From assembly GCA_963675595.2 (NCBI GenBank), contig CAXXLZ010000002.1, positions 640,001 through 704,000 of the forward strand: a DNA stretch of 64,000 bases. Direction: 5' to 3'. A program made the position numbers and the translations under genes. The stretch comes from Thermodesulfobacteriota bacterium (GTDB taxonomy: Bacteria; Desulfobacterota; Desulfarculia; JACQYL01). Of this stretch, positions 1 through 64,000 are shown one piece after another. Within the stretch, counting starts at the first letter, position 1; each line of letters begins with the position of its first letter. The notes under the pieces were generated by a model that saw only the letters and a program-made list of their open reading frames with translations, ran no database searches and had not been told where the DNA came from.

Positions 1-27
1 AGAAGAGCATGCAGACGAAGATTTGCC

Positions 28-1002
28 ATGATTGCGGCCGTATTGTGTGCGGGGATGTTGACGATCGCATCCTCAATGGTAAGCGCCGCCGAGCTGAAAA
101 TCTCTCACCAGTTTTCTGAGTCCGACGCCCGCCATCATCTTGCCGTCGAATTTGCGAAAAAAGTGGAGAAAGCAACGGCCGGGGCCGTTTCGTTCAAAAT
201 TTTCCCGTCCTCCTCCCTTTTCAAGGCTGGAGCGCAGTATGAAGCCATGCTCAAAGGCGCATTGGACTTGTCCGTCTACCCTCTGGCCTACGCATCCGGC
301 AAAGTGCCGGAACTCGACATCACGCTCATGCCCTGCATCATCGCGGACGTGGACGAAGGAATGGCTTGGCGCAACAAGGAAATCGGGCGTCGTGTGGAGA
401 AAATCTGCGAAGACAAGGGGATGAAGATTCTGACATGGCTCTGGTGCGGCGGGGGCATCGGCAGCCGGGGAAAACCAGTGATTCTACCCTCGGACGTGGC
501 CCAACTCAAATTCCGCGCGGCCGGCAAGATGTTCGAGCGCATGCTCAATGCGCAAGGAGCTTCCATCACCAGTATGCCCTCCTCGGAAGTCTACATGGCG
601 CTTCAGACCCGCGTTCTTGACGCTTGTTTGACTTCCGCCGAATCGTTCATTTCCTACCGCCTCTATGAGCAATTGGACTACTTCAACTCACCCGAAAATT
701 ACGCCATCTGGTACATGTGCGAGCCGCTGGTGATCAGCATGAAGACCTGGGCCTCCCTGTCTCCGGAGCAGCGGGCGATATTCGAAACCGCCGGTCTCGA
801 GATGGAAAAGAAGGCTCGGGACGACGCCGTTGCCGCCAATCAGGAAGTGACCAAGGTCTTCACGGAAAGAGGCGTCAACGTGCATCTGATGACCAAAGAG
901 GAGTGGAACGCCTGGGCGGAAAAGGCCAAAGATTCGGCATGGAAAGCCTTCGAAGAAGCCGTTCCTTCGGGCAAGGAGCTGTTGAACCTGGCCGTGAATT
1001 AG
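28..1002 (+). CDS. dctP: TRAP transporter substrate-binding protein DctP (true start may lie upstream of the window)
   Basis: Signal-peptide-like N-terminus; motifs FPSSSL, LKFRAAG, SEVYMALQ..VLD; followed by dctQ and dctM. The frame is open back to base 1. Confidence 0.9.
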   Translation: MIAAVLCAGMLTIASSMVSAAELKISHQFSESDARHHLAVEFAKKVEKATAGAVSFKIFPSSSLFKAGAQYEAMLKGALDLSVYPLAYASGKVPELDITLMPCIIADVDEGMAWRNKEIGRRVEKICEDKGMKILTWLWCGGGIGSRGKPVILPSDVAQLKFRAAGKMFERMLNAQGASITSMPSSEVYMALQTRVLDACLTSAESFISYRLYEQLDYFNSPENYAIWYMCEPLVISMKTWASLSPEQRAIFETAGLEMEKKARDDAVAANQEVTKVFTERGVNVHLMTKEEWNAWAEKAKDSAWKAFEEAVPSGKELLNLAVN

Positions 1003-1335
1003 CGCATGCCCGCATGAATTCAGCGGAGTGGGGACGTTTGTCCTTCGCGGGCCGACCTCCCCACACCCCGGGACGTCCAAACATGAGCTCGCTCGCATCC
1101 CACGGCGTGCAGGTCCCTGTTTGGAGGATCTCCGGGGAAACCAGAGAGACGGCGTGTAAGTCGCGTGTCCGCTCCGTTGCTTCGAACAAGCGGGAAATCC
1201 CGCAAACAGGACATGCTTCTTGGCCGTTTGGTCGCGCCGCCGTGTCGGCCGGAGCTTCCAGTTCCATCTTTCCGGAATACGGTCCGACTCCGGACGTCCA
1301 AACCATGATCGAACCATGCCCGGGGAGAAGCGCCC

Positions 1336-1854
1336 ATGTCCACGCATCGAACCCCTTTTTTCCGTCTGATTGAATGTCTGTCACAAATCTCCGGATACGC
1401 GGCGGCTCTATCCATCCTCGCAGCAACCCTGATTATCGTCGAGCAGGTAGTCGTACGCTATGTTTTCAGGGCTCCCACCATTTGGCAGGTGGAAATCGCC
1501 GTCTACCTACTCATCGCCGCGACTTTTCTGGGAGCTCCCTACGGGTTGAAGGAGAATGCCCATATCAACATCGATATGATCATCATCAACATCCCGACCG
1601 ACGCACGTCGAAAACTCGACATCTTAACCTCAACCATCGCCATGCTGTTTTGTTTCTTCTTGGCCTACCGGGGCGGAGTCATGTGGTGGGAAGCCTATGA
1701 AGGCGGTTGGCGTTCCTCGTCCCTGCTTTCGGTACCGCTGATCTATCCTTACGCGCTCATCCCCGTAGGCATGTTCCTCACCGGGCTTCAATACACCGAA
1801 AAGATATGTCGCATGCTCTCTCCGGACAAAGGCAAGGCCCCCCGTTCCGGGTAG
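1336..1854 (+). CDS. dctQ: TRAP transporter small permease DctQ
   Basis: 172 aa, four hydrophobic segments, VVVRYVF..P..W..E and HINID motifs. Confidence 0.9.
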   Translation: MSTHRTPFFRLIECLSQISGYAAALSILAATLIIVEQVVVRYVFRAPTIWQVEIAVYLLIAATFLGAPYGLKENAHINIDMIIINIPTDARRKLDILTSTIAMLFCFFLAYRGGVMWWEAYEGGWRSSSLLSVPLIYPYALIPVGMFLTGLQYTEKICRMLSPDKGKAPRSG

Positions 1855-1908
1855 TGCGTCGTGCGGCGGCAACCGGTTCGCAGGTTCGAAACAGGGAGGA
1901 AATCATTC

Positions 1909-3234
1909 ATGGATCCACTCGTCGTCGGCGGTATCGTCATTCTCATTGCCACCGTGTTCCTGTTCAGCGGCATGCCCATCGCCTTTGCTTTAGGAGTGAC
2001 CTCCCTCGCGGCCATGTTGTTGTTCATGGATTCGTATCAGATCAGCGTCTTGGCGGAAACGACCTTTGAAGGAGTCAACGACTTCGGAATGCTCGCAATC
2101 CCCCTGTTTATCTTTATGGGTATGATTGCGGCCCTTACCCGTGTCGGGTCGGACCTTTACGAGTGTTTCCATCGCTGGCTGTACAAGGTGCCCGGCGGCT
2201 TGGGCATCGGCAACATCGCCGCCTGCTCCATTTTCGCGGCTCTTACGGGATCCAGTCCGGCCTGCGCCGCCGCCATAGGCACCATGGGAATTCCCGAAAT
2301 GCAAAAACGCGGTTATCCCGACGGCCTCGCCACGGGAATTATTACCGCGGGAGGCACCCTCGGTATCTTGATCCCGCCCAGCGTAACCATGATCGTCTAT
2401 GGAATGGCCACGGAAACCTCCATCGGCAAGCTCTTCATCGCGGGGATCCTCCCCGGGCTGTTGATGACCGTACTTTTCGCTTCCTGGGTTCCTTTCTCCT
2501 ATTTGCGGAATCGGAAGTCACAAACGGCCGCCGGTCTTGAAACGCCCCCCGAAAAAGCCTACGGACTCGCGGAGCGCCTCTCCATCACCATCAAAATTCT
2601 TCCACTGGTCATCGTGGTGGTGTTGGTACTCTCTTCCCTTTACACGGGCTGGGCCACGCCCAGCGAGGCCGCAGGAGTCGGGGCTTTCCTGGTGCTCGTC
2701 GTGGCCATGGTCTTCTACCGCATTTACAGAGTCCGGGATTTGAAGGCCATCCTGATGCGTACGTGCAAAGAAAGCACCATGCTCATGATGATCATCGCCA
2801 CCTCGTTTCTTTTCGGTTCGGTGTTGACGAATCTGTACGTCGCACAGACACTCGCCCAAATCATCGTGGAGCTCGACGTCAACCGATGGGTCATCATGGC
2901 GTTGATCAATGTGCTGCTCCTCATGGGGGGATGCTTTCTCCCGCCCGTGGCCATCATTCTGATCATCTGTCCTATACTGCACCCCATCATCACGGGATTG
3001 GGATTCGACCCGATCTGGTTCGGCGTCGTCATCACCTTGAACTTGGAGGCGGGTCTCATTACGCCCCCCGTGGGGCTGAACCTTTACGTGGTGCAGGGCA
3101 TCGCGCCACAAATTCCCTTGTACCGGGTACTGCGGGGCTCGATCCCTTTCGTGTTGCTCCTGTTGCTCGGAATCGTCGTCCTGTCCGTCTTTCCACAAAT
3201 CGCTACCTGGCTGCCGAACAAAATGATCGGCTGA
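1909..3234 (+). CDS. dctM: TRAP transporter large permease DctM
   Basis: GMPIAFALG, LAIPLF, GTLGILIPPS, ATPSEA and ITPPVGLNL motifs; GGAGGA RBS before ATG 1909. Confidence 0.93.
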   Translation: MDPLVVGGIVILIATVFLFSGMPIAFALGVTSLAAMLLFMDSYQISVLAETTFEGVNDFGMLAIPLFIFMGMIAALTRVGSDLYECFHRWLYKVPGGLGIGNIAACSIFAALTGSSPACAAAIGTMGIPEMQKRGYPDGLATGIITAGGTLGILIPPSVTMIVYGMATETSIGKLFIAGILPGLLMTVLFASWVPFSYLRNRKSQTAAGLETPPEKAYGLAERLSITIKILPLVIVVVLVLSSLYTGWATPSEAAGVGAFLVLVVAMVFYRIYRVRDLKAILMRTCKESTMLMMIIATSFLFGSVLTNLYVAQTLAQIIVELDVNRWVIMALINVLLLMGGCFLPPVAIILIICPILHPIITGLGFDPIWFGVVITLNLEAGLITPPVGLNLYVVQGIAPQIPLYRVLRGSIPFVLLLLLGIVVLSVFPQIATWLPNKMIG

Positions 3235-3262
3235 GACCGCTCTTTCAACGAAGGATGCATCC

Positions 3263-4795
3263 ATGAACGCAGCACAACTCCTTAACGAGTCCGCTTGTCG
3301 ACGGCCGCAAAAGCCGGCCGTTGTCTTTGAAGGCCGGCTCTGGACATACGAAGCCGTTGACCGGGAGGTGGAACGTTACGCGGGCATGCTCGATGCCCTG
3401 GGAATCCGCAAAGGCGACCGTGTGGCCCTCCAATTGCCCAAGCGCATGGAGTTCCTCTTCCTGCATTTCGCCGCCGTCTCTTTGGGAGCCGTATCCCTTC
3501 CCCTGAATTCCGACTACCGTGCCGAGGAAATCCACTATTTCCTCACCGATTCGGAAAGCTCGATCTTCATCACCGACCCGGAACGATTCGCTCGTTCCCA
3601 AGCACGCCTGAGAGAAATCGAAGGACTACGGACGTTCCTGGTGGACGGAGAAGAGCAAGGCGCCGTCGGTATGGAGAAAGCCCTGGAAGCCGCACCGGAA
3701 GGCTTTTCCAGGCCCTATGCAGCCGGAGGCCGTGAAACCGCCATGATCTGCTATACTTCCGGCACCACGGGTCGCTCCAAAGGAGCCATGATCACCCACG
3801 AGAACCTGATTTCCAACAGCCGGGCGCTGGCTCAGGCCTGGCAATGGACGGAAGACGACGTTCTGCTGCACGTCCTGCCCCTGTTTCACGTTCACGGCCT
3901 GAATGTGGCCGTCCTCGGCAGCCTCCTGGTGGGAGCCTCCATCCATATGCATGAGAAATTCAATCCTTCCCGAGCGTGGAAGGAAATCGAACGTCAACGG
4001 TGCACGCTCCTTATGGGCGTTCCCACCATTTACCAGCGGCTGGTTAACGAATGGGAAACCATGGACGCCAAGCCCGACCTCTCGGCCATGCGTGTTTTCA
4101 TTTCCGGTTCCGCTCCGCTTTCGGACAACTTGTTTCACCGTTTCGAAGAACTCACCGGTTTTCGCATCATGGAACGCTACGGCATGAGCGAAACCGGCAT
4201 GAACACCAGCAACCTCATGGATCCCGCCGGGCGCAAGGCCAAGAGCGTCGGCTTCCCGCTGCCCAGGGTTTCCATCCGGGTGGTGGGAGAAGACGGCTCG
4301 GACGCGGCTCCCGGAGCCGTGGGGGAGGTGTGGATCAAAGGGCCCAACGTGTTTTCGGGCTATTGGCGGATGCCGGAGAAGACGCGCGAGTCTTTCTCCG
4401 GTGAATACTTCAAGTCCGGGGACCTGGGCTACCTGGATCCTGCGGACGACGACCGGCTCTACCTGGTGGGCCGCTGCAAGGAACTCATCATTACCGGAGG
4501 GTACAACGTCTATCCGAAAGAAATCGAAAACGTGTTGGAAAGCCACGAAGCTGTTCGGGAATCCGCCGTGGTGGGACTCCCGGACGAAGACTTCGGAGAA
4601 CGGGTCACCGCGGTGGTGGTCCTCAAAGAAGGAATGACGGTAACCGAAGAAGAGCTCACGGCTTTGTGCAAGAGCCGCCTGGCGGGCTACAAGTGCCCCA
4701 AGCGAGTTTGTTTCGTGGAGGCTCTGCCCCGCAACGCCATGGGCAAGATTCAGAAAAACGTGATCACCAAAGAGCTGATAGACCGCCGTCCTTGA
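3263..4795 (+). CDS. matB: AMP-dependent acyl-CoA synthetase, malonyl-CoA synthetase (MatB)-like
   Basis: YTSGTTGRSKGA AMP-binding motif, LPLFHVHGL, ERYGMSET (MatB/ACSF3-type motif), LPRNAMGKIQK. Confidence 0.75.
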   Translation: MNAAQLLNESACRRPQKPAVVFEGRLWTYEAVDREVERYAGMLDALGIRKGDRVALQLPKRMEFLFLHFAAVSLGAVSLPLNSDYRAEEIHYFLTDSESSIFITDPERFARSQARLREIEGLRTFLVDGEEQGAVGMEKALEAAPEGFSRPYAAGGRETAMICYTSGTTGRSKGAMITHENLISNSRALAQAWQWTEDDVLLHVLPLFHVHGLNVAVLGSLLVGASIHMHEKFNPSRAWKEIERQRCTLLMGVPTIYQRLVNEWETMDAKPDLSAMRVFISGSAPLSDNLFHRFEELTGFRIMERYGMSETGMNTSNLMDPAGRKAKSVGFPLPRVSIRVVGEDGSDAAPGAVGEVWIKGPNVFSGYWRMPEKTRESFSGEYFKSGDLGYLDPADDDRLYLVGRCKELIITGGYNVYPKEIENVLESHEAVRESAVVGLPDEDFGERVTAVVVLKEGMTVTEEELTALCKSRLAGYKCPKRVCFVEALPRNAMGKIQKNVITKELIDRRP

Positions 4796-5012
4796 ACTCT
4801 CCGGTTTGTTTGAAACGCTCCCGCAAGCCGCGAGGGATTCCCCTGGAACCGCCCATGAACTCTCAAGCACGGGGTCGCCCTATGTTGCGGCCCTCGTTGC
4901 GTCGCCTATTCCGGGAGCACGGCGGAGGTCACAGGAAGGAACAAGGTTTCAACTAATATCCGTTGCTGCGCCCCCGGGCGCAACGAGAATCCGCAAAGAG
5001 GCGCCGGACCAT

Positions 5013-5459
5013 TTACTCATGCTCATTGTGGGCTGTTTGGTTTTCCACCTCAGCACGCAGAAACCCTTCCAGCTTTTCCAGCAGCGCCTCCGGTTTTCGG
5101 GTTTCGCATTCCCAGACCACGAGTACCTTCCAACCCTGCTCCTCCAGTTCGCGCCGGTTCCGATGGTCCCGCTCCATGTTGCCGTCGAGCTTCTTGTTCC
5201 AGAATTCCCGTCGTGTGGACGGACGACCGGAGCGAGGGCATCCTTCGTGCCCGTGCCAGAAACACCCGTGCACAAAGATCACCTTGCGGTGACGAGGCAA
5301 CACGATATCCGGGTTGCCGGGCAAGTCCCGCCGATGAATACGAAATCGAAACCCCAGGCGGTGAATGACCGATCGAACGAGAATTTCGGGTTTGGTGTCG
5401 CGTCCCTTGACGCGCCCCATGATCCAGCTTCGCTTGTCCTTGGAGAAGACGTCGGTCAT
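5013..5459 (-). CDS. vsr: very short patch repair endonuclease
   Basis: MTD..S..RS.IM..V...DTKPE, LPGNPDIV, FVHGCFWHGH, GWKVLVVWEC; adjacent to a C5 MTase. Confidence 0.95.
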   Translation of the reverse strand: MTDVFSKDKRSWIMGRVKGRDTKPEILVRSVIHRLGFRFRIHRRDLPGNPDIVLPRHRKVIFVHGCFWHGHEGCPRSGRPSTRREFWNKKLDGNMERDHRNRRELEEQGWKVLVVWECETRKPEALLEKLEGFLRAEVENQTAHNEHE

Positions 5460-5460
5460 C

Positions 5461-6663
5461 TCAATGGTCGTTCGTCGTCAGCAATTCATACACCACGTCG
5501 GCGATGCGGGCGGCCAACAACGGGGGCACGGCGTTACCGATTTGTTTGGCGATTTCCACTTTGGTCCCTTTGAAGGTGAAATCGTCGGGGAATGATTGAA
5601 GCCGCGCCGCTTCCCGGTGCGTGATGGGGCGATGCTGTTCGGGGTGAAGATATCGACCCTTTTCCGGTTTGAAGAATTCCGTTCGAATGGTGAACGCGGG
5701 ACGATCCCACCACAACCGACCGAAGAGGTCCGTCCCGCCGGACTTTTTTCGAATCCAACAGCCCGGAGTGATTTCCGGGGCTCTCCTCTGAAGGTCGAAG
5801 CGATTCATTCCCTCCTCGGGAATCGCCTGATATCGCATCAGGCTGACGGCCGTGGGATTGCGGCCGAAATGCAGGTCCAAGGGTGCGGACCCGTGTCTGA
5901 TTTCCGTTCCCGCGGGCGGCGGCAGGTCCTGTACGGCGTGGCGGACCGTGCGCCAACGGACCGCGCCGGGGAGATATCCGCCCGTCTCCGAGGCGAACGG
6001 CTCGCCCCCATCGGAAGGATCGTAATGCGATCTGAGCGGCGGGAACACCGTCTCCGGATCGCGGAACCTGCAACCGATAAGAATCGCTCGTCGGCGCGTT
6101 TGCGGAACCCCGTAGTCCGCCGCGCACAGGACCTCTCCGCAAATCCGAAACCCCATGGCTCGGGCGGCCCGTAGAATTTCGTCGTGTTCCCGTGTGCCCA
6201 GCAGCTGAGGCACGTTCTCCATGACGAAAACGCTCGCCCCCGATCTTTCCACAATGTCCAGAAACGGGCGCCAAAGCTGTTTACGCGGATCCCCTTCCTT
6301 CTTCTTGTTCAAGAGGCTGAAGCCCTGACACGGCGGCCCCCCGACCACCACCTCGGCCTTCGGAATCACAAGCCCCGGATCATTCAACAAATCCACGACA
6401 TCGCCGCAGACACAATGATCACCGAAGTTCGCTTTGTAGGTTTCCACACAATACGCGTTGGAATCGTTGGCCCAAACCGGATCGAAGGGCCGGCCGAAGC
6501 GATGGGAGAATCCCAAGGACATCCCCCCCGCCCCGCAAAAGGCGTCAATGAGCCGGAAGCGCTCCGTCTTGCTTTCGTTCGATGGAGTGCGTTGCTCCTC
6601 CACCATGGGATTATCCGGATTTTCGGCCTTACCGCTTTGTGATGACATATCGTTGTTGTTCAT
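5461..6663 (-). CDS. DNA (cytosine-5)-methyltransferase
   Basis: Motif I F.GAGG, catalytic GGPPCQGFS, ENV, Q.R.R, REAARLQSFPD, QIGNAVPP. Confidence 0.95.
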   Translation of the reverse strand: MNNNDMSSQSGKAENPDNPMVEEQRTPSNESKTERFRLIDAFCGAGGMSLGFSHRFGRPFDPVWANDSNAYCVETYKANFGDHCVCGDVVDLLNDPGLVIPKAEVVVGGPPCQGFSLLNKKKEGDPRKQLWRPFLDIVERSGASVFVMENVPQLLGTREHDEILRAARAMGFRICGEVLCAADYGVPQTRRRAILIGCRFRDPETVFPPLRSHYDPSDGGEPFASETGGYLPGAVRWRTVRHAVQDLPPPAGTEIRHGSAPLDLHFGRNPTAVSLMRYQAIPEEGMNRFDLQRRAPEITPGCWIRKKSGGTDLFGRLWWDRPAFTIRTEFFKPEKGRYLHPEQHRPITHREAARLQSFPDDFTFKGTKVEIAKQIGNAVPPLLAARIADVVYELLTTNDH

Positions 6664-6762
6664 CGGAGATCAATAAAGAGGGAATCCTCCGCCATGCCCC
6701 TTTCGTGGATCAATAGGCGCTCGGCCTCGTGAACCGACGCACCCCCGGATACGCTTCCTACA

Positions 6763-8055
6763 CTACTCGTTCTTTGCATGCCAGCGAGTCATGTGATCCG
6801 CGTGGGTTCTCAGGTAGGAACCCGGCTCGTAGAACCGATCGTAGAAGTCCAAGTCCAGGTGGTGAGCCTGAAGATAGGTGATTACGTAGATCGAAGGAAC
6901 CGTTGCGGGGAACTTGCCGAAAGTGTCCAGAACGTATTGCGCCTGGAGGGCCACGCATTCTTTGAACTCTTCGCTGTGAATCTGCGCCGCGGACCGAACC
7001 TTGGCCGACTCTTTCCAGGGACCCGGCGTGTCAGGGTGAAAGGGTCCGCCCGGTCCGAACTTTCGTCGGCAGACCGCTTCCACCGCCGCGTGCATGTCGG
7101 GGTAGCGGGGAGGACAGAAGCCCTCCATGACGCCTTCCAGGCCGGTGACATTCGGGTAAGGCTTGCCGGGTTGGGTATCGAACCGGAACCCTAGTCCGGG
7201 CACTTGAGGATCGCCCGACGCACCGAGCACGCCCAAGGGGTCCATACCGTTGAACATCCAACCTCCGAGTCCCATGGCCTGCAGCATCAGCGCACCGGCG
7301 TAACACGACGTGGACAGCTCCGAGGTCATCTCTCCCAGGGAAACTTGTTCCACAAAGGTCAGGGGCCAATAGTTGTCTTCGTCCGCCAAATGCTTGTAGC
7401 GCTCAATGCCCGGAATCGGTCCATCGTGAATATCGTCCCACAGAAGAATCCCGTTTTGAAGCATGTAGAACAGATTCAGGAGCACATGCTGCGCCAGGTC
7501 GCCCACGGGAATCACCAGTAAGGTGCCCGGATGGTTGACCACCCAGGTGTTGTGCGCCTCGACGTAAGGCGGTTTCATGGGTACTCCGAGCCTGCCGTCC
7601 TGGAGCTTGCGTATCCGGCTTTTCAATTGGGACAGGATTTCCTCGATCTCCATGGAACCGTCCGGGTTCCGATCGGCAAAGGAAGGGGCGTCGCGGGCGT
7701 CCAGAACATAGACTCCGTCGTCGTCGGTGAAGAAAGTCCGGCTCGTATGAAAACCCGCGGCGGAGGGGAAGGTACGGCCTCCGGCGGCGGCCGCGTAATT
7801 GGACAAATAGGGGGCGTACCGGGCGCCGCGATAAATCAGGTAATGCCAGTTGGTGTTGGTCCCGCAAGCCCCCACCACCAACAGCTTCTCCAGGTCGGTC
7901 AACGGCAGCACTTCCCGTTTGGACTTGTAGGCGAACACGCCGTCCTTGATTTCAGCACCCTGAAAAACCCGGCGTGAGCGACGTCCCAGAAGGGCTTCCA
8001 CCAATCCGAATCCAAGCATGTCCTGAAACCCGGGGGGAAGGGAAAATTTCTTCAT
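6763..8055 (-). CDS. conserved hypothetical protein, probable nitroreductase-like (FMN-binding) fold
   Basis: 430 aa ORF with GGAGG RBS; RRSRR, FPSAAG and L.LQAMGLGGW motifs resemble nitroreductase/SagB-type proteins. Confidence 0.55.
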   Translation of the reverse strand: MKKFSLPPGFQDMLGFGLVEALLGRRSRRVFQGAEIKDGVFAYKSKREVLPLTDLEKLLVVGACGTNTNWHYLIYRGARYAPYLSNYAAAAGGRTFPSAAGFHTSRTFFTDDDGVYVLDARDAPSFADRNPDGSMEIEEILSQLKSRIRKLQDGRLGVPMKPPYVEAHNTWVVNHPGTLLVIPVGDLAQHVLLNLFYMLQNGILLWDDIHDGPIPGIERYKHLADEDNYWPLTFVEQVSLGEMTSELSTSCYAGALMLQAMGLGGWMFNGMDPLGVLGASGDPQVPGLGFRFDTQPGKPYPNVTGLEGVMEGFCPPRYPDMHAAVEAVCRRKFGPGGPFHPDTPGPWKESAKVRSAAQIHSEEFKECVALQAQYVLDTFGKFPATVPSIYVITYLQAHHLDLDFYDRFYEPGSYLRTHADHMTRWHAKNE

Positions 8056-8367
8056 AACAAGCCTCCCTCTCGCACTGGTCGGTTATGGGTCAACGCGGCC
8101 TCACACCCGCTGCTCGGCTCTTCTCCGGAGGTCGCCCCTCTCGCAAGCGACGCCGTTCCTTTTCCGTATCTACGAAAACATCCACAGGCACCGGCGGATC
8201 GCCCGTATTCCAATGGGCCGACCTGCGCTCGAAAGGCGGGGTCGCATGATTTCACTATTCCGAGGAATGGTCGGGCGCCTTCTTTCCCCATTCGGGAAAA
8301 AGGTAGTTTTGCGGTCCAGCTTAGTATACGACGCGGAGATGCACGAAACCAAGGGAACTTGTCTCAT

Positions 8368-8522
8368 CAGGCTGTTGAAAAGCGCGATCCGCGACGTTGC
8401 GCTTCATCCCTCGTCACTGCGACGCACTCTATTATGTCCGTCTCGTTCCTCGGGATTTGCGCGCCTTGCATCTCATCGTTTTTCAGCAGCCTGCCGCAAC
8501 CGGCTTTTTTCAACGGGTTGCC
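8368..8522 (+). repeat. dispersed palindromic intergenic repeat (REP/MITE-like), copy 1
   Basis: Ends CAGGCTGTTGAAAA / TTTTCAGCAGCCTG; core CGCGATCCGCGACGTTGCGCTTCATCCCTCGTCACTGCGACG shared with 39972-40097 and, inverted, 35130-35222. Confidence 0.8.
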
Positions 8523-8760
8523 GGGGACGAATGTGCGGCATCGGGATTGGATCACACGCTCGGCGGCTTCGTGTGGCAGCTTCGAAGGAACATGGGGAAA
8601 GAAACGGATATGGGAATCACCGGGAGATGAATGCCGGAAGAGACGTCCTCATCTTTCTTTGACTACAGACGTGCAAGCTACCGAGGAGATTCCCGCAAAC
8701 GACCCACGGAATCCGGTTTTGCTCTTCATTGAAAGGCCGATACCCCTTCGCGGTTTCAAA

Positions 8761-9891
8761 TCAGACCACGGCTTCGCCGCGAGTGACTTCGGCTTCCTGG
8801 AACGTAAGCACTTCCGACATCAAACGAGAAGCCGCCCCCAGAATGCCCATGGCCAAAACCGCTCCGGTGCCCTCTCCCAGGCGCATGCCCAAATCCAGGA
8901 TGGGCGAAAGCCCCAAATGCTCGAGCATGATTCGATGAGCCGGTTCCTGTGAGCAGTGACCCGCAAAGAGGTAATCGGTTACCGAAGGGCACAGGGCCTG
9001 AGCAACCAGCGCACCGGCCGTGGAAATCAACCCGTCGATGATCACGGGTCTTCGGCGGTGAGCACCTGCCAGGACCAATCCCGCAATGCCGCCGATTTCC
9101 AATCCGCCCACTTTGCTCAACACGTCCCAACCGTCCTTGGGGTCCGGCTTGTTGCATTCCAGAATCCGATGGAGAACCTCGGCCTTACGATCCAGCCCTT
9201 CCCGGTCCAGCCCCGTGCCCCGGCCCACCAACCCATCCGGAGAACGACCCGTAAGGGCCATCGCCACGGCGGTGGAAGAAGTGGTATTGGCGATCCCCAT
9301 ATCTCCCGTGGCAATCACGTCCGCCCCTCCGTCAATGATTCGCGCACCCACAAGGCAGCCCACCGCGACGGATCGCCGGGCCTGGGACAAGGTCATCGCC
9401 GGGCCGTTGCTCATGTCCGCCGTTCCCCGCGCCACTTTGAGGGCCAGAAATCCGCCCTGTTCGGTGGGCCGGGAGTCTCCGAGGTCCGGAATGATTCCCG
9501 CATCCACCACCCATACCCGTGCGCCCGCCTCTCTGGCCAAAGCGTTGACACTCGCCCCTCCGGCCAGGAAGTTGCGCACCATCTCACCGGTGACCTCCTG
9601 TGGAAAGGCGCTCACCCCTTGGGCGGCCACGCCGTGGTCCCCGGCCATGACCACTACGGCCCGATTTTCGGTCCGGGGAGTCAGCGTCTCGCGAACGGCG
9701 CAGAGTTGTTCCGAAAACTCGTGAAGCCGTCCCAATGCCCGAGGCGGAATCGCCAGCGCCGTGGTGCGACTTTTCGCAGCCTCCAACCATAATTTGTTTG
9801 TGGGTCGAATTTCATCGAGGGTCTTGGACAGAAGATTCCGGATATCCTCATCCGTCATCCGCGTTATTTCATCGTAGTACACGTCAAACAT
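8761..9891 (-). CDS. cobT: nicotinate-nucleotide--dimethylbenzimidazole phosphoribosyltransferase
   Basis: AGDHGV...GVSAFPQEVT, GDMGIANTT, GRGTG, VGGLEI, LGMRLGEGTGA motifs; start uncertain (9891 or 9927). Confidence 0.95.
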   Translation of the reverse strand: MFDVYYDEITRMTDEDIRNLLSKTLDEIRPTNKLWLEAAKSRTTALAIPPRALGRLHEFSEQLCAVRETLTPRTENRAVVVMAGDHGVAAQGVSAFPQEVTGEMVRNFLAGGASVNALAREAGARVWVVDAGIIPDLGDSRPTEQGGFLALKVARGTADMSNGPAMTLSQARRSVAVGCLVGARIIDGGADVIATGDMGIANTTSSTAVAMALTGRSPDGLVGRGTGLDREGLDRKAEVLHRILECNKPDPKDGWDVLSKVGGLEIGGIAGLVLAGAHRRRPVIIDGLISTAGALVAQALCPSVTDYLFAGHCSQEPAHRIMLEHLGLSPILDLGMRLGEGTGAVLAMGILGAASRLMSEVLTFQEAEVTRGEAVV

Positions 9892-9945
9892 CCTGGTTTC
9901 CTCTTCAGGGCTCCTAATCATCCACATTTGTTCGCGAGTCGACGG

Positions 9946-11499
9946 TTATTCCGAATCCGCCGGTGCACCGGCGGAGCCGATGCCCACGCTGATTTCCTCA
10001 GCGCCCGTTCCACTCGGTGCCGCCCGGACTTCGGACCGACATGCACGTTCCAGCGCTTCCGCCTCACGGGGATCCGGTGTTGAAGGCCATTTGCCGACCC
10101 AGTCGAGCATCTCGCGGAACTTCTCCACGAGACGACGGTTGAGGGTCCGATACGGTTCGGCGTCCGTAGCCTCCCGCCCCCACCACAAGCAGTTTTCCCG
10201 GTCCCCCATCTTCCTGAGAACGTCCAGGCACAAACGACGCGCAGCCCCGGACAGCCAGCGAACCCTTGGATCGTCGTAAAACAACTCTCCTTCGAAGCCC
10301 GCCACTCCCTTGGGTCTCAGCTTACCCTCGGCCTTGGCCTGCTCATAAAGGCGTGTACCTTTCAACGCGATTTGATCGTGATAGAGAAGATTGGCCGTAC
10401 GCCCCAGGCGATCCAGCAGCCCGGCTTCCATCAGAAAGTTCAGGTTCTCCTCGATCTGCGCGAGGGAACTCGTCCGTTCGAACATGATGAAACCGACCTC
10501 CGGTTCCAGACCCGCGTTTCTCACCGTTTCCACGGCCTTCAAGTTGTCCGAGGTGTCGGTGTTCTTGCCCAAGCGTTCCAGCACCCGCCGACTGCCGCTT
10601 TCCAGCCCGATGAGCAGCGAGGTGAGGCCGCAGTCCGCCAGCTCCTGCATGACTTCCGGCGTGAGGTCGTCGGCACGGGTTTCCATTCCCCATGTGACGC
10701 CCGGACTTGCGAGCATTCGAGCGATGCGCATGCCTCGTTCCCGCCCTCGTCGTCCGGGTCCGAAAAAATTCGGGTCCACGAAGTAGAAGTCCCTTTTCCC
10801 GGCTTGCTTCAGATTCGTGATTTCATGGATCACTCCTTCGGGACTTCGACCCCGCCACAAGGTCTTTCCTCCATTCAGAGCGGGAATCAGACAAAAGGAA
10901 CAGCCGTTGTAGCACCCGCGAGAGGCCAGAACGCTCACCGTGTCTTCCGAATCCAGCCCGGGACGCACCGGTTCGGGCAGACGGTCCAGGACGGGCGGCG
11001 GGGTCCCGATCCCGTCGAGGCAGGGTTCCCCGTTCTTCCTTCCCGCACAACCGGGTCCCTCTGGGGAAAGACCGGACAAAATCCTCCGGACGGCTTCAAT
11101 CGCCGTAAGCTCGGGTTCCCCCACCCAGATCAGGTCCACCGCGTCATAGGCCTCCAACAACTCTTTCCACACAAGGCTCGGAAAGAAGCCGAAAAGGCAA
11201 ACGACGCCCCCATATCCCCCGCTTTTCAGGTCCTCCAAAAAGCGGAACAACAACGGCGTATGCTCCCAGAAATAGACCGCGTGCACCGCGAGAATCACGG
11301 GATTGAGCCGCAATACGGTTTCAAGGACTTCGGAGAAGCCCATCCGACGAGCGTCCATCAGATCGACGTCGAATCCCGCTTCCCGCAAAGCCGAGCACGT
11401 ATACCCGGCCATGAGACAGGACCAGAGCGGTGTATTGGCGATGTCGTTGAACCGTTCGGGTGAGGGCAACCTCGGATGTTCGAGCACCAGGACGTCCAT
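9946..11499 (-). CDS. cobalamin-binding radical SAM protein (putative BzaE-type benzimidazole methylase)
   Basis: N-terminal B12-binding-like domain; SRGCYNGCSFC CxxxCxxC motif; IGLESGS; position in the bza operon. Confidence 0.8.
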   Translation of the reverse strand: MDVLVLEHPRLPSPERFNDIANTPLWSCLMAGYTCSALREAGFDVDLMDARRMGFSEVLETVLRLNPVILAVHAVYFWEHTPLLFRFLEDLKSGGYGGVVCLFGFFPSLVWKELLEAYDAVDLIWVGEPELTAIEAVRRILSGLSPEGPGCAGRKNGEPCLDGIGTPPPVLDRLPEPVRPGLDSEDTVSVLASRGCYNGCSFCLIPALNGGKTLWRGRSPEGVIHEITNLKQAGKRDFYFVDPNFFGPGRRGRERGMRIARMLASPGVTWGMETRADDLTPEVMQELADCGLTSLLIGLESGSRRVLERLGKNTDTSDNLKAVETVRNAGLEPEVGFIMFERTSSLAQIEENLNFLMEAGLLDRLGRTANLLYHDQIALKGTRLYEQAKAEGKLRPKGVAGFEGELFYDDPRVRWLSGAARRLCLDVLRKMGDRENCLWWGREATDAEPYRTLNRRLVEKFREMLDWVGKWPSTPDPREAEALERACRSEVRAAPSGTGAEEISVGIGSAGAPADSE

Positions 11500-11514
11500 T
11501 CCGTTAACTCCTTC

Positions 11515-12840
11515 CTAACCACATGCCCGCTCCAAACCGTCGAACGAGGCGATGTCCTCCAGGGCGAGTGCATTCAACTCGTGGCGAAGACCGTCGTAGG
11601 GCGGCGGATTATAATAAGCCGGATAGAGCAGGTCTTTTCGTGCATCCCACAGCCCTTCGGCCGATAGTCGACGGGTCAGGGCGGTTCCGGGCAGAACGCG
11701 CAGGTTGTTGAACACAAAGGCCGCCGGGTTGCCGGCCCGTCGATGTTCCGCGCAGAGTCGTCCCACCAGTTCCCTGGTGTGTCGTACGGTCCGTGCGGTT
11801 TCTCCCGGAAGGTTGCACAAAAAATGGTGGACCGTGACGATACCGCTGGCCGCGGCCAAGCCGGCGGCCTGGATGACCCGGTCCATGTCGGTTGCTTTGT
11901 TCAACAGGGCCAAGGCCTCGGGAGACGCTCCATCCGCCGAAAAGTAGATCGCGTTAAGACCGGCGCGACCATAGAGTTTCAGGCAGGACGGACGAAGCGC
12001 GTCCTCGCGAAAGAAGCCCGTCCATCCCACCTGTAGGTCTCTACGGAGGATTTCCTCGCATATGGCGTCCAGATGGTGGGCGGGCTCGTTCACCACGGGA
12101 TCCGTGAAGTGAAAGAGCCGCACACCGAATCTACTGTGAGCCTCGAACATCTCTTCCACCACGACCTCGGGCTCTCTCAGCCTGAGTCCGCGCCCCTGCA
12201 ATTCGGGGTAAAGGCAATAGGAGCAGGCGTGAGGACACCCGCGTTTCCCCTCGATGCCCATGAACGCCACATAGCTGTTGCGTGCGGAATAGTCGCCGGG
12301 AGGGAACAGGTCCCAGTCCGGCAGCGACCATCTGCCGGTTTGCGAACGGCGAGCCCAGGAATCCATGGTTTGCCCGGCGCCGTCACGCGTCAACACGCCG
12401 GGAAGTCCTTCGGCCTGATCCAAACGTTCAAGAAGGTCGGGAAAGACGTCTTCGCCTTCGCCTCGAACCCCCAGGTCCACCTCGGGCAACTCGCGCATCA
12501 GGCGCCGTGCGAACAGGGAAAAGCCGGAACCGCCCAGCACGATCGTCGCACGGGGAGCGTAGCGCTTGACCAAAGTCAGGGAGGCTTTCAGTTGAGGCAC
12601 GAATGAATGCAGCATGCCGGCCAAAGGATCCAGGTTTCGAAAAGAGACGCCCACCACGTCGGGCCGGAACTCTTCGAGGCTTCGCCGTAACACGGGCCAG
12701 GGAAAGGAATGGAGGTTCATGTCCAATGCCCCGACGGTGTGATCGCCCTTCAAGGAAGCGGCGATGCGTGCCAGGCCCAAAGGGTAGACCAGTTCGCCGC
12801 CTTCCATCCGTGATATGGCCTGCAACAACAGAATTCGCAT
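11515..12840 (-). CDS. cobalamin-binding radical SAM protein (putative BzaD-type)
   Basis: YPLGL..IAA, VLGGSGFS, GEGE, KRGCPHACSYC motifs; lies downstream of bzaC. Confidence 0.8.
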   Translation of the reverse strand: MRILLLQAISRMEGGELVYPLGLARIAASLKGDHTVGALDMNLHSFPWPVLRRSLEEFRPDVVGVSFRNLDPLAGMLHSFVPQLKASLTLVKRYAPRATIVLGGSGFSLFARRLMRELPEVDLGVRGEGEDVFPDLLERLDQAEGLPGVLTRDGAGQTMDSWARRSQTGRWSLPDWDLFPPGDYSARNSYVAFMGIEGKRGCPHACSYCLYPELQGRGLRLREPEVVVEEMFEAHSRFGVRLFHFTDPVVNEPAHHLDAICEEILRRDLQVGWTGFFREDALRPSCLKLYGRAGLNAIYFSADGASPEALALLNKATDMDRVIQAAGLAAASGIVTVHHFLCNLPGETARTVRHTRELVGRLCAEHRRAGNPAAFVFNNLRVLPGTALTRRLSAEGLWDARKDLLYPAYYNPPPYDGLRHELNALALEDIASFDGLERACG

Positions 12841-12868
12841 AATTCGCCGTATCCCTTCACGGGATATC

Positions 12869-12898
12869 CGGGAGAATCTTTTGAAAAAGGTTCTCCCG
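12869..12898. repeat. intergenic palindrome / stem-loop
   Basis: CGGGAGAATCTTTT-G-AAAAAGGTTCTCCCG imperfect inverted repeat between bzaC and the next gene. Confidence 0.5.
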
Positions 12899-13218
12899 AA
12901 CCCTTTCCCAAACTTTTTAGGAGAGTTGCTCGCTTCCGCTCCGCAACCGAGGCATAGGGATGTCCGTGAACAGGTTGTCAGGTCCGCAACGACCGGAACT
13001 CTCGGCCAAGGCTTAGACGTTTGAATGCTCCGGATCGGAGAAGAATCTTACCTGTTCGGCTTCGTCTATTTTGAGATGGAGCCCGCATAAGAACGCTTAT
13101 CCAGCGTCTCTCCGCTCTCGCCGTCGTCCACGGCATAAATGGAAACACATCGTCCGTACGCGCCGTACGCATGGTTTTGGTGACGCGGTGAACGGACGAC
13201 CTGGTTCTATTCCACTAG

Positions 13219-14768
13219 CTAGAGTTTAGAGTCTGGCGACCCTTGGTATAGGAAAAATGCGAATAAAGACAACAAAGTACTTGACATTGCCGCGCGGATG
13301 CGCGGCCGCCTTTGGCGGCCCTTTAAGGAAAGAAACCTTTCCTTGGGGGTCAACCAATGGATTCGACGGCTCAAGCACTTATGCTCCTATCGCAGTGGAT
13401 TTCCTTTCTATTTCAGGCCGTTCCGTGCAGAATAGCTCCGACTCTTCTGGAACTCCTGATGGGATGTATGGTCTGCCGCGGCGGCCATATTTCTTCCGCG
13501 CTTCTGGCCGTTCGGCCCCAGTTGTCCTGGACCGCCTATTACAAGGCCATCGAAAAGGGCCGATTCCAATGGCTTGCGCTAGCCCGGCAATGGATGCGCC
13601 TGATCCTGAAACGGATTCCAAACCGATCCATCGAGTTCGCCATAGACGACTTCCCTTTGCCCAGATCGTCCAAGAAAGCTCCCTGCGCCGGTTGGCATTA
13701 CGATCACGCGCACCGGCCCAACCGCCCCAAATTCCTGTGGGGACAGCTTCGGGTTTCTCTGGCTGTCATCTGCCGCCACAAGGGCCGGGTAGCCGCGTTT
13801 CCCCTCTTGTTTCGGCTCATCCGCAAAAAAGGGAACACCACCAAACTGGACGCGGCGCGGCTCTTGATGTCCGTTCTCATGACTTGGCTGCCGGATCGCT
13901 TTCTCATTATTCTGCTGCTCGATGCCTGGTATATGAAAAGCTCCCTGGTGGTTCCCCTGATTCGCGATGGTGTGACGGTCATCGGCCAAGTCCGCAAAGA
14001 TACCGCCCTGTTTTTGCCTCCGGACAATCCGCCTCGGAAGAAACGGGGCAGACCCAGAAAGTATGGGGAAAAACTCACGTTGGAAAACATCGGACGATTC
14101 TGTCGTCCGGTGGAGAAAACCCTCTTTGCCTACGGCTCGGAACGAGTTTTCCAGTTCTACCAAACCAAAGCCAAAGTCCGCTTCCTGGACGGCCGGTTGT
14201 GCAAGATCGTGTGGTGCCGGTTTATGTCCGACAACCCCTCTTGGTCCGATTGGCATCTTCTGATCAGTACCGATCCCGACATGGACGGCGCGGAAGTGAT
14301 TACACGCTATGCACGACGATGGTGGACCGAGCCCATGTTCAACGAGATCAAGCACCTGTTCGGACTGAAAAATGCTTGGCAGCAGACACGGCAGACATTG
14401 GCTCGATGGAGCATGATCTTGTGCCTGGCCTACGGCTTGCCACGGCTCTTGGCGCTCTGCCTGGGTCCCAACGCGGCCTATACGATGTTTCCAATCCCTT
14501 GGAGAAAGAACAGGCCCGCCACCGCCGGCTGGATGGCCGCAGCCATCGGTCGTCTTTTCGGCAACTTAAACGTGCGAGCCATGTGGAACCGGAAATCCAA
14601 AAAATTCCAACCGGAATTCACCGATTCTCCGGAAGACTTGGGGCGCGCTGCCTGATATCCGTGTTCAGTCAATCATCTCAAAGCCTTACGTCAACGGTAT
14701 TCAACCCGTCTTGGAGAACTATGCTCTTCTATACAAACTTGGCTGCCCCGCATGGCTCTAAACTCTAG
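13219..14768 (+). mobile_element. insertion sequence (IS4-superfamily / IS701-like), 1550 bp
   Basis: 13-bp perfect terminal IRs CTAGAGTTTAGAG (13219-13231) / CTCTAAACTCTAG (14756-14768); 9-bp direct repeat TTCCACTAG at 13210-13218 and 14769-14777. Confidence 0.93.
13357..14655 (+). CDS. DDE transposase (IS701/IS4-like)
   Basis: AIDD, LLDAWY and Y.RRW..E..F..IK..FGL motifs; enclosed by the IRs. Confidence 0.9.
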   Translation: MDSTAQALMLLSQWISFLFQAVPCRIAPTLLELLMGCMVCRGGHISSALLAVRPQLSWTAYYKAIEKGRFQWLALARQWMRLILKRIPNRSIEFAIDDFPLPRSSKKAPCAGWHYDHAHRPNRPKFLWGQLRVSLAVICRHKGRVAAFPLLFRLIRKKGNTTKLDAARLLMSVLMTWLPDRFLIILLLDAWYMKSSLVVPLIRDGVTVIGQVRKDTALFLPPDNPPRKKRGRPRKYGEKLTLENIGRFCRPVEKTLFAYGSERVFQFYQTKAKVRFLDGRLCKIVWCRFMSDNPSWSDWHLLISTDPDMDGAEVITRYARRWWTEPMFNEIKHLFGLKNAWQQTRQTLARWSMILCLAYGLPRLLALCLGPNAAYTMFPIPWRKNRPATAGWMAAAIGRLFGNLNVRAMWNRKSKKFQPEFTDSPEDLGRAA

Positions 14769-16328
14769 TTCCACTAGAATTAGACCTAGATAATGCACAA
14801 ACCCGTGAGCGTCGGCCACCGGTGCGAGACTCCAGCCCGCGGCCGCAGCGGTGCCGTAGACATCCACACCGCAGGCTTCCAGGGCCGGTCGCGCCTGGTC
14901 TGGCCTGGAACACGCCCCCGAGGGATCGCAGGTCTTGCACAACGTGCAGGGTCCCGCGCCGAAAGCCAACGCTTTAGGATGACCCGCCAGGAAGATTTCC
15001 CGTTCGAGCTTCAATAGTCGTTGATGAAACTCCCGGCCCGGCGGCTCCCCTTGAACCAGCAAGCCCCAATCATAAGCGGCGAGCACTTTGTTCATTTCCC
15101 GCTCGTCCGGCGAGTGAGGAGGACATTGCAGGTTCCGTCCGAAGCCGGAACAGCCGTAGGCGCATTTCAGGCGCACCCAGGGAGCGGTGACGACCCGGTC
15201 CGCGTGCATGGGGGTCGCCTTTCGAAAACCCATCTTCCGGGCCCGGAAAGCCCAAAGGCCTTTTCGTCCTTGTTCCGGGCGAGGTGACGGCCCTCGGCCC
15301 GCCGCCAGAAGCATGGTATCCGTATCCAGGGAATGAGGAAGCCACGGATTCAGGCCGGCGCGGCGCAGCATGTCCTCAACCGCTTCGCGTTCGTGGATGC
15401 GGCCGTTATAGGTATTGAGGAGCATGTGCAGGTCATACAACTTGCCCTTCAGCGGGTCCGCTCCCAATCCTTCGTAATCGTAATCGTGAACGACCAGAAT
15501 TCCGTCCGAGTTCAGGAGAGAAGCGGCGGTTTGGACAAGGGCGCCGGCTTCCTCGGTTCCATAGGCGTGCAGCACATTGGACAGCAGCACGAGATCGAAG
15601 CAGGCTTCGCGCAGCGGCGGTTTACGAACGTCACAGGCCAAGCGGGCAACACCCTGCCAGTCTTCGCTTAGGGGATATCTCCGCGACCCCGCTTCGATCA
15701 CTTCGGGCAGGTCCGCCAAAACGGCCCGACAGTCCGGCCACCGCCGGACCATGGAACGCGCCCACGCCCCCGCTCCTCCTCCGAAGTCGAGAACGCGTTT
15801 CGGAGAACGATCCGTCCACCAATCCAGGACATCGACGGCTTCCTCCGCTTTGAGCCGGGCCTGTGCGTCCAATGCTTCCACATATTCGAAAACCCGACGA
15901 CGATAAGCCTCGGAAGACTCCGAGGCGTTCCGCTGGTTGACCTCCACTCCGACGCGGACCCTGCCGGCAAGCCGTTTCCAGTGAGGGGCGAAGTAGTTCC
16001 GATACTTCAGAAAACGGCCCAAATATTCCGGAGCGCCCTCCACCAGGTGTTTGGCCGCCAGCGGTCCGTTCTCCCAGTCATGGGGAGATCCGACGAGCAA
16101 TCCCACGGCGCCCAAGGCCTCACACAGCCGTGCGAGCGCGTCCCCGTCCCAGCCCGATTCCGGAGCCCACTCGTCGATCCGCCCTCCGTTCCTGTGGATG
16201 AGGGTGAACAAGTCGAGGTCCAACGCCGCGAACAGCACTTCGGAATACCAGTGCGCCGTGGCCAGGTCCTCGAGATACTGGTAGGAGTTTTGAGCCGGAT
16301 CGGCTTGTTTCGTGAGAGTCTGCATCAT
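14691..16328 (-). CDS. bzaC: BzaC-like SAM O-methyltransferase fused to a Cys-rich DUF2284-like domain; C-terminus extended by IS sequence
   Basis: Dimerisation domain, VLDFGGGAG, LSNVLH; C-terminal KCAYGC...CPP...GPCTLCKTC...C..P..ARPALEACGVDV; follows bzaF. Confidence 0.75.
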   Translation of the reverse strand: MMQTLTKQADPAQNSYQYLEDLATAHWYSEVLFAALDLDLFTLIHRNGGRIDEWAPESGWDGDALARLCEALGAVGLLVGSPHDWENGPLAAKHLVEGAPEYLGRFLKYRNYFAPHWKRLAGRVRVGVEVNQRNASESSEAYRRRVFEYVEALDAQARLKAEEAVDVLDWWTDRSPKRVLDFGGGAGAWARSMVRRWPDCRAVLADLPEVIEAGSRRYPLSEDWQGVARLACDVRKPPLREACFDLVLLSNVLHAYGTEEAGALVQTAASLLNSDGILVVHDYDYEGLGADPLKGKLYDLHMLLNTYNGRIHEREAVEDMLRRAGLNPWLPHSLDTDTMLLAAGRGPSPRPEQGRKGLWAFRARKMGFRKATPMHADRVVTAPWVRLKCAYGCSGFGRNLQCPPHSPDEREMNKVLAAYDWGLLVQGEPPGREFHQRLLKLEREIFLAGHPKALAFGAGPCTLCKTCDPSGACSRPDQARPALEACGVDVYGTAAAAGWSLAPVADAHGFVHYLGLILVELEFRAMRGSQVCIEEHSSPRRVEYR

Positions 16329-16484
16329 CCGTCCCACCGGTCGTTGAAGAACTTCCGGAGTATCGTCATCGGGTAAGCCCCGAAAAGCGTTCGGTTCCCA
16401 TGTCCAACGGTTGCATGGAATGTGGAGGGCGTCCGTTAAAGACGGCCGCCCTTCGCCGTAATCAACTTTGCCGGATACCGGACG

Positions 16485-17798
16485 TCAGGCTTTGGCCGAA
16501 GCGCACAGAGCATCCTGGAAAAGTTCCATGCTTCCCTTGTTGGCGCAGAACTTTCCGCACATGGTGCAGGAAGTCAGGTCTTCGGGAGATCGCTCCATTC
16601 GGATGGCCCGGGCATCTTCCGCGAAAAGCGCAAGGTCGAACTGCTTTTCCCAGTCGGAGTCTCTCCTGGCCTTGCTCATGGCCAAGTCCCGTTGTCTTCC
16701 TCGTTCCGGATATTTGGCCGTGTCCCCGATGTACGCCGCCACGCGAGCCGCTTTGACTCCTTCCACCACGTCCTTTTCGTTGGGAAGCGCCAAGTGTTCT
16801 GCGGGAGTAATGTAGCAGATGAGGTCCGCGCCGAAACGCGCGCTCTGAGCCGCGCCGATGGCGGCGGTCACATGGTCCCAGCCCGCCGTCACATCGCTGG
16901 GAATGGGACCCAACATGTAGTAGGGAGCGTGGTTGCTCATCTGTTTTTGCAGGATGATGTTGGCCTCGATCTGATCCAGAGGCACATGGCCCGGCCCTTC
17001 CACCATCATTTGGCATCCCATGGCGCAACCGATCTCCGCCAATTCGCAATTGATGAGCAGTTCCTGAACCATGGCCCGGTCGAAGGAATCGTGAATGGCG
17101 CCGGCCCTTAGACCGTTACCCAAAGACAGCACCACGTCGTATTTCTTCAGGATTTCCACCACCCGATCGAACTTCTCATACAGGGGGTTTTCGCGGTTAT
17201 TCCGCTTCATCCACGCCACCATACTGGTGCCGCCCTTGCTCACAAGTCCTCCGTAGCGATAGCCCTGCTTCTCAAGCCGCTCGATGGTGTAGCGATTGAT
17301 ACCGCAATGGATGGCCATGAAGGCGAGACCGTCGGCGCACTGCGCTTCAATGAGGTCGAAAAGCAGCTCCTCATCCAGTTTGTTGGGGTCGCCGTACTTG
17401 TGTGCCGCCTCACAAAAGGCCTGGTAGAGCGGGACGTTTCCCACGGGGATTTGGACCGCTGCCAGGACCCCTCGCCGAATCCGGTCCAGGTCTCCTCCCA
17501 CGGAGAGTTCCATGAGGGTATCCGCTCCCGCGTTCTCCGCGGCCACGGCTTTGCGGACCTCGGCGTCCAGGTCCACGATGTCCGTGGAGGTACCGATGCT
17601 GGCGTTGATCTTGGTTCGGAGCCCGAGGCCGATGCCCACGGGTTTGGGGGGGTGATTGAGGTTGAAGGGAATCACCACTCGGCCGGCGGCCGTCAGTTCG
17701 CGGATGCTCTCGGCATCGAGCCCCTCCGCCGCGGCGATTTCCTTCATCTGCGGGGTTATGACGCCCTTCTTGGCGTATTCCACCTGCGTTGCCACCAT
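16485..17798 (-). CDS. bzaF: ThiC-family radical SAM enzyme, most likely 5-hydroxybenzimidazole synthase BzaF
   Basis: ThiC motifs TKINASIGTS, GADTLMELS, VEGPGHVP, YITPAEHL, CTMCGKFC; the B12 riboswitch and cobT context favour BzaF over ThiC; GGAGGAG RBS. Confidence 0.8.
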   Translation of the reverse strand: MVATQVEYAKKGVITPQMKEIAAAEGLDAESIRELTAAGRVVIPFNLNHPPKPVGIGLGLRTKINASIGTSTDIVDLDAEVRKAVAAENAGADTLMELSVGGDLDRIRRGVLAAVQIPVGNVPLYQAFCEAAHKYGDPNKLDEELLFDLIEAQCADGLAFMAIHCGINRYTIERLEKQGYRYGGLVSKGGTSMVAWMKRNNRENPLYEKFDRVVEILKKYDVVLSLGNGLRAGAIHDSFDRAMVQELLINCELAEIGCAMGCQMMVEGPGHVPLDQIEANIILQKQMSNHAPYYMLGPIPSDVTAGWDHVTAAIGAAQSARFGADLICYITPAEHLALPNEKDVVEGVKAARVAAYIGDTAKYPERGRQRDLAMSKARRDSDWEKQFDLALFAEDARAIRMERSPEDLTSCTMCGKFCANKGSMELFQDALCASAKA

Positions 17799-17907
17799 TC
17801 TCCTCCTTTTCTTTAGAAGAATCGGTTCAAGCCGGCGGGTCGCCCGTCCGAGACAAAAAAAATCCTCGGACGCGGAACGCCCAAGGATTTGCCATCTCCT
17901 GGTAACG

Positions 17908-18080
17908 CCGACTGACGGCAGGTCTTCTGACTCTTGGATCATCCTACTTCCCGCGCCTTCCCACTCCATTGACATGAAGCAGTGACATTCTGCGGGTTTC
18001 GTCCCCAATCACAGCGGCGGGTCCGTACCGGATTTTCGCCGGTTTCCCCATTAAGGCCTTACGGCCGCCGATCAGTCGCC
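17908..18080 (-). ncRNA. cobalamin riboswitch
   Basis: Minus strand reads TTAATGGGGAAACCGGCGAAAATCCGGTACGGACCCGCCGCTGTGA...GTCACTG...TGGGAAGG...AGTCAGAAGACCTGCC (B12 box). Confidence 0.93.
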
Positions 18081-18182
18081 CTATTCAATTGTGCGGAGAA
18101 AGTTAGTCCGTACCCACCTTTCCAGTCAAGTGAAAAACGACCGGCTTCAATCCTCGGTACGACACGGCCGCCCCGAAGCGGC

Positions 18183-18983
18183 TCAATTCCGCCTCGAAAT
18201 TCCGTGTTCGTCGAGCAGTCGATCGAAACTTTGCCTGGCATGTTGATACAACGCCAGATCGAGTTGGTTGCGTTCAAGAATGAGCCTGGGTACCACGTCG
18301 AAGTCGATGGACTGGAATACTTCTTTCTTCACTTCGGATACCGCCGCGTTCATACGTCCCGTGGACTCGACATCGGAGAACCCCAGAATCCTTTTCATAA
18401 GCTCAAGGGAACGGGGATATTCCTCCATCAGGCCGATACAGGAAAAATGGCCGTCCAGATGATGAATCGCCCGGTTCAGGTCCGCCGGCTCAAGCTTGGG
18501 CCGAAAATCCGGGGTTCCGTCCTCCGTGCAAAGCAACCGTACCTGGCAGTTCTCGACCTCCACCGTGAGGTCCGACTGAACGAACTCTTCGATGGGCATC
18601 GGCTTTTCGGGGTTCCGGTGGACTTCAGAATAAAGGTAATGATTGGACCAAGTCCTGGCGTGAATATAAAAAGAAATCACTCGATCCACCGGATGACGGA
18701 GAAAAGTAACATAGGAACATCGTTCTCCGAAACGCTTGTGCCAACCGAAGGAAATATGGCCTTCAATACAGTCATACTTGCGAAGCAGGTCCGGGGGCAG
18801 CCGCTTGAGTCCGTTGACCGGATCGTCGTAAGTCGCCGTAAAAATTCGTTCCTCGTTGATGTTCTTCCGAATTACGGCACTGAATGTTGTTCCACCCGTC
18901 TTGGGTATATGAAGGAAGATGAGTTTCCGGCCGGGATTCAGACGTCCCAATACACAATTCTTAAGTCTCTGGAAGTAATTCAT
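18183..18983 (-). CDS. sulfotransferase family 2 protein
   Basis: 5'-PSB motif FLHIPKTGGTT, 3'-PB motif TFLRHPVDRVISFY, C-terminal N.LD..LY. Confidence 0.85.
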   Translation of the reverse strand: MNYFQRLKNCVLGRLNPGRKLIFLHIPKTGGTTFSAVIRKNINEERIFTATYDDPVNGLKRLPPDLLRKYDCIEGHISFGWHKRFGERCSYVTFLRHPVDRVISFYIHARTWSNHYLYSEVHRNPEKPMPIEEFVQSDLTVEVENCQVRLLCTEDGTPDFRPKLEPADLNRAIHHLDGHFSCIGLMEEYPRSLELMKRILGFSDVESTGRMNAAVSEVKKEVFQSIDFDVVPRLILERNQLDLALYQHARQSFDRLLDEHGISRRN

Positions 18984-19727
18984 AAGAACACACCAATCAC
19001 GGCTGGGGGATAATGAATGTTCATACTCGTAACGGGAATATTCTAAGAAGTCTAGCGTCTTCTCTTCTTGGCGTTATTCCTATTTCAAATCTTAATCTTC
19101 CCGACTGTATCTTGCATGCGACGAGACCACAATCCGTTACCGGCTGATCCTCGCATACACACTTATTCATATTCCATAATATCAATACGGAACCGAGTGT
19201 AGCCTCTCATCCGTATCTTGGCGGCATCCGTATTTCATGAATGTGCCGGACGGATTCTCCAGCGCACAGAGCGAAATTTCATTTGGTTCTCCGGCACGGT
19301 CCGTGTCTGCGATACTCAACATTAGAGAGACGAGTCCATGAATACATCCTGCTTGCTTGCACAAACAAAGCCGCTCTTCGTATTCGTCACGGAACCGTCA
19401 AAAACAATGCAGTCTTTGGAGAATCGGTGACATTCTTATTTCAAATCTGCGGCGCTTTCAAGCCTTTTTGCAAGTACCGGACATATTCGAGGAGGCCGCC
19501 TGGTCGGATGAATCCGCCGGTCCACCGAGGAAGACCCGAGACAAACGGCCTCTCGGGAGGTCGTTGAAAAGAGCGATCTACGGGCCATGAGAGAATTGCC
19601 GAGCGAGCAAGGTCATCGTCCGGTCTCAGGCTCGGATACCGGATACCGCTCATCGGACGTAACGGTTCATCATCCCGGCATACGATACTCCGGGGTTTGC
19701 ACGCCTATTGATCTCACTGTGGGCATC

Positions 19728-19812
19728 CGGATCCATCCGTAATTTCGGTTCGATCTTGAAGCAGTCATTACGATTCAAGAATTAAGATATATTGTTTCGC
19801 AGATATTCATAG
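19728..19812 (+). repeat. ~85-bp diverged direct repeat, copy A (copy B at 23600-23685)
   Basis: CGGATCCATCCGT...TTGAAGC.GTCA.TACGAT.CAA.AATTAAGA..TATTGTTTCGCAGA.ATTCATAG present twice. Confidence 0.85.
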
Positions 19813-20311
19813 ACTCGAACTACTCATTAAATCGGAGCTAATTGACGATTTGCCGGAAAAGGAAGGCAGGTCGGTCCGTAGTGAGGCTGAGACGCTGCGA
19901 GAGAGACGTTTCTCGGACGAGCGAACGAAGCAGGCCCGGCTCGGAACGGCATTCAAGCCGGCCCACCGGGGAAGTGGGGTGCGAGGCGCCGGCTGCGTTC
20001 AAAGGCCTTCTTTCAAGAAACGAGAGGATTTCATCAACGGAGTGATACGTGTCTTCGAGGTAATGAACGATGTGACAGGTCAAGCGGGACTTGATGGAAA
20101 CCGAATACAACAACGTTTCCCGAACGATGAAACCCGTGTGGAAAAGGGCACCCGCCCGGCTCCCCTTCCCGCCCGGTCATTCTCTACAATCGCCGTCCTT
20201 TCGACTTCATGATACGGCGCGCCGGGCCCGTCCATGCGACCTTGCCTTGGCCGGCGTATCCGATCAGCGTTCTGCATTTGCATTTCAACAAGGAAACAAC
20301 ACCCCTGTGCT

Positions 20312-23300
20312 CTACGATGTTCTCCTTCGCCGTAAGCGTGAAAGGGCCGCCACAGCCGCCAGAATCATCAGGACGGCGGCGCCCCGGGTGGTGAGGGTGG
20401 GGACGTGCGAAATCCGGGAATACGCCTCTGCGCCGGAGGATGTGTCGGGCGCGCAGGGGCCGCTCGGGTCCGTAATCGTTGTGTCGACTGCGTCGGTGTC
20501 GTAGGGCCCCCCTTCGGTCAGTTGAATGGTGATTTTGGTCTTATCGGGCACAGTGTCATGATCCACGGTCGTGGCAATGTCTTCCCATGCGCCGGTGTTT
20601 TTGTTTTCGTCGAAATAGCCCGTTATCGAAGCGTCCCTGGGAGTGAATACATCAATGGTTACCTTCTGGCCGGCCGTGACGCCGTGAACCTCGAAACTGA
20701 AGGCGCCGAAGGGCATTTGGAGATTGGAAGGCGCACCCACTGCGGTCGGAGAGAAGGCCGAAACGTTTTGAAGACTGATTCCTTCGTTGGCCCGGCAATC
20801 GAAGGTAACATATCCGGAGTCGTCATGGGTCGGCAGGGATGTGACATCGACCTGGTCTTGGTCCGGGATACCATCTCCGTTCCCGTCACCGGTACCGCCG
20901 CCCGGGGTAGGCACATTGGCCTCCGTTCCCGGAGCTACGCCGTCATTGTCGTCCGAGTCTCCGTTGAGGGTCAGGTCATAGGGATTTTCGTCGTCGTCAT
21001 TGTTGTCAATGGAGATGACGGCGGTTTTGTCGCCTGCGGACGTGGGGCTGAAGCGCACCGTAAAGTCGGTGGAACCGGACGCGGCCACGGGTGACGTGGG
21101 TTGCGACCGGATGCTGAATTGATCGGAGTCCGCGCCGCCCACCGAGAGGGGAGTGGTAAATGTCAGATTCGAGGTTCCGGTGTTTTCAATGGTAAACACC
21201 ACGTCCATATCCGTACCTGTAACCCGGCTTCCGAAGTCGTGCGCGCCGCCGTCCGTTATGGGGTTGATTCCCTGCTTGAGGGCGATTTCGGGCGCGGTCC
21301 CTTTACCGTTGAGGGTCAGGTCATAGGGATTTTCGTCGTCGTCATTGTTGTCAATGGAGATGACGGCGGTTTTGTCGCCTGCGGACGTGGGGCTGAAGCG
21401 CACCGTAAAGTCGGTGGAACCGGACCCGGCCACGGGTGACGTGGGTTGCGACCGGATGCTGAATTGATCGGAGTCCGCGCCGCCCACCGAAAGGGGAGTG
21501 GTAAATGTCAGATTCGAGGTTCCGGTGTTTTCAATGGTAAACACCACGTCCGTATCCGTACCTGTAACCCGGCTTCCGAAGTCGTGCGCGCCGCCGTCCG
21601 CTATGGGGTTGATTCCCTGCTTGAGGGTGATTTCGGGCGCGGTCCCTTTACCGTTGAGGGTCAGGTCATAAGGATTTTCGTCGTCGTCATTGTTGTCAAT
21701 GGAGATAACGGCGGTCTTGTCGCCTGTGGACGTGGGGCTGAAGCGCACCGTAAAGTCGGTGGAACCGGACGCGGCCACGGGTGACGTGGGTTGCGACCGG
21801 ATGCTGAATTGATCGGAGTCCGCGCCGCCCACCGAGAGGGGAGTGGTAAATGTCAGATTCGAGGTTCCGGTGTTTTCAATGGTAAACACCACGTCCGTAT
21901 CCGTACCTGTAACCCGGCTTCCGAAGTCGTGCGCGCCGCCGTCCGCTATGGGGTTGATTCCCTGCTTGAGACCCATTTCCGGTGGAGGAAGCTCGGAATA
22001 AGCACCAATGCTGATGGGACTTTCGGGTTCGATCTCAGCCCCACGCTGGTCATAGTAATTGCCTCCCGAAGTGGTGGCGCCGTTCCAAACACCGTTTCCC
22101 GAGTCGGCATATGGAATGGCATCAAGGGCAATACTGCCGCTTTCCAATGCCAGAGTTTGGGTGGGGCCGCCGTTGTCGGCCAATGTCTGGGTGGCTTTGC
22201 CGCTTCCGAAAAGATTCTCCATGCCGGAATAGATATTTGTGCTGTTGGTGAAGGTTTTGCCTGCCCCGGTTGTATCGCCGTTCTGCACGTAAACGATATT
22301 ATATCCCATGTCGTACAGAGTACCATATCCCACGTAGTAATAGTCCTCATCAGAATTCCCGGCTATAATCGTATTCCGTACGGTCATTGTGGAGCGAGGG
22401 GTACCAATGTTTTGATAGAAATACACTCCTCTTCCATAATTTGTTGCAGTATTTCCTGTTATTGTACAGTTCTCTATAGTAGAATAGATCGCTTTGAATG
22501 TCTGACCATAGGCTGCAACACCTCCTCCCCCGCTATTTCCGGCGGTGTTGTTACATATAGTTGATCTTCTGATGACTAAGTCTACGGAAGAAGTGCTTAG
22601 TTCGGCATTGACGATAGTATATATACCGTGTCCCGATTGGATTCCCGTATTGTTGTTTATGGTACACGCATCCACGCTCAAGTTGGAATTTTGGGCAAAT
22701 ACGCCTGAAGCACTGTATTGCGTGACGTTTTGGGAGACCGTGCAGTCCGTCATAGTGGCGGTGGACAGGTCGACGAACAGGCCTCCGACTTGATAGGTTG
22801 CCGTATTCCCTTTCAGGTCCGTTTGATCAAGATGAACGGTGCAGCCGGTGGCGTAGATGCCGCCCCCTTTATAGGACTTGGAGTCTGAAATCACGGAATT
22901 GTTGATGTTCACCGTTCCGGCGGAAATATAGACCGCGCCGCCATATCCGTTTTCAGTATCCCCATTTCCCGATATATCTCCGCCCTTGATCGTCATGTTG
23001 TCGAGCGTGACGGTTTTATCCGCGCCACTGATATGGAACACACGAAACGCGGACGCTCCGGGCGTCGTCACCTGCACGGTCACCGGGTTGGCGTTGCCCG
23101 TGTTGGCACCGTCTATGGTCAGACTTTTCGTGATTGCAAGCTCCGAAAGGATGGTGATGGTTTCATTTCCCGATGCCAGGTTGAAGGTGATGGCATCGTC
23201 TTCCGCGGCATCGGCGATGGCTTGACGCAGGGACCCTGCGCCGGAGTCTGCGTTGCCGGTCACCACGTGTTCGGCGGCGAACGCGGGAAGTATCGGCAAC

Positions 23301-23365
23301 AGGCAACAGCAAAGGGTACAAACGATGCGGATACTGATTCTTAAGCACGGATTGGCAACAATCAT
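20312..23365 (-). CDS. large surface protein: signal peptide, beta-helix-like region with choice-of-anchor-Q-like motif, three Ig-like repeats, IPTL-CTERM-like tail
   Basis: DSGAGSLRQAI; N/G-rich parallel beta-helix repeats; LADNGGPTQTLAL..GS.A.DA; three 115-aa repeats; GDGNGDG.PD; tail VPTL-hydrophobic-RLRRRR. Confidence 0.85.
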   Translation of the reverse strand: MIVANPCLRISIRIVCTLCCCLLPILPAFAAEHVVTGNADSGAGSLRQAIADAAEDDAITFNLASGNETITILSELAITKSLTIDGANTGNANPVTVQVTTPGASAFRVFHISGADKTVTLDNMTIKGGDISGNGDTENGYGGAVYISAGTVNINNSVISDSKSYKGGGIYATGCTVHLDQTDLKGNTATYQVGGLFVDLSTATMTDCTVSQNVTQYSASGVFAQNSNLSVDACTINNNTGIQSGHGIYTIVNAELSTSSVDLVIRRSTICNNTAGNSGGGGVAAYGQTFKAIYSTIENCTITGNTATNYGRGVYFYQNIGTPRSTMTVRNTIIAGNSDEDYYYVGYGTLYDMGYNIVYVQNGDTTGAGKTFTNSTNIYSGMENLFGSGKATQTLADNGGPTQTLALESGSIALDAIPYADSGNGVWNGATTSGGNYYDQRGAEIEPESPISIGAYSELPPPEMGLKQGINPIADGGAHDFGSRVTGTDTDVVFTIENTGTSNLTFTTPLSVGGADSDQFSIRSQPTSPVAASGSTDFTVRFSPTSTGDKTAVISIDNNDDDENPYDLTLNGKGTAPEITLKQGINPIADGGAHDFGSRVTGTDTDVVFTIENTGTSNLTFTTPLSVGGADSDQFSIRSQPTSPVAGSGSTDFTVRFSPTSAGDKTAVISIDNNDDDENPYDLTLNGKGTAPEIALKQGINPITDGGAHDFGSRVTGTDMDVVFTIENTGTSNLTFTTPLSVGGADSDQFSIRSQPTSPVAASGSTDFTVRFSPTSAGDKTAVISIDNNDDDENPYDLTLNGDSDDNDGVAPGTEANVPTPGGGTGDGNGDGIPDQDQVDVTSLPTHDDSGYVTFDCRANEGISLQNVSAFSPTAVGAPSNLQMPFGAFSFEVHGVTAGQKVTIDVFTPRDASITGYFDENKNTGAWEDIATTVDHDTVPDKTKITIQLTEGGPYDTDAVDTTITDPSGPCAPDTSSGAEAYSRISHVPTLTTRGAAVLMILAAVAALSRLRRRRTS
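20961..21970. repeat. intragenic tandem repeat, about 3 x 345 bp, near identical
   Basis: CCGTTGAGGGTCAGGTCATA recurs at 20961, 21306 and 21651. Confidence 0.95.
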
Positions 23366-23599
23366 GAAGAAACCTCTTTTTCCATTGTCATTTCAGATGC
23401 CTCGTTTGGTCGCGAGACGCTCGACAGGCTCCACATGTGCTCTTTGAAGGCCCGAAAGGTACTTGAAGCCGCTCTAAGCACTCCCAATGCGATCTCTGCC
23501 CGGCTTGAAAAGTTCTTCACGTACATTTCAGAAATACCTCTCCTACCGGAATCCCGCAACCCGTTTTTGAGATCATGCGTCTTCAATGCCGCCGGCCGA

Positions 23600-23685
23600 C
23601 GGATCCATCCGTGATTGCGGCTTGACTTTGAAGCGGTCACTACGATACAAAAAATTAAGACGTATTGTTTCGCAGACATTCATAG
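23600..23685 (+). repeat. ~85-bp diverged direct repeat, copy B, in a divergent promoter region
   Basis: Aligns with 19728-19812 with scattered substitutions and one indel. Confidence 0.85.
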
Positions 23686-23756
23686 GTCGGCGGCTGAAGG
23701 ATGATATTTCCAAGCCGTACTCAGCTTACACGCACATTCGCAGATAGGAATCGACC

Positions 23757-24281
23757 ATGCAGGATACGCCCCGGACCAAGTCTACGCCGGATGAAAACAT
23801 CAGTCGTCGCAAGATACTCAAAGCGGTTGCCGCTCTTGGAGGGGCATTTGCCGGAACCGCCCTGGTACCCGGGAAATGGTCGTCTCCGGTCGTTGACTTG
23901 GGAGTCGTGCCGGCCCATGCGCAGGCCAATTCAGACCCTCTGGAGCTTATCGGAGAATTGGAGATTCATGAAGCCTCTCCCGACGTATTCGACGAGATAG
24001 CACCTCTGGACAACGCGATCTCCTATTCGGCTCAATGCGAATACAAGGATCCTCTCCGATCATTGACCTCCGCCAACACCACGGCTACCGGCAAGACCAA
24101 CTGCAGCGCCAGTGTCCCCACCAGCGTGAGCTATGTCTCTCCCGAACGGGCCTCTCAAGGCTATATCGGCTTCCTGTTCCAGACCGCGCTGTGCAATCTG
24201 ACGTCCACCGAATTCTGTGTGAAGATCAATTCCGGCAGTCGTTACAGCAATGAGAAATGCGCCCTCATCACGCATGAATGA
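23757..24281 (+). CDS. Tat-signal exported protein with RiPP-leader-like motif (candidate modification substrate)
   Basis: SRRKILK twin-arginine motif, hydrophobic region, KWSSPVVDLGVVPAHAQA; Ser/Thr-rich mature region with five Cys. Confidence 0.75.
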   Translation: MQDTPRTKSTPDENISRRKILKAVAALGGAFAGTALVPGKWSSPVVDLGVVPAHAQANSDPLELIGELEIHEASPDVFDEIAPLDNAISYSAQCEYKDPLRSLTSANTTATGKTNCSASVPTSVSYVSPERASQGYIGFLFQTALCNLTSTEFCVKINSGSRYSNEKCALITHE

Positions 24282-24365
24282 CGCCTCGTTTGTCCAAAGT
24301 CCGGGACCGGGTCCATTCGTGAACCTCCGGCTTCTCTCGTAAGGGACAAGTAGGGCAGGCGGCGA

Positions 24366-27300
24366 ATGGCGAAAATCGTCCTGTATACCTCCGGAACATT
24401 GGGAGATCACCTGCCGTTCATCGCTCTGGGTCGGGCGTTGGCGGAAGGCGGCCATGAGGTGCGCTTGGCCGCCAACAAAGCCATGCACTCCCATGTTCGG
24501 CGATCCGGTCTTGAGGCCGTCTCCCTGGGAGAGGAAGACTTAGGCCCACAAGAAGCCCGGCGTGACGCCTGGGCCTGGGACTTCTGGAAGTGTCCCGATC
24601 CGAGTTCCCATCCGCAAGCTCCTTCAGTCCCCTTCGAAAGCTACATGGTACAGGTGCACAATCTGCTGGAATTGTGCAAGGGAGCGGATATCCTGATTTC
24701 CACCGCCATCCGGCTGCAAGGTTTCATTGTCGCCCGTGCCCTCAAAATGCCCTGGCTTACCGCCTCACTGAACCCCTACACTTTCTGGGCGCCCGCCACG
24801 CCCAAGCAGGCACGAGATCAGTACCAACTTCGTCAAAAGGAATACCGCCGTTTCAGCGTAGTCGCGAACTTGGCCTTTGAGGAATTGGGCGTGGATGAAC
24901 GCGTCGGGGCCTGGTCGCCCGGCTGGCTCTATGCACGCCACATACTGCTCGCCGCCGGCGCTCATTTCGGCAAACCCGACCTCGATCAATTTCAGCCCAA
25001 CACCAGCATAGATATGACCGGATTCTGGTTTTACCAGGACCCCCGATGGTCGGAATGGAGACCGGATGAGGACCTGCTGCGGGTGTGCGAACCGGCGGAT
25101 CCGAACCGGAAGCCCATTGTTTTGTCTTTCAGCAGCCAACCCCTGCTGGAAGCGGAAAGCATCCTACAACGGCACGTTCGGGCGGCCGCCGCTCTGAATC
25201 GCCCTCTCGTGATCCAGCGTGGCTGGGCCGACTTCTCGGAATCCCAATTGCCGCCGGACGTGGACTCCGGGAACGTACTGTTTACCGATTTCATCCCCCA
25301 CGACTGGCTTTTTGCCCGGGCCGCCTGCACAATCCAGCATGGCGGCATCGGATCCATCGCCCGCGCACTGGCCCATGGCTGTCCCGTTCTAGTGGAACCT
25401 TTCGGCAACGATCAATTATTCAACGCAAACCTGGTTGAGAGGCTCGGTGTGGGAGCCGCACTCCATCCGTACGAAAGCGAGATCGAAGACCTGGTGGATG
25501 CCGTGCGGAACAAAGTGCTCACGCCCGACTGTCGGCACCGGGCAAAGACTTTGGGGGAGAAGATCAAGACCGAACACGGCCTGGAAACCGCCTGTGAAAT
25601 GATCGAGCGCTATCTCGGGCGTATCGGCCCCGACGGCGACCTCCCGAAGATATACGGACGCTTCGCTCCGCCCCTCGGCCGAAGGCCGCGACGCCCCATG
25701 AGCGCGGGAACCGACATTCAAGGCGGAGCCGTCTCAACGGTTGCGCCCACCGATGAGACCAAGAACGCCATTCCAAAAATCATCCATCAGACTTGGCAAA
25801 ACCACAACCTACCGCAGGACATGGCCGCCTGGCAGCGCACCTGGCTGAAGCATCACCCGGATTGGACGTATTACCTGTGGACGGATGAGGATAAACGCCG
25901 ATTCCTGAATGATCACTATTCCTGGTTCCTGCCTGTGTACGACGGGTATCCCGAGGAGATCATGCGGGTCGACGCCGTGCGATACTTTCTACTCCACCAT
26001 TACGGCGGGGTTTACGTAGACCTCGACTTCGAATGTTTCCGTCCTTTGGAGCCTCTTCTATCCGGCAAGACATTGTTTTTCGGCCTTGAACCCGAGGAAC
26101 ACGCCAGGCTTCAATCCACGGACCGCCACCGCGTCAGCTGGATCGTGTGCAACGCGTTCATGGCCTCGGTACCCGGACATCCTTTCTGGGAGCATTCGTT
26201 CAAGCAATTGATCGCTTATCACAAAGCCCCCGGAGTACTGGACGCAACAGGTCCTTTCTTTCTGACCCGGACCTGCCGAACCTACGCGAATCAGTCCGAA
26301 ATTCACCTCGAACCCCCGGAAACGCTGTACCCGATCCACAACCGACAGAAATGGGACAACCTGCCGGCCGAGGAACGGGAGCGCATCCGTGGAACCGCGT
26401 ATGGTGTTCATCATTGGAGCGGCGTTTGGTGGCGTCCAATCGTCGCGCAACAAGCCAATCAGGCTTCCGTGTTATTGGCCGACAAAGGCATGCAACTGGC
26501 CCAGGCCACCGCGGACCTCGAAGGCTGCCGCGCGTCTCTCTCACAATCGAGCGCCCCGCCGCTCATCTCCTGCCTGATGGTGACCCGAAATCGCCCGCAT
26601 TTGGCACAACGGGCGATCACCTGCTTTCAAAGGCAAACCTACCCTCAAAGAGAGTTGGTCATTGTGGACGACAGTCCGGATGACGCCCTCCAAGTCCGGG
26701 TCGACCGATTGCAGGATGAGCGCATCCGCTACCTGCGCCTGCTTCCCGGAGGCGCATCGCTCGGTGAGCTGCGCAACATTGCCGTTTGGAAGGCGGCCGG
26801 CGAGTATGTCGCCCAATGGGACGACGACGATCTCTCCGACCCCCTGCGGCTGGAAAACCAGATGGCCCTGATTCGGGCTTATCAGGTCGAAGCCTGCATG
26901 CTTGCCCGCCAAATTCTCTGGTGGCCTTCGAGACGCCGCTTGGCCGTCTCGACGCCTCGTATCTGGGAAGGCTCCTTTGTCTGCCGGCGAAAGGCTCTGC
27001 CTCCCTATCCTCATCAACGCAAGGGAGAGGACACCCCGGTCATCAACCGAATCGTCTCGGAGGAGAGGGTCGTTCTTCTGAATCTCCCCCAAATGTATGT
27101 GTACGTTTTTCACGGTGAAAACACTTTCGACGAAAGCCATTGGGAGAAGCTGTGGGCCGCCGCGGACGAATGGTATGAAGGCGATCATTACGACATCCGG
27201 ATACGGGAATTGGAAGAGCGCCTCAATTTGGACCTGAGTGGAAACGGGGAGCCTCCGACAACCGAGGCGTCCTCTCCGCGAGTCCCCTCTTCTTCCGAAG

Positions 27301-28181
27301 CTCCGGCCGTTGGAGAGACGGACGAGAGCCGACCGGCCCCCGGACCGCTGATGGAAGCGGAGGAAGCGGGTCCCCCGCACCCCATAAGCTCTCCACCCTC
27401 CCCCGAAAATCGACCTGCGGTGCTCATCCTCGTCCCCGTCAAGGATGCCGAGCCTTACCTGCCGTCCTTCCTGGACGGATTGGATGCCCTGACCTATCCC
27501 CCGAGGCGGCTGTCCCTCGCTTTTCTGGAGGGCGACAGCACGGACGACACGTATGGACAGGTCCAAAGGCTGCTGCCCAAACTGAGGGAAAGGTATGCCG
27601 GAGTGGCGCTCTATAAAAGAGACTACGCCTACCGCGTCGACAAGCCGCGCTGGGAACCCGGCGAGCAGATCAAACGCCGATCAATTTTGGCTGGAAGCCG
27701 CAATTATCTACTGTCGCGCGCCCTGGGCGAGGAGGACTGGGTGCTTTGGATGGACGTGGACCTGGCGCGATGGCCCAAAGACGTCATTGAGCGACTGCTG
27801 GCCCCCGGCAAGGAAATCGTGGTTCCCAACTGCCTCCGTCTGGGAAGCGGCGCCACCTTCGACATGAACAGCTTCAAACTCAAACCAAATGCCGAAAACC
27901 TGGATTGGGATTCCCATTTGATCAACGGCATTCTTCAGCCGCCGGCCGGTTACGGGCGACTTTATCTGAACGATCTGCGCGAGCATTCCATTGTCGAGCT
28001 CGACGCCGTGGGCGGGACCATGCTGCTGGTAAAGGCGGACCTGCACCGCGAGGGACTGGTCTTTCCGACTTTCCCCTACAAGCGACACATTGAAACCGAG
28101 GGACTGGCCATGATGGCCCGGGATATGGGCTATTCGTGCTGGGGCCTGCCGAACCTGGAAATCCACCACCCCCCAACCTAA
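24366..28181 (+). CDS. four-domain glycosyltransferase (GT1/GT28-like + GT32 + GT2 + Anp1/GT62-like)
   Basis: GT.GDH.PF...HGGIGS...PFGNDQ; IPKIIHQTW...YGGVYVDLD; ISCLMVTRNR...DDS...WDDDD; WVLWMDVD...ELDAVGGTMLLVKADLHREG..FP...ETEGLAMMA..MG...WGLPN. Confidence 0.88.
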   Translation: MAKIVLYTSGTLGDHLPFIALGRALAEGGHEVRLAANKAMHSHVRRSGLEAVSLGEEDLGPQEARRDAWAWDFWKCPDPSSHPQAPSVPFESYMVQVHNLLELCKGADILISTAIRLQGFIVARALKMPWLTASLNPYTFWAPATPKQARDQYQLRQKEYRRFSVVANLAFEELGVDERVGAWSPGWLYARHILLAAGAHFGKPDLDQFQPNTSIDMTGFWFYQDPRWSEWRPDEDLLRVCEPADPNRKPIVLSFSSQPLLEAESILQRHVRAAAALNRPLVIQRGWADFSESQLPPDVDSGNVLFTDFIPHDWLFARAACTIQHGGIGSIARALAHGCPVLVEPFGNDQLFNANLVERLGVGAALHPYESEIEDLVDAVRNKVLTPDCRHRAKTLGEKIKTEHGLETACEMIERYLGRIGPDGDLPKIYGRFAPPLGRRPRRPMSAGTDIQGGAVSTVAPTDETKNAIPKIIHQTWQNHNLPQDMAAWQRTWLKHHPDWTYYLWTDEDKRRFLNDHYSWFLPVYDGYPEEIMRVDAVRYFLLHHYGGVYVDLDFECFRPLEPLLSGKTLFFGLEPEEHARLQSTDRHRVSWIVCNAFMASVPGHPFWEHSFKQLIAYHKAPGVLDATGPFFLTRTCRTYANQSEIHLEPPETLYPIHNRQKWDNLPAEERERIRGTAYGVHHWSGVWWRPIVAQQANQASVLLADKGMQLAQATADLEGCRASLSQSSAPPLISCLMVTRNRPHLAQRAITCFQRQTYPQRELVIVDDSPDDALQVRVDRLQDERIRYLRLLPGGASLGELRNIAVWKAAGEYVAQWDDDDLSDPLRLENQMALIRAYQVEACMLARQILWWPSRRRLAVSTPRIWEGSFVCRRKALPPYPHQRKGEDTPVINRIVSEERVVLLNLPQMYVYVFHGENTFDESHWEKLWAAADEWYEGDHYDIRIRELEERLNLDLSGNGEPPTTEASSPRVPSSSEAPAVGETDESRPAPGPLMEAEEAGPPHPISSPPSPENRPAVLILVPVKDAEPYLPSFLDGLDALTYPPRRLSLAFLEGDSTDDTYGQVQRLLPKLRERYAGVALYKRDYAYRVDKPRWEPGEQIKRRSILAGSRNYLLSRALGEEDWVLWMDVDLARWPKDVIERLLAPGKEIVVPNCLRLGSGATFDMNSFKLKPNAENLDWDSHLINGILQPPAGYGRLYLNDLREHSIVELDAVGGTMLLVKADLHREGLVFPTFPYKRHIETEGLAMMARDMGYSCWGLPNLEIHHPPT

Positions 28182-28190
28182 GGTGCTTTG

Positions 28191-28511
28191 ATGGAGACGA
28201 CGAACAATCCCGGCGGTCACCACGTACGAGACGACGACTATCCCACTCGGGAAAGCGACTTCACGCTCGAACAGCTGGACGGCGAGCTGCTTCTTTACCA
28301 CCCCACGGAGACCACCATTCTTTATCTCAACCAGACCGCTTCGATGATCTGGGGACTCTGCGACGGCAGCAGGAACGTGCGTCGGATCATCCAACTGCTC
28401 ATCGAGGCCTATCCCGATGGCGCTGAGGCCATCCCTTCGGAAGTGACCTCCACGCTGGAGAAATTCCTCGAAGCCGGCAGTATCCGTTTGGAGAACGAGC
28501 CAAAAGATTGA
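28191..28511 (+). CDS. PqqD-family RiPP recognition element (peptide chaperone)
   Basis: LDGELLLY......LNQTASMIW.LCDG......I...L...Y.......V...L..F...G pattern. Confidence 0.88.
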   Translation: METTNNPGGHHVRDDDYPTRESDFTLEQLDGELLLYHPTETTILYLNQTASMIWGLCDGSRNVRRIIQLLIEAYPDGAEAIPSEVTSTLEKFLEAGSIRLENEPKD

Positions 28512-28737
28512 AGGAACCGTGGGCTCGCTTTCTTTCTCAAGGGATTTCGTCCAAAATTCGTAACTCCCGGTCCTCTCCGCCCCGAGGGGATGCCGGATGT
28601 CAAGATCACGGAGCTTCGCCTGTGGATCCGGCGGTACTACGGAGTGCAATCGTCGGTCGGGATCGGTGTCGAAGGATGAACATACCCCACACGAGATGGA
28701 ATAAATCAAAGGACCGGTCAGTGAACCCGGAGAGGCC

Positions 28738-29601
28738 ATGAGATCGCGATGGGTACGATTTGCGGGAGTCATCCTCCGAATCGACTACGAAGGTGAAGCC
28801 GCTTCGCGCCTTGTGGACGTCCTTTATCGTCATCTCCCCGATGCTTCGGTTGCCGGCCGATTCCAGGCCCCCCATGTCGCGTATCGATTGATCGGCCACG
28901 ATGAAACCGGCGAACTGTGTCTCTTCATCGGGCAGGAAACCGAGGTGCGCTTCACCGAGCCGAGCGACATGGCGGCCTATTTGATGCATCAAACCTCCTA
29001 CGATCCGGCCTATCACTGCAAGGCCGGAATCATGCTCCACAGCGCCTGCATTTGCCGCCACAGGCGAGGCCTGCTGCTGCCCGGCGCTTCCGGCAGCGGA
29101 AAGACCACCCTCAGCGCTCGACTACTAAGCAGCGGATTCGATTTTCTGAGCGACGAACTGATTTTTGTCGGCCATGGAACCAACGAAGGCCAAGGGCTCA
29201 CGCTGCCCTTCAATTTCAAACCCTCCGCCCGGCCCTTGTGGGAAACCGCCTTCGGCATTCGACCTTCCGACCCGGCCATACTGAGCAACTCCGATTTGGA
29301 TCTCGTGCCGCCGGACCTGTTGAAAGGCGGCTCCACGGTCGAACAATCCACCCTGCACGCGGTCGTGTTCCCACACTTCACTCCCGAAGCAAAGAACGGC
29401 TTGCCCGAGCTGAAGCCCATGTCCAAAGCGCGGGCCGGTCTCAGACTCATGGAAGTGCTTCTTAACGCGCGCAATCTGCCGGGACACGGCTTCCCGGAGA
29501 TCAGCCGTCTGGCGCGGGACCTGCCCGCATACGAAATGGTTTATGGGGGGTTCGACGGAGTCGAACGGGCCGTCGGCAGTCTCCTTCCAACGGAAGGTTG
29601 A
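28738..29601 (+). CDS. HPr kinase-related kinase
   Basis: LHSACI...GLLLPGASGSGKTT...FLSDE, the HprK-like His/P-loop/DE signature; next to PqqD. Confidence 0.8.
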   Translation: MRSRWVRFAGVILRIDYEGEAASRLVDVLYRHLPDASVAGRFQAPHVAYRLIGHDETGELCLFIGQETEVRFTEPSDMAAYLMHQTSYDPAYHCKAGIMLHSACICRHRRGLLLPGASGSGKTTLSARLLSSGFDFLSDELIFVGHGTNEGQGLTLPFNFKPSARPLWETAFGIRPSDPAILSNSDLDLVPPDLLKGGSTVEQSTLHAVVFPHFTPEAKNGLPELKPMSKARAGLRLMEVLLNARNLPGHGFPEISRLARDLPAYEMVYGGFDGVERAVGSLLPTEG

Positions 29602-29706
29602 ACACCGCCGCCGTCTTTGTTCAACCCGTGTGAGGACAAGGGTCCGGCCGGCAACTCAAAATCGTCTGATCGGGGGTAAACCGAACCCCGACGGCCGCCC
29701 GGACCA

Positions 29707-30849
29707 TCACGATTCCAGTGCACCCTGCACAAGACGACGCCCTATTCTTCCGGTCATATGTAAGGGGTGGATCAGGCAACGGTGGGGCCATGCGCTCCTG
29801 TTCGGACCCAACCCGTGGTAAAGTCTCAGCCACCAGTCGGATGGAAAAAACAGCTCCTTGTAAGAACGGAAGGCTCCCAGCCGCCTTACTACTTCCTTCC
29901 AGGGTGGAGAGCAGTCACGGAGGTCGGGCGTCATCGGTGGTCCGTCGGAAAAGCCGAGCAAATGCCTCAACTCATCCGGCAAAGGCCAACTCCGGTCGAG
30001 CAGTTCGAGCGTGTTCACTACCAGAGGCGACTCCTCCGCCGTCTTTGTCCAATCAATCCGACGGTAATAGCGCCGAGCCGTGAGCACAATGTCCAGCAAC
30101 CAGATCAGGGGAATCTTGAATACGGCATGGTCACACAAGTGGTGGCAAAGGTGCCACAGCATCCATTCCGGAGGCAGGGTTCGGGCGGGGACCCCACCCC
30201 GGGAAAGCTCGAAGTTCAAGGCGCGGTCCGGGCGACGATCCGGTACACGGCTACCGGGCACCTGCGGACGGGAAAGGCTGTGATGCAACTCGACCACCAC
30301 CTTCAACCCGTTCACCTCACATTGAAGCTCGGGAAGGTGTCTTTCGCGGTGTAAGCCGCCCAAACCATGTTCCAGCGGAAAGACATCGATACCGATGCCG
30401 GATAAGACCTCTTTGGCCTGCTCCAGTTGGGACGGATGAATCAACAGATCCAGATCGCTCATGGGCCGTAAATGCGGGTGATCGTAGACCAGATGCCCCA
30501 GTGCCGCACCCTTCAGCAGAAGAACATCGAGTCCCACCTCTGCGGCCGGCCTCAGAATGCGCCTCAGCACCGTGTTTTGCGCTTCGGACAAATCCCGCCG
30601 CCGCAAGTAGACCCCCTGCAAAGCGAGCCGAAGTTCGGGCTTCAGCTCCGCCTTCAGGTGCCGCACCAAATGATAGAGCAGGGCCCCCAATCCGTGCCTT
30701 TCGGCAACGCTTAGAAAGGCCACGGGGTCCACTTGATTCAGGCCGGAAACCAAGGCTTCCAAAGCCTGCTCCGGGGGCGAATCGAGCGGCACCAATCCTG
30801 CGGCCGTTATCAGCAGTTCCTCATGCGTTCGGCGAATATCATCGTGCAA
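29707..30849 (-). CDS. nucleotidyltransferase family protein (NTP_transf_5-like)
   Basis: LLLKGAAL...Y....RPMSDLDLL, VELHH, H...H and WLLD motifs; TTG start uncertain. Confidence 0.85.
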   Translation of the reverse strand: MHDDIRRTHEELLITAAGLVPLDSPPEQALEALVSGLNQVDPVAFLSVAERHGLGALLYHLVRHLKAELKPELRLALQGVYLRRRDLSEAQNTVLRRILRPAAEVGLDVLLLKGAALGHLVYDHPHLRPMSDLDLLIHPSQLEQAKEVLSGIGIDVFPLEHGLGGLHRERHLPELQCEVNGLKVVVELHHSLSRPQVPGSRVPDRRPDRALNFELSRGGVPARTLPPEWMLWHLCHHLCDHAVFKIPLIWLLDIVLTARRYYRRIDWTKTAEESPLVVNTLELLDRSWPLPDELRHLLGFSDGPPMTPDLRDCSPPWKEVVRRLGAFRSYKELFFPSDWWLRLYHGLGPNRSAWPHRCLIHPLHMTGRIGRRLVQGALES

Positions 30850-31315
30850 AGATGCGATCTCCGTGCGTGCAGGGATTGCGCTCCGAGGGACCCGGCAGGC
30901 TGCCGCAACCGGCTTTTTTCAACGAGCGGATAGAGTCGCGGATGGTCCTCGCGCTCCTTCCAACCTGGACTCGAAAAGGCGCACTTTGTGAACGGCCGGT
31001 ATCTCGGGCATCTTCAAGCCTTGCCGATCGGTGAGCCGACTATGGGCGAAAGCGAAGCATCTCTCGGGAAGACCGCCGGGGCCCGTGCCGAGATTTCAAT
31101 ACTTCTTAGACCGGCTCACTCTTGTCTGCAAACGCAAAATACTCAAGGCGAAAGCGTCTACTGCGGTTTGAGGGGGTCCAGGCTCAATTCGGTTCCGGAT
31201 TCGCTGAGCCCGCGATCCGAATCCCCGAGTGTTTTGGGAGGGTGAGCCGCGACGGCCGCGGCAGGAGAAAGGAAAAGGAAGGGAACAAAGGAAAGGATAC
31301 GAACAAGGGATGCGC

Positions 31316-31582
31316 TCAGCCGCCGTCCAACACTGGGAACAAGCCCACGAGATCCCCCTCCGTCAGTAGGCGATCCGATGGGGACGGTTCACGATTGACC
31401 AAGATCATCGTCACTTCTTCCGGCGGCAACCCGAGAATTTCGATAAGGCGCTTCACGGTGCACCCTTCCTCGACTTCGACTTCCAGGTCTCCATCGGGTG
31501 GGGGAAACGGCAGATGTCTCTTCAGGGAAGGAGCGATATCCACACGGATGGAAGGGCGTTTTCGCGGATTATCTTCAGACAT
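31316..31582 (-). CDS. MoaD/ThiS-family sulfur carrier protein
   Basis: 88 aa ubiquitin-like; ILVN...L.EGD.V.LFP..DGG C-terminus. Confidence 0.9.
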   Translation of the reverse strand: MSEDNPRKRPSIRVDIAPSLKRHLPFPPPDGDLEVEVEEGCTVKRLIEILGLPPEEVTMILVNREPSPSDRLLTEGDLVGLFPVLDGG

Positions 31583-31756
31583 GTTCCTTCCGCATAACGG
31601 ACCGTCGGGAACGCGACCCGAAACGTTACACTTCGTCGCTCGGCGGTGTTGAAGCGGGTTCCTTCAGGCAGGCACTCAAAAGGAAACCGGCTGAAGTCGT
31701 TCCGATTCTTCCGGAGGAACGGCAGACAATATTTCCCGACCTACGGACTTGAGAGT

Positions 31757-33529
31757 CTATTTCTCGGGAGGCACGCCCTGATCATCCCAGCCTCGAACAC
31801 GGTAGTAGTCTTTCATCAACCGCTTCATCTGATCCTCGGTAATGACTTTGCCGGTTTCAGGCAAGGCTTCCGCATAAAAGCGTTTGGGCAGCAAATCCTC
31901 TTCCGGTGTCAGGCCCTCTCTCAAGTTGAAGCGACGCGTGTCATCGGTGATTCCCCCGGCCACGCCCCTTAGTTCCTCTTTGGTGAAATGCAGGCCGGTG
32001 AGGGCGCCGATCATTTCAATCAAGGCTTCCCACTGATACAGGTCCCTGAAAAACCTGCACAGGACCAAGGCGTCGAAAATGGTGAGCCGGTCCTCCCAGT
32101 CGGCAAAGAACTCCGCCTTGCCGTCAATCTGTTCCGGATCGATCATGCCCGCGAGTTCCGGTTTGTAGAAGGTGGTCCGAAGATGGCAGGCCCCACGATC
32201 CGAGGCTCCGTAGGCCAAGCCCATGCCTTTCAGAACCCGTGGGTCGTAACCGGCGGGTTCCAGGCCTTTGACGTGAATCGCCTGGTCTTCCATGCCCCAT
32301 TCACGGGCGACGAATTTGATGCCCCGTGCCAATAGATCGCCGATCCCACGTCGATAAGCCATGTCCTTGAGCAGTTCTGCGATTTGATCCACTCGCCCGT
32401 AGTCCACGTCGTAGGAGACCTTGCCTTGCCGAACGGCCTCGATGGTAAGAGCCGCCAGGTTGCCGGCGGTGATGGTATCGATGCCCAATCGGTCGCAAAG
32501 GTCGTTCAAGTAGGCCACCTCCTCGATGTCGGCCACTTCGCACAACCCCCCGAAGGCGTAAATGGTTTCGTATTCGGGTCCCTCGATCTTGAGCCCCTTG
32601 TGTCTTCCCTCCTTCACCGTGCCCAACCGGCCGCAGGCGATGAAGCAGCGGAGGCAGGCGTGAGGGGTCACTTCCATGCGGGAATGGAGAGCCGCCGCGT
32701 TGATGCTCTCCTTGTGTTCCGCCTGACCTTTCTTCCAGTACCGGGTGGGAAAACTGCCCACGTGGCTCATGATGTCCACCATCATGGGGGTCCCCAGGGA
32801 ATGATACGCCTTGACGCCTTTGTCCTCTTTGGATCGTCCGCCCAACTCTTTGACGATCTCACGTACCTTCTCCGGATCGGCCAATTCCTTCTTCTTGTTG
32901 CCCCAGAAGGCAACGGCCTTGATCCTCTTGGACCCCATCACGGCCCCGACTCCGGTCCGGCCGGCGCTGCGCCAATAGTCGTTCTCAATCACCGCGAACC
33001 CCACCTCGTTCTCACCGGCGGGTCCGATGCAAATCACGCCGACCTTGGCCGTCGACGCCCTGTTCTCCTTCACCCAGGCCCGAACCCGATCCTCCGTTTC
33101 ATACGTGTCCAATCCCCAGAGGTGGGATGCATCATGAAAGATCACACCCTCTTCCGTGATCTCGAGCCAGACCGGCTCTTCCGACGTTCCATAAATCATC
33201 ACGGCGTCGAAGCCGGTTCGGGCCATGTACTCCGCCGCCGTGCCCCCGGAATAGGATTCGGAATAATACCCCGTCTGCGGGGACTTGGTATATACGCCGT
33301 ACCTGCAGGAGCCCCAGATCGCGGTGCCGTTGGCCGGCCCGCCGGCGAAAATCAGGTGGTTCTCGGGGCTAAGCGGGTCCACTCCCGGCGGATTATGTTC
33401 CAGAAGCAAATGCGTCGCCAATCCCTTTCCCCCCAGCCTGCAACGCAAAAGGTCGTCGGACGTGATCTTGAGATCGAAGGATTTGAGCGAGGCGTTCACC
33501 CTCAGCACCATATTGTAGAAGCCGAACAT
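31757..33529 (-). CDS. aor: tungsten-type aldehyde:ferredoxin oxidoreductase
   Basis: LGGKGL, KSPQTG, IGPAGEN, GRTGVGAVMGSK, CLRCFIAC, GPEYET, DRLGIDTI, RGACH. Confidence 0.93.
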   Translation of the reverse strand: MFGFYNMVLRVNASLKSFDLKITSDDLLRCRLGGKGLATHLLLEHNPPGVDPLSPENHLIFAGGPANGTAIWGSCRYGVYTKSPQTGYYSESYSGGTAAEYMARTGFDAVMIYGTSEEPVWLEITEEGVIFHDASHLWGLDTYETEDRVRAWVKENRASTAKVGVICIGPAGENEVGFAVIENDYWRSAGRTGVGAVMGSKRIKAVAFWGNKKKELADPEKVREIVKELGGRSKEDKGVKAYHSLGTPMMVDIMSHVGSFPTRYWKKGQAEHKESINAAALHSRMEVTPHACLRCFIACGRLGTVKEGRHKGLKIEGPEYETIYAFGGLCEVADIEEVAYLNDLCDRLGIDTITAGNLAALTIEAVRQGKVSYDVDYGRVDQIAELLKDMAYRRGIGDLLARGIKFVAREWGMEDQAIHVKGLEPAGYDPRVLKGMGLAYGASDRGACHLRTTFYKPELAGMIDPEQIDGKAEFFADWEDRLTIFDALVLCRFFRDLYQWEALIEMIGALTGLHFTKEELRGVAGGITDDTRRFNLREGLTPEEDLLPKRFYAEALPETGKVITEDQMKRLMKDYYRVRGWDDQGVPPEK

Positions 33530-33680
33530 GGTCGGAACATCCTTTCCCCACGGGAACGCCCGTCACCGCCGACGGCGTCGTGTCTAATGCTTTTGTCTTA
33601 AGTTGGCCCGAATTCGCGGACCGCGATACAACGTCGGCACGGGCGTCAACGCGTCTTCCTGCGCAGAGGTTGACCCTGAA

Positions 33681-34838
33681 TCACAGCACGCTACGGTAAA
33701 TGGCTTCGGCGTCCTCCACGGTCAGCTCCCTGGGATTGTTGGCCAGGAGCCGGGTCACCTTCATCACGCCTTGCGCCAACGACGGAAGATGCTCCTCTTT
33801 CACACCGAAATCGGCCAGACGCGAAGGCACCTGAAGGTCCACGGCCAGGGTGCGCAGAGCCTCCACGGCAACCTGAGCCGCGCGGCGTTCGCTTAGTCCC
33901 TCAACCGGCTCTCCGAAGATTTCGGCCATTGCCGAAAACTTGGAGAGATTCCCCAACATGTTGAACTCCATGACCGGGGCAAGCATGATGCTGTTGGCCA
34001 CTCCGTGAGGAATGTGATATTCGGCCCCGATGGGATAGGCAAAGGCGTGCACCGCGGTGACACCCGCGTTGGCGAACGCGATCCCGGCGAGCAGGCTCCC
34101 TTCCAGCATGCCGCACCGGGCATCAAGATTCGTCCCATTGGCATATGCCGTGCGGATATTCCTGGAGATCAGTCTCATGGATTCCCGGGCCAATAGATCC
34201 GTCATGGACGTGGCATTTTTGGATGTATAAGCTTCCACCGCGTGAATCAGAGCGTCCATCCCCGTCGCCGCCGTAACCTTGGGAGGCAGGCCCAAAGTGA
34301 GCTCCGCGTCCAGAATCGCCGCCGCCGGAAAAAGAAACGGGCTCACAATGCCTTTTTTCAGTTTCTCCGCCTCGTCGGAAAGAATGGCGATGGCCGTTAC
34401 CTCGCTGCCCGTGCCCGCGGTTGTGGGGACCAGGATGGTGGGCAAACCCCGCTCGGGAATCATATCGATTCCGAAAAGACCGCCGATGTCACGATCATTG
34501 GTCGCCAGGACCGAAGCAACTTTGGCGATGTCCAGCGAAGACCCTCCGCCGATTCCGATCAACACCTCGGCTTTGAAGCTCTTGGCCTTGTCCGCCGCCT
34601 GAAGCGCGATTTCAATCCGCGGATCCGGTTCCACGGCATCGAAGCGGTCGAAAGTCAACTGTGCCTCGCTCAACAGGTCTTCTAGCTTTCCCACAATGCC
34701 CGCCCGCACCAGTCCTTGGTCGGTCACAATGAGTACACGAGCGCCCTTGAGTCGTTTGACTTCCTCCGCGATACCACCCAAGGAGCCGGGTCCCATCACC
34801 ATCCGGGGAGTCGTCTGAAAATATCTGGTCATTGTCAT
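33681..34838 (-). CDS. iron-containing alcohol dehydrogenase
   Basis: GGGSSLDIAK, PTTAGTGSEVT, DALIHAVEAY, H..A..I.....HG..N. Confidence 0.95.
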   Translation of the reverse strand: MTMTRYFQTTPRMVMGPGSLGGIAEEVKRLKGARVLIVTDQGLVRAGIVGKLEDLLSEAQLTFDRFDAVEPDPRIEIALQAADKAKSFKAEVLIGIGGGSSLDIAKVASVLATNDRDIGGLFGIDMIPERGLPTILVPTTAGTGSEVTAIAILSDEAEKLKKGIVSPFLFPAAAILDAELTLGLPPKVTAATGMDALIHAVEAYTSKNATSMTDLLARESMRLISRNIRTAYANGTNLDARCGMLEGSLLAGIAFANAGVTAVHAFAYPIGAEYHIPHGVANSIMLAPVMEFNMLGNLSKFSAMAEIFGEPVEGLSERRAAQVAVEALRTLAVDLQVPSRLADFGVKEEHLPSLAQGVMKVTRLLANNPRELTVEDAEAIYRSVL

Positions 34839-35129
34839 GATGAGCCACCTTCCTTCTCAAGTCTCACCAGCCGCTCCGCCGCCGTCGGCTGAGAGACGGT
34901 TGGTCGTGAAATACCGGCGATGTTCCGCGCGAAAAAGCTCCGTGCGCAACGGTGCACGTACGAAACCTCATTTCCCGACCGTTTTCGGAAGCAGCGAGAA
35001 AGCGCCCCCGGAACGTCGGTGCCCAAGTTGTTTCGTTTGCACCTGCATGAAACCGTTTCCGACTTTCGGCTTTTTGCGTGCCCTCAACGGCCCGCCAAAA
35101 AAGGCCGGTCGGTACAGGCCTGTGAAACG

Positions 35130-35222
35130 CGGCAGGTCCCGAGAAACGAAACGTACATAAAATACGTGACAGTGACTGGGGATGAAACGCAACGCAGCGG
35201 ATCGCGTTTCTCGATAACCTGT
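35130..35222 (-). repeat. dispersed palindromic repeat, diverged inverted copy
   Basis: Reverse complement CAGGTTATCGAGAAACGCGATCCGCTGCGTTGCGTTTCATCCCCAGTCACTGTCACGTA matches the copy at 8368. Confidence 0.7.
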
Positions 35223-35926
35223 TAGACGGCCAAGTACTTGTCACGGATGCTCCGGTCGTGCTTGAACTCCTCCATGCCTCCTTCGTAGACCACGTGTCCT
35301 TTGTCGATCACCACGACGCGGTCGGAAACGGCCATGGCGAAGCGGATGTGCTGTTCGGAGAGCAGGATCGTGGTCGAAGCCTCCTTAAGCCTCATGACCA
35401 AGTCCTTCAAGGCTCCTACGATCACGGGCGACAACCCTTCCGTGGGCTCATCAAGAACCAGTACGTCCGGATTCCCCATGAGCGCCCGAGCAATGGTCAA
35501 CATCTGCTGCTCACCGCCCGAGAGTGTTCCCCCGAGACGCTCCTGCATACCGGCGAGAATGGGGAAGTGCTCCAATACGGTACTCAGGTTCCAAACACCC
35601 TTACGACCGGGCATGATGCCGAGATCGAGGTTCTCTCTGACCGTAAAAGGTCCGAGTATCCGCCGATCCTCCGGTACGAACCCCAGGCCGAGCCTCGCCA
35701 TCTTGTGCGCCGGGAACCGCGTGCAATTCATCCCCTTAAAGATGACCTTTCCCGTCTTGGGAGGCGTGAGCCCCATAATGGAACGAAAAGTCGTGGTTTT
35801 TCCCGCTCCGTTGCGGCCCATGAGACATACGGTTTCCCCGGACGTCACGTTCAGGCCCACGTTGAAAAGAATGTGACTGCGCCCGTAATAGGTGTTCAAA
35901 TCCACCGCTTCAAGGATATGACTCAT
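35222..35926 (-). CDS. ABC transporter ATP-binding protein (LivF-like)
   Basis: GRNGAGKTT, LSGGEQQML, LDEPTEGL. Confidence 0.93.
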   Translation of the reverse strand: MSHILEAVDLNTYYGRSHILFNVGLNVTSGETVCLMGRNGAGKTTTFRSIMGLTPPKTGKVIFKGMNCTRFPAHKMARLGLGFVPEDRRILGPFTVRENLDLGIMPGRKGVWNLSTVLEHFPILAGMQERLGGTLSGGEQQMLTIARALMGNPDVLVLDEPTEGLSPVIVGALKDLVMRLKEASTTILLSEQHIRFAMAVSDRVVVIDKGHVVYEGGMEEFKHDRSIRDKYLAV

Positions 35927-36678
35927 CAGAGCTCCTCTCCCAGATAGGCGGTGACCACCTGCGGGTTGTTCCGGATTTCCTGCGGTGTGCCTTCCGCCAG
36001 GAGCGTTCCCTGCTGCAACACCCTGACGGTCTGAGCGATCCCGAAAACCGTATCCATGTCGTGCTCGATAAAAATCAGAGTCAGTTGATACTCTTTCCAA
36101 AGTTTCTTGATCAGTTCCCGGGTCAGCAGCCTTTCTTCCGGCGACATGCCCGACGTAGGCTCGTCCAGAAGCAGGAGCTTGGGTTCAAGAGCCAGTGCAA
36201 TCCCGATGTCGAGCAGCTTTTGATCCCCATGTGAAAGCTCGAAACCCAATCGTTCCGTGTCCCCCTGCAAGCCCAGGCTCTCCAGGATTCGGTGAGCCCT
36301 GTCCGTGGCTTCACGAAACCGGGAGGCGGGTTTAAAGGCTTTTCGGCTCTGTCCGAGTCTGGACAGGCAAGCCACCCTCACATTGTCCAAGACGGTCTCT
36401 TCGGGAAAGATGGAAGCGATTTGGAACGCGCGACCGACGCCGAGAGCCACGATCTGTTGAGTGGTAAGGCCCGGAATGTCCTTGTCTTCGAACAGAATCC
36501 TACCCTTGTCGGGCGTCAGATAGCCCGTAATTTGGTTGAACAGGGTGGTCTTTCCCGCGCCGTTGGGACCGATGACCGCTGAAATTTCACCCGACATCAC
36601 GGAAAAGCTCACTCCGTCGGTGACCTTGAGCCCTCCGAACGCCTTGTGAACCGTATCTAAGACGAGAATGGGTTCCAC
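35926..36678 (-). CDS. ABC transporter ATP-binding protein (LivG-like)
   Basis: GPNGAGKTT, LSHGDQK, LDEPTSG, IEHDM, AYLG. Confidence 0.93.
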   Translation of the reverse strand: MEPILVLDTVHKAFGGLKVTDGVSFSVMSGEISAVIGPNGAGKTTLFNQITGYLTPDKGRILFEDKDIPGLTTQQIVALGVGRAFQIASIFPEETVLDNVRVACLSRLGQSRKAFKPASRFREATDRAHRILESLGLQGDTERLGFELSHGDQKLLDIGIALALEPKLLLLDEPTSGMSPEERLLTRELIKKLWKEYQLTLIFIEHDMDTVFGIAQTVRVLQQGTLLAEGTPQEIRNNPQVVTAYLGEEL

Positions 36679-37638
36679 CTATACTCTCCGTGATTCCGAG
36701 CCCGCGAACCGCGACTTGATTCGCTGCACTTCACCCACGATGCCCTTTGGAAAAGCGATGACCATGATCAGCATGACGCCTCCGATGATGGCGGCCCAGT
36801 ATTCCGTGTAAGCTCCCACCACATCCTCGATGAGAATGATGGCGGCGGCCCCGATGAAGGGACCGAAGAACTGGTGAATTCCTCCGAGAACGGACATGAG
36901 GATGACTTCGCCCGAGGTCGTCCAATAGAGCATATCGGTGTGAATCGAGTTATCCACGCCGGCCATAAGTCCGCCTGCCAAGGCGGCGAAGACCGAGGAA
37001 ACCATGTAGACCCTCAACCTGTTGCGCCTTACTCTTTTGCCCAGGAACCGAACCCGTTCCGGGTTCTGCCGGACACACCGCAGTACGAGTCCCAACGGCG
37101 AGTAGGCCAGCCGCTTCATGACCCAAATGGACAACAGACAGAGCACCAGTGTGAAGTAGAAGTACACGATCTGGTCGCCCAGAATGCCGGGTGCCATGAT
37201 CCCCTGCACTCCGTCGTCTCCTCCGGTGAACTCGTACCATTTAAAAGTGATCTGCCAGACCAGTTGAGCGAACGCCAGCGTCAGCATGGTGAAGAAAACC
37301 CCATGGACGCGAATAATGAGCAGTCCCAAGAGGAAGGACAGGACCGCCGAGGCAAGGATGCCGAGGAGCATCCCCGGCAGAAACCAACCGCTGCCGAGGT
37401 AATTCACCATGAGTCCGACGAAATAGGCGCCCAGCCCATAATACAGAGCCTGCCCGAAGGACAGCATTCCCGTCATTCCGAACAGCAGATTGAACGCCAC
37501 GGCGAACATGCCCCAAACGATGATGTGGCTCGCAAGAATGAGTTGGTACGTGGAGGTCATGAACACGGGCACCAGCCCGAATATCACGGCCAACAGACCC
37601 CAGAGGATCCCGGTTCTGTAGTTGCGCACCTGCTCCAT
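36679..37638 (-). CDS. ABC transporter permease (LivM-like)
   Basis: G.LSFGQA..YGLGAY, TGGDDG, VLGG..F.GP..GA. Confidence 0.92.
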   Translation of the reverse strand: MEQVRNYRTGILWGLLAVIFGLVPVFMTSTYQLILASHIIVWGMFAVAFNLLFGMTGMLSFGQALYYGLGAYFVGLMVNYLGSGWFLPGMLLGILASAVLSFLLGLLIIRVHGVFFTMLTLAFAQLVWQITFKWYEFTGGDDGVQGIMAPGILGDQIVYFYFTLVLCLLSIWVMKRLAYSPLGLVLRCVRQNPERVRFLGKRVRRNRLRVYMVSSVFAALAGGLMAGVDNSIHTDMLYWTTSGEVILMSVLGGIHQFFGPFIGAAAIILIEDVVGAYTEYWAAIIGGVMLIMVIAFPKGIVGEVQRIKSRFAGSESRRV

Positions 37639-37639
37639 G

Positions 37640-38527
37640 CTAGATTTTCCTCACCTTCCGAGGCGCGAACAGACCCTCCGGCTTGAAGATCAAGGTCACC
37701 ACCATTACAAGATAACTGAACAATGTGGCCCACTTCGGCACGAATGCCACGGCGAATGCATTGACTTCGCCTAAAAGAAGAGCGCCGAGCCAGGCCCCCC
37801 AGAAATTCCCCATGCCCCCGAGTACCACGACGATGAGGGAATCGATGATCACCTCGATGCCGGCACCGGGAGTAACGGACCGTAGAGGCGCCGCCAGAGC
37901 TCCGGTCATCCCGCCTAATCCGGTGGCAATGCCGAAAACCAGGGTCATGGTCAGCGGCACGTTGACGCCCAAGACTCCGAGGATCTCGCGATCCACGGCG
38001 AAAGCCCGGGTGATCCGCCCCGGTCGCGTCTTCATAAGTACCCACCAGGACAGGAATACGACCAAGAGCCCGATGACGATGATGGCCAGATTGTAGGACG
38101 GAATGGTCACCCCGGCGAATTGCACGGCGCCCGTGAATCCCGGAGGCCGGGAGATGGATTTGTATTCCGTACCCCAAACGATTTTGACCAAGTCGTCGAT
38201 CAATAGAATGAAACAGTAGGTCAGCAGGATCTGGAATCCGCCTTCCTCGGACCTGCCGTAAATCCGGCGAAGGAAGAGGGACTCCGCCAAAATCCCCAGG
38301 ATACCGGCTCCCAATCCCGCGACGATGAGTCCCAGCCAGAAGTTGAACTGCCAAACCCCGATGAATTGGTAGCCCAGATACGCCCCGACCATGTAGAAAG
38401 ACCCATGGGCGAAGTTGAACACGTTGGCCACGCCGAAGATCAGGGTCAAACCGCTGGCCACGAGGAAAAGGAGTGTGGCCATGGTCAAACCGCTGATCAA
38501 CTGCGATAGGAAAAAGGAGAAGTCCAT
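37640..38527 (-). CDS. ABC transporter permease (LivH-like)
   Basis: GLTLIFGV..VFNFAHG, VVVLGGMG, KPEGLF. Confidence 0.92.
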   Translation of the reverse strand: MDFSFFLSQLISGLTMATLLFLVASGLTLIFGVANVFNFAHGSFYMVGAYLGYQFIGVWQFNFWLGLIVAGLGAGILGILAESLFLRRIYGRSEEGGFQILLTYCFILLIDDLVKIVWGTEYKSISRPPGFTGAVQFAGVTIPSYNLAIIVIGLLVVFLSWWVLMKTRPGRITRAFAVDREILGVLGVNVPLTMTLVFGIATGLGGMTGALAAPLRSVTPGAGIEVIIDSLIVVVLGGMGNFWGAWLGALLLGEVNAFAVAFVPKWATLFSYLVMVVTLIFKPEGLFAPRKVRKI

Positions 38528-38544
38528 TCGCCTGCCTCGGGAAT

Positions 38545-38580
38545 GAGCCCTCGGGAGGCGAGGGCCTCCCCGGCGGGCTC
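38545..38580. other. GC-rich stem-loop between the binding-protein and permease genes (possible mRNA stabiliser or attenuator)
   Basis: GAGCCC-TCGGGAGGC-GAGG-GCCTCCCCGGC-GGGCTC inverted repeat. Confidence 0.5.
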
Positions 38581-38612
38581 TTAGTGGTTAGGGCAATCCG
38601 ATAATCCGGTGC

Positions 38613-39872
38613 TTACTTGGTGCTTTTGGCCTCGGTGTAGCCTTTAGGAGGCATGATGTCTTCGGCTTTGTAGATCTTCCAGTGGTCCAGCATGCGAGTG
38701 GCGGGCGGAAAATCCTTGTTCTCGACGGTCACGCCGATGGCCTGCATCTGAACGACCTGGTGGGTGTCGGGATCGATGTAGGAAGTGAATCCTTCCGGGT
38801 CCTCCGGAAGCTGCATCTTGATCCCTTCCAGCGCCTTCACCAAAGCCTCGGTGTCGTCCGGATTCCCCACTTTTTCCACGGCGTTGGCGATGGCGTAGAT
38901 TCCGGCATAAGCCCCCTCGGCCGCGTAGGTGGGATAACGACCGGTCCTCTTCTTGAATTCGGCCACAAAAGCCTGGTTTTGGGCCGTATCCGGCCAGTTG
39001 TCGTGGTGTCGGGCGGAAAGCACCAAACCCAGGGGCAGTTCGTCGCCCATGGCGCTCATGAGCTCATAGTTCCCGCCGGCATCCGGATGGAAATAGAGCA
39101 TTTTGTCGAATAGGCCGTAGGGCTTGGCCTGCTTGATAAAGGCCACCGTGTCGCCGCCCCAGAATCCGGCCACCAGGATGTCGGGTTTATCGTTGATGAT
39201 GGACGTGATGTACGGAGTGTAGTCCGGAGCAAAAATCTTGGGCCAGTATTCACCCACCACTTTGTATTCAACGCCGAAGCGGTCCAGGCAGAATCGAAGC
39301 TCGTTCCATTGACTGTGGCCGTAAGCGTAATCGGGACCGATAAACGCGATGGTTTCCCAGGGCTTGGACGCCTTGATTTCTTTGAGATACAGGGCTCCGG
39401 CAGCCATGGACTGGAAGGTGTTGTTCGAAACTCGAAAGTAGTATGGTTGCAGACTGTCCGCCGTCAGACGGGTGGAGGCGTGATCCGTTCCGATGAAGAT
39501 GGTCTTGTACTGTTTGGAGACTTCGGTCACCGCCAATCCCACGCCGGAACTCACCACTCCAAAAAGAAAGTGAACGTCGTCTTCCGTGATGTATCGTTTG
39601 GCCACTCGGACCGCATAGGCAGGTTTGGCTTTGCTGTCCGTGAAGACAATATCCAACTTGTAACCTGCGGCCCCGCCCTTGGCGTTGACCTCGTCCACGG
39701 CCATCTCCGCCGCGGCCACGGAATCAAGGCCGTAAAGGCCCGCTCGGCCCGTCATGGGGTACATGGCGCCGATTCGGACCACTTTTTCGTCCGCCGCGCT
39801 TACCACGCCGGGAAGGACCACCAGCGCGAAGAAAGCCAGTACCACCAACGTCCATGTCTTGTGCCTCAACAT
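38613..39872 (-). CDS. ABC transporter substrate-binding protein (LivK/PBP1 type)
   Basis: Signal peptide; RIGAMYPMTG, INAKGG-like VNAKGG, G.VSS, DYAYG; GGAGG RBS before ATG 39872. Confidence 0.92.
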   Translation of the reverse strand: MLRHKTWTLVVLAFFALVVLPGVVSAADEKVVRIGAMYPMTGRAGLYGLDSVAAAEMAVDEVNAKGGAAGYKLDIVFTDSKAKPAYAVRVAKRYITEDDVHFLFGVVSSGVGLAVTEVSKQYKTIFIGTDHASTRLTADSLQPYYFRVSNNTFQSMAAGALYLKEIKASKPWETIAFIGPDYAYGHSQWNELRFCLDRFGVEYKVVGEYWPKIFAPDYTPYITSIINDKPDILVAGFWGGDTVAFIKQAKPYGLFDKMLYFHPDAGGNYELMSAMGDELPLGLVLSARHHDNWPDTAQNQAFVAEFKKRTGRYPTYAAEGAYAGIYAIANAVEKVGNPDDTEALVKALEGIKMQLPEDPEGFTSYIDPDTHQVVQMQAIGVTVENKDFPPATRMLDHWKIYKAEDIMPPKGYTEAKSTK

Positions 39873-39971
39873 TCCATACCTCCTTTGTTGATTCATCCGT
39901 CGCCTTTTTGAACAAGATCCGAGTTCGGGCTCCACGTCGGAACCCGGCCCGGAGCCCGGAACCATCTCCCA

Positions 39972-40097
39972 GCCGACCGGTGAAAAACGCGATCCGCGGC
40001 GTTGCGCTTCATCCCTCGTCACTGCGACGTACTACACGTACACCTTCTCACCTCGGAACTTGCACGTCCTGGATCTCATTATTTTTCACCGGTCGGC
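39972..40097 (+). repeat. dispersed palindromic repeat copy with perfect 16-bp terminal IR
   Basis: GCCGACCGGTGAAAAA (39972-39987) / TTTTTCACCGGTCGGC (40082-40097); core shared with the 8368 copy. Confidence 0.8.
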
Positions 40098-40307
40098 AAT
40101 CATCCGACTCTCTCAACGGGCGGCGGAATCCCACCGGACAAGGAGATACACTCCGTTCTCAAGAAGACCGATGGGTTTTGGAAGCAGCCCGTCCAGGGGC
40201 AAGAAGAATCGACCGACGAGGTTCCATCCCCAAATCGCCGTGATAGGAGTTGCGAAAGGAAACACTGTCGAGTTCCGACGGAGGCCGCCAAGCCTTCCTT
40301 CTCGAAG

Positions 40308-40324
40308 AGCAACACCTGTGCCGG
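40308..40324 (-). promoter_or_regulatory. sigma54 (-24/-12) promoter for the ABC-ADH-AOR operon
   Basis: Minus strand CCGGCACAGGTGTTGCT, exact GG-N10-GC spacing; adjacent to a sigma54 activator gene. Confidence 0.75.
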
Positions 40325-40438
40325 CCGGGCGTGACGCGGGATATGTTATTGTTTGTATTGAGGAATGAGCCGCTTCGCGCGACAAGGGAGAGGGTGTCGG
40401 CCTTGCGGTTCTGCAAGCCGAAAGAATGGTGGGTGCGA

Positions 40439-42274
40439 CTAGAATCTAAACGAATCTGTCTCTTTCGTGTGTTTCGGCCTGGATTGCAAAACTGCAATAG
40501 GATTGCCGTTCTGCAATCCGCTTCGGAAACCGTACTTGACCATCTTGCGCCACAGTGTGGTGGCGTGCACATCCAGGCTTCGAGCCGCTTCCGCCAGAGT
40601 CTCGTAATGGTTCAGCGCACCCGCGATGATCTGCGCTTCCGTCTGCTCCACCGCCTGTTTCAGGGTGAGTCCCGCCCGCACCGCATCCGAAGCCTTCCCC
40701 TCATTCGCCTCCCTGAGTTCCGCCGGCACGTCCGTCAAGGTAATCATCTCCCCGTCGCTCATGATCACCATTCGCTCCATAAGGTTCACGAGCTCCCTCA
40801 CGTTGCCGGGAAAGTCGCACCTGCTCAGGCAGTCCAACACTTCCGGAGCCACCTTTTTGTTCACTCCGGCGGTTCGATTATATTTTTCGAGAATTCTCAT
40901 GGCGAAAGCCGGTATATCTTCCCTTCTGCTTCGGAGCGGAGGGATGTGTATGGGAATGACGTTCAAACGGTAGTACAGGTCCTCTCGAAACAGCCCTTTG
41001 CGCATCATGTCTTTCAGGTCCCGATTGGTGGCCGCGATAATCCTCACGTCCACGGACACCGTTCGGGTGCCCCCCACACGGGTGTACTTCCGGTCCTCGA
41101 TCACTCCCAGCAGTTTGACCTGCATGGCCGGCTTGAGCTCTCCGACCTCATCAAGAAACACCGTTCCGCTGTGCCCCGCTTCAATGAGTCCCGCCTTGCC
41201 TTCCGGCGCCGCACCCGTAAAAGCCCCCTTCTCATACCCGAACAGCTCGGTTTCCATAAGGGAATCCGGTATGGCGCCGCAGTTGATCTTCACGAAAGGA
41301 CGGTCTTTACGGGGACTCACCTGGTGGATGATGCGGGCGAGCATGCTTTTGCCCACCCCCGACTCCCCATGGATGAGCACGGAACGGTCCACACCCGCCA
41401 CTTTGATGGCTTTGCGCACCACCTGCCTCATGTCGTCGCTTTTCACCACCATGTCCTGCAACACGTGCTCGTAGAGATCCTGCTCCAACAGGGACTGATA
41501 ATAGCGCGACGAAAGACGACGACTCTCCTCGAGCTGTGCGCGAAGCTCGTTCAGCTCGGTAAGGTCCCGCACGTTCGTAACCACCAGAGCGATGTCTCCG
41601 CTTTCCTCACGGAAGGGAGTCCCGGTGACCATCACCAGCTTGTTGCCCATGATGTTCTGGAGAATGGTGACCGGTTCACGCCTTTTGATCACTTCAAGAG
41701 TCACCGAGTGATCGAACACGCCCTCTTGGACCAAGTCCCGCATGTTTCGGCCGATGAGCTTGTCTCGGGATAAGCCGGTAATTCGTTCATACGCGCTGTT
41801 CACCCGAACCGTGTTGGCGCTGCCGTCGGTAATATAGAATCCGTCAAAGGAAGACTCGAAAATGGCCTCAAGCTCGCAATGGAGCTTACGGTAGCCCTGA
41901 AGTCCGGATATGATGGCCTCGTATTCCGAGATATCCTGGAATACGCTTATCACTCCCAAGACTTCTCCGCCCACACGAATCGGGCTTCGATTAGCGATGA
42001 TGGTAGCCTCGGGAAGCACGATCCTGCGGCCGATCTGAGCTCGTCCGCCGGCCAGGATTTCCTGCATGTCGGGCCAGGTTTCCGGTCGAAACTCGGAGAA
42101 GTGGCGTCCCACGGGAAACTGGCGACGTTCCGCGAAGATTCGTCGTGCCGCCTCGTTGTAGACCACCAGAATTCCATCGCGGTCGATAATCACCACTCCA
42201 TTGTGGCAGGAATCGAAGATGGACGACCAAACTTCCGAGGGGGCGTTGAGAGCGTTCGAAATTCGATCTTTCAT
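40439..42274 (-). CDS. sigma54-dependent transcriptional activator with two PAS domains
   Basis: GESGVGKS, ELFGYEKGAFTGA, FLDEVGE, FREDLYYRLNV, C-terminal HTH. Confidence 0.95.
   Translation of the reverse strand: MKDRISNALNAPSEVWSSIFDSCHNGVVIIDRDGILVVYNEAARRIFAERRQFPVGRHFSEFRPETWPDMQEILAGGRAQIGRRIVLPEATIIANRSPIRVGGEVLGVISVFQDISEYEAIISGLQGYRKLHCELEAIFESSFDGFYITDGSANTVRVNSAYERITGLSRDKLIGRNMRDLVQEGVFDHSVTLEVIKRREPVTILQNIMGNKLVMVTGTPFREESGDIALVVTNVRDLTELNELRAQLEESRRLSSRYYQSLLEQDLYEHVLQDMVVKSDDMRQVVRKAIKVAGVDRSVLIHGESGVGKSMLARIIHQVSPRKDRPFVKINCGAIPDSLMETELFGYEKGAFTGAAPEGKAGLIEAGHSGTVFLDEVGELKPAMQVKLLGVIEDRKYTRVGGTRTVSVDVRIIAATNRDLKDMMRKGLFREDLYYRLNVIPIHIPPLRSRREDIPAFAMRILEKYNRTAGVNKKVAPEVLDCLSRCDFPGNVRELVNLMERMVIMSDGEMITLTDVPAELREANEGKASDAVRAGLTLKQAVEQTEAQIIAGALNHYETLAEAARSLDVHATTLWRKMVKYGFRSGLQNGNPIAVLQSRPKHTKETDSFRF
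40483..40519. promoter_or_regulatory. tandem palindromic putative upstream activator sites
   Basis: ATTGCAAAACTGCAAT and GGATTGCCGTTCTGCAATCC, about 160-200 bp upstream of the sigma54 site. Confidence 0.6.
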
Positions 42275-42672
42275 GGAAATCCGCTCCTACGAAGTTTTCG
42301 AAAGGCGCCCGCCGGCGATCCGAGGGGGTGCATTCCCCAAATCCGGACCGACCAGGCGCCGATATCCGTAGAAAGAAGATTTTTTCGGAACGGGGTGAGG
42401 ATGGTATCTTAATATCCGGTTCCACCTGTCGACGTCAACCCGGAGGATTGACGGCCCAAACAGAACGTTGTCCGATTCCCTACCAAACCTCTTCCTGCAA
42501 TCCGGGCATTCGGCTCCGGACCGTTTCCACTTAAACGCCCGTAGTCTCCGTGCACTCCAAATAGAAATGGAGCGCGGAATTCTTTGGGCAAACCAAATGG
42601 ATGAAACTGTGAAGGGCGTTTGGACGGGGACGGCAAAGCCGGACGAAGCCGCTTCATGAAGAAAGGGGGAGC

Positions 42673-43350
42673 ATGATGAGGACGTACCGAATGGGTAACA
42701 TTCTGCTGTTGGCGGCCTTCCTATGCATGGTTTCCATGCCCGCAGTCGCGGTTTCGGGGGTGGAGACCGATGTGGAGGCTCTAAAGAAGGACGTCGAAAT
42801 CCTGAAACAGGAAGTGGGGGAGCTGAAAGGCGCCGTTCAAAGCCTGAAGGATGAACGAAAAGCAACGGAGACGGTTGCCGTGGCTGTATTTCCCGCAAGT
42901 CTGAACGGCGAAGCGGTGGACTACAAGGATGTGCTCATTGAGGGTCTGAATCGCGCCTTCGAATCTCAAGAGCGCTTCGTTCCGGCTTTTTCCTACTATG
43001 CCTTGGACCGTAGGCTCGGAGCGCAACCCTTGGGCGACCGCGGGGATGGGAATTCCTGGGATCGTTCCAACCCATGGGAAACGGGCAAGCCGGACACGGC
43101 TCACGTGTCGGCGGAAGCCAAGAAGCTGGGAGTGGACGCCGCGCTTCTGGTTTCCATTACCATTACGGGGACGGAAAAGGACGGGATCGGCGTTTATCTG
43201 TTGGACGTTTCACGCGGTAAATGGCTGAGCCGCGAGACCCGCACACCGCTCAAACACACCCTTTCCGGCATCTTGCTTCGCAAGAGCGGGGAGATCGAGG
43301 CCTTGGTGAAAAGGGTCTTCTTCGAATACCGCATGGCGCACGAGAGCTGA
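42673..43350 (+). CDS. hypothetical exported protein with N-terminal coiled coil
   Basis: Signal peptide, heptad repeats (VEALKKDVEILKQEVGELK), GGGGGAG RBS. Confidence 0.7.
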   Translation: MMRTYRMGNILLLAAFLCMVSMPAVAVSGVETDVEALKKDVEILKQEVGELKGAVQSLKDERKATETVAVAVFPASLNGEAVDYKDVLIEGLNRAFESQERFVPAFSYYALDRRLGAQPLGDRGDGNSWDRSNPWETGKPDTAHVSAEAKKLGVDAALLVSITITGTEKDGIGVYLLDVSRGKWLSRETRTPLKHTLSGILLRKSGEIEALVKRVFFEYRMAHES

Positions 43351-43665
43351 TTCAGCGCACGACCTCCGAGCCCGTGTCTCGGAGGTCCTGCGCAGGCGGT
43401 CTTTCCAAAATAGCCTCACCGCAACCTTGTTCCGGAAAGTTTCGTCCGTCTTCCTCTTTTATTCCCCGACTCCCCGTTGGGGAGCTTCATTTTTCGCCGA
43501 GGGACCACCGCCTCGGACACGGGTTTCAGGTCCTCATTCTTCATGGTTGGCAGGTTGAATGTTTTCGCCGATTCCGATAACATGATCATGGTCCGATTGA
43601 GATTCCCCTCATATTGAATTTGCTTTCCACGAGCCGAATCAACATCATCCCATTCGAGGTGTCGA

Positions 43666-46600
43666 ATGAGAAGGGCTCCCTTTATTCCGGACTCACCCGA
43701 CCAAGATTCATCGGTGCGTAAACGCCGAAAATCGGGGATCGACCTCCTCTCCAACGCGAGACTGAGATTTTTCCTGAAGTTGACCGCCGTCGTCGCCTTC
43801 GTAGCCAATTTTGTATTCTTTCCCACGCTCTTCGGCGTCTTCGGCCAAGTCGCCCGGGCGTTTTCCCTCCTATATGTAAGTCTGGCGGGACTGGCCTGGG
43901 GAGTAGTCGGCGGTACGGCGGCGGCTTTGGCCGGGTTTCTGTCGAACTACACGATCCTCAAAGGCATGGGGGCCGATTTGGAATCGGCGCCCGTCGGTGT
44001 CGGAGCCTCTCTGGTCATTGGTGCGGTCGTGGGTCTCTTGAGCGATCTGTCTCGCCGCTTGTCCTCCGAGTTGTTCGAGAAGGAACGCGTGGAAGAGGAG
44101 CTCAGACGATACCGGAACGGTCTTGAGGAGCTTGTCGAAGCAAGGACGGAGGCACTCAAAGAAACAAACCGGAAACTGGAATTGGAGGTCCGGGAACGCA
44201 TCGAAGCTTTGAAAGCGCTGCATGAGAGCGAAGAACGTTTCCGTTGTCTTTCGGAATCGACTTTCGAGGGGGTGTTGTTCTTTCGGCAACAATTTTGTAT
44301 GGAAGCCAATTCGGTCGCATCCGCACTCCTGGAACGGCCCCGAAGCGAGCTCCTGGGAATGAACGTCGAGGCGCTTTTTCATCCCGATTCGCACTTGAGC
44401 GTGCGTGCCCTCCTGACCGAAGACGGTGAATCACCCGTGGAGGCGCGCGCCTTGAACGGGGACGGACGGGCTTTTCCCGTGGAGGCGCGTTCCGGGAGGA
44501 CGTATCTCAACGGAGAGGCCGTGCGGGTGCTCGCCCTGAGAGACCTTTCCGAACGCGAACACGCTCGCATGGCCCTGGCCGTCTCCGAAGAAAACTATCG
44601 ACTGGTGGTGGAAAATACCAATGAGGCCATTCTGGTGATTCAGGGAGGAACCATCGGATTCGTCAATCCGGCCGCTGCCCGTCTCCTCGGCATCCCGAGA
44701 AAGGAACTGATATCCTCTCCCATTGCCGCGTTCATTCATCCGGAAGACCGGGACGTGATGTCCCGACGATACGACGAACGCCGTCGAGGCGAGCCTCAGC
44801 CGGAGCTTTACGAATGCCGGTTGGTTGACCGGATGGGCAGGACCCGTTGGGTGGAGGCCAAAGTCGTGGTCATCCCCTGGGAAGGCCGTGAAGCCACTCT
44901 GAGCTTCGTCACCGACGTCACGGATAGAGTGCTGGCACAAAAGGCCCTCCACACCAGTGAAGAAACCGCCCGAACCCTGCTTAACGCCTCCACCACCGCG
45001 GCCTTCCTCCTGGACGCGTCCGGAGTCCTTCTGGCGGGCAACGATCGAGCCTTCAAAGAATTGGGCAAACCTTCCTACGAGGTAAAAGGAGGGTATTTGT
45101 ATCGTTTCCTGCCTCCCGAACTGGTTGAACGGAGGCTCGGCGAAGGGAGACAAGTGCTCCGTACCGGAAAACCTTCACGATTCCTGGACGAAATCAACGG
45201 AAGGTTTATGGATACGAGCCTCTACCCGGTGTTCGATGAGCGCCGCAAGGTGGTTCGGCTCGCGTTGTTCAGCACGGACATCACGGAACGTCTGAAGTCG
45301 GAGGAGGCCATCCGCCAATCGGAGGAGAAATATTCCAGCGTGTTCAGCACCGCACCCGTTTGGATCGTCATCAGCACCATCGAGGAGGGACGATACGTTG
45401 AAGTCAACGAGGCCTTTTTGACCTCCACGGGCTACCAAAGAGAAGAGGTCCTCGGGCGCACCGCACTTGAGTTGGGCATGTGGGCGGACAATGAGGATCG
45501 AAACCGTATTGTTTCCGCCCTGAAGCGGGACGGATCGGTGAGAAACGTGGAAGTGTGCCGTAAGACGAAACACGGAACCCTTCTGCAGATGCTCTTTTTC
45601 GCCGACAAGATTCGGATCGGAGACCGCTTCTACATGATGTCCATTTCTCTGGACATCACCGACCGAAAGAGGAACGAAGAGGAGCGGGCCCGGCTGGAAG
45701 AACAACTCCTTCAGGCTCAAAAGATGGAAGCCGTCGGTGTGCTTGCCGGAGGCATCGCTCACGATTTCAACAACCTGCTGCAAAGCATACGCGGGTACGC
45801 CGAATTACTGCTTCTCGACAAGAGCGCCGGGGATCCCGGTTGCCGGGAACTCACCGAGATCATCCATTCCGCGTCGAGGGGCGCGGACATGGTGAAACAA
45901 CTGTTGACCTTCAGCAGAAAAGTGGAGAGCAAGCTCAGACCGGTGGACCTCAACCGTGAGATTCGGAATATGGGCCACGTGTTGGACCGAACCCTGCACA
46001 AAATGATTCGAGTCTCCCTGCACTTGGCGGAGGACCTCAACCCCATCTATGCGGATCCCGTACAGATCGAACAGGTAATCATGAATCTGGCCGTTAACGC
46101 CAGAGACGCCATGCCGCACGGCGGCGATCTCCTCATCGAAACGCTGAATGTTCGGTTGGACGCGGTTACGGCCGCCAGGCACCCGGTTCTTGAACCGGGT
46201 GCCTATGTGAGACTCAGAATAAGCGATACGGGCCAGGGAATGACCACGGAAACGGAGGCGCACCTGTTCGAGCCTTTCTACTCGACCAAGGGCCCCGGCA
46301 AAGGCACGGGATTGGGGCTTTCCATGGTTTACGGCATCATCCGCAACCATGGAGGGGACATTTCCTGTTACAGCGATCCGGAACGGGGCACCTCGTTCCA
46401 CATCTATCTGCGCGTCGCCCAAACAGGCCGCCTTCCGGCGGAGGAACCGTCTGAAAGGCGACTTCCCGGCGGAAGCGAAACCATTCTCTTGGTGGACGAC
46501 GAGGAATCCATCCGATCTCTCGGCGCCGAGATGCTGACCCGTTTCGGATACAACGTGATCGCGGTCGAGGACGGGGAAAGCGCCATCGAGCGCTTCCGGT

Positions 46601-46842
46601 CTTCGAGGAACTCCGTGGACCTGGTCATTCTGGACCTGATGATGCCCGGTATCGGGGGCAGGAAGTGCCTCGAAACGCTGCTCCAAGAAGCACCCTCCAC
46701 TCGCGTTCTGATCACCACGGGATACCCCACGGACGCGGAAAGGCGGGATATGCTCGCCGCGGGAGCCAAGGCATTTATCGGCAAACCCTATGTTATCGAC
46801 GAGTTGCTCGAAGCCGTGAGAAACGTGCTGGACCGCGATTGA
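43666..46842 (+). CDS. membrane hybrid sensor histidine kinase (multiple PAS, HisKA, HATPase, REC)
   Basis: AGGIAHDFNNLL H-box, NLAVNARDAM, GTGLGL, LVDDE...DLMMP; start uncertain. Confidence 0.93.
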   Translation: MRRAPFIPDSPDQDSSVRKRRKSGIDLLSNARLRFFLKLTAVVAFVANFVFFPTLFGVFGQVARAFSLLYVSLAGLAWGVVGGTAAALAGFLSNYTILKGMGADLESAPVGVGASLVIGAVVGLLSDLSRRLSSELFEKERVEEELRRYRNGLEELVEARTEALKETNRKLELEVRERIEALKALHESEERFRCLSESTFEGVLFFRQQFCMEANSVASALLERPRSELLGMNVEALFHPDSHLSVRALLTEDGESPVEARALNGDGRAFPVEARSGRTYLNGEAVRVLALRDLSEREHARMALAVSEENYRLVVENTNEAILVIQGGTIGFVNPAAARLLGIPRKELISSPIAAFIHPEDRDVMSRRYDERRRGEPQPELYECRLVDRMGRTRWVEAKVVVIPWEGREATLSFVTDVTDRVLAQKALHTSEETARTLLNASTTAAFLLDASGVLLAGNDRAFKELGKPSYEVKGGYLYRFLPPELVERRLGEGRQVLRTGKPSRFLDEINGRFMDTSLYPVFDERRKVVRLALFSTDITERLKSEEAIRQSEEKYSSVFSTAPVWIVISTIEEGRYVEVNEAFLTSTGYQREEVLGRTALELGMWADNEDRNRIVSALKRDGSVRNVEVCRKTKHGTLLQMLFFADKIRIGDRFYMMSISLDITDRKRNEEERARLEEQLLQAQKMEAVGVLAGGIAHDFNNLLQSIRGYAELLLLDKSAGDPGCRELTEIIHSASRGADMVKQLLTFSRKVESKLRPVDLNREIRNMGHVLDRTLHKMIRVSLHLAEDLNPIYADPVQIEQVIMNLAVNARDAMPHGGDLLIETLNVRLDAVTAARHPVLEPGAYVRLRISDTGQGMTTETEAHLFEPFYSTKGPGKGTGLGLSMVYGIIRNHGGDISCYSDPERGTSFHIYLRVAQTGRLPAEEPSERRLPGGSETILLVDDEESIRSLGAEMLTRFGYNVIAVEDGESAIERFRSSRNSVDLVILDLMMPGIGGRKCLETLLQEAPSTRVLITTGYPTDAERRDMLAAGAKAFIGKPYVIDELLEAVRNVLDRD

Positions 46843-46956
46843 ACCGGGACCGTTCCGGATGCGGCTCTCGTGTCGGGGTCCATCGACTCGGGAAAGCCGC
46901 GATGAGAGAGCCGATTCACGCCCCAACGGATTTCCTCCGAAGAACGAGCTTGAAGA

Positions 46957-48228
46957 TTATTGCAGCCCTTGTGCGTATTTGAGGCTCCACACCAGGCTGT
47001 CGGACCAGCAACGCTTCATGATTTCCAGATCGACTCCCCATTTGGAGCAGAACTCATCGACCTCTTCCCATTGGCCTTCCTCCAAGGATTCACAGAGATT
47101 CAGCAGTTGGGCGAGGTCGGGATCTTCCCGCAGGAGCGCTCGCTTCATCTTCGCCATCAGAGGCAATCCCGCCACAATGTCCCGCATGGGCGTTTCGAGT
47201 ATGGCCTCCAGAAGCGAGAACAAACCCAGCAGAAAAAACCCGTCGGGCGGATAAGGCAGATTGAGGTAAGGATACAGCGACTCGAGCAATCTCCCCCGCT
47301 GCATGGACAGAACCGCCAGTTCCGGAGTCTTTCCGGCCGGCGTCAATTCGGCGAGAATCACCAGTCGGAGCCAGAACCGCACCTGTTTGATCCCCAGGAT
47401 CAGTACGGCCTGCTTGACGCTCTTGATCTCCGACGCAAAGGAGAAGGCCGCTGAATTCAGATACCTAAGCAACCGGTAGCTGATGGACACGTCGGCTTGA
47501 ATCGCTTCGGCCAACTCTCCGGGGCCCGCGTCCGGAGATTCGGTAAGCCGCAGAAGTTCGAAACGGAAGGCCTCGTTGGGCTTGAGTCGGCGAGCCTGAA
47601 GGTTTTCCGGCCGCGCAAAATAATACCCTTGAAACAGATCGAAACCCATCTCCAGCGCCTGCCTATAGACTTCCTCACTCTCCACCTTCTCCGCCAGGAA
47701 CATACAGGAATACCAACTAAGGCATTCCATGAGTTCCCTGACCTTCTCCACGGTCAGCTCTCCGAAGTCCACTTTGATGATGTCCGTTATCTCGAGCAAC
47801 TCCTCGTATCCCGGCCGCCAGACGAAGTCGTCCAGCGCCACGATGTAGCCGTTACGCTTCAGTTCGCAGACGGCCTCGAGGACGGAAGGAGTGGGACGAA
47901 CGGACTCCAGGATCTCCACCACAGTGACGGAGGGGGGAAGGGCGTAAGGAAAGCCCTCCAGGATGAGCCGCTCGGGAAAGTTGATGCAGAACTTGGTGGT
48001 AGGTCCCGCATCCTGCAAAGACCGGATGAATCCACAAGAGGATACCTGAAGCGTAGCCGCTTCCGCGTCTTGGATATGGGCGACTCGGGATTCCAGCCCA
48101 TCTCGAAACAAAACTTCGTAACCCCAGACTCCGCCTTTACGATCCAGAATCGGTTGTCTTGCACAAAACGCGGGACGATACAACTTGTCGTCGTCCTTAG
48201 GTATGTTCGCCGCCGGTTTCTGATTCAT
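46957..48228 (-). CDS. EAL and HDOD domain protein (YuxH/PdeH-like)
   Basis: ARQPILD...YEVLFR, ALDDF, LAEKVE, FQGYYF, then LLRYLNSA and GLFSLL (HDOD). Confidence 0.9.
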   Translation of the reverse strand: MNQKPAANIPKDDDKLYRPAFCARQPILDRKGGVWGYEVLFRDGLESRVAHIQDAEAATLQVSSCGFIRSLQDAGPTTKFCINFPERLILEGFPYALPPSVTVVEILESVRPTPSVLEAVCELKRNGYIVALDDFVWRPGYEELLEITDIIKVDFGELTVEKVRELMECLSWYSCMFLAEKVESEEVYRQALEMGFDLFQGYYFARPENLQARRLKPNEAFRFELLRLTESPDAGPGELAEAIQADVSISYRLLRYLNSAAFSFASEIKSVKQAVLILGIKQVRFWLRLVILAELTPAGKTPELAVLSMQRGRLLESLYPYLNLPYPPDGFFLLGLFSLLEAILETPMRDIVAGLPLMAKMKRALLREDPDLAQLLNLCESLEEGQWEEVDEFCSKWGVDLEIMKRCWSDSLVWSLKYAQGLQ

Positions 48229-48356
48229 ATTCCGTAACCTAACGAATAGTCCGGTGTTGAGAGTTCCCGTGCCGGTGGGAGACAACCGGCCGGCTTCCTC
48301 GCCCGCCGAGGCTGTTGTCTTCCCGAGACGGCATCACTTCCAGCCGGGTTGGAGCA

Positions 48357-49205
48357 TCAGGTCACGCTCCCATTTTTCCGCCCCGAATCAAACCAGCCGC
48401 CATAGAGGTCCTTTCGACGGTGCTTCAGGATGGGCAGCCGGTTCCTTACTCCTTCAAGGGTTTCCAGAGATATCCGTGCAAAAATCTCCTCATTCCCTTC
48501 TCCCGCCTCGGCCGCAATTACCCCCCAGGGGTCCACGACCAGCGAATGCCCGAAAGTGACGAAAGCCGCGTTTTCATCTCGACCGGGACAAGCGGCGGCG
48601 AGAAAGACCTGGTAGTCCACGGCCCGGGAACGCATGATCAGATGCCAGTGGGCCTCCCCCGTGGGTCTTGAAAAAGCCGCAGGCAGGGCCGCCACTTCCA
48701 CGCCGCGTTCCTCGAAATATCGAAAGATTTCCGGGAACCGTACATCGTAGCAGACTGCGACCCCCAACCTGCAAAACGGCGTCTGTACCACCAGAGGAAC
48801 CCGGCCCGGCGAGATCACCTTGGACTCCTCCACTCGCAAATCGTCGAAGTACACGTCGAACAAATGAATCTTACGATGAACGCCCAGCACTTCGCCTTCG
48901 GAATCTATAACGTAGGCGCTATTATAATACCGATCCTCCATCCGTTCACAGAAAGAGCCGGCGACCAGGCAAAGGCCGTTCTTCCGAGCGGCCTCGCGCA
49001 TACGGGTCAAAGTGGGGCCTTCCGGCTCCTCGGATCTCGAAGCCAGAATGTTCAGATCGATGGGCGTCTGGAACATCTCAGGCAACACGCACAGGGAAGC
49101 CCCCCCCCGGGCCGCACGAGAGAGGAACCCTTCGGCGAGAGCCAGGTTCTCTTCCTTGGAATCTCTCACGATCCACTGTCCCACGGCCAAAATGAAGTCC
49201 TGCAT
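48357..49205 (-). CDS. carbon-nitrogen hydrolase (Nit/omega-amidase family)
   Basis: LPEMF, HRKIHLFD, VCYDVRFPE catalytic triad, GHSLVVDPWG. Confidence 0.93.
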   Translation of the reverse strand: MQDFILAVGQWIVRDSKEENLALAEGFLSRAARGGASLCVLPEMFQTPIDLNILASRSEEPEGPTLTRMREAARKNGLCLVAGSFCERMEDRYYNSAYVIDSEGEVLGVHRKIHLFDVYFDDLRVEESKVISPGRVPLVVQTPFCRLGVAVCYDVRFPEIFRYFEERGVEVAALPAAFSRPTGEAHWHLIMRSRAVDYQVFLAAACPGRDENAAFVTFGHSLVVDPWGVIAAEAGEGNEEIFARISLETLEGVRNRLPILKHRRKDLYGGWFDSGRKNGSVT

Positions 49206-49719
49206 GAAAGGCTCCTCACGGTGGTTCGATCTTTGTCCCTCAGGAAGGTCGGCATTCCGTGCCGACGAACGCCCCCCGTAAGAACGCCGCCGGGAAATGG
49301 GACGACGCACCCGCTTCAAGCTGCTTCGAGGGCTCCTTGCCGCAAGACCGTCGCCCGACGGTCTCTTTTGACATGGGATCGGCTGTTCAAGGGAAAAGGC
49401 CTGATGGGCCTTTGAGTGCCGAGAGCCGGCGGGAAAAATCATACCTTATCTTATTCGGAAGCGTGGGGGAAAGGCAAGAACCCGTACCGTATTCGGTTTC
49501 CCGACCTTCGTAGATGCGTTTGATGAGCCATGCCGGTGTTCGATCAACAGGATCGCACGCCCTCACAAGGCCGAGCCCGGCGCCGTTTGATCGTTTTTTT
49601 CTTGAACGACCGGCGGATTTCGTCTAACATTTTATTGTTTACAATGTACTAAACGTTGCGGGCGAAAGACAACGCAGGCGAAGGACTCAAGTCCCCTGTT
49701 TCCGTGCGAGGGTCCGACC

Positions 49720-50841
49720 ATGGCAGGCGAACCTCAAAATACTTCCGTCCCGCGGGTGAATCCCTTCATCCACTACACCGCAACCTGCCCTATTTGCGGT
49801 AAGACTCACGACCACCGTCGCATCAAATCCCATCTGTTCATCAAGCAGGACCGGGATATCGACCTGCGTCCCCGCAAAATCACCGTCAAAGAAAAAGGCT
49901 TGGAGCAGATTCGTCTCTCCTGGTACAGTCTGTGGCATTGTCCGGCCTGTTCCTTCACTTTTGACTACCGGAACTTCGAGGATCCCGTTCGAAACGCCGA
50001 TGTTTCCGCACGCGAGTTCCAGGAACGCATCCTGGACGCCTCGTTTGAGAACGATAACTTCAGAAAAATCGCCACGATTCTCAAAGATGAAATCGATGAG
50101 GAACATCCCGACGATTTCCAAACCCTCAAGCTCCATCTCCTCGCCCTGTTACACCTCCAACAGGTTCCCAAACTCGTAGACGCGGACGCCCTCCTTCCAG
50201 GCAAATTCGCCCTTCGCCTGGCTTGGTTTTACCGCGAGCTGCGTGATCACCTGGATCCCGACAACCCCGTGGTCACACGAATCATCGAGCTCCTTCGCAT
50301 GCTGCGGCGTCTATGGGAGAACCTCCCGGGGAGCGAAAGAGAGGCCCATCTTCTGGCTGCGGATTACTACCAGACCGCCGTCACCGGCTCCAGATCCATT
50401 CGTACCGATCTGGATCTCGTGCGCCTCCTTCTGCACATAGCGCGGATTCGGATCAAGCTGGGACAATTTCGGGAGGCCATGATACTTTGCGGCAATGCTC
50501 GTCAATTGCAGATGCGTTTCGAGGCGGAAAGACGCCGCTTATCGGCACTCCCTTCCGACGCACCGAACCCGCCCACGGACCAACAGCTGTCAAAGATGGC
50601 CGCCGCCTCCAGAAACATGCGCTACATGCTGGATCAGGTGCTGCAGATCATCGATACCCTCCGCGAGGATGCGGAAAAGCATGAAATCGCCGAAGCGGGC
50701 AATGTTCTCAGCAAACTGCGGGACGTCCCTTTCGAAGAACAAAGGGAGCAGCTCCTAAGCATGGGCTTCAGGGAACGAGTTGTCGCCCGCGTACTCCCGG
50801 CCCCCAAAAAGAAAAAGCTGCGGGACCTATTCCGCGCCTGA
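49720..50841 (+). CDS. DUF2225-like protein (two CxxC motifs plus helical repeats)
   Basis: CPICG...D.DLRP...CPAC; A...LRLAWFYR helical region. Confidence 0.7.
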   Translation: MAGEPQNTSVPRVNPFIHYTATCPICGKTHDHRRIKSHLFIKQDRDIDLRPRKITVKEKGLEQIRLSWYSLWHCPACSFTFDYRNFEDPVRNADVSAREFQERILDASFENDNFRKIATILKDEIDEEHPDDFQTLKLHLLALLHLQQVPKLVDADALLPGKFALRLAWFYRELRDHLDPDNPVVTRIIELLRMLRRLWENLPGSEREAHLLAADYYQTAVTGSRSIRTDLDLVRLLLHIARIRIKLGQFREAMILCGNARQLQMRFEAERRRLSALPSDAPNPPTDQQLSKMAAASRNMRYMLDQVLQIIDTLREDAEKHEIAEAGNVLSKLRDVPFEEQREQLLSMGFRERVVARVLPAPKKKKLRDLFRA

Positions 50842-50875
50842 GACCACGCCGTTCAGTACCGGCGGGTTCTCGGTT

Positions 50876-51505
50876 CTATCCCTCTTTGACCTCAATTCTT
50901 CTTCCCCCGCTCGGCGCCCCCTTCTTAGGCAGCTTCACCGTCAGAATCCTTTTCTTGAACGAAGCCTCCGCCTTTGCCGGTTCCACGTCCGCCGGCAGAG
51001 GAATCGAACGAAGAAAAGAACCGCTGAAGCACTCGACCCGCCGGTAGTTCTTTCCCTCTTCCTTCTCTTCCATTTTCTTTTCGCCCCGGATGGTCAGAAA
51101 ACCTTCATCAATGGTGAGCTGAACATCCTCCTTGTCCATCCCCGGCAGTTCCGCCTTCACCTGTACTTCCGACGCAGTTTCGCTCACGTCCACCAGGGGC
51201 CACTCCATTCCCCAATCTCCCATAGGAGAATCGCCTGCGAGGCCCCGCCTCTTGGACCACCGTCCCACGTCTTCAAGAAAGTCATCGAAAAGTCGGTTGG
51301 TCCGGCTCTGCAACTCCCGAAGAGGATTTTCCTCCTCCTCGCGGTGAAACGTGACCGGAAGGCGATCTCCGCTTTCCTTAGCTCGACCGGCTCCCGCCAC
51401 CCTTTCACGAAGTTCCTTCACCTCCCTTTTCAAGGCGTCCACACTGCCCTTGAGTTCTTCGAGGAGATGTTCGGCCTTTTCCTTGACTTTTTCCGTGAAC
51501 ACCAT
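50876..51505 (-). CDS. small heat-shock protein Hsp20/alpha-crystallin
   Basis: P.VDVSET...VKAELPG...LTIRGEK...GSF.RSI.LP..V...A.FK..IL.V.LPK. Confidence 0.93.
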   Translation of the reverse strand: MVFTEKVKEKAEHLLEELKGSVDALKREVKELRERVAGAGRAKESGDRLPVTFHREEEENPLRELQSRTNRLFDDFLEDVGRWSKRRGLAGDSPMGDWGMEWPLVDVSETASEVQVKAELPGMDKEDVQLTIDEGFLTIRGEKKMEEKEEGKNYRRVECFSGSFLRSIPLPADVEPAKAEASFKKRILTVKLPKKGAPSGGRRIEVKEG

Positions 51506-51672
51506 GATCATTCCTCCTTTTCGGTTGGAACAACCTACTGTTGATATGCAAACCTCTATTCACCCTAAAGCGCTTGTCAAGGCCCCTCTCTTTCCCCCGT
51601 CCGCTTTTCGCGCGATGTTGAAGAGAGCTCGGGCGTCAGGCCTTCCGAATTCAGGGTAAGACGGAGAACGAG

Positions 51673-52335
51673 ATGTATTTCAAAGCAGCCATTTTCGATC
51701 TGGACGGGACCCTACTGGACACGCTCCAGGATCTGACCGAGACCCTGAACGCGGTGTTGGATCGAGAAGGGTTTCCCCAACATGACGGCGAACGAGTCAA
51801 ACACTTCGTGGGAGAAGGAGTGGAAACCCTCATCTTGAGGGCCCTACCCGAAGAAAGAAGGGATGACGAAGCGCTGACGGCTCGATGTATCACCCAATGG
51901 CGGGAAGAATACGCCAAACGTTGGATCGAGCATACGCGCCCCTACGAAGGCATACCCGACCTTCTTCATGCGCTCCGTAATCGGGGATTGGCTCTCGGCG
52001 TGCTGTCCAACAAACCTCACAAGCCCACGGTGGAGATCATTTCCAGGTTGCTCCCGGGTCCGCATTTCGCGGAGGTTCGTGGAGCGATGCCCGATTTTCC
52101 GAAAAAGCCCGATCCTACGACCGCATCCGCCATGGCCGGACGTTTGGGCGTTTCCCCCGAACGAATTCTGTACCTCGGCGACACGGCCGTCGATATGAAG
52201 ACCGCAGTGGGCGCCGGCATGTATCCCGTCGGGGCTTTATGGGGATTTCGGGAAGCGAGGGAACTCATCGAAACCGGTGCCAGAAGCCTCTTTCCCCGCC
52301 CCGGCGACTTGTTGCCTTGGGTAACGGGCGCCTGA
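51673..52335 (+). CDS. HAD-family hydrolase (phosphoglycolate phosphatase-like)
   Basis: FDLDGTLLD, SNK, KKPDP, YLGDTAVD. Confidence 0.92.
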   Translation: MYFKAAIFDLDGTLLDTLQDLTETLNAVLDREGFPQHDGERVKHFVGEGVETLILRALPEERRDDEALTARCITQWREEYAKRWIEHTRPYEGIPDLLHALRNRGLALGVLSNKPHKPTVEIISRLLPGPHFAEVRGAMPDFPKKPDPTTASAMAGRLGVSPERILYLGDTAVDMKTAVGAGMYPVGALWGFREARELIETGARSLFPRPGDLLPWVTGA

Positions 52336-52390
52336 TCCCCGTAAACCGGAGCTCTCCGCGAAGTCCGCTTACAGGCCTCGCATCGATGTT

Positions 52391-53350
52391 TCAGGCGGCT
52401 TCCTCATCGGGACGAGGAGACCTTGCCGTGCACCGATAGAGGAAAGGAACCCCCATGAGAGAGTCCACCCAATGTCTCAAGGAGCAAAGCAGCCCCACTC
52501 CGGCCAGGATGGAGGGCTCCGCATAGGAAGCGAACAGGATGAGGATGGCGGTGTCCCGTGTCCCCATGCCTCCGATGGTAAAGGGAAGCATCCCGGCAAG
52601 GATGGCCAGGGGGAGCAAGGCCATACTGGGTCCGATGGGCACGGGCTGATTCAACGCCGGGAAAAACAGATAGAACTGCAATAAATGCAAAATCCAAACG
52701 AGGATGGAGAGCCCGAGGATCAGCAGCAGGTCCTGGGGCTGCTTCCGGAGACTTTTCAGGAAGGAGTCCCAGGCGTGGAGCACTCCCGCGATCCGCTCCC
52801 ATCGGCCTCCCCTGCCCGATAAAAATTCGGCCGCCTTGTCGAGAGGCAGAAATAGGCCCACAATGGTGATTCCCAAAGCTCCCGCGCCGATGAGGGCTTC
52901 GATCCAAAGCGCCGAATCACGGGTCTTGAGAGAAAACACGCCCACCAGCAACACCACGCTCAACCCCGCGATGTTCAGGACTTTCTCGAGAATTACCGCG
53001 AGTACGGCCTGGGATGAATCCGCATTGTAATCCCTTCGAAGAAAGTAGGCTTTCCCCAGTTCTCCGAGCTTGGACGGAACCAGCACGTTCAAGGCCTTGC
53101 CCGCGAGAACCAGGCAGGCGGATTCTCCCAAAGAGGCTCGTCGGAATCCGCTGGTGAGCAACTGCCAGCGCCGGGCCGAAACCCAGATCTGGGGCAGGAA
53201 AAGAAGAAGAGCCAGAAGCAGGTAGGAAAATCTGGCGTCTGCAAGGCGTTCCAGTACCAGCGTCAAATCCACCTTGGAATAAACGGCGAACAAGATTCCA
53301 AAAGTCACCAGAAACGCGAGAACCTTGGCTCCCGTGCCGTTCCATTTCAT
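52391..53350 (-). CDS. lysylphosphatidylglycerol synthase TM / flippase-like membrane protein
   Basis: Multiple TM segments; RW..L, N.LVPSKLGE..KA, LPFTIGGMGTRD. Confidence 0.85.
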   Translation of the reverse strand: MKWNGTGAKVLAFLVTFGILFAVYSKVDLTLVLERLADARFSYLLLALLLFLPQIWVSARRWQLLTSGFRRASLGESACLVLAGKALNVLVPSKLGELGKAYFLRRDYNADSSQAVLAVILEKVLNIAGLSVVLLVGVFSLKTRDSALWIEALIGAGALGITIVGLFLPLDKAAEFLSGRGGRWERIAGVLHAWDSFLKSLRKQPQDLLLILGLSILVWILHLLQFYLFFPALNQPVPIGPSMALLPLAILAGMLPFTIGGMGTRDTAILILFASYAEPSILAGVGLLCSLRHWVDSLMGVPFLYRCTARSPRPDEEAA

Positions 53351-54005
53351 ACTTCGTTACCCTCTTCAAAAACGTCGCGGGAGAGAACTCCCGAAAAGCT
53401 TGAACGCAGGCAACAAGCTGCGTCCGAGCGTTATTCTGCGGAACCTTCGAGGAGCTTGACGACGGATTCGCAGTCCATCCGGGGCAATGGCGGTGACCGC
53501 TCCCTCCCCTTCAATAAAGAAGCATCAGACTACCGGTTCCGTCGAATCCGGTCAATTCATTCCCCAAACCGGACACCCATCGGGTACGCCCTCTTCTCAC
53601 TCACCCGCCTCGGGCTGAGCGCCCACCCTACGGAAACACATTAGCGTAATTCATTACGCACTTGTGAAAACACGTGGACTTGCCGTGACGGTTTCTTTAT
53701 AAATAATAACAGGCCCCGAGGTTGTTTCGGGATCCGCACAATTCGCGAACCTCTTTTTCGGCTGGGAAGAAGATTCGATGTCGTGATTTGTCGAAACCGG
53801 CGGGAACGGCACATTCCCGAAGCTCCGAGGCCTTACCCTTTATCCAACTCAAAACAAGATAAGCTCTTGGCGCCCATGCGTGGATGGGCGACGATCTCAG
53901 CAACCCGGGACGAAGATTTTTTCGAGTCCCGCGGCGAGCTGCGTACCGACCTAAGTTTGAGGCCGGAGGGCTGAATCAACGGACATATTTACAGGAGGGA
54001 GATGC

Positions 54006-55883
54006 ATGGCAAACATGGGTTTCAGGAAGAAACTGTTGCTCACCATTCTTCCTTTGGTGGCGATCACGGTGGGCGTGCTTGCCTTCGTATCCTATCGGAT
54101 TGCATCGAATGTCGTCTTGGAGCAACAAATGGTCACACTTACCCAGGTGGTCGACAAGTCGGCGATCGAGCTGGACGAGTGGCTGAACTACCGGGAAGAA
54201 GAAGTTGCGATTCTGAGTGAAACCGGGGTATTTCAAGCCGCCTGTGTGGGGAAACGGCTGGAGGAGGCGGAGAAACGCCTCCAGAAATATCACGCGATTG
54301 CTCCCGTCCACGAAAATATCTTCCTTGCGGACACGGCGGGGAAGATATTTATGGATTCCATCGGCGGGAAATCCGTGGGTATCGAAGTGGCCAAGATTCC
54401 GGGTTTCAAGATCAATGTCGACAAAGCGCAACTCGGAGAAATCTGGATCGGCACCGTCCTGAAATCCCCGGCCACCGGCCGACCCGTCTGTCTCATCACC
54501 GCCCCCGTGAAATTCGAGGGACGTTTCGTGGGCATTATCGGCACCCCGCTGGATTTGCTGACCTTCTCAAAGGATTTTCTGGAAAAGACTTCTCTGGGGG
54601 CGAGCGGATACTTGTTCATGGTGGATTCCACGGGTCTGGTCGCGGCCCATCCCAACAAAGACCTGATTCTGAAAACCAACATCCTGTCCTTTGATTTCGG
54701 TAAACCGATCATGGAACGCAAGAACGGAGCAATCGACTACCTCTGGAACGGAGAGGAAAAGACCGCCGTTTTCCGCACTTCGGACAAGACCGGCTGGATC
54801 ATTACCGGAACCGTCACCACGTCCGAGCTGCTGGCCCCCATCAGGAAGATCGGCTACATATCCGGCGTCCTGGGGCTGGGCGCCGTCATTCTCATCTCAC
54901 TGGTCACTTGGTGGATCACCGGAACTCTCTTCAAGATCGTCAACCGTGCGGTGGTAAAGCTGGACACCACCAGTGAGGAAGTGAAGCAGGCCGCAGAGCA
55001 AGTTTCCAGCTCCGGCCACTCTTTGGCCGAAGGGGCCTCGGAGCAGGCCGCCTCCGTTGAGGAAACCTCCGCCTCCATCGAAGAATTGACCTCCATGACC
55101 CGGAGGAACGCGGAAAACGCGGCCCAGGCCGGCGCCCTTTCCGGGGAAACCCTCAAGACCACGGTGAATTGCTCCGACTTGATGCAGGAAATGGCGGCAT
55201 CCATAGGGCAAGTCAACGAAGCCAGCGAAGAAACCCGCAAGATCGTCAAGACCATCGATGAAATCGCCTTTCAGACGAATCTACTGGCACTGAACGCGGC
55301 GGTGGAGGCCGCGAGGGCCGGTGAAGCGGGCGCCGGCTTCGCGGTGGTGGCCGGTGAGGTCCGCAATCTGGCCATGCGCGCGGCGGATGCCGCGAGAGAC
55401 ACCACGGACCAGATCGGTGATATTTCCGACAAAATCAACGAAGCCATGGGCAAGGTTTTCGGCGCCATAGACGAGTTCGGTAAAGTCTCGGAAAACACGG
55501 AAAAGGTAGACGGGTTGGTTAAGGAAATCGCCGCCGCTTCCGCTGAACAGGCCCAGGGGATCGACCAGATCGGTCGCGCCGTGACCGAATTGGACAAGAT
55601 CACCCAGCAAAACGCCTCCAACGCGGAGGAGTCCGCTGCTGCGGGTGAGGAGCTTAATGCACAAGCCGTCCAGATTCGGCAATTCGTCGAAACATTGAAC
55701 CGGGCGGTGACCGGCACCTCTCGCGGCGCAGACGCATCCACCCATATGGAATCGACAGGCGCGTCTTTCCACAAATACAAAGGAACCGTCGCGCCCAAGG
55801 TTCGATCCGCAAAGTCTAAGCCTTCCGAGGTGCCTCCGGAGAAGCTCATTCCTTTGGATGACGAAGACTTGCAGGACTTTTGA
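54006..55883 (+). CDS. methyl-accepting chemotaxis protein with dCache-type sensor
   Basis: Two TMs, SPATG, GYLFMVD..G.V.AHP; signalling motif IAFQTNLLALNAAVEAARAGEAGAGFAVVA.EVR.LA. Confidence 0.95.
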   Translation: MANMGFRKKLLLTILPLVAITVGVLAFVSYRIASNVVLEQQMVTLTQVVDKSAIELDEWLNYREEEVAILSETGVFQAACVGKRLEEAEKRLQKYHAIAPVHENIFLADTAGKIFMDSIGGKSVGIEVAKIPGFKINVDKAQLGEIWIGTVLKSPATGRPVCLITAPVKFEGRFVGIIGTPLDLLTFSKDFLEKTSLGASGYLFMVDSTGLVAAHPNKDLILKTNILSFDFGKPIMERKNGAIDYLWNGEEKTAVFRTSDKTGWIITGTVTTSELLAPIRKIGYISGVLGLGAVILISLVTWWITGTLFKIVNRAVVKLDTTSEEVKQAAEQVSSSGHSLAEGASEQAASVEETSASIEELTSMTRRNAENAAQAGALSGETLKTTVNCSDLMQEMAASIGQVNEASEETRKIVKTIDEIAFQTNLLALNAAVEAARAGEAGAGFAVVAGEVRNLAMRAADAARDTTDQIGDISDKINEAMGKVFGAIDEFGKVSENTEKVDGLVKEIAAASAEQAQGIDQIGRAVTELDKITQQNASNAEESAAAGEELNAQAVQIRQFVETLNRAVTGTSRGADASTHMESTGASFHKYKGTVAPKVRSAKSKPSEVPPEKLIPLDDEDLQDF

Positions 55884-56078
55884 ACATGGAGTTCAGGTCG
55901 GCCTCAAGCACGGCCGCCGAATGAAATGGCGGCAAGGAAGAACTCCGGGGGGCATGGGGTGCCCGGTTCGCCCTTTCCGCGAACCTTCATAGCCTTGACC
56001 GGTATTTCCAATAGGATGCACGACAACAATATGACTCTGTTGGGATAAATCGTTCGGAGGCAACGGAAGAATCCAACC

Positions 56079-56297
56079 ATGAAGCCAACGAGAAAGGAGT
56101 CGGAAGGCATGGGTGCACGATTGCTAAAGGCTTTCGAAGCGGCCAAAAAAGAGGGAGGATCACAGCTTGAGATGCGCTTGGCGATGAAATCGGCCATGAG
56201 CAGCAAGAAAGCTGCGGCGGAACCCGACAGTCCCGAAAATATCAGCAAGATGGAGACGGCCTTCAAAGAGGTCGCGGGCAAGGACATCAAGCTTTAG
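56079..56297 (+). CDS. small hypothetical protein (62-72 aa)
   Basis: Helical, charged ORF; AAGGAG RBS before MGARLL; stop 13 bp before the next RBS-led gene. Confidence 0.7.
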   Translation: MKPTRKESEGMGARLLKAFEAAKKEGGSQLEMRLAMKSAMSSKKAAAEPDSPENISKMETAFKEVAGKDIKL

Positions 56298-56310
56298 GGA
56301 GGGAGAACCC

Positions 56311-56847
56311 ATGGCCATTGAAAAGCGACTGGAGTTTGAAATCGAGCACAAGTTCGATGCCAAGAACTCCCGCCATTTCCTCAACGGATTTTGCACGGTG
56401 CTTCATTGCCACCATTTTGCCACTTTGTACACCCAACTGGCCGATGACGCCAAGGATTTCCACGGTGAACGGCTGCTCAAGGAAGCTTCGGAAGACACTT
56501 TTTTTCACGTGCTCAGCGAGTACTTCTGCGCCAATAACATCACCGCCGTGGACGACATCGTATCCATTTCGGAGCAATACTGGAAAGCCGTAGGCATGGG
56601 CCTGATACGATTCACCGCGGTGGGCCCTTTTGCGGCGGCCGCCGAAATGGAATATTCACACGTGGACGAAGGATGGTTGAAGAAGTGGGGGAGCCGTGAG
56701 GAACCCGTGAATTTCATCACGTCGGGTTTCGTGGCCGCGGTGGCTTCACTGTGCAACGGAAAGCCCCCACGTGCCTACCAAGTGAGGGAGATTCAGAGCC
56801 TGGTTCGCGGGGACGCGGTATCCGCATTCAAAGCGGTGCTCCGCTGA
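56311..56847 (+). CDS. V4R (4-vinyl reductase)-like domain protein
   Basis: VLHCHH, GMGLI.F, P.NF.T.GFVAA, E..S...GD....F pattern. Confidence 0.7.
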   Translation: MAIEKRLEFEIEHKFDAKNSRHFLNGFCTVLHCHHFATLYTQLADDAKDFHGERLLKEASEDTFFHVLSEYFCANNITAVDDIVSISEQYWKAVGMGLIRFTAVGPFAAAAEMEYSHVDEGWLKKWGSREEPVNFITSGFVAAVASLCNGKPPRAYQVREIQSLVRGDAVSAFKAVLR

Positions 56848-56909
56848 CCGACGAAAACCGAAGGACATCGGTCTGTTTCTATTTCCCTCAACAAGAAGGA
56901 GCGTATTCC

Positions 56910-57506
56910 ATGGCGATCGATCGCAAGAAAGTCATAGAGGCAATGTCCAAAGTCTCGGTCATCGGAGACGAGGAAGGCATGATTCGGGCGTTTGGCGTCT
57001 ATGTGCAGCAACTGCCGGCGGAATTCTGGAACTCTTTTGCTCGCCGGATCGTCAATTCGGTGCCGGAAGATTTGGTGGATGTGGCCGAGCAACTCCTGGT
57101 GAACGCCGGACATGAATGCGGATACCACACGGGTTACGGCATCATCACTTCGGAGGAATGGAAAAGTGTCGTCGGCCCCATGATTGAGAAGGAGCCGGAG
57201 GACATCCTCCATGGAGCCTTCGCGGTTTTCACCGCCTGGGGATGGGCGAAGTCGGAAATCGTCGAATTGGTGCCCAAAGAGAAGATGGTGGTCAGAGCCT
57301 ACAACTACTACGAAAGCGACATCGTCACCTACGGTAGAGCGTTGCGTCCCTGCGCCTACATGATCCGCGGCGTATCCGCGGCATTCATGGACCTTGCCTA
57401 CGGCGACAAGCCCTATCCCGACGGACTGAAAACCTTTGAATGTGTCCAAACCAAAGGGATCGAGGTCGGGGACGATTATGGTGAATTTGTCGTGACCCGA
57501 GCCTGA
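56910..57506 (+). CDS. V4R domain protein
   Basis: AWGWA, CAYMIRGV.AAF, C.QTK.I..GD.YGEF pattern; AAGGAG RBS. Confidence 0.75.
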   Translation: MAIDRKKVIEAMSKVSVIGDEEGMIRAFGVYVQQLPAEFWNSFARRIVNSVPEDLVDVAEQLLVNAGHECGYHTGYGIITSEEWKSVVGPMIEKEPEDILHGAFAVFTAWGWAKSEIVELVPKEKMVVRAYNYYESDIVTYGRALRPCAYMIRGVSAAFMDLAYGDKPYPDGLKTFECVQTKGIEVGDDYGEFVVTRA

Positions 57507-57769
57507 AGTCTTCAACGGCCGCAGCCGCGATAGGCATTAGGACCCGGGCGCCCGACCGTCGGCGCCCGGAAGTCCTCCATCCTCGTTCTCAGGGCCGCCC
57601 CGGCTCTTCTTCGCAAACAGACATAGACACAAACTGATCTCCCCTCCAAATGCTCCTTCGCTTCCTTGCCGACAAAAGTCCGGCGTGATATTCTACTTAG
57701 TATAATATCGAGTCCCGCAAGAATCCGACAACAACCATTTCGCAGCCCACACTCGAAGAAGGACTTGAG

Positions 57770-58246
57770 ATGAGAAACCGAAGCATTGTTCTCTTGGCGG
57801 TGGCGGCCACTTGGTTGATTTGCGGCGTCGCTCGGGCCGGAGAAGAAACCATTCAGGTCACAGCCGGGAAAAACCTCCAACCCGTGGCCGTGGAGAACGG
57901 AACCTTCATCCAAGAAGTCTATACCGGGACGGCCCCCTCCGGAGAAGATTTTCTCAACTACGAGGCAAAAAACTATTTCAGCGCGGGTGAACAAGTTCCC
58001 ATTTACGCCCGCTACCGCTTGGAGGGAGACGGGGGCGACTGCACGCCATACCTGCGCGTATCCAACGGCGTCGGCACGGTGGTGGATTTCATCCCCATCA
58101 GCGGGACCCGTTCGGGGTTTCTCACTGCCCCATCCACTCACCGGAATTATGCACCGGGCGCCTACATCATCAACGCGGTGGTTTTGGGACCGGTAAGTAA
58201 CGGCATGTCCGCCCCTCCTTTCGTGTTCACAGTGGATTTGGAATAA
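57770..58246 (+). CDS. hypothetical exported protein (beta-rich)
   Basis: Signal peptide ending ARA; AAGGA RBS; Ig-like C-terminal PGAY.I.A.V. Confidence 0.65.
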   Translation: MRNRSIVLLAVAATWLICGVARAGEETIQVTAGKNLQPVAVENGTFIQEVYTGTAPSGEDFLNYEAKNYFSAGEQVPIYARYRLEGDGGDCTPYLRVSNGVGTVVDFIPISGTRSGFLTAPSTHRNYAPGAYIINAVVLGPVSNGMSAPPFVFTVDLE

Positions 58247-58457
58247 GATTTCTTTTCAGGGTTCCCCAAGAGCCGTCATCAACGAGAACTTTCGAGAGGC
58301 GATCCACGATTCGACCGCCCTTCACGCTCTCCCATGCGTGGATGTCGATTATCACCTCGGTGGAGAACGGATCGCCCCATATGCTTGGGCCATGGCGTCC
58401 GAAATCAAGTCGGTCTTGACAAAACTCAACTAATGAAGCCACTAGATTGGTTGCAAA

Positions 58458-60974
58458 ATGGATGTTGAACGGGGGCACGAAATGGCTTCAAGTCCGGCCG
58501 AACCCGGGGATGCTTCTTCGACCTCCCTGGGAAAAGCGCGAGAACGGATACAAGAGCTTGAGACTCTCCTGGAAGAACGGGAAAGGACCGTCCAGGAGTA
58601 CGCTCTGACGCGCTCACTCCTGGACTCTTTCCCTCAAGGCGTCGGATACAAGGATCGGGACGGAGTTTTCAGGCTGGTAAACAAGGCCTTTTGCGATTTC
58701 ATGGGGAAAACACAGGAAGAGATCCTGGGAAAGACCGATCGCGACCTGTTTCCCCAGTCCGAAGCGGATTTCTACCGTCGCCAAGACCTGGATATCATGC
58801 AATCGCGGACGCCCATCGTCCAAAACCAGAAAATCACGGGCAAAGGTGGGCCGGCGTGGAGGCGGGTAATGAAATCGCCCTTGCTCTTCGGCGGGAAAAT
58901 TCAGGGAATTCGATTTCTCCTGAATGATATCTCCCAAGAGACACGCATGGACAGCGTCCTCCTCAAACTGGCCGAGGGGGTTTCCGCGGCCACCGGCAAG
59001 GATTACTTGGCGGCGCTCGTGAAAAGCATGGGAGAAATCCTGGAGGCGGATTTCGCCTTTGTGGGCGAGTTATTGTACCAAACCACCAGAAGGATCCGGA
59101 CGGTTGCTCTGTACGCCGACGGCTCCATCGTCGACAATTTCGAATACGACCTGGAGGACACGCCCTGCGAAAACGTAGTCCGCGGGGAAAGCTGCGTTTA
59201 TGAAAAAGACGTACAGACGCTTTTCCCCAAAGACCGCCTTTTGGTTGAAATGGGAGTCGAATCCTACGCCGGTATTCCGCTGTTCAGTTCTTCCGGAGAT
59301 TTCCTGGGCATCCTGGTGGTGCTGTACCGACATCCCACTGCGGATTCGCCCCTCATCGAGTCTCTCTTGCAGATTTTCGCAGGTAGAGCCGCCTCCGAAC
59401 TGGAACGCGAAACATCCCAAGAACGACTGCGCAACTCCGAACAGGAAAAAACCGCCATTCTCGAGAGTTTCCGCGATGTGATCGTGGAGTATCTCGACAA
59501 GGATATGAACATCATATGGACCAATAACCTGGATACCAAGACCAGCCTCGCCAAGGTGACCGGCCGGCGTTGCTACGAGGTTCGACACGCTCTCCGCCAA
59601 CCCTGTTCGGGCTGCCGGGTTCCCCTGGCCCTTAAAACCGGGCTGCCCACGGAAGGGGAAATGATCTCCCCACAGGGGGCCGTGCTGCTCACCCGGAGCA
59701 ATCCGATCCTCAATGCCCAAGGAGAAGTGACCGGTGTGGTGCACGTGGCCCTGGACATCACCGCCCGAAAGATGATGGAGCAGGAACTCCTGGCGGCGAA
59801 AGAGGCCGCGGAAGAAGCCAACCACGCAAAAAGCCGGTTCCTGGCCACCATGAGCCATGAGATTCGAACCCCGATGAACGCCATTTTGGGTTTCACGGGC
59901 CTGTGTCTCGAAATGGAACTCGCTCCCCTTCAGAAAGAGTATCTGGAACTCGTCAACTCTTCCGCCAAGGACCTCCTCGCCCTCCTCAACGATATCCTGG
60001 ACCTTTCCAGAATCGAAGCGGGCAAGCTCAGGATCGAGAAGCAGGAATTCAGTCTCCTACAGACCTTATCCGAGGTGGTGGACCTCTTCGCCTTGAAAGC
60101 GAAACTAAAAGGCCTTGACTTCCAATTCACCGTGGATCCGGCCACGCCCGAAATCGTTATCGGAGACGAAAGTCGGGTTCGGCAGGTGCTCGCCAACCTC
60201 ATAAGCAACGCGGTTAAATTTACTGAATCGGGGAATGTCCGGGTTTATGCCGCCGATTGCCGTCAGGGACCCGGGAAAGCCATCCTGCATTTCGTGGTGT
60301 CGGATACGGGATGCGGCATTCCGGAAGACAAACAATCGGAAATTTTCGATCCGTTCACCCAGGTAGATGGGGACAAGACCAGGAAACACGGCGGCGCAGG
60401 TTTGGGCCTGGCCATCTGCAAACAACTCGTTCGGTTGATGGACGGGGAAATCTGGGTCACCAGCAAACCCGGGTTGGGTAGCACTTTCGATTTCACCCTT
60501 CCCTTCGAACTTCCCGGCCCGGAGTTCCTCGCCATGGGAGAACCCGCATCGCCCCCTCTGTTCTCAAACGGCACCATGGATGAACCTTGTCGGCACTTGA
60601 AGATACTCTTGGTGGAAGACGACGAGCGGAATTTGATCCTCGCGCAACGGCTACTGGAGCGCGGGTGCCACTCGGTGACCACTGTCCGCAACGGTAGGGA
60701 GGCGGCGGACGTCGCATCCGACGGCCTTTTCGATCTCATCCTCATGGACCTGGAAATGCCCGAAATGGACGGCTTCGAGGCCGCCGAACGCATCAGGAAG
60801 GCGGAAAAAGGCTCATCGCGCCATGTTCCCATCATCGCCATGACCGCCCACGCCATGAAAGGCTACCGGGAACGGTGTCTGGAGGCGGGTATGGACGACT
60901 ATATCACCAAGCCCGTGGACCCATCGGAACTCAACCGTGTCATCCAACGGGCTTTATGCGTGCCCGGCCCTTAA
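58458..60974 (+). CDS. cytoplasmic hybrid histidine kinase (PAS-GAF-PAS-HisKA-HATPase-REC)
   Basis: FLATMSHEIRTPMN, NLISNAVKFT, GAGLGLAI, ILMDLEMPEMDG; start may be 58482. Confidence 0.93.
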   Translation: MDVERGHEMASSPAEPGDASSTSLGKARERIQELETLLEERERTVQEYALTRSLLDSFPQGVGYKDRDGVFRLVNKAFCDFMGKTQEEILGKTDRDLFPQSEADFYRRQDLDIMQSRTPIVQNQKITGKGGPAWRRVMKSPLLFGGKIQGIRFLLNDISQETRMDSVLLKLAEGVSAATGKDYLAALVKSMGEILEADFAFVGELLYQTTRRIRTVALYADGSIVDNFEYDLEDTPCENVVRGESCVYEKDVQTLFPKDRLLVEMGVESYAGIPLFSSSGDFLGILVVLYRHPTADSPLIESLLQIFAGRAASELERETSQERLRNSEQEKTAILESFRDVIVEYLDKDMNIIWTNNLDTKTSLAKVTGRRCYEVRHALRQPCSGCRVPLALKTGLPTEGEMISPQGAVLLTRSNPILNAQGEVTGVVHVALDITARKMMEQELLAAKEAAEEANHAKSRFLATMSHEIRTPMNAILGFTGLCLEMELAPLQKEYLELVNSSAKDLLALLNDILDLSRIEAGKLRIEKQEFSLLQTLSEVVDLFALKAKLKGLDFQFTVDPATPEIVIGDESRVRQVLANLISNAVKFTESGNVRVYAADCRQGPGKAILHFVVSDTGCGIPEDKQSEIFDPFTQVDGDKTRKHGGAGLGLAICKQLVRLMDGEIWVTSKPGLGSTFDFTLPFELPGPEFLAMGEPASPPLFSNGTMDEPCRHLKILLVEDDERNLILAQRLLERGCHSVTTVRNGREAADVASDGLFDLILMDLEMPEMDGFEAAERIRKAEKGSSRHVPIIAMTAHAMKGYRERCLEAGMDDYITKPVDPSELNRVIQRALCVPGP

Positions 60975-61163
60975 GCCGGGCCCGATGCAACGAGGGTCCG
61001 TACATTCGAACTCGGAGAGGAGCGCTTCGGTTCGGATACGCCTTAACCTGAGCCCGGTGCGAAGCCGCCCCTAAAGCGAAGGTGCGGCAAAGCTCCCGAA
61101 ATCCCGCGCCGGGAAAGGGCGGGTGGTCCGCCCGCAACCTTCCCCTCTGAATGAAACCCCGCC

Positions 61164-61964
61164 ATGCACGACGACTCCTTCCGATCACTTCTGGAACTCC
61201 TGGGACTCTCTTGGCAAGGATACCGCAAGGTGAGGCGAGGGGTGAAGAAGCGGATCTCACGCCACATGTCTCAGCAGGGCTGCCGCGGCACGCGGGAATA
61301 CCTGGAGCTGCTGAAGGCCGATGCCGGGTTCCGAAAAGAGTGCGAAGCGCTCATGGGAGTTTCCATCAGCCGTTTCTTTCGGGACCGGGAGCTCTGGGAG
61401 ACACTGGAAGGGAAAATTCCGCCCGAGCCGGCGGCGAGCTCCGGAAGCGAAATCAAGGCTTGGTCCGCAGGGTGCGCACGTGGGGAAGAGGCCTACAGTC
61501 TGAAAATCCTGTGGGACCGGATACGCCGATCCGGCGTCGGCCTTCCCGCCCTTCGCATAACGGCCACGGACATCAACCCGGACTACCTCCAGGCGGCTCA
61601 ACTAGCCCGCTACACCTGGAGCGCGTTGAGGGAACTTCCCCCTGATTCGGCACAACGTTGTTTCGAGCAGGAACCCGGCGGAAGATGGTTCCGGTTGGTC
61701 CAAGATTTGAGAGGGGAGATTGAGTGGCTTTGCCGTGACTTCTTCGCCACGCCGCCCGGCTCCGGATTCCATCTCATTTTCCTGAGGAACAACCTGCTCA
61801 CCTATTACTCACGCGACCGCGTCGGGCCCGCTTTCAACACTATCTTGAACGCCCTTGCCGTTGGCGGCTTTCTCGTGCTCGGTTCCCGCGAGCATCCGCC
61901 CTTTCATCATCCGGCCCTGCGTCCGTCGGCCGGCCTTCCATACTTGTTTGAAAGGCTGCCGTGA
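61164..61964 (+). CDS. cheR: CheR-type protein-glutamate methyltransferase
   Basis: SRFFRD, WSAGCARGEEAYS, ATDIN, IFLRN.L.YY, GGFLVLG. Confidence 0.88.
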   Translation: MHDDSFRSLLELLGLSWQGYRKVRRGVKKRISRHMSQQGCRGTREYLELLKADAGFRKECEALMGVSISRFFRDRELWETLEGKIPPEPAASSGSEIKAWSAGCARGEEAYSLKILWDRIRRSGVGLPALRITATDINPDYLQAAQLARYTWSALRELPPDSAQRCFEQEPGGRWFRLVQDLRGEIEWLCRDFFATPPGSGFHLIFLRNNLLTYYSRDRVGPAFNTILNALAVGGFLVLGSREHPPFHHPALRPSAGLPYLFERLP

Positions 61965-62500
61965 CCATGACCCAAATACCAACAAGAAAGAATCTCCTGT
62001 TCACCGGACCGCCCGGTTGCGGCAAATCCACCCTCATCGAAAAGATCGTCCGGAAAGTGGATCGACCGTGCGCCGGATTCTTCACGCGGGAAATCAGGGA
62101 TCGGGGACGTCGCGCGGGATTCGCCGTCCACACCCTTGACGGGAAACGGGGCATCCCGGCTCACGTGGATTCCTCAAGTCGGATCAAGGTGGGAAAATAC
62201 GCCGTCAACCTGCAGGACGTGGACCACATTGCCGTGCCGTCCCTGATTCCGGAAAATGATCGAATCCTCGTGGTGGTGGACGAAATCGGCAAGATGGAAT
62301 GTTTCTCCCCCCGGTTCCGACAAACCCTGCTGCAGGTTCTGGATTCACCCAACCCGGTGCTGGGCTCCGTGGCCCTCAAGGGAGACGCCTTCATTCAGGG
62401 GGTGAAGAAGCGCGCGGATACGGAGGTGGTCCTGGTCAGTGAGCAAAACAGGGATGCGTTGGCGGAGGTGTATTTTCGGAACGTAGGGGAGGACGGGTAG
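61961..62500 (+). CDS. NTPase (THEP1 / NTPase_1 family)
   Basis: TGPPGCGKST, GFFTREIR..G.R.GF, VGKY.V, VDEIGKME. Confidence 0.9.
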   Translation: MTMTQIPTRKNLLFTGPPGCGKSTLIEKIVRKVDRPCAGFFTREIRDRGRRAGFAVHTLDGKRGIPAHVDSSSRIKVGKYAVNLQDVDHIAVPSLIPENDRILVVVDEIGKMECFSPRFRQTLLQVLDSPNPVLGSVALKGDAFIQGVKKRADTEVVLVSEQNRDALAEVYFRNVGEDG

Positions 62501-62730
62501 GGCCGACCTGGATGTTCCAGGGGATTGTTCCGCCCTGCCCCCACGAGGGGACGACTCGGCGGTTGAGGGCGAATCGTTCCATGACGGAGGTTCGCTGGGA
62601 ACTCGACATTTGGTTGGGAGTACCGCACTCGGGAGGGATTTCGGGCAGGCTCTGCGGCCCGCCCGATTGGGTTCGGAAGCCGAATTCGTTGTATTTAGGG
62701 GGAAGAGGCGCGCCGTCCCGCTCGTCTCCC

Positions 62731-63852
62731 CTATTCGAACTGTTCCAAGTACTTCCCGTAACCTTCTTTTTCCAGGTCTTCCTTGGGAATGAACCTTAGT
62801 GCGGCCGAATTGATGCAATATCTCAGCCCCGTGGGTTTGGGGCCGTCGGGAAAGACGTGGCCGAGGTGAGAGTCACCGTGCCTGCTTCGTACCTCCGTAC
62901 GCGTCGAAAACCAGCTACGGTCCTCTTTTTCCACGATGTTGTCCGGCTCCAGAGGCCTCACGAAACTGGGCCACCCCGTGCCCGATTCGTACTTGTCTCT
63001 GGAACTGAACAGGGGTTCCCCGGACGCCACGTCCACGTAAATCCCGGCCTTTTTGTTGTCCCAGTAGGCATTGTTGAAAGGCGGCTCCGTGCCTTCCTCC
63101 TGCGTGACCTTATATTGCATGGGAGACAGCCGTGCCTTCAGCTCTTCCTCGGACGGTTTCGTGTAGGTCCGTTCCTTTTCACTCATGCGCGATTCTCCTG
63201 AATCTTCTTCGCCCCACGTGGTTTTGATGAACTGGTCCCGACCCGAATTCCACCGATAGAACTGATACCGAAGAGAATGATTCTTATAGTAGTCTTGATG
63301 ATAGTCCTCCGCCTTGTAGAACTTTTCGAACGGACGGATTTCCGTGGCGATAGATTTGCTGAAACGACCGGATTCCTCAAGGCGTTTCTTGGACGCTTCC
63401 GCCAAGCGTTTCTGTTCCTCGTTGTGGTAGAAAATGGCCGTGGCGTACTGGGACCCTCGGTCCACGAACTGGCCTCCGGGATCCGTGGGATTCACGTGCC
63501 GCCAGAACACGTCCAGCAACTCATCGTAGGAAATCTTGGCCGGATCGAAATAGACCTGAACCGCCTCCAAGTGTCCCGTGCCCCCCGCTGAAACCTGTTC
63601 GTAGGTCGGGTTTTCCACGGTTCCCCCGGTGTATCCGGAAACCGCCTCCACAACTCCTTTCGCCTTTTCAAAATCCGCTTCCACACACCAGAAACATCCA
63701 CCGGCAAAGGTCGCCGTCTCCAATCCTTCAAGCCTTTGTTCCATACTCTTATCCTCCCCCGGCTTATCCGTCATTGCCAAGCCGGAACCCAAGGAGAAAA
63801 ACATCCAGGCTCCGATCGCCATAAAAGCCGTCAAAAAAAGAATCGTTTTCAT
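62731..63852 (-). CDS. msrAB: exported peptide methionine sulfoxide reductase MsrA/MsrB fusion
   Basis: GGCFWC and AEDYHQDYY (MsrA); [21 protein letters not shown] (MsrB); N-terminal signal. Confidence 0.95.
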
Positions 63853-64000
63853 ATCGTGGCCTCCTTATCTCGTTTGGACGCCCGCTCAAAACGTCCCGGG
63901 AATTGTCCTTCGGGATGGAGGCCGCCTCGCTGTTTCGAGAACCGCCTTCACCGATCGCCCCGTCCCGAACTCCGGCGGGCCTTCTACGGTTTTTATAGTA

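Follow-up and report, generated by a model that had tools for sequence, protein, structure and literature searches.

The window analysed here, a 64,000-nucleotide stretch of a contig from a Thermodesulfobacteriota bacterium, holds a gene for a 174-aa protein with a composite leader. Genes for a glycosyltransferase, a PqqD-family protein, a kinase and a nucleotidyltransferase follow it. The features discussed below were located as follows.

23757..24281, + strand: precursor (client) gene, 174 aa, read as a 55-aa composite leader and a 119-aa exported domain (from the ORF list)
23802..23822, + strand: twin-arginine motif S16-R17-R18-K19-I20-L21-K22 (TIGR01409 and leader conservation)
23877..23894, + strand: W41-x-x-P44-x-V46, candidate docking motif of the type bound by RiPP recognition elements (RREs), in the c-region (conservation and motif form)
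23913..23921, + strand: A53-H54-A55, AxA-type signal peptidase I site, predicted cut after base 23921 (conservation and -3/-1 rule)
23922..24278, + strand: exported domain, predicted 7-strand beta-sandwich (AF2 model)
23931..23933, + strand: S59, candidate phospho-acceptor at W+18, four residues past the predicted cleavage (Ser/Thr conservation and likeness to linear polyphosphorylated peptides, LPPs)
24366..28181, + strand: 1271-aa glycosyltransferase with four GT domains, GT1/EryCIII-like, DXD Gly_transf_sug, GT2 and Anp1 (Pfam)
28188..28511, + strand: PqqD-family RRE (PF05402, 43.3 bits against a cut-off of 23.4)
28738..29601, + strand: HprK-related P-loop kinase (TIGR04352, 76.5 bits, E 1.8e-21, below the cut-off of 200)
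29707..30849, - strand: PF14907 (NTP_transf_5) nucleotidyltransferase, convergent with the operon (Pfam, 132.8 bits)

The reading frame at 23757..24281 starts with ATG, and only three in-frame sense codons precede it (open frame of 177 aa). A first-pass annotation had proposed a twin-arginine motif, SRRKILK, followed by an h-region, and both were recovered. Residues S16 to K22 have the S/T-R-R-x-F-L-K-type form and stand before a mildly hydrophobic h-region rich in Ala and Gly, and the NCBIfam TAT signal model TIGR01409 matched residues 15-39 with 19.9 bits against a cut-off of 16.7. The long c-region that the annotation had described, with WxxPxV and then AHA, was present as well, reading K40-W41-S-S-P44-V-V46 and then P52-A53-H54-A55 followed by Q56. 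The -3/-1 rule of signal peptidase I is established, and the AxA site expected after the h-region of a Tat signal peptide can be read directly in the sequence as A53-H54-A55. When the leader profile was compared with PDB sequences, the nearest match was the signal of nitrous-oxide reductase, which we take to be a Tat substrate, at a non-significant E of 0.65. TatC is encoded in the same genome (256.8 bits), on another contig than the cluster.

Past A55, the exported part comprises 119 aa with 16 Ser, 10 Thr (22% Ser+Thr) and five Cys, two of which were invariant among the three closest homologues. The AF2 model of this domain had mean pLDDT values of 86-98 in 10-residue blocks over residues 61-170 and of 85 in the last block (171-174). 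No Pfam family covered the domain, and Foldseek found no match in the PDB at E<=1e-3. In a wide search with VIA-align the best Z was 8.3, for archaellin (rmsd 3.4, 100 residues aligned), tied with many Ig-like sandwiches. We read the model as a common beta-sandwich whose likeness is only generic and Ig-like, offering no functional lead.

Among the neighbouring gene products, the RRE passed the PF05402 gathering score and kept the Asn that contacts the leader, with scores under every NCBIfam cut-off. The kinase was modelled with a pLDDT of 93.1, and Foldseek placed the model with PEPCK (2.7e-6) and HPr kinase/phosphatase (3tqf_B, 1.5e-5), that is, in the HPr kinase/PEPCK-like P-loop fold; the kinase sequence alone matched nothing significant in the PDB. 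G116, G121 and K122, which we read as Walker-A (P-loop) residues, were invariant in 22 sequences. A scan of positions 23300-31200 for promoters and terminators gave counts at or below those in shuffled sequence.

Leader conservation and gene linkage

The precursor has two close homologues, and a profile search retrieved 1808 cluster representatives at E<=1e-3, including 118 at <=1e-10. Most of the 1808 aligned only over profile positions of about 7-60 and were 150-200 aa long, and the exported parts behind the shared leader were of unrelated types. Paralogues of one genome agreed at 18-27 of 41 leader positions, and their exported parts of differing type scored only 35-53 in local alignment. 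A conserved leader with varying mature regions is the outcome for which the first-pass annotation had asked a check. In the window's own genome the leader motif occurs once, and neither a protein search nor a six-frame regular expression found a paralogue there. PF10518 matched 10 of 136 members of the leader family at E<=1e-3.

Conservation was counted in 151 leaders from the profile search, and the profile that selected them contains the residues counted. W and P of WxxP, the conservation of which had been made a test of the docking idea, were invariant (151/151), and V or I stood at +5 in 91%. No insertion or deletion fell between -26 and +17 relative to W. The twin-arginine block was nearly constant (R(-24) 94%, R(-23) 97%, L(-20) 92%, K(-19) 90%), as were the residues after WxxP (G(+8) 97%, P(+11) 97%, Q(+15) 93%) and the AxA site (A(+12) 86%, with V in 9%; H(+13) 99%; A(+14) 100%). 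A partly independent check came from the pattern GV[LM]PAHAQx[TSN] in 65 loci: counted from H, every one of the 71 occurrences carried W at -13 and P at -10, positions that lie outside the pattern, although the loci had been confirmed by tblastn against the query.

These 65 related loci were gathered with a 26-sequence alignment and one exact leader pattern, then confirmed by tblastn; as the window's own leader does not match that pattern, they represent a subset and not a random sample. Genes for PqqD (40/65 loci), HprK (40/65) and the PF14907 nucleotidyltransferase (39/65) lay near the leader gene, all three in 37 loci and at least one in 43, with the nearest at a median distance of 412 bp in those 43. 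Strand was shared with the leader gene for 116 of these 119 enzyme genes. Fourteen of the 22 loci without enzymes came from three genomes that carry them at another copy or elsewhere. Two loci with full 10-kb flanks (L013 and L031) had none of the three genes, and in one genome (G071) PqqD and HprK were distant from all leader genes, with no nucleotidyltransferase within 10 kb of these. Two multi-copy genomes had one kinase match each, against 7 and 10 leader matches.

Co-occurrence agreed with this linkage. Across 246 genomes the kinase was found in eight, seven of which also had the leader family, and the eighth had a borderline kinase match. Of the 95 genomes in the window's class, G000, G071 and, borderline at 9e-11, G089 had the kinase at E<=1e-10, and the leader was confined to G000 and G071. 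Another 151 genomes were sampled from the class to which the genome of locus L003 belongs; there, all five genomes with the kinase had the leader, and the remaining 146, kinase-negative, yielded two partial leader matches. The expected association of homologues with PqqD genes was thus found. That the 174-aa protein is an ordinary Tat-exported protein and only by chance a neighbour of the PqqD, kinase and transferase genes agrees with its lack of a Pfam or NCBIfam family beyond the TAT signal model; against linkage in 43 of 65 loci on a common strand, and co-occurrence across 246 genomes though the kinase is rare, we find this scarcely credible.

No further neighbour was conserved in the 65 loci, the next gene cluster being generic histidine kinases (17 loci). 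The four-domain glycosyltransferase had a homologue of about 50% identity at the same position in two of them (L014 and L021). A sulfotransferase gene at 18183-18983, considered as a cluster member because some lasso clusters have one, gave no tblastn match in the 65 loci and was set aside. Neither a lasso cyclase, a B2 protease, a dedicated signal peptidase nor an exporter was conserved near leader genes in these loci, and the ABC genes near the precursor in the window form a branched-chain amino acid uptake set.

The leader might also be no export signal at all. It could serve as a cytoplasmic recognition leader, its product staying inside or leaving by other means; the RR-x-L-L-K block and h-region are tighter and more fixed in length than Tat targeting alone needs, and Tat genes are absent from the cluster. 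We consider this highly improbable, as the leader passes a curated TAT signal model and has basic c-region residues and an AxA site, its closest PDB sequence, short of significance, is the signal of nitrous-oxide reductase, and no dedicated exporter is conserved, unlike in LPP clusters.

Candidate docking and acceptor sites

The best solved relative of the RRE family profile was LppB, the RRE of LPP clusters (9x8z_B, 30.2 bits). The invariant N48 of the RRE aligned with chain residue N51 of 9x8z_B, which we infer to be LppB N33 of PMC13381572 from an offset of 18 given by five matching residues. As described there, this Asn of LppB holds the Pro kink of the leader. Complex prediction for the RRE with leader residues 10-64 gave a score of 0.56 against 0.00 for the best of three controls, with no interface reported; runs agreed in at least 91% of contacts and partner pLDDT was at least 63. 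Among solved complexes 116 of 157 attained the mark applied, as did 2 of 215 mismatched pairs, counts that hold only roughly because our own alignments were used. Passing scores at or below 0.60 came from only 18 of the 157 solved complexes and from both passing mismatches, so the prediction falls in a weak band and suggests only weakly that the RRE binds the leader. As RRE-leader complexes have already been solved, the pass may also reflect likeness to them.

The conserved stretch, K-W-x-K-P-V-V ... P-A-H-A-Q, might instead serve chiefly as a recognition site for the kinase, the nucleotidyltransferase or some peptidase or sorting enzyme, with PqqD binding elsewhere on the precursor or to a partner enzyme. 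H(+13) and Q(+15) are more conserved than signal peptidase I needs. Phosphorylation in the Bsf system, as reported in PMC10368454, was unaffected by a triple mutant of the Y, P and L residues of YxxPxL, so that the kinase may act without guidance from the RRE. W and P, however, are two invariant residues spaced like those known to fill two RRE pockets, the invariant Asn of the RRE aligns with the one that fixes the Pro kink in LppB, the predicted complex weakly cleared its controls, and no peptidase is conserved nearby in the 65 loci. Together these make such a reading distinctly unlikely, and docking of W-x-x-P to the RRE is the reading we retain.

Ser or Thr occupied W+17 in 94% of the 151 leaders, compared with 11-16% at +18 to +21, and occurred somewhere within +16..+18 in 150 of them; Thr made up the acceptor position in 35% of leaders. 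The profile did not impose this residue: its three query rows read N, D and T at that position. The window's precursor departs from the 94%, with N58 at W+17 and Ser (S59) at +18. The first-pass annotation had pointed to the Ser/Thr-rich mature part with five Cys as a source of acceptor sites; its composition was as described, and the better candidate, to judge from conservation, would be the Ser/Thr three to four residues past AxA and not the Ser/Thr-rich, Cys-bearing body.

A different location for the main targets was also weighed, inside the exported domain: either, in the largest subfamily, the Ser of a G-R-x-S-N loop close to the C-terminus, or Ser/Thr-rich loops, here perhaps glycosylated by the four-domain enzyme. 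S164 and N165 were at least 90% conserved in a 48-sequence subfamily alignment, 22% of the exported part is Ser or Thr, and paeninodin-type lasso kinases are described as acting on a C-terminal Ser (PMC8498205). Other exported-domain types behind the same leader lack G-R-x-S-N, so this Ser was demoted as a universal acceptor on the paeninodin analogy; the junction Ser/Thr, in contrast, is common to all types, and the domain is predicted with high confidence to be folded. Targets within the domain therefore appear unlikely, and the junction residue remains our candidate.

Proposed modification and export route

An export signal that also resembles a docking tag for the neighbouring enzymes makes the precursor probably the protein that they decorate before it leaves the cell. 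We consider it likely that the 174-aa protein is a dedicated substrate of the adjacent RRE, HprK-like kinase and PF14907 transferase, together with the glycosyltransferase in this window, and that its leader combines a Tat signal, a docking site and a signal peptidase site. For the precursor we infer RRE binding, an acceptor site, the chemistry, Tat dependence and a cleavage site in the following order. The W-x-x-P element would be bound by the RRE in the cytoplasm, and the Ser/Thr just beyond the cleavage site (S59 here) would be phosphorylated by the kinase. The phosphate would then be extended by the nucleotidyltransferase and, here, by the glycosyltransferase. The folded beta-sandwich protein would exit through Tat, and a housekeeping signal peptidase would remove the leader.

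We also propose, as a speculation that may well prove wrong, that the Tat signal acts as a RiPP-type leader and the RRE as an export checkpoint. Sitting on W-x-x-P between the h-region and AxA, the RRE would hold the precursor until (poly)phosphorylation and phosphoglycan building were done, the latter by the PF14907 transferase and the four-domain glycosyltransferase with its fungal-mannan-type domains. The folded protein would then be released with a phosphoglycosylated N-terminus. If true, bacteria would have a route by which a leader guides the phosphoglycosylation of whole proteins, and one enzyme set would serve as many as ten different exported proteins in a genome.

Whichever form the route takes, the PqqD, HprK-like kinase and PF14907 trio is widespread outside lasso clusters, and we found no named substrate in print for its Tat-leader form. 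With S59 as the candidate acceptor, the window offers a substrate that can be tested directly. It points to leader recognition in the RiPP style reaching as far as protein modification, and raises the question of how modification couples to Tat export.

Comparison with known systems

Among published systems, the LPP clusters of Bacillota (Popov et al., Nat Commun 2026, PMC13381572) come closest, and they are the one case characterised outside lasso peptides. According to that article, an RRE of PqqD type that stands alone is encoded in them with an HprK-like kinase and an NTP transferase not yet characterised. The precursors are 35-200 aa long; their N-terminal leader, which carries [Y/W]xxPxV, is conserved, and the remainder varies. 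Core Ser3, at Y+18, is the proven polyphosphorylation site, and its substitution by Thr abolished phosphorylation. The LPP leader is cut by an enzyme resembling signal peptidase I, to which the RRE presents it (PMC13381572).

Several of these traits recur here. A free-standing RRE, a kinase of HprK-like type and an NTP transferase are encoded together (all three in 37 of 65 loci), frequently among glycosyltransferase genes, and the RRE family finds its best PDB match in the solved LppB chain. The leader has the [Y/W]xxPxV form with a core Ser; W+17 would be core position 3 if the cut follows A(+14), and the window's Ser (S59) comes one later. The motif [Y/W]xxPx[L/V/I/F/A] is bound by both lasso and LPP RREs (PMC13381572), so the form of WxxPxV fits the lasso-like RRE leader of the first-pass annotation; the system as a whole is nearer to LPP than to lasso, no cyclase having been found in the window ORFs scanned or among the families recurring in the 65 loci. 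Leader removal is predicted to be of the serine signal-peptidase type instead of lasso B2, with no cyclase involved, and the LPP clusters offer a published precedent for the annotation's suggestion that a signal peptidase replaces the B2 protease (PMC13381572).

In other respects the two differ. The leader here opens with a twin-arginine signal and closes in AxA, has W instead of Y, and accepts Thr as well as Ser in the acceptor place, which tells against the proposed route given the loss of phosphorylation with Thr in LPP. The exported parts, predicted to be folded domains, reach several hundred residues, and the hosts are Chloroflexota and Desulfobacterota, while PMC13381572 calls LPPs restricted to Bacillota. 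No dedicated archaeal-type signal peptidase I of the LppS type was found in the scanned window ORFs or among the recurrent families of the 65 loci, and in the window's own genome the best TIGR02228 match lies on another contig and, at 24.2 bits, stays under the cut-off of 51.85. Likewise, no MsbA-like ABC exporter (LppD) recurs beside leader genes in the 65 loci, the sole ABC family (5 loci) being an ABC-F type ATPase.

We read the system as a Tat/signal-peptidase variant of the LPP kind, in which Tat and the general signal peptidase would stand in for the exporter LppD and the peptidase LppS. With the RRE docking motif placed inside a general export signal, the system would do without a private peptidase or pump. 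The window and its relatives would represent a second solution besides LPP, with whole folded proteins (as predicted) and not peptides as substrates, and the four-domain glycosyltransferase in the operon is a concrete candidate for the partner activity with which the LPP authors sought to explain why their transferase was inactive. The main text of PMC13381572 does not use the terms twin-arginine, Tat, signal peptide or Chloroflex, and twin-arginine is missing from three of its supplement files as well; the literature searched, which lay outside subscription journals, contained no Tat-leader RRE system.

Lasso peptides that are phosphorylated or phosphoglycosylated (paeninodin, pseudomycoidin, Bsf) share the HPr-kinase homologue, a PF14907-type nucleotidyltransferase, a B1/RRE and a Y/WxxPxL leader motif (PMC8498205, PMC10368454). 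In the same two sources, the Bsf kinase polyphosphorylates core Ser3 and, in pseudomycoidin, the transferase decorates the phosphate with hexoses. Among 21 long, non-overlapping ORFs at 9.9-42.3 kb of the window there was no lasso macrolactam cyclase (asparagine-synthase-like) or transglutaminase-like B2 protease, and neither family was recurrent in the 65 loci. The substrate here also differs, being a predicted folded domain of 119 aa compared with a peptide of about 20 aa, and would be exported by a built-in signal.

The HPr-rel-A system of NCBIfam/TIGRFAMs pairs HprK-related kinase A (TIGR04352) with a PqqD-family partner, and we know of no substrate for it. The window likewise encodes a PqqD-family protein and an HprK-related kinase, for which TIGR04352 is the best NCBIfam match (E 1.8e-21); at 76.5 bits, far under the cut-off of 200, the window system is a relative of HPr-rel-A and not a member. 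Chaperones of the TorD/DmsD/NapD type are small cytoplasmic proteins, each holding a single dedicated Tat substrate by its signal peptide until maturation ends. The RRE would act likewise on the leader, by functional analogy only: its fold, the PqqD winged helix, is unrelated, and the maturation would be a covalent modification, not the insertion of a cofactor.

The leader and its gene

The precursor ORF begins with ATG and has only three sense codons in frame upstream. The first-pass annotation had described its 55-residue leader as a hybrid signal peptide, in which a twin-arginine motif is followed by a long c-region with a WxxPxV motif and an AHA site, ahead of a Ser/Thr-rich mature part with five Cys; the translation bears out each of these elements. 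Behind a variable n-region lie S16-R17-R18-K19-I20-L21-K22, an Ala/Gly-rich h-region and a 16-residue stretch with K40-W41-x-x-P44-x-V46 and P52-A53-H54-A55. The exported part starts at Q56 (119 aa; 16 Ser, 10 Thr, 5 Cys). The precursor scored 19.9 bits against a curated TAT signal model, above the cut-off of 16.7 bits, and matched no Pfam family. TatC is encoded in the window's genome, where no archaeal-type signal peptidase was matched at cut-off. The precursor and its neighbours are as follows.

23757-24281 (+), precursor gene, 174 aa
24366-28181 (+), 1271-aa four-domain glycosyltransferase with EryCIII/GT1-like, DXD Gly_transf_sug, GT2 and Anp1 domains
28188-28511 (+), PqqD-family protein, PF05402, 43.3 bits
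28738-29601 (+), HprK-related kinase, TIGR04352, 76.5 bits, under its cut-off of 200
29707-30849 (-), nucleotidyltransferase, PF14907, 132.8 bits

A word-based search found two close homologues only (49% and 42% identity), with leaders nearly identical to the window's. A profile built from these three sequences and run on 1.84 billion cluster representatives matched 1808 of them at E<=1e-3; of these, 118 reached <=1e-10 and 3 reached <=1e-30. Among the best 150, the majority align only over profile positions of about 7-60 and have lengths of 150-200 aa. Leader length is fixed from -26 to +17, counted from W, in the 151 proteins compared.

Table. Leader conservation in 151 proteins from the profile search (position relative to W, residue, frequency). 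The figures are partly circular because the search profile already held most of these residues; S/T at +17 is not, because that position was occupied by N, D and T in the three query sequences.
-24, R, 94%
-23, R, 97%
-20, L, 92%
-19, K, 90%
-3, P, 96%
0, W, 100%
+3, P, 100%
+5, V/I, 91%
+8, G, 97%
+11, P, 97%
+12, A, 86%
+13, H, 99%
+14, A, 100%
+15, Q, 93%
+17, S/T, 94%

The conservation of WxxP that the first-pass annotation required was seen in all 151 proteins. Its check that the leader is conserved while mature regions vary also came out positive: most of the best 150 matches were leader-only, and exported parts were of unrelated types. The window's protein falls in the largest exported group, a domain with a G-R-x-S-N loop at its end; the other groups are unrelated in sequence, and some of them are glycine-rich and about 250 aa long. 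Across 136 family members, Pfam gave the TAT signal in 10, two single-member matches and otherwise nothing, and 3 of 16 listed entries carry a name, "hypothetical protein". AlphaFold2, with a 48-sequence alignment, modelled a 7-strand beta-sandwich at about residues 61-174 (pLDDT averaging 86-98 in 10-residue blocks over residues 61-170, and 85 in the last block, 171-174), and, at low confidence, the leader, where residues 17-26 form a short helix. Structure searches with the exported domain returned only common Ig-like sandwiches.

One Desulfarculaceae genome (G071) encodes at least four leader-bearing proteins of about 300 aa whose exported domains are glycine-rich, plus two more that are unrelated in type. 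The six copies examined there all have Q-x-S at the start of the exported part, following A-H-A.

Linkage of leader and enzymes

The pattern GV[LM]PAHAQx[TSN], scanned against a single genome from each species, gave 65 related loci, mostly in Anaerolineae and other Chloroflexota, with six in one Desulfarculaceae genome and one in a Desulfobacteraceae genome. Enzyme genes were detected by tblastn with the window's proteins. As had been anticipated, homologues sit near PqqD genes (40/65 loci); the kinase was found in 40/65 and the nucleotidyltransferase in 39/65, with all three in 37 loci and at least one in 43. Nearly all enzyme genes (116/119) share the leader gene's strand, and the nearest lies at a median distance of 412 bp. 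The orders leader-PqqD-kinase-nucleotidyltransferase, leader-nucleotidyltransferase-PqqD-kinase and enzymes first were all seen.

Among the 22 loci without enzyme genes, 14 come from three genomes in which the enzymes are encoded beside a different copy of the leader gene or at some other place, and several of the rest are short contigs; in two (L013 and L031) the flanks are complete and hold none of the three genes. G071 has a single PqqD-kinase pair far from all leader genes, with no PF14907 gene within 10 kb of them. Clustering of all flank ORFs of the 65 loci revealed no further conserved neighbour, no signal peptidase and no exporter; generic histidine kinases were the next commonest family (17 loci). 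A glycosyltransferase homologue (about 50% identity) occurs in two of the 65 loci only, between leader gene and enzymes as in the window; in one of these (L021) it consists of two adjacent matches.

Co-occurrence was also examined by genome (kinase E<=1e-10, leader profile E<=1e-5) and is stated as counts, without a test, because related genomes are not independent. Among 95 genomes of the window's class, the kinase was found in G000, G071 and, at a borderline 9e-11, G089, and the leader was confined to G000 (1 match) and G071 (7 matches). In a sample of 151 genomes of the class holding an Anaerolinea MAG with a related locus (L003), five had the kinase and the same five the leader (10, 1, 1, 1 and 3 matches); outside them were two partial leader matches (positions 8-37 at 2.8e-6 and 6-47 at 4e-10). 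The two multi-copy genomes had one kinase match each, so that one enzyme set accompanies one to ten leader-bearing genes. Only 2/95 genomes of the window's class have the system, and its nearest relatives among the 65 loci are from Anaerolineae (45-50% identity for kinase and glycosyltransferase, tblastn), which suggests that it may have been acquired horizontally.

Other features of the window

Genes beyond the cluster on both sides are unrelated, including an aldehyde ferredoxin oxidoreductase, an alcohol dehydrogenase, an amino acid ABC uptake set and a ThiC-family gene, and a scan of 21 long ORFs from 9.9 to 42.3 kb found no asparagine-synthase-like cyclase or transglutaminase-like protease. 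Fusion of Anp1 and DXD Gly_transf_sug domains, as in the polypeptide encoded at 24366-28181, is unusual in bacteria; both domains are familiar from fungal Golgi mannan synthesis. The gene at 20312-23365 (-), divergent from the leader gene, encodes a 1017-aa exported protein with choice-of-anchor D, U and Q domains and three near-identical repeats of about 115 aa. Its tail (V-P-T-L, hydrophobic, Arg-rich) resembles an IPTL-CTERM sorting signal, although it gave no NCBIfam match for that signal.

A cobalamin riboswitch (RF00174, 109.3 bits; 17900-18088, -) lies just upstream of a ThiC-family radical SAM ORF (16485-18008, PF01964) and overlaps its listed 5' end; the gene probably starts further downstream, past the riboswitch. 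It may serve B12 lower-ligand synthesis, not thiamine synthesis. Two adjacent radical SAM genes lie at 9946-12840 (-), with a B12-binding domain match only in the second (11515-12840). The interval 19000-20300 has no ORF of at least 150 aa, G+C under its surroundings (0.516 in the 18-20 kb bin vs 0.57-0.61 in most bins) and no Rfam family at gathering score. A sulfotransferase (PF03567; 18183-18983, -) lies 4.8 kb upstream of the leader gene. Sulfotransferases flank some paeninodin-type lasso clusters in the available text of PMC8498205; with homologues in 0/65 related loci, this one is probably not a member of the system.

Predicted leader docking and comparison with known systems

The kinase model (pLDDT 93.1) matches the PEPCK and HPr kinase/phosphatase folds. 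For the family profile of the PqqD-type recognition element (RRE), the best solved relative was 9x8z chain B (30.2 bits), followed by PqqD, TbiB1 and TfuB1. When the RRE was modelled in complex with leader residues 10-64, the prediction scored 0.56 (best of 3 controls, 0.00), with contact agreement between runs of at least 91% and partner pLDDT of at least 63. In calibration, the mark was reached by 116/157 solved complexes and 2/215 mismatched pairs, counts that hold only roughly as our own alignments were used; at 0.60 or under were only 18 of the 157 and both passing mismatches. The model lends weak support to docking and may show likeness only, because solved RRE-leader complexes exist.

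In the available text of Popov et al. 2026 (PMC13381572), linear polyphosphorylated peptides (LPPs) are called restricted to Bacillota. Their precursors (35-200 aa) share an N-terminal YxxPxVLxHQxIxFETxxS motif and have variable C-termini. The leader is presented by the RRE LppB (PDB 9x8z) to the signal-peptidase-I-like LppS, which cleaves only then and prefers phosphorylated precursor; the clusters include an exporter, LppD. The NTP transferase LppN was inactive in a heterologous host, and its authors suspect that it depends on a partner whose gene lies outside the core cluster. The main text contains no twin-arginine, Tat, signal peptide or Chloroflex, and three supplement files no twin-arginine; some Chloroflexota signal peptidases do appear in the supplements, under other network clusters. 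Next closest are the lasso systems that share this kinase and transferase (PMC8498205, PMC10368454, as available). Phosphorylation in one is independent of the YxxPxL residues (PMC10368454), so guidance of the kinase by the RRE should not be taken for granted.

The precursor is probably the substrate of the adjacent enzymes. Its leader is predicted to serve at once for Tat targeting, for docking to the RRE and as a site for the general signal peptidase, which would explain the absence of a B2 protease and of an LppS/LppD pair. The kinase chemistry would place a phosphate on S59, which the PF14907 enzyme and the four-domain glycosyltransferase might extend; the order of events is likewise conjectural, and the RRE could possibly act as a checkpoint.

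N48, which is invariant in the RRE family, aligns with the Asn of LppB that holds the leader Pro in its kink (PMC13381572); this equates 9x8z chain B with the published LppB numbering by an offset of 18, inferred from five matching residues. The LPP motif has Ser 18 residues past Tyr; here, Ser/Thr lies 17 past Trp in 94% of leaders, and S59 lies 18 past Trp in the window. With the predicted cut after A(+14), this Ser/Thr would be the third residue of the core, or the fourth in the window; in LPPs, LppK places up to four phosphates on core Ser3 (PMC13381572).
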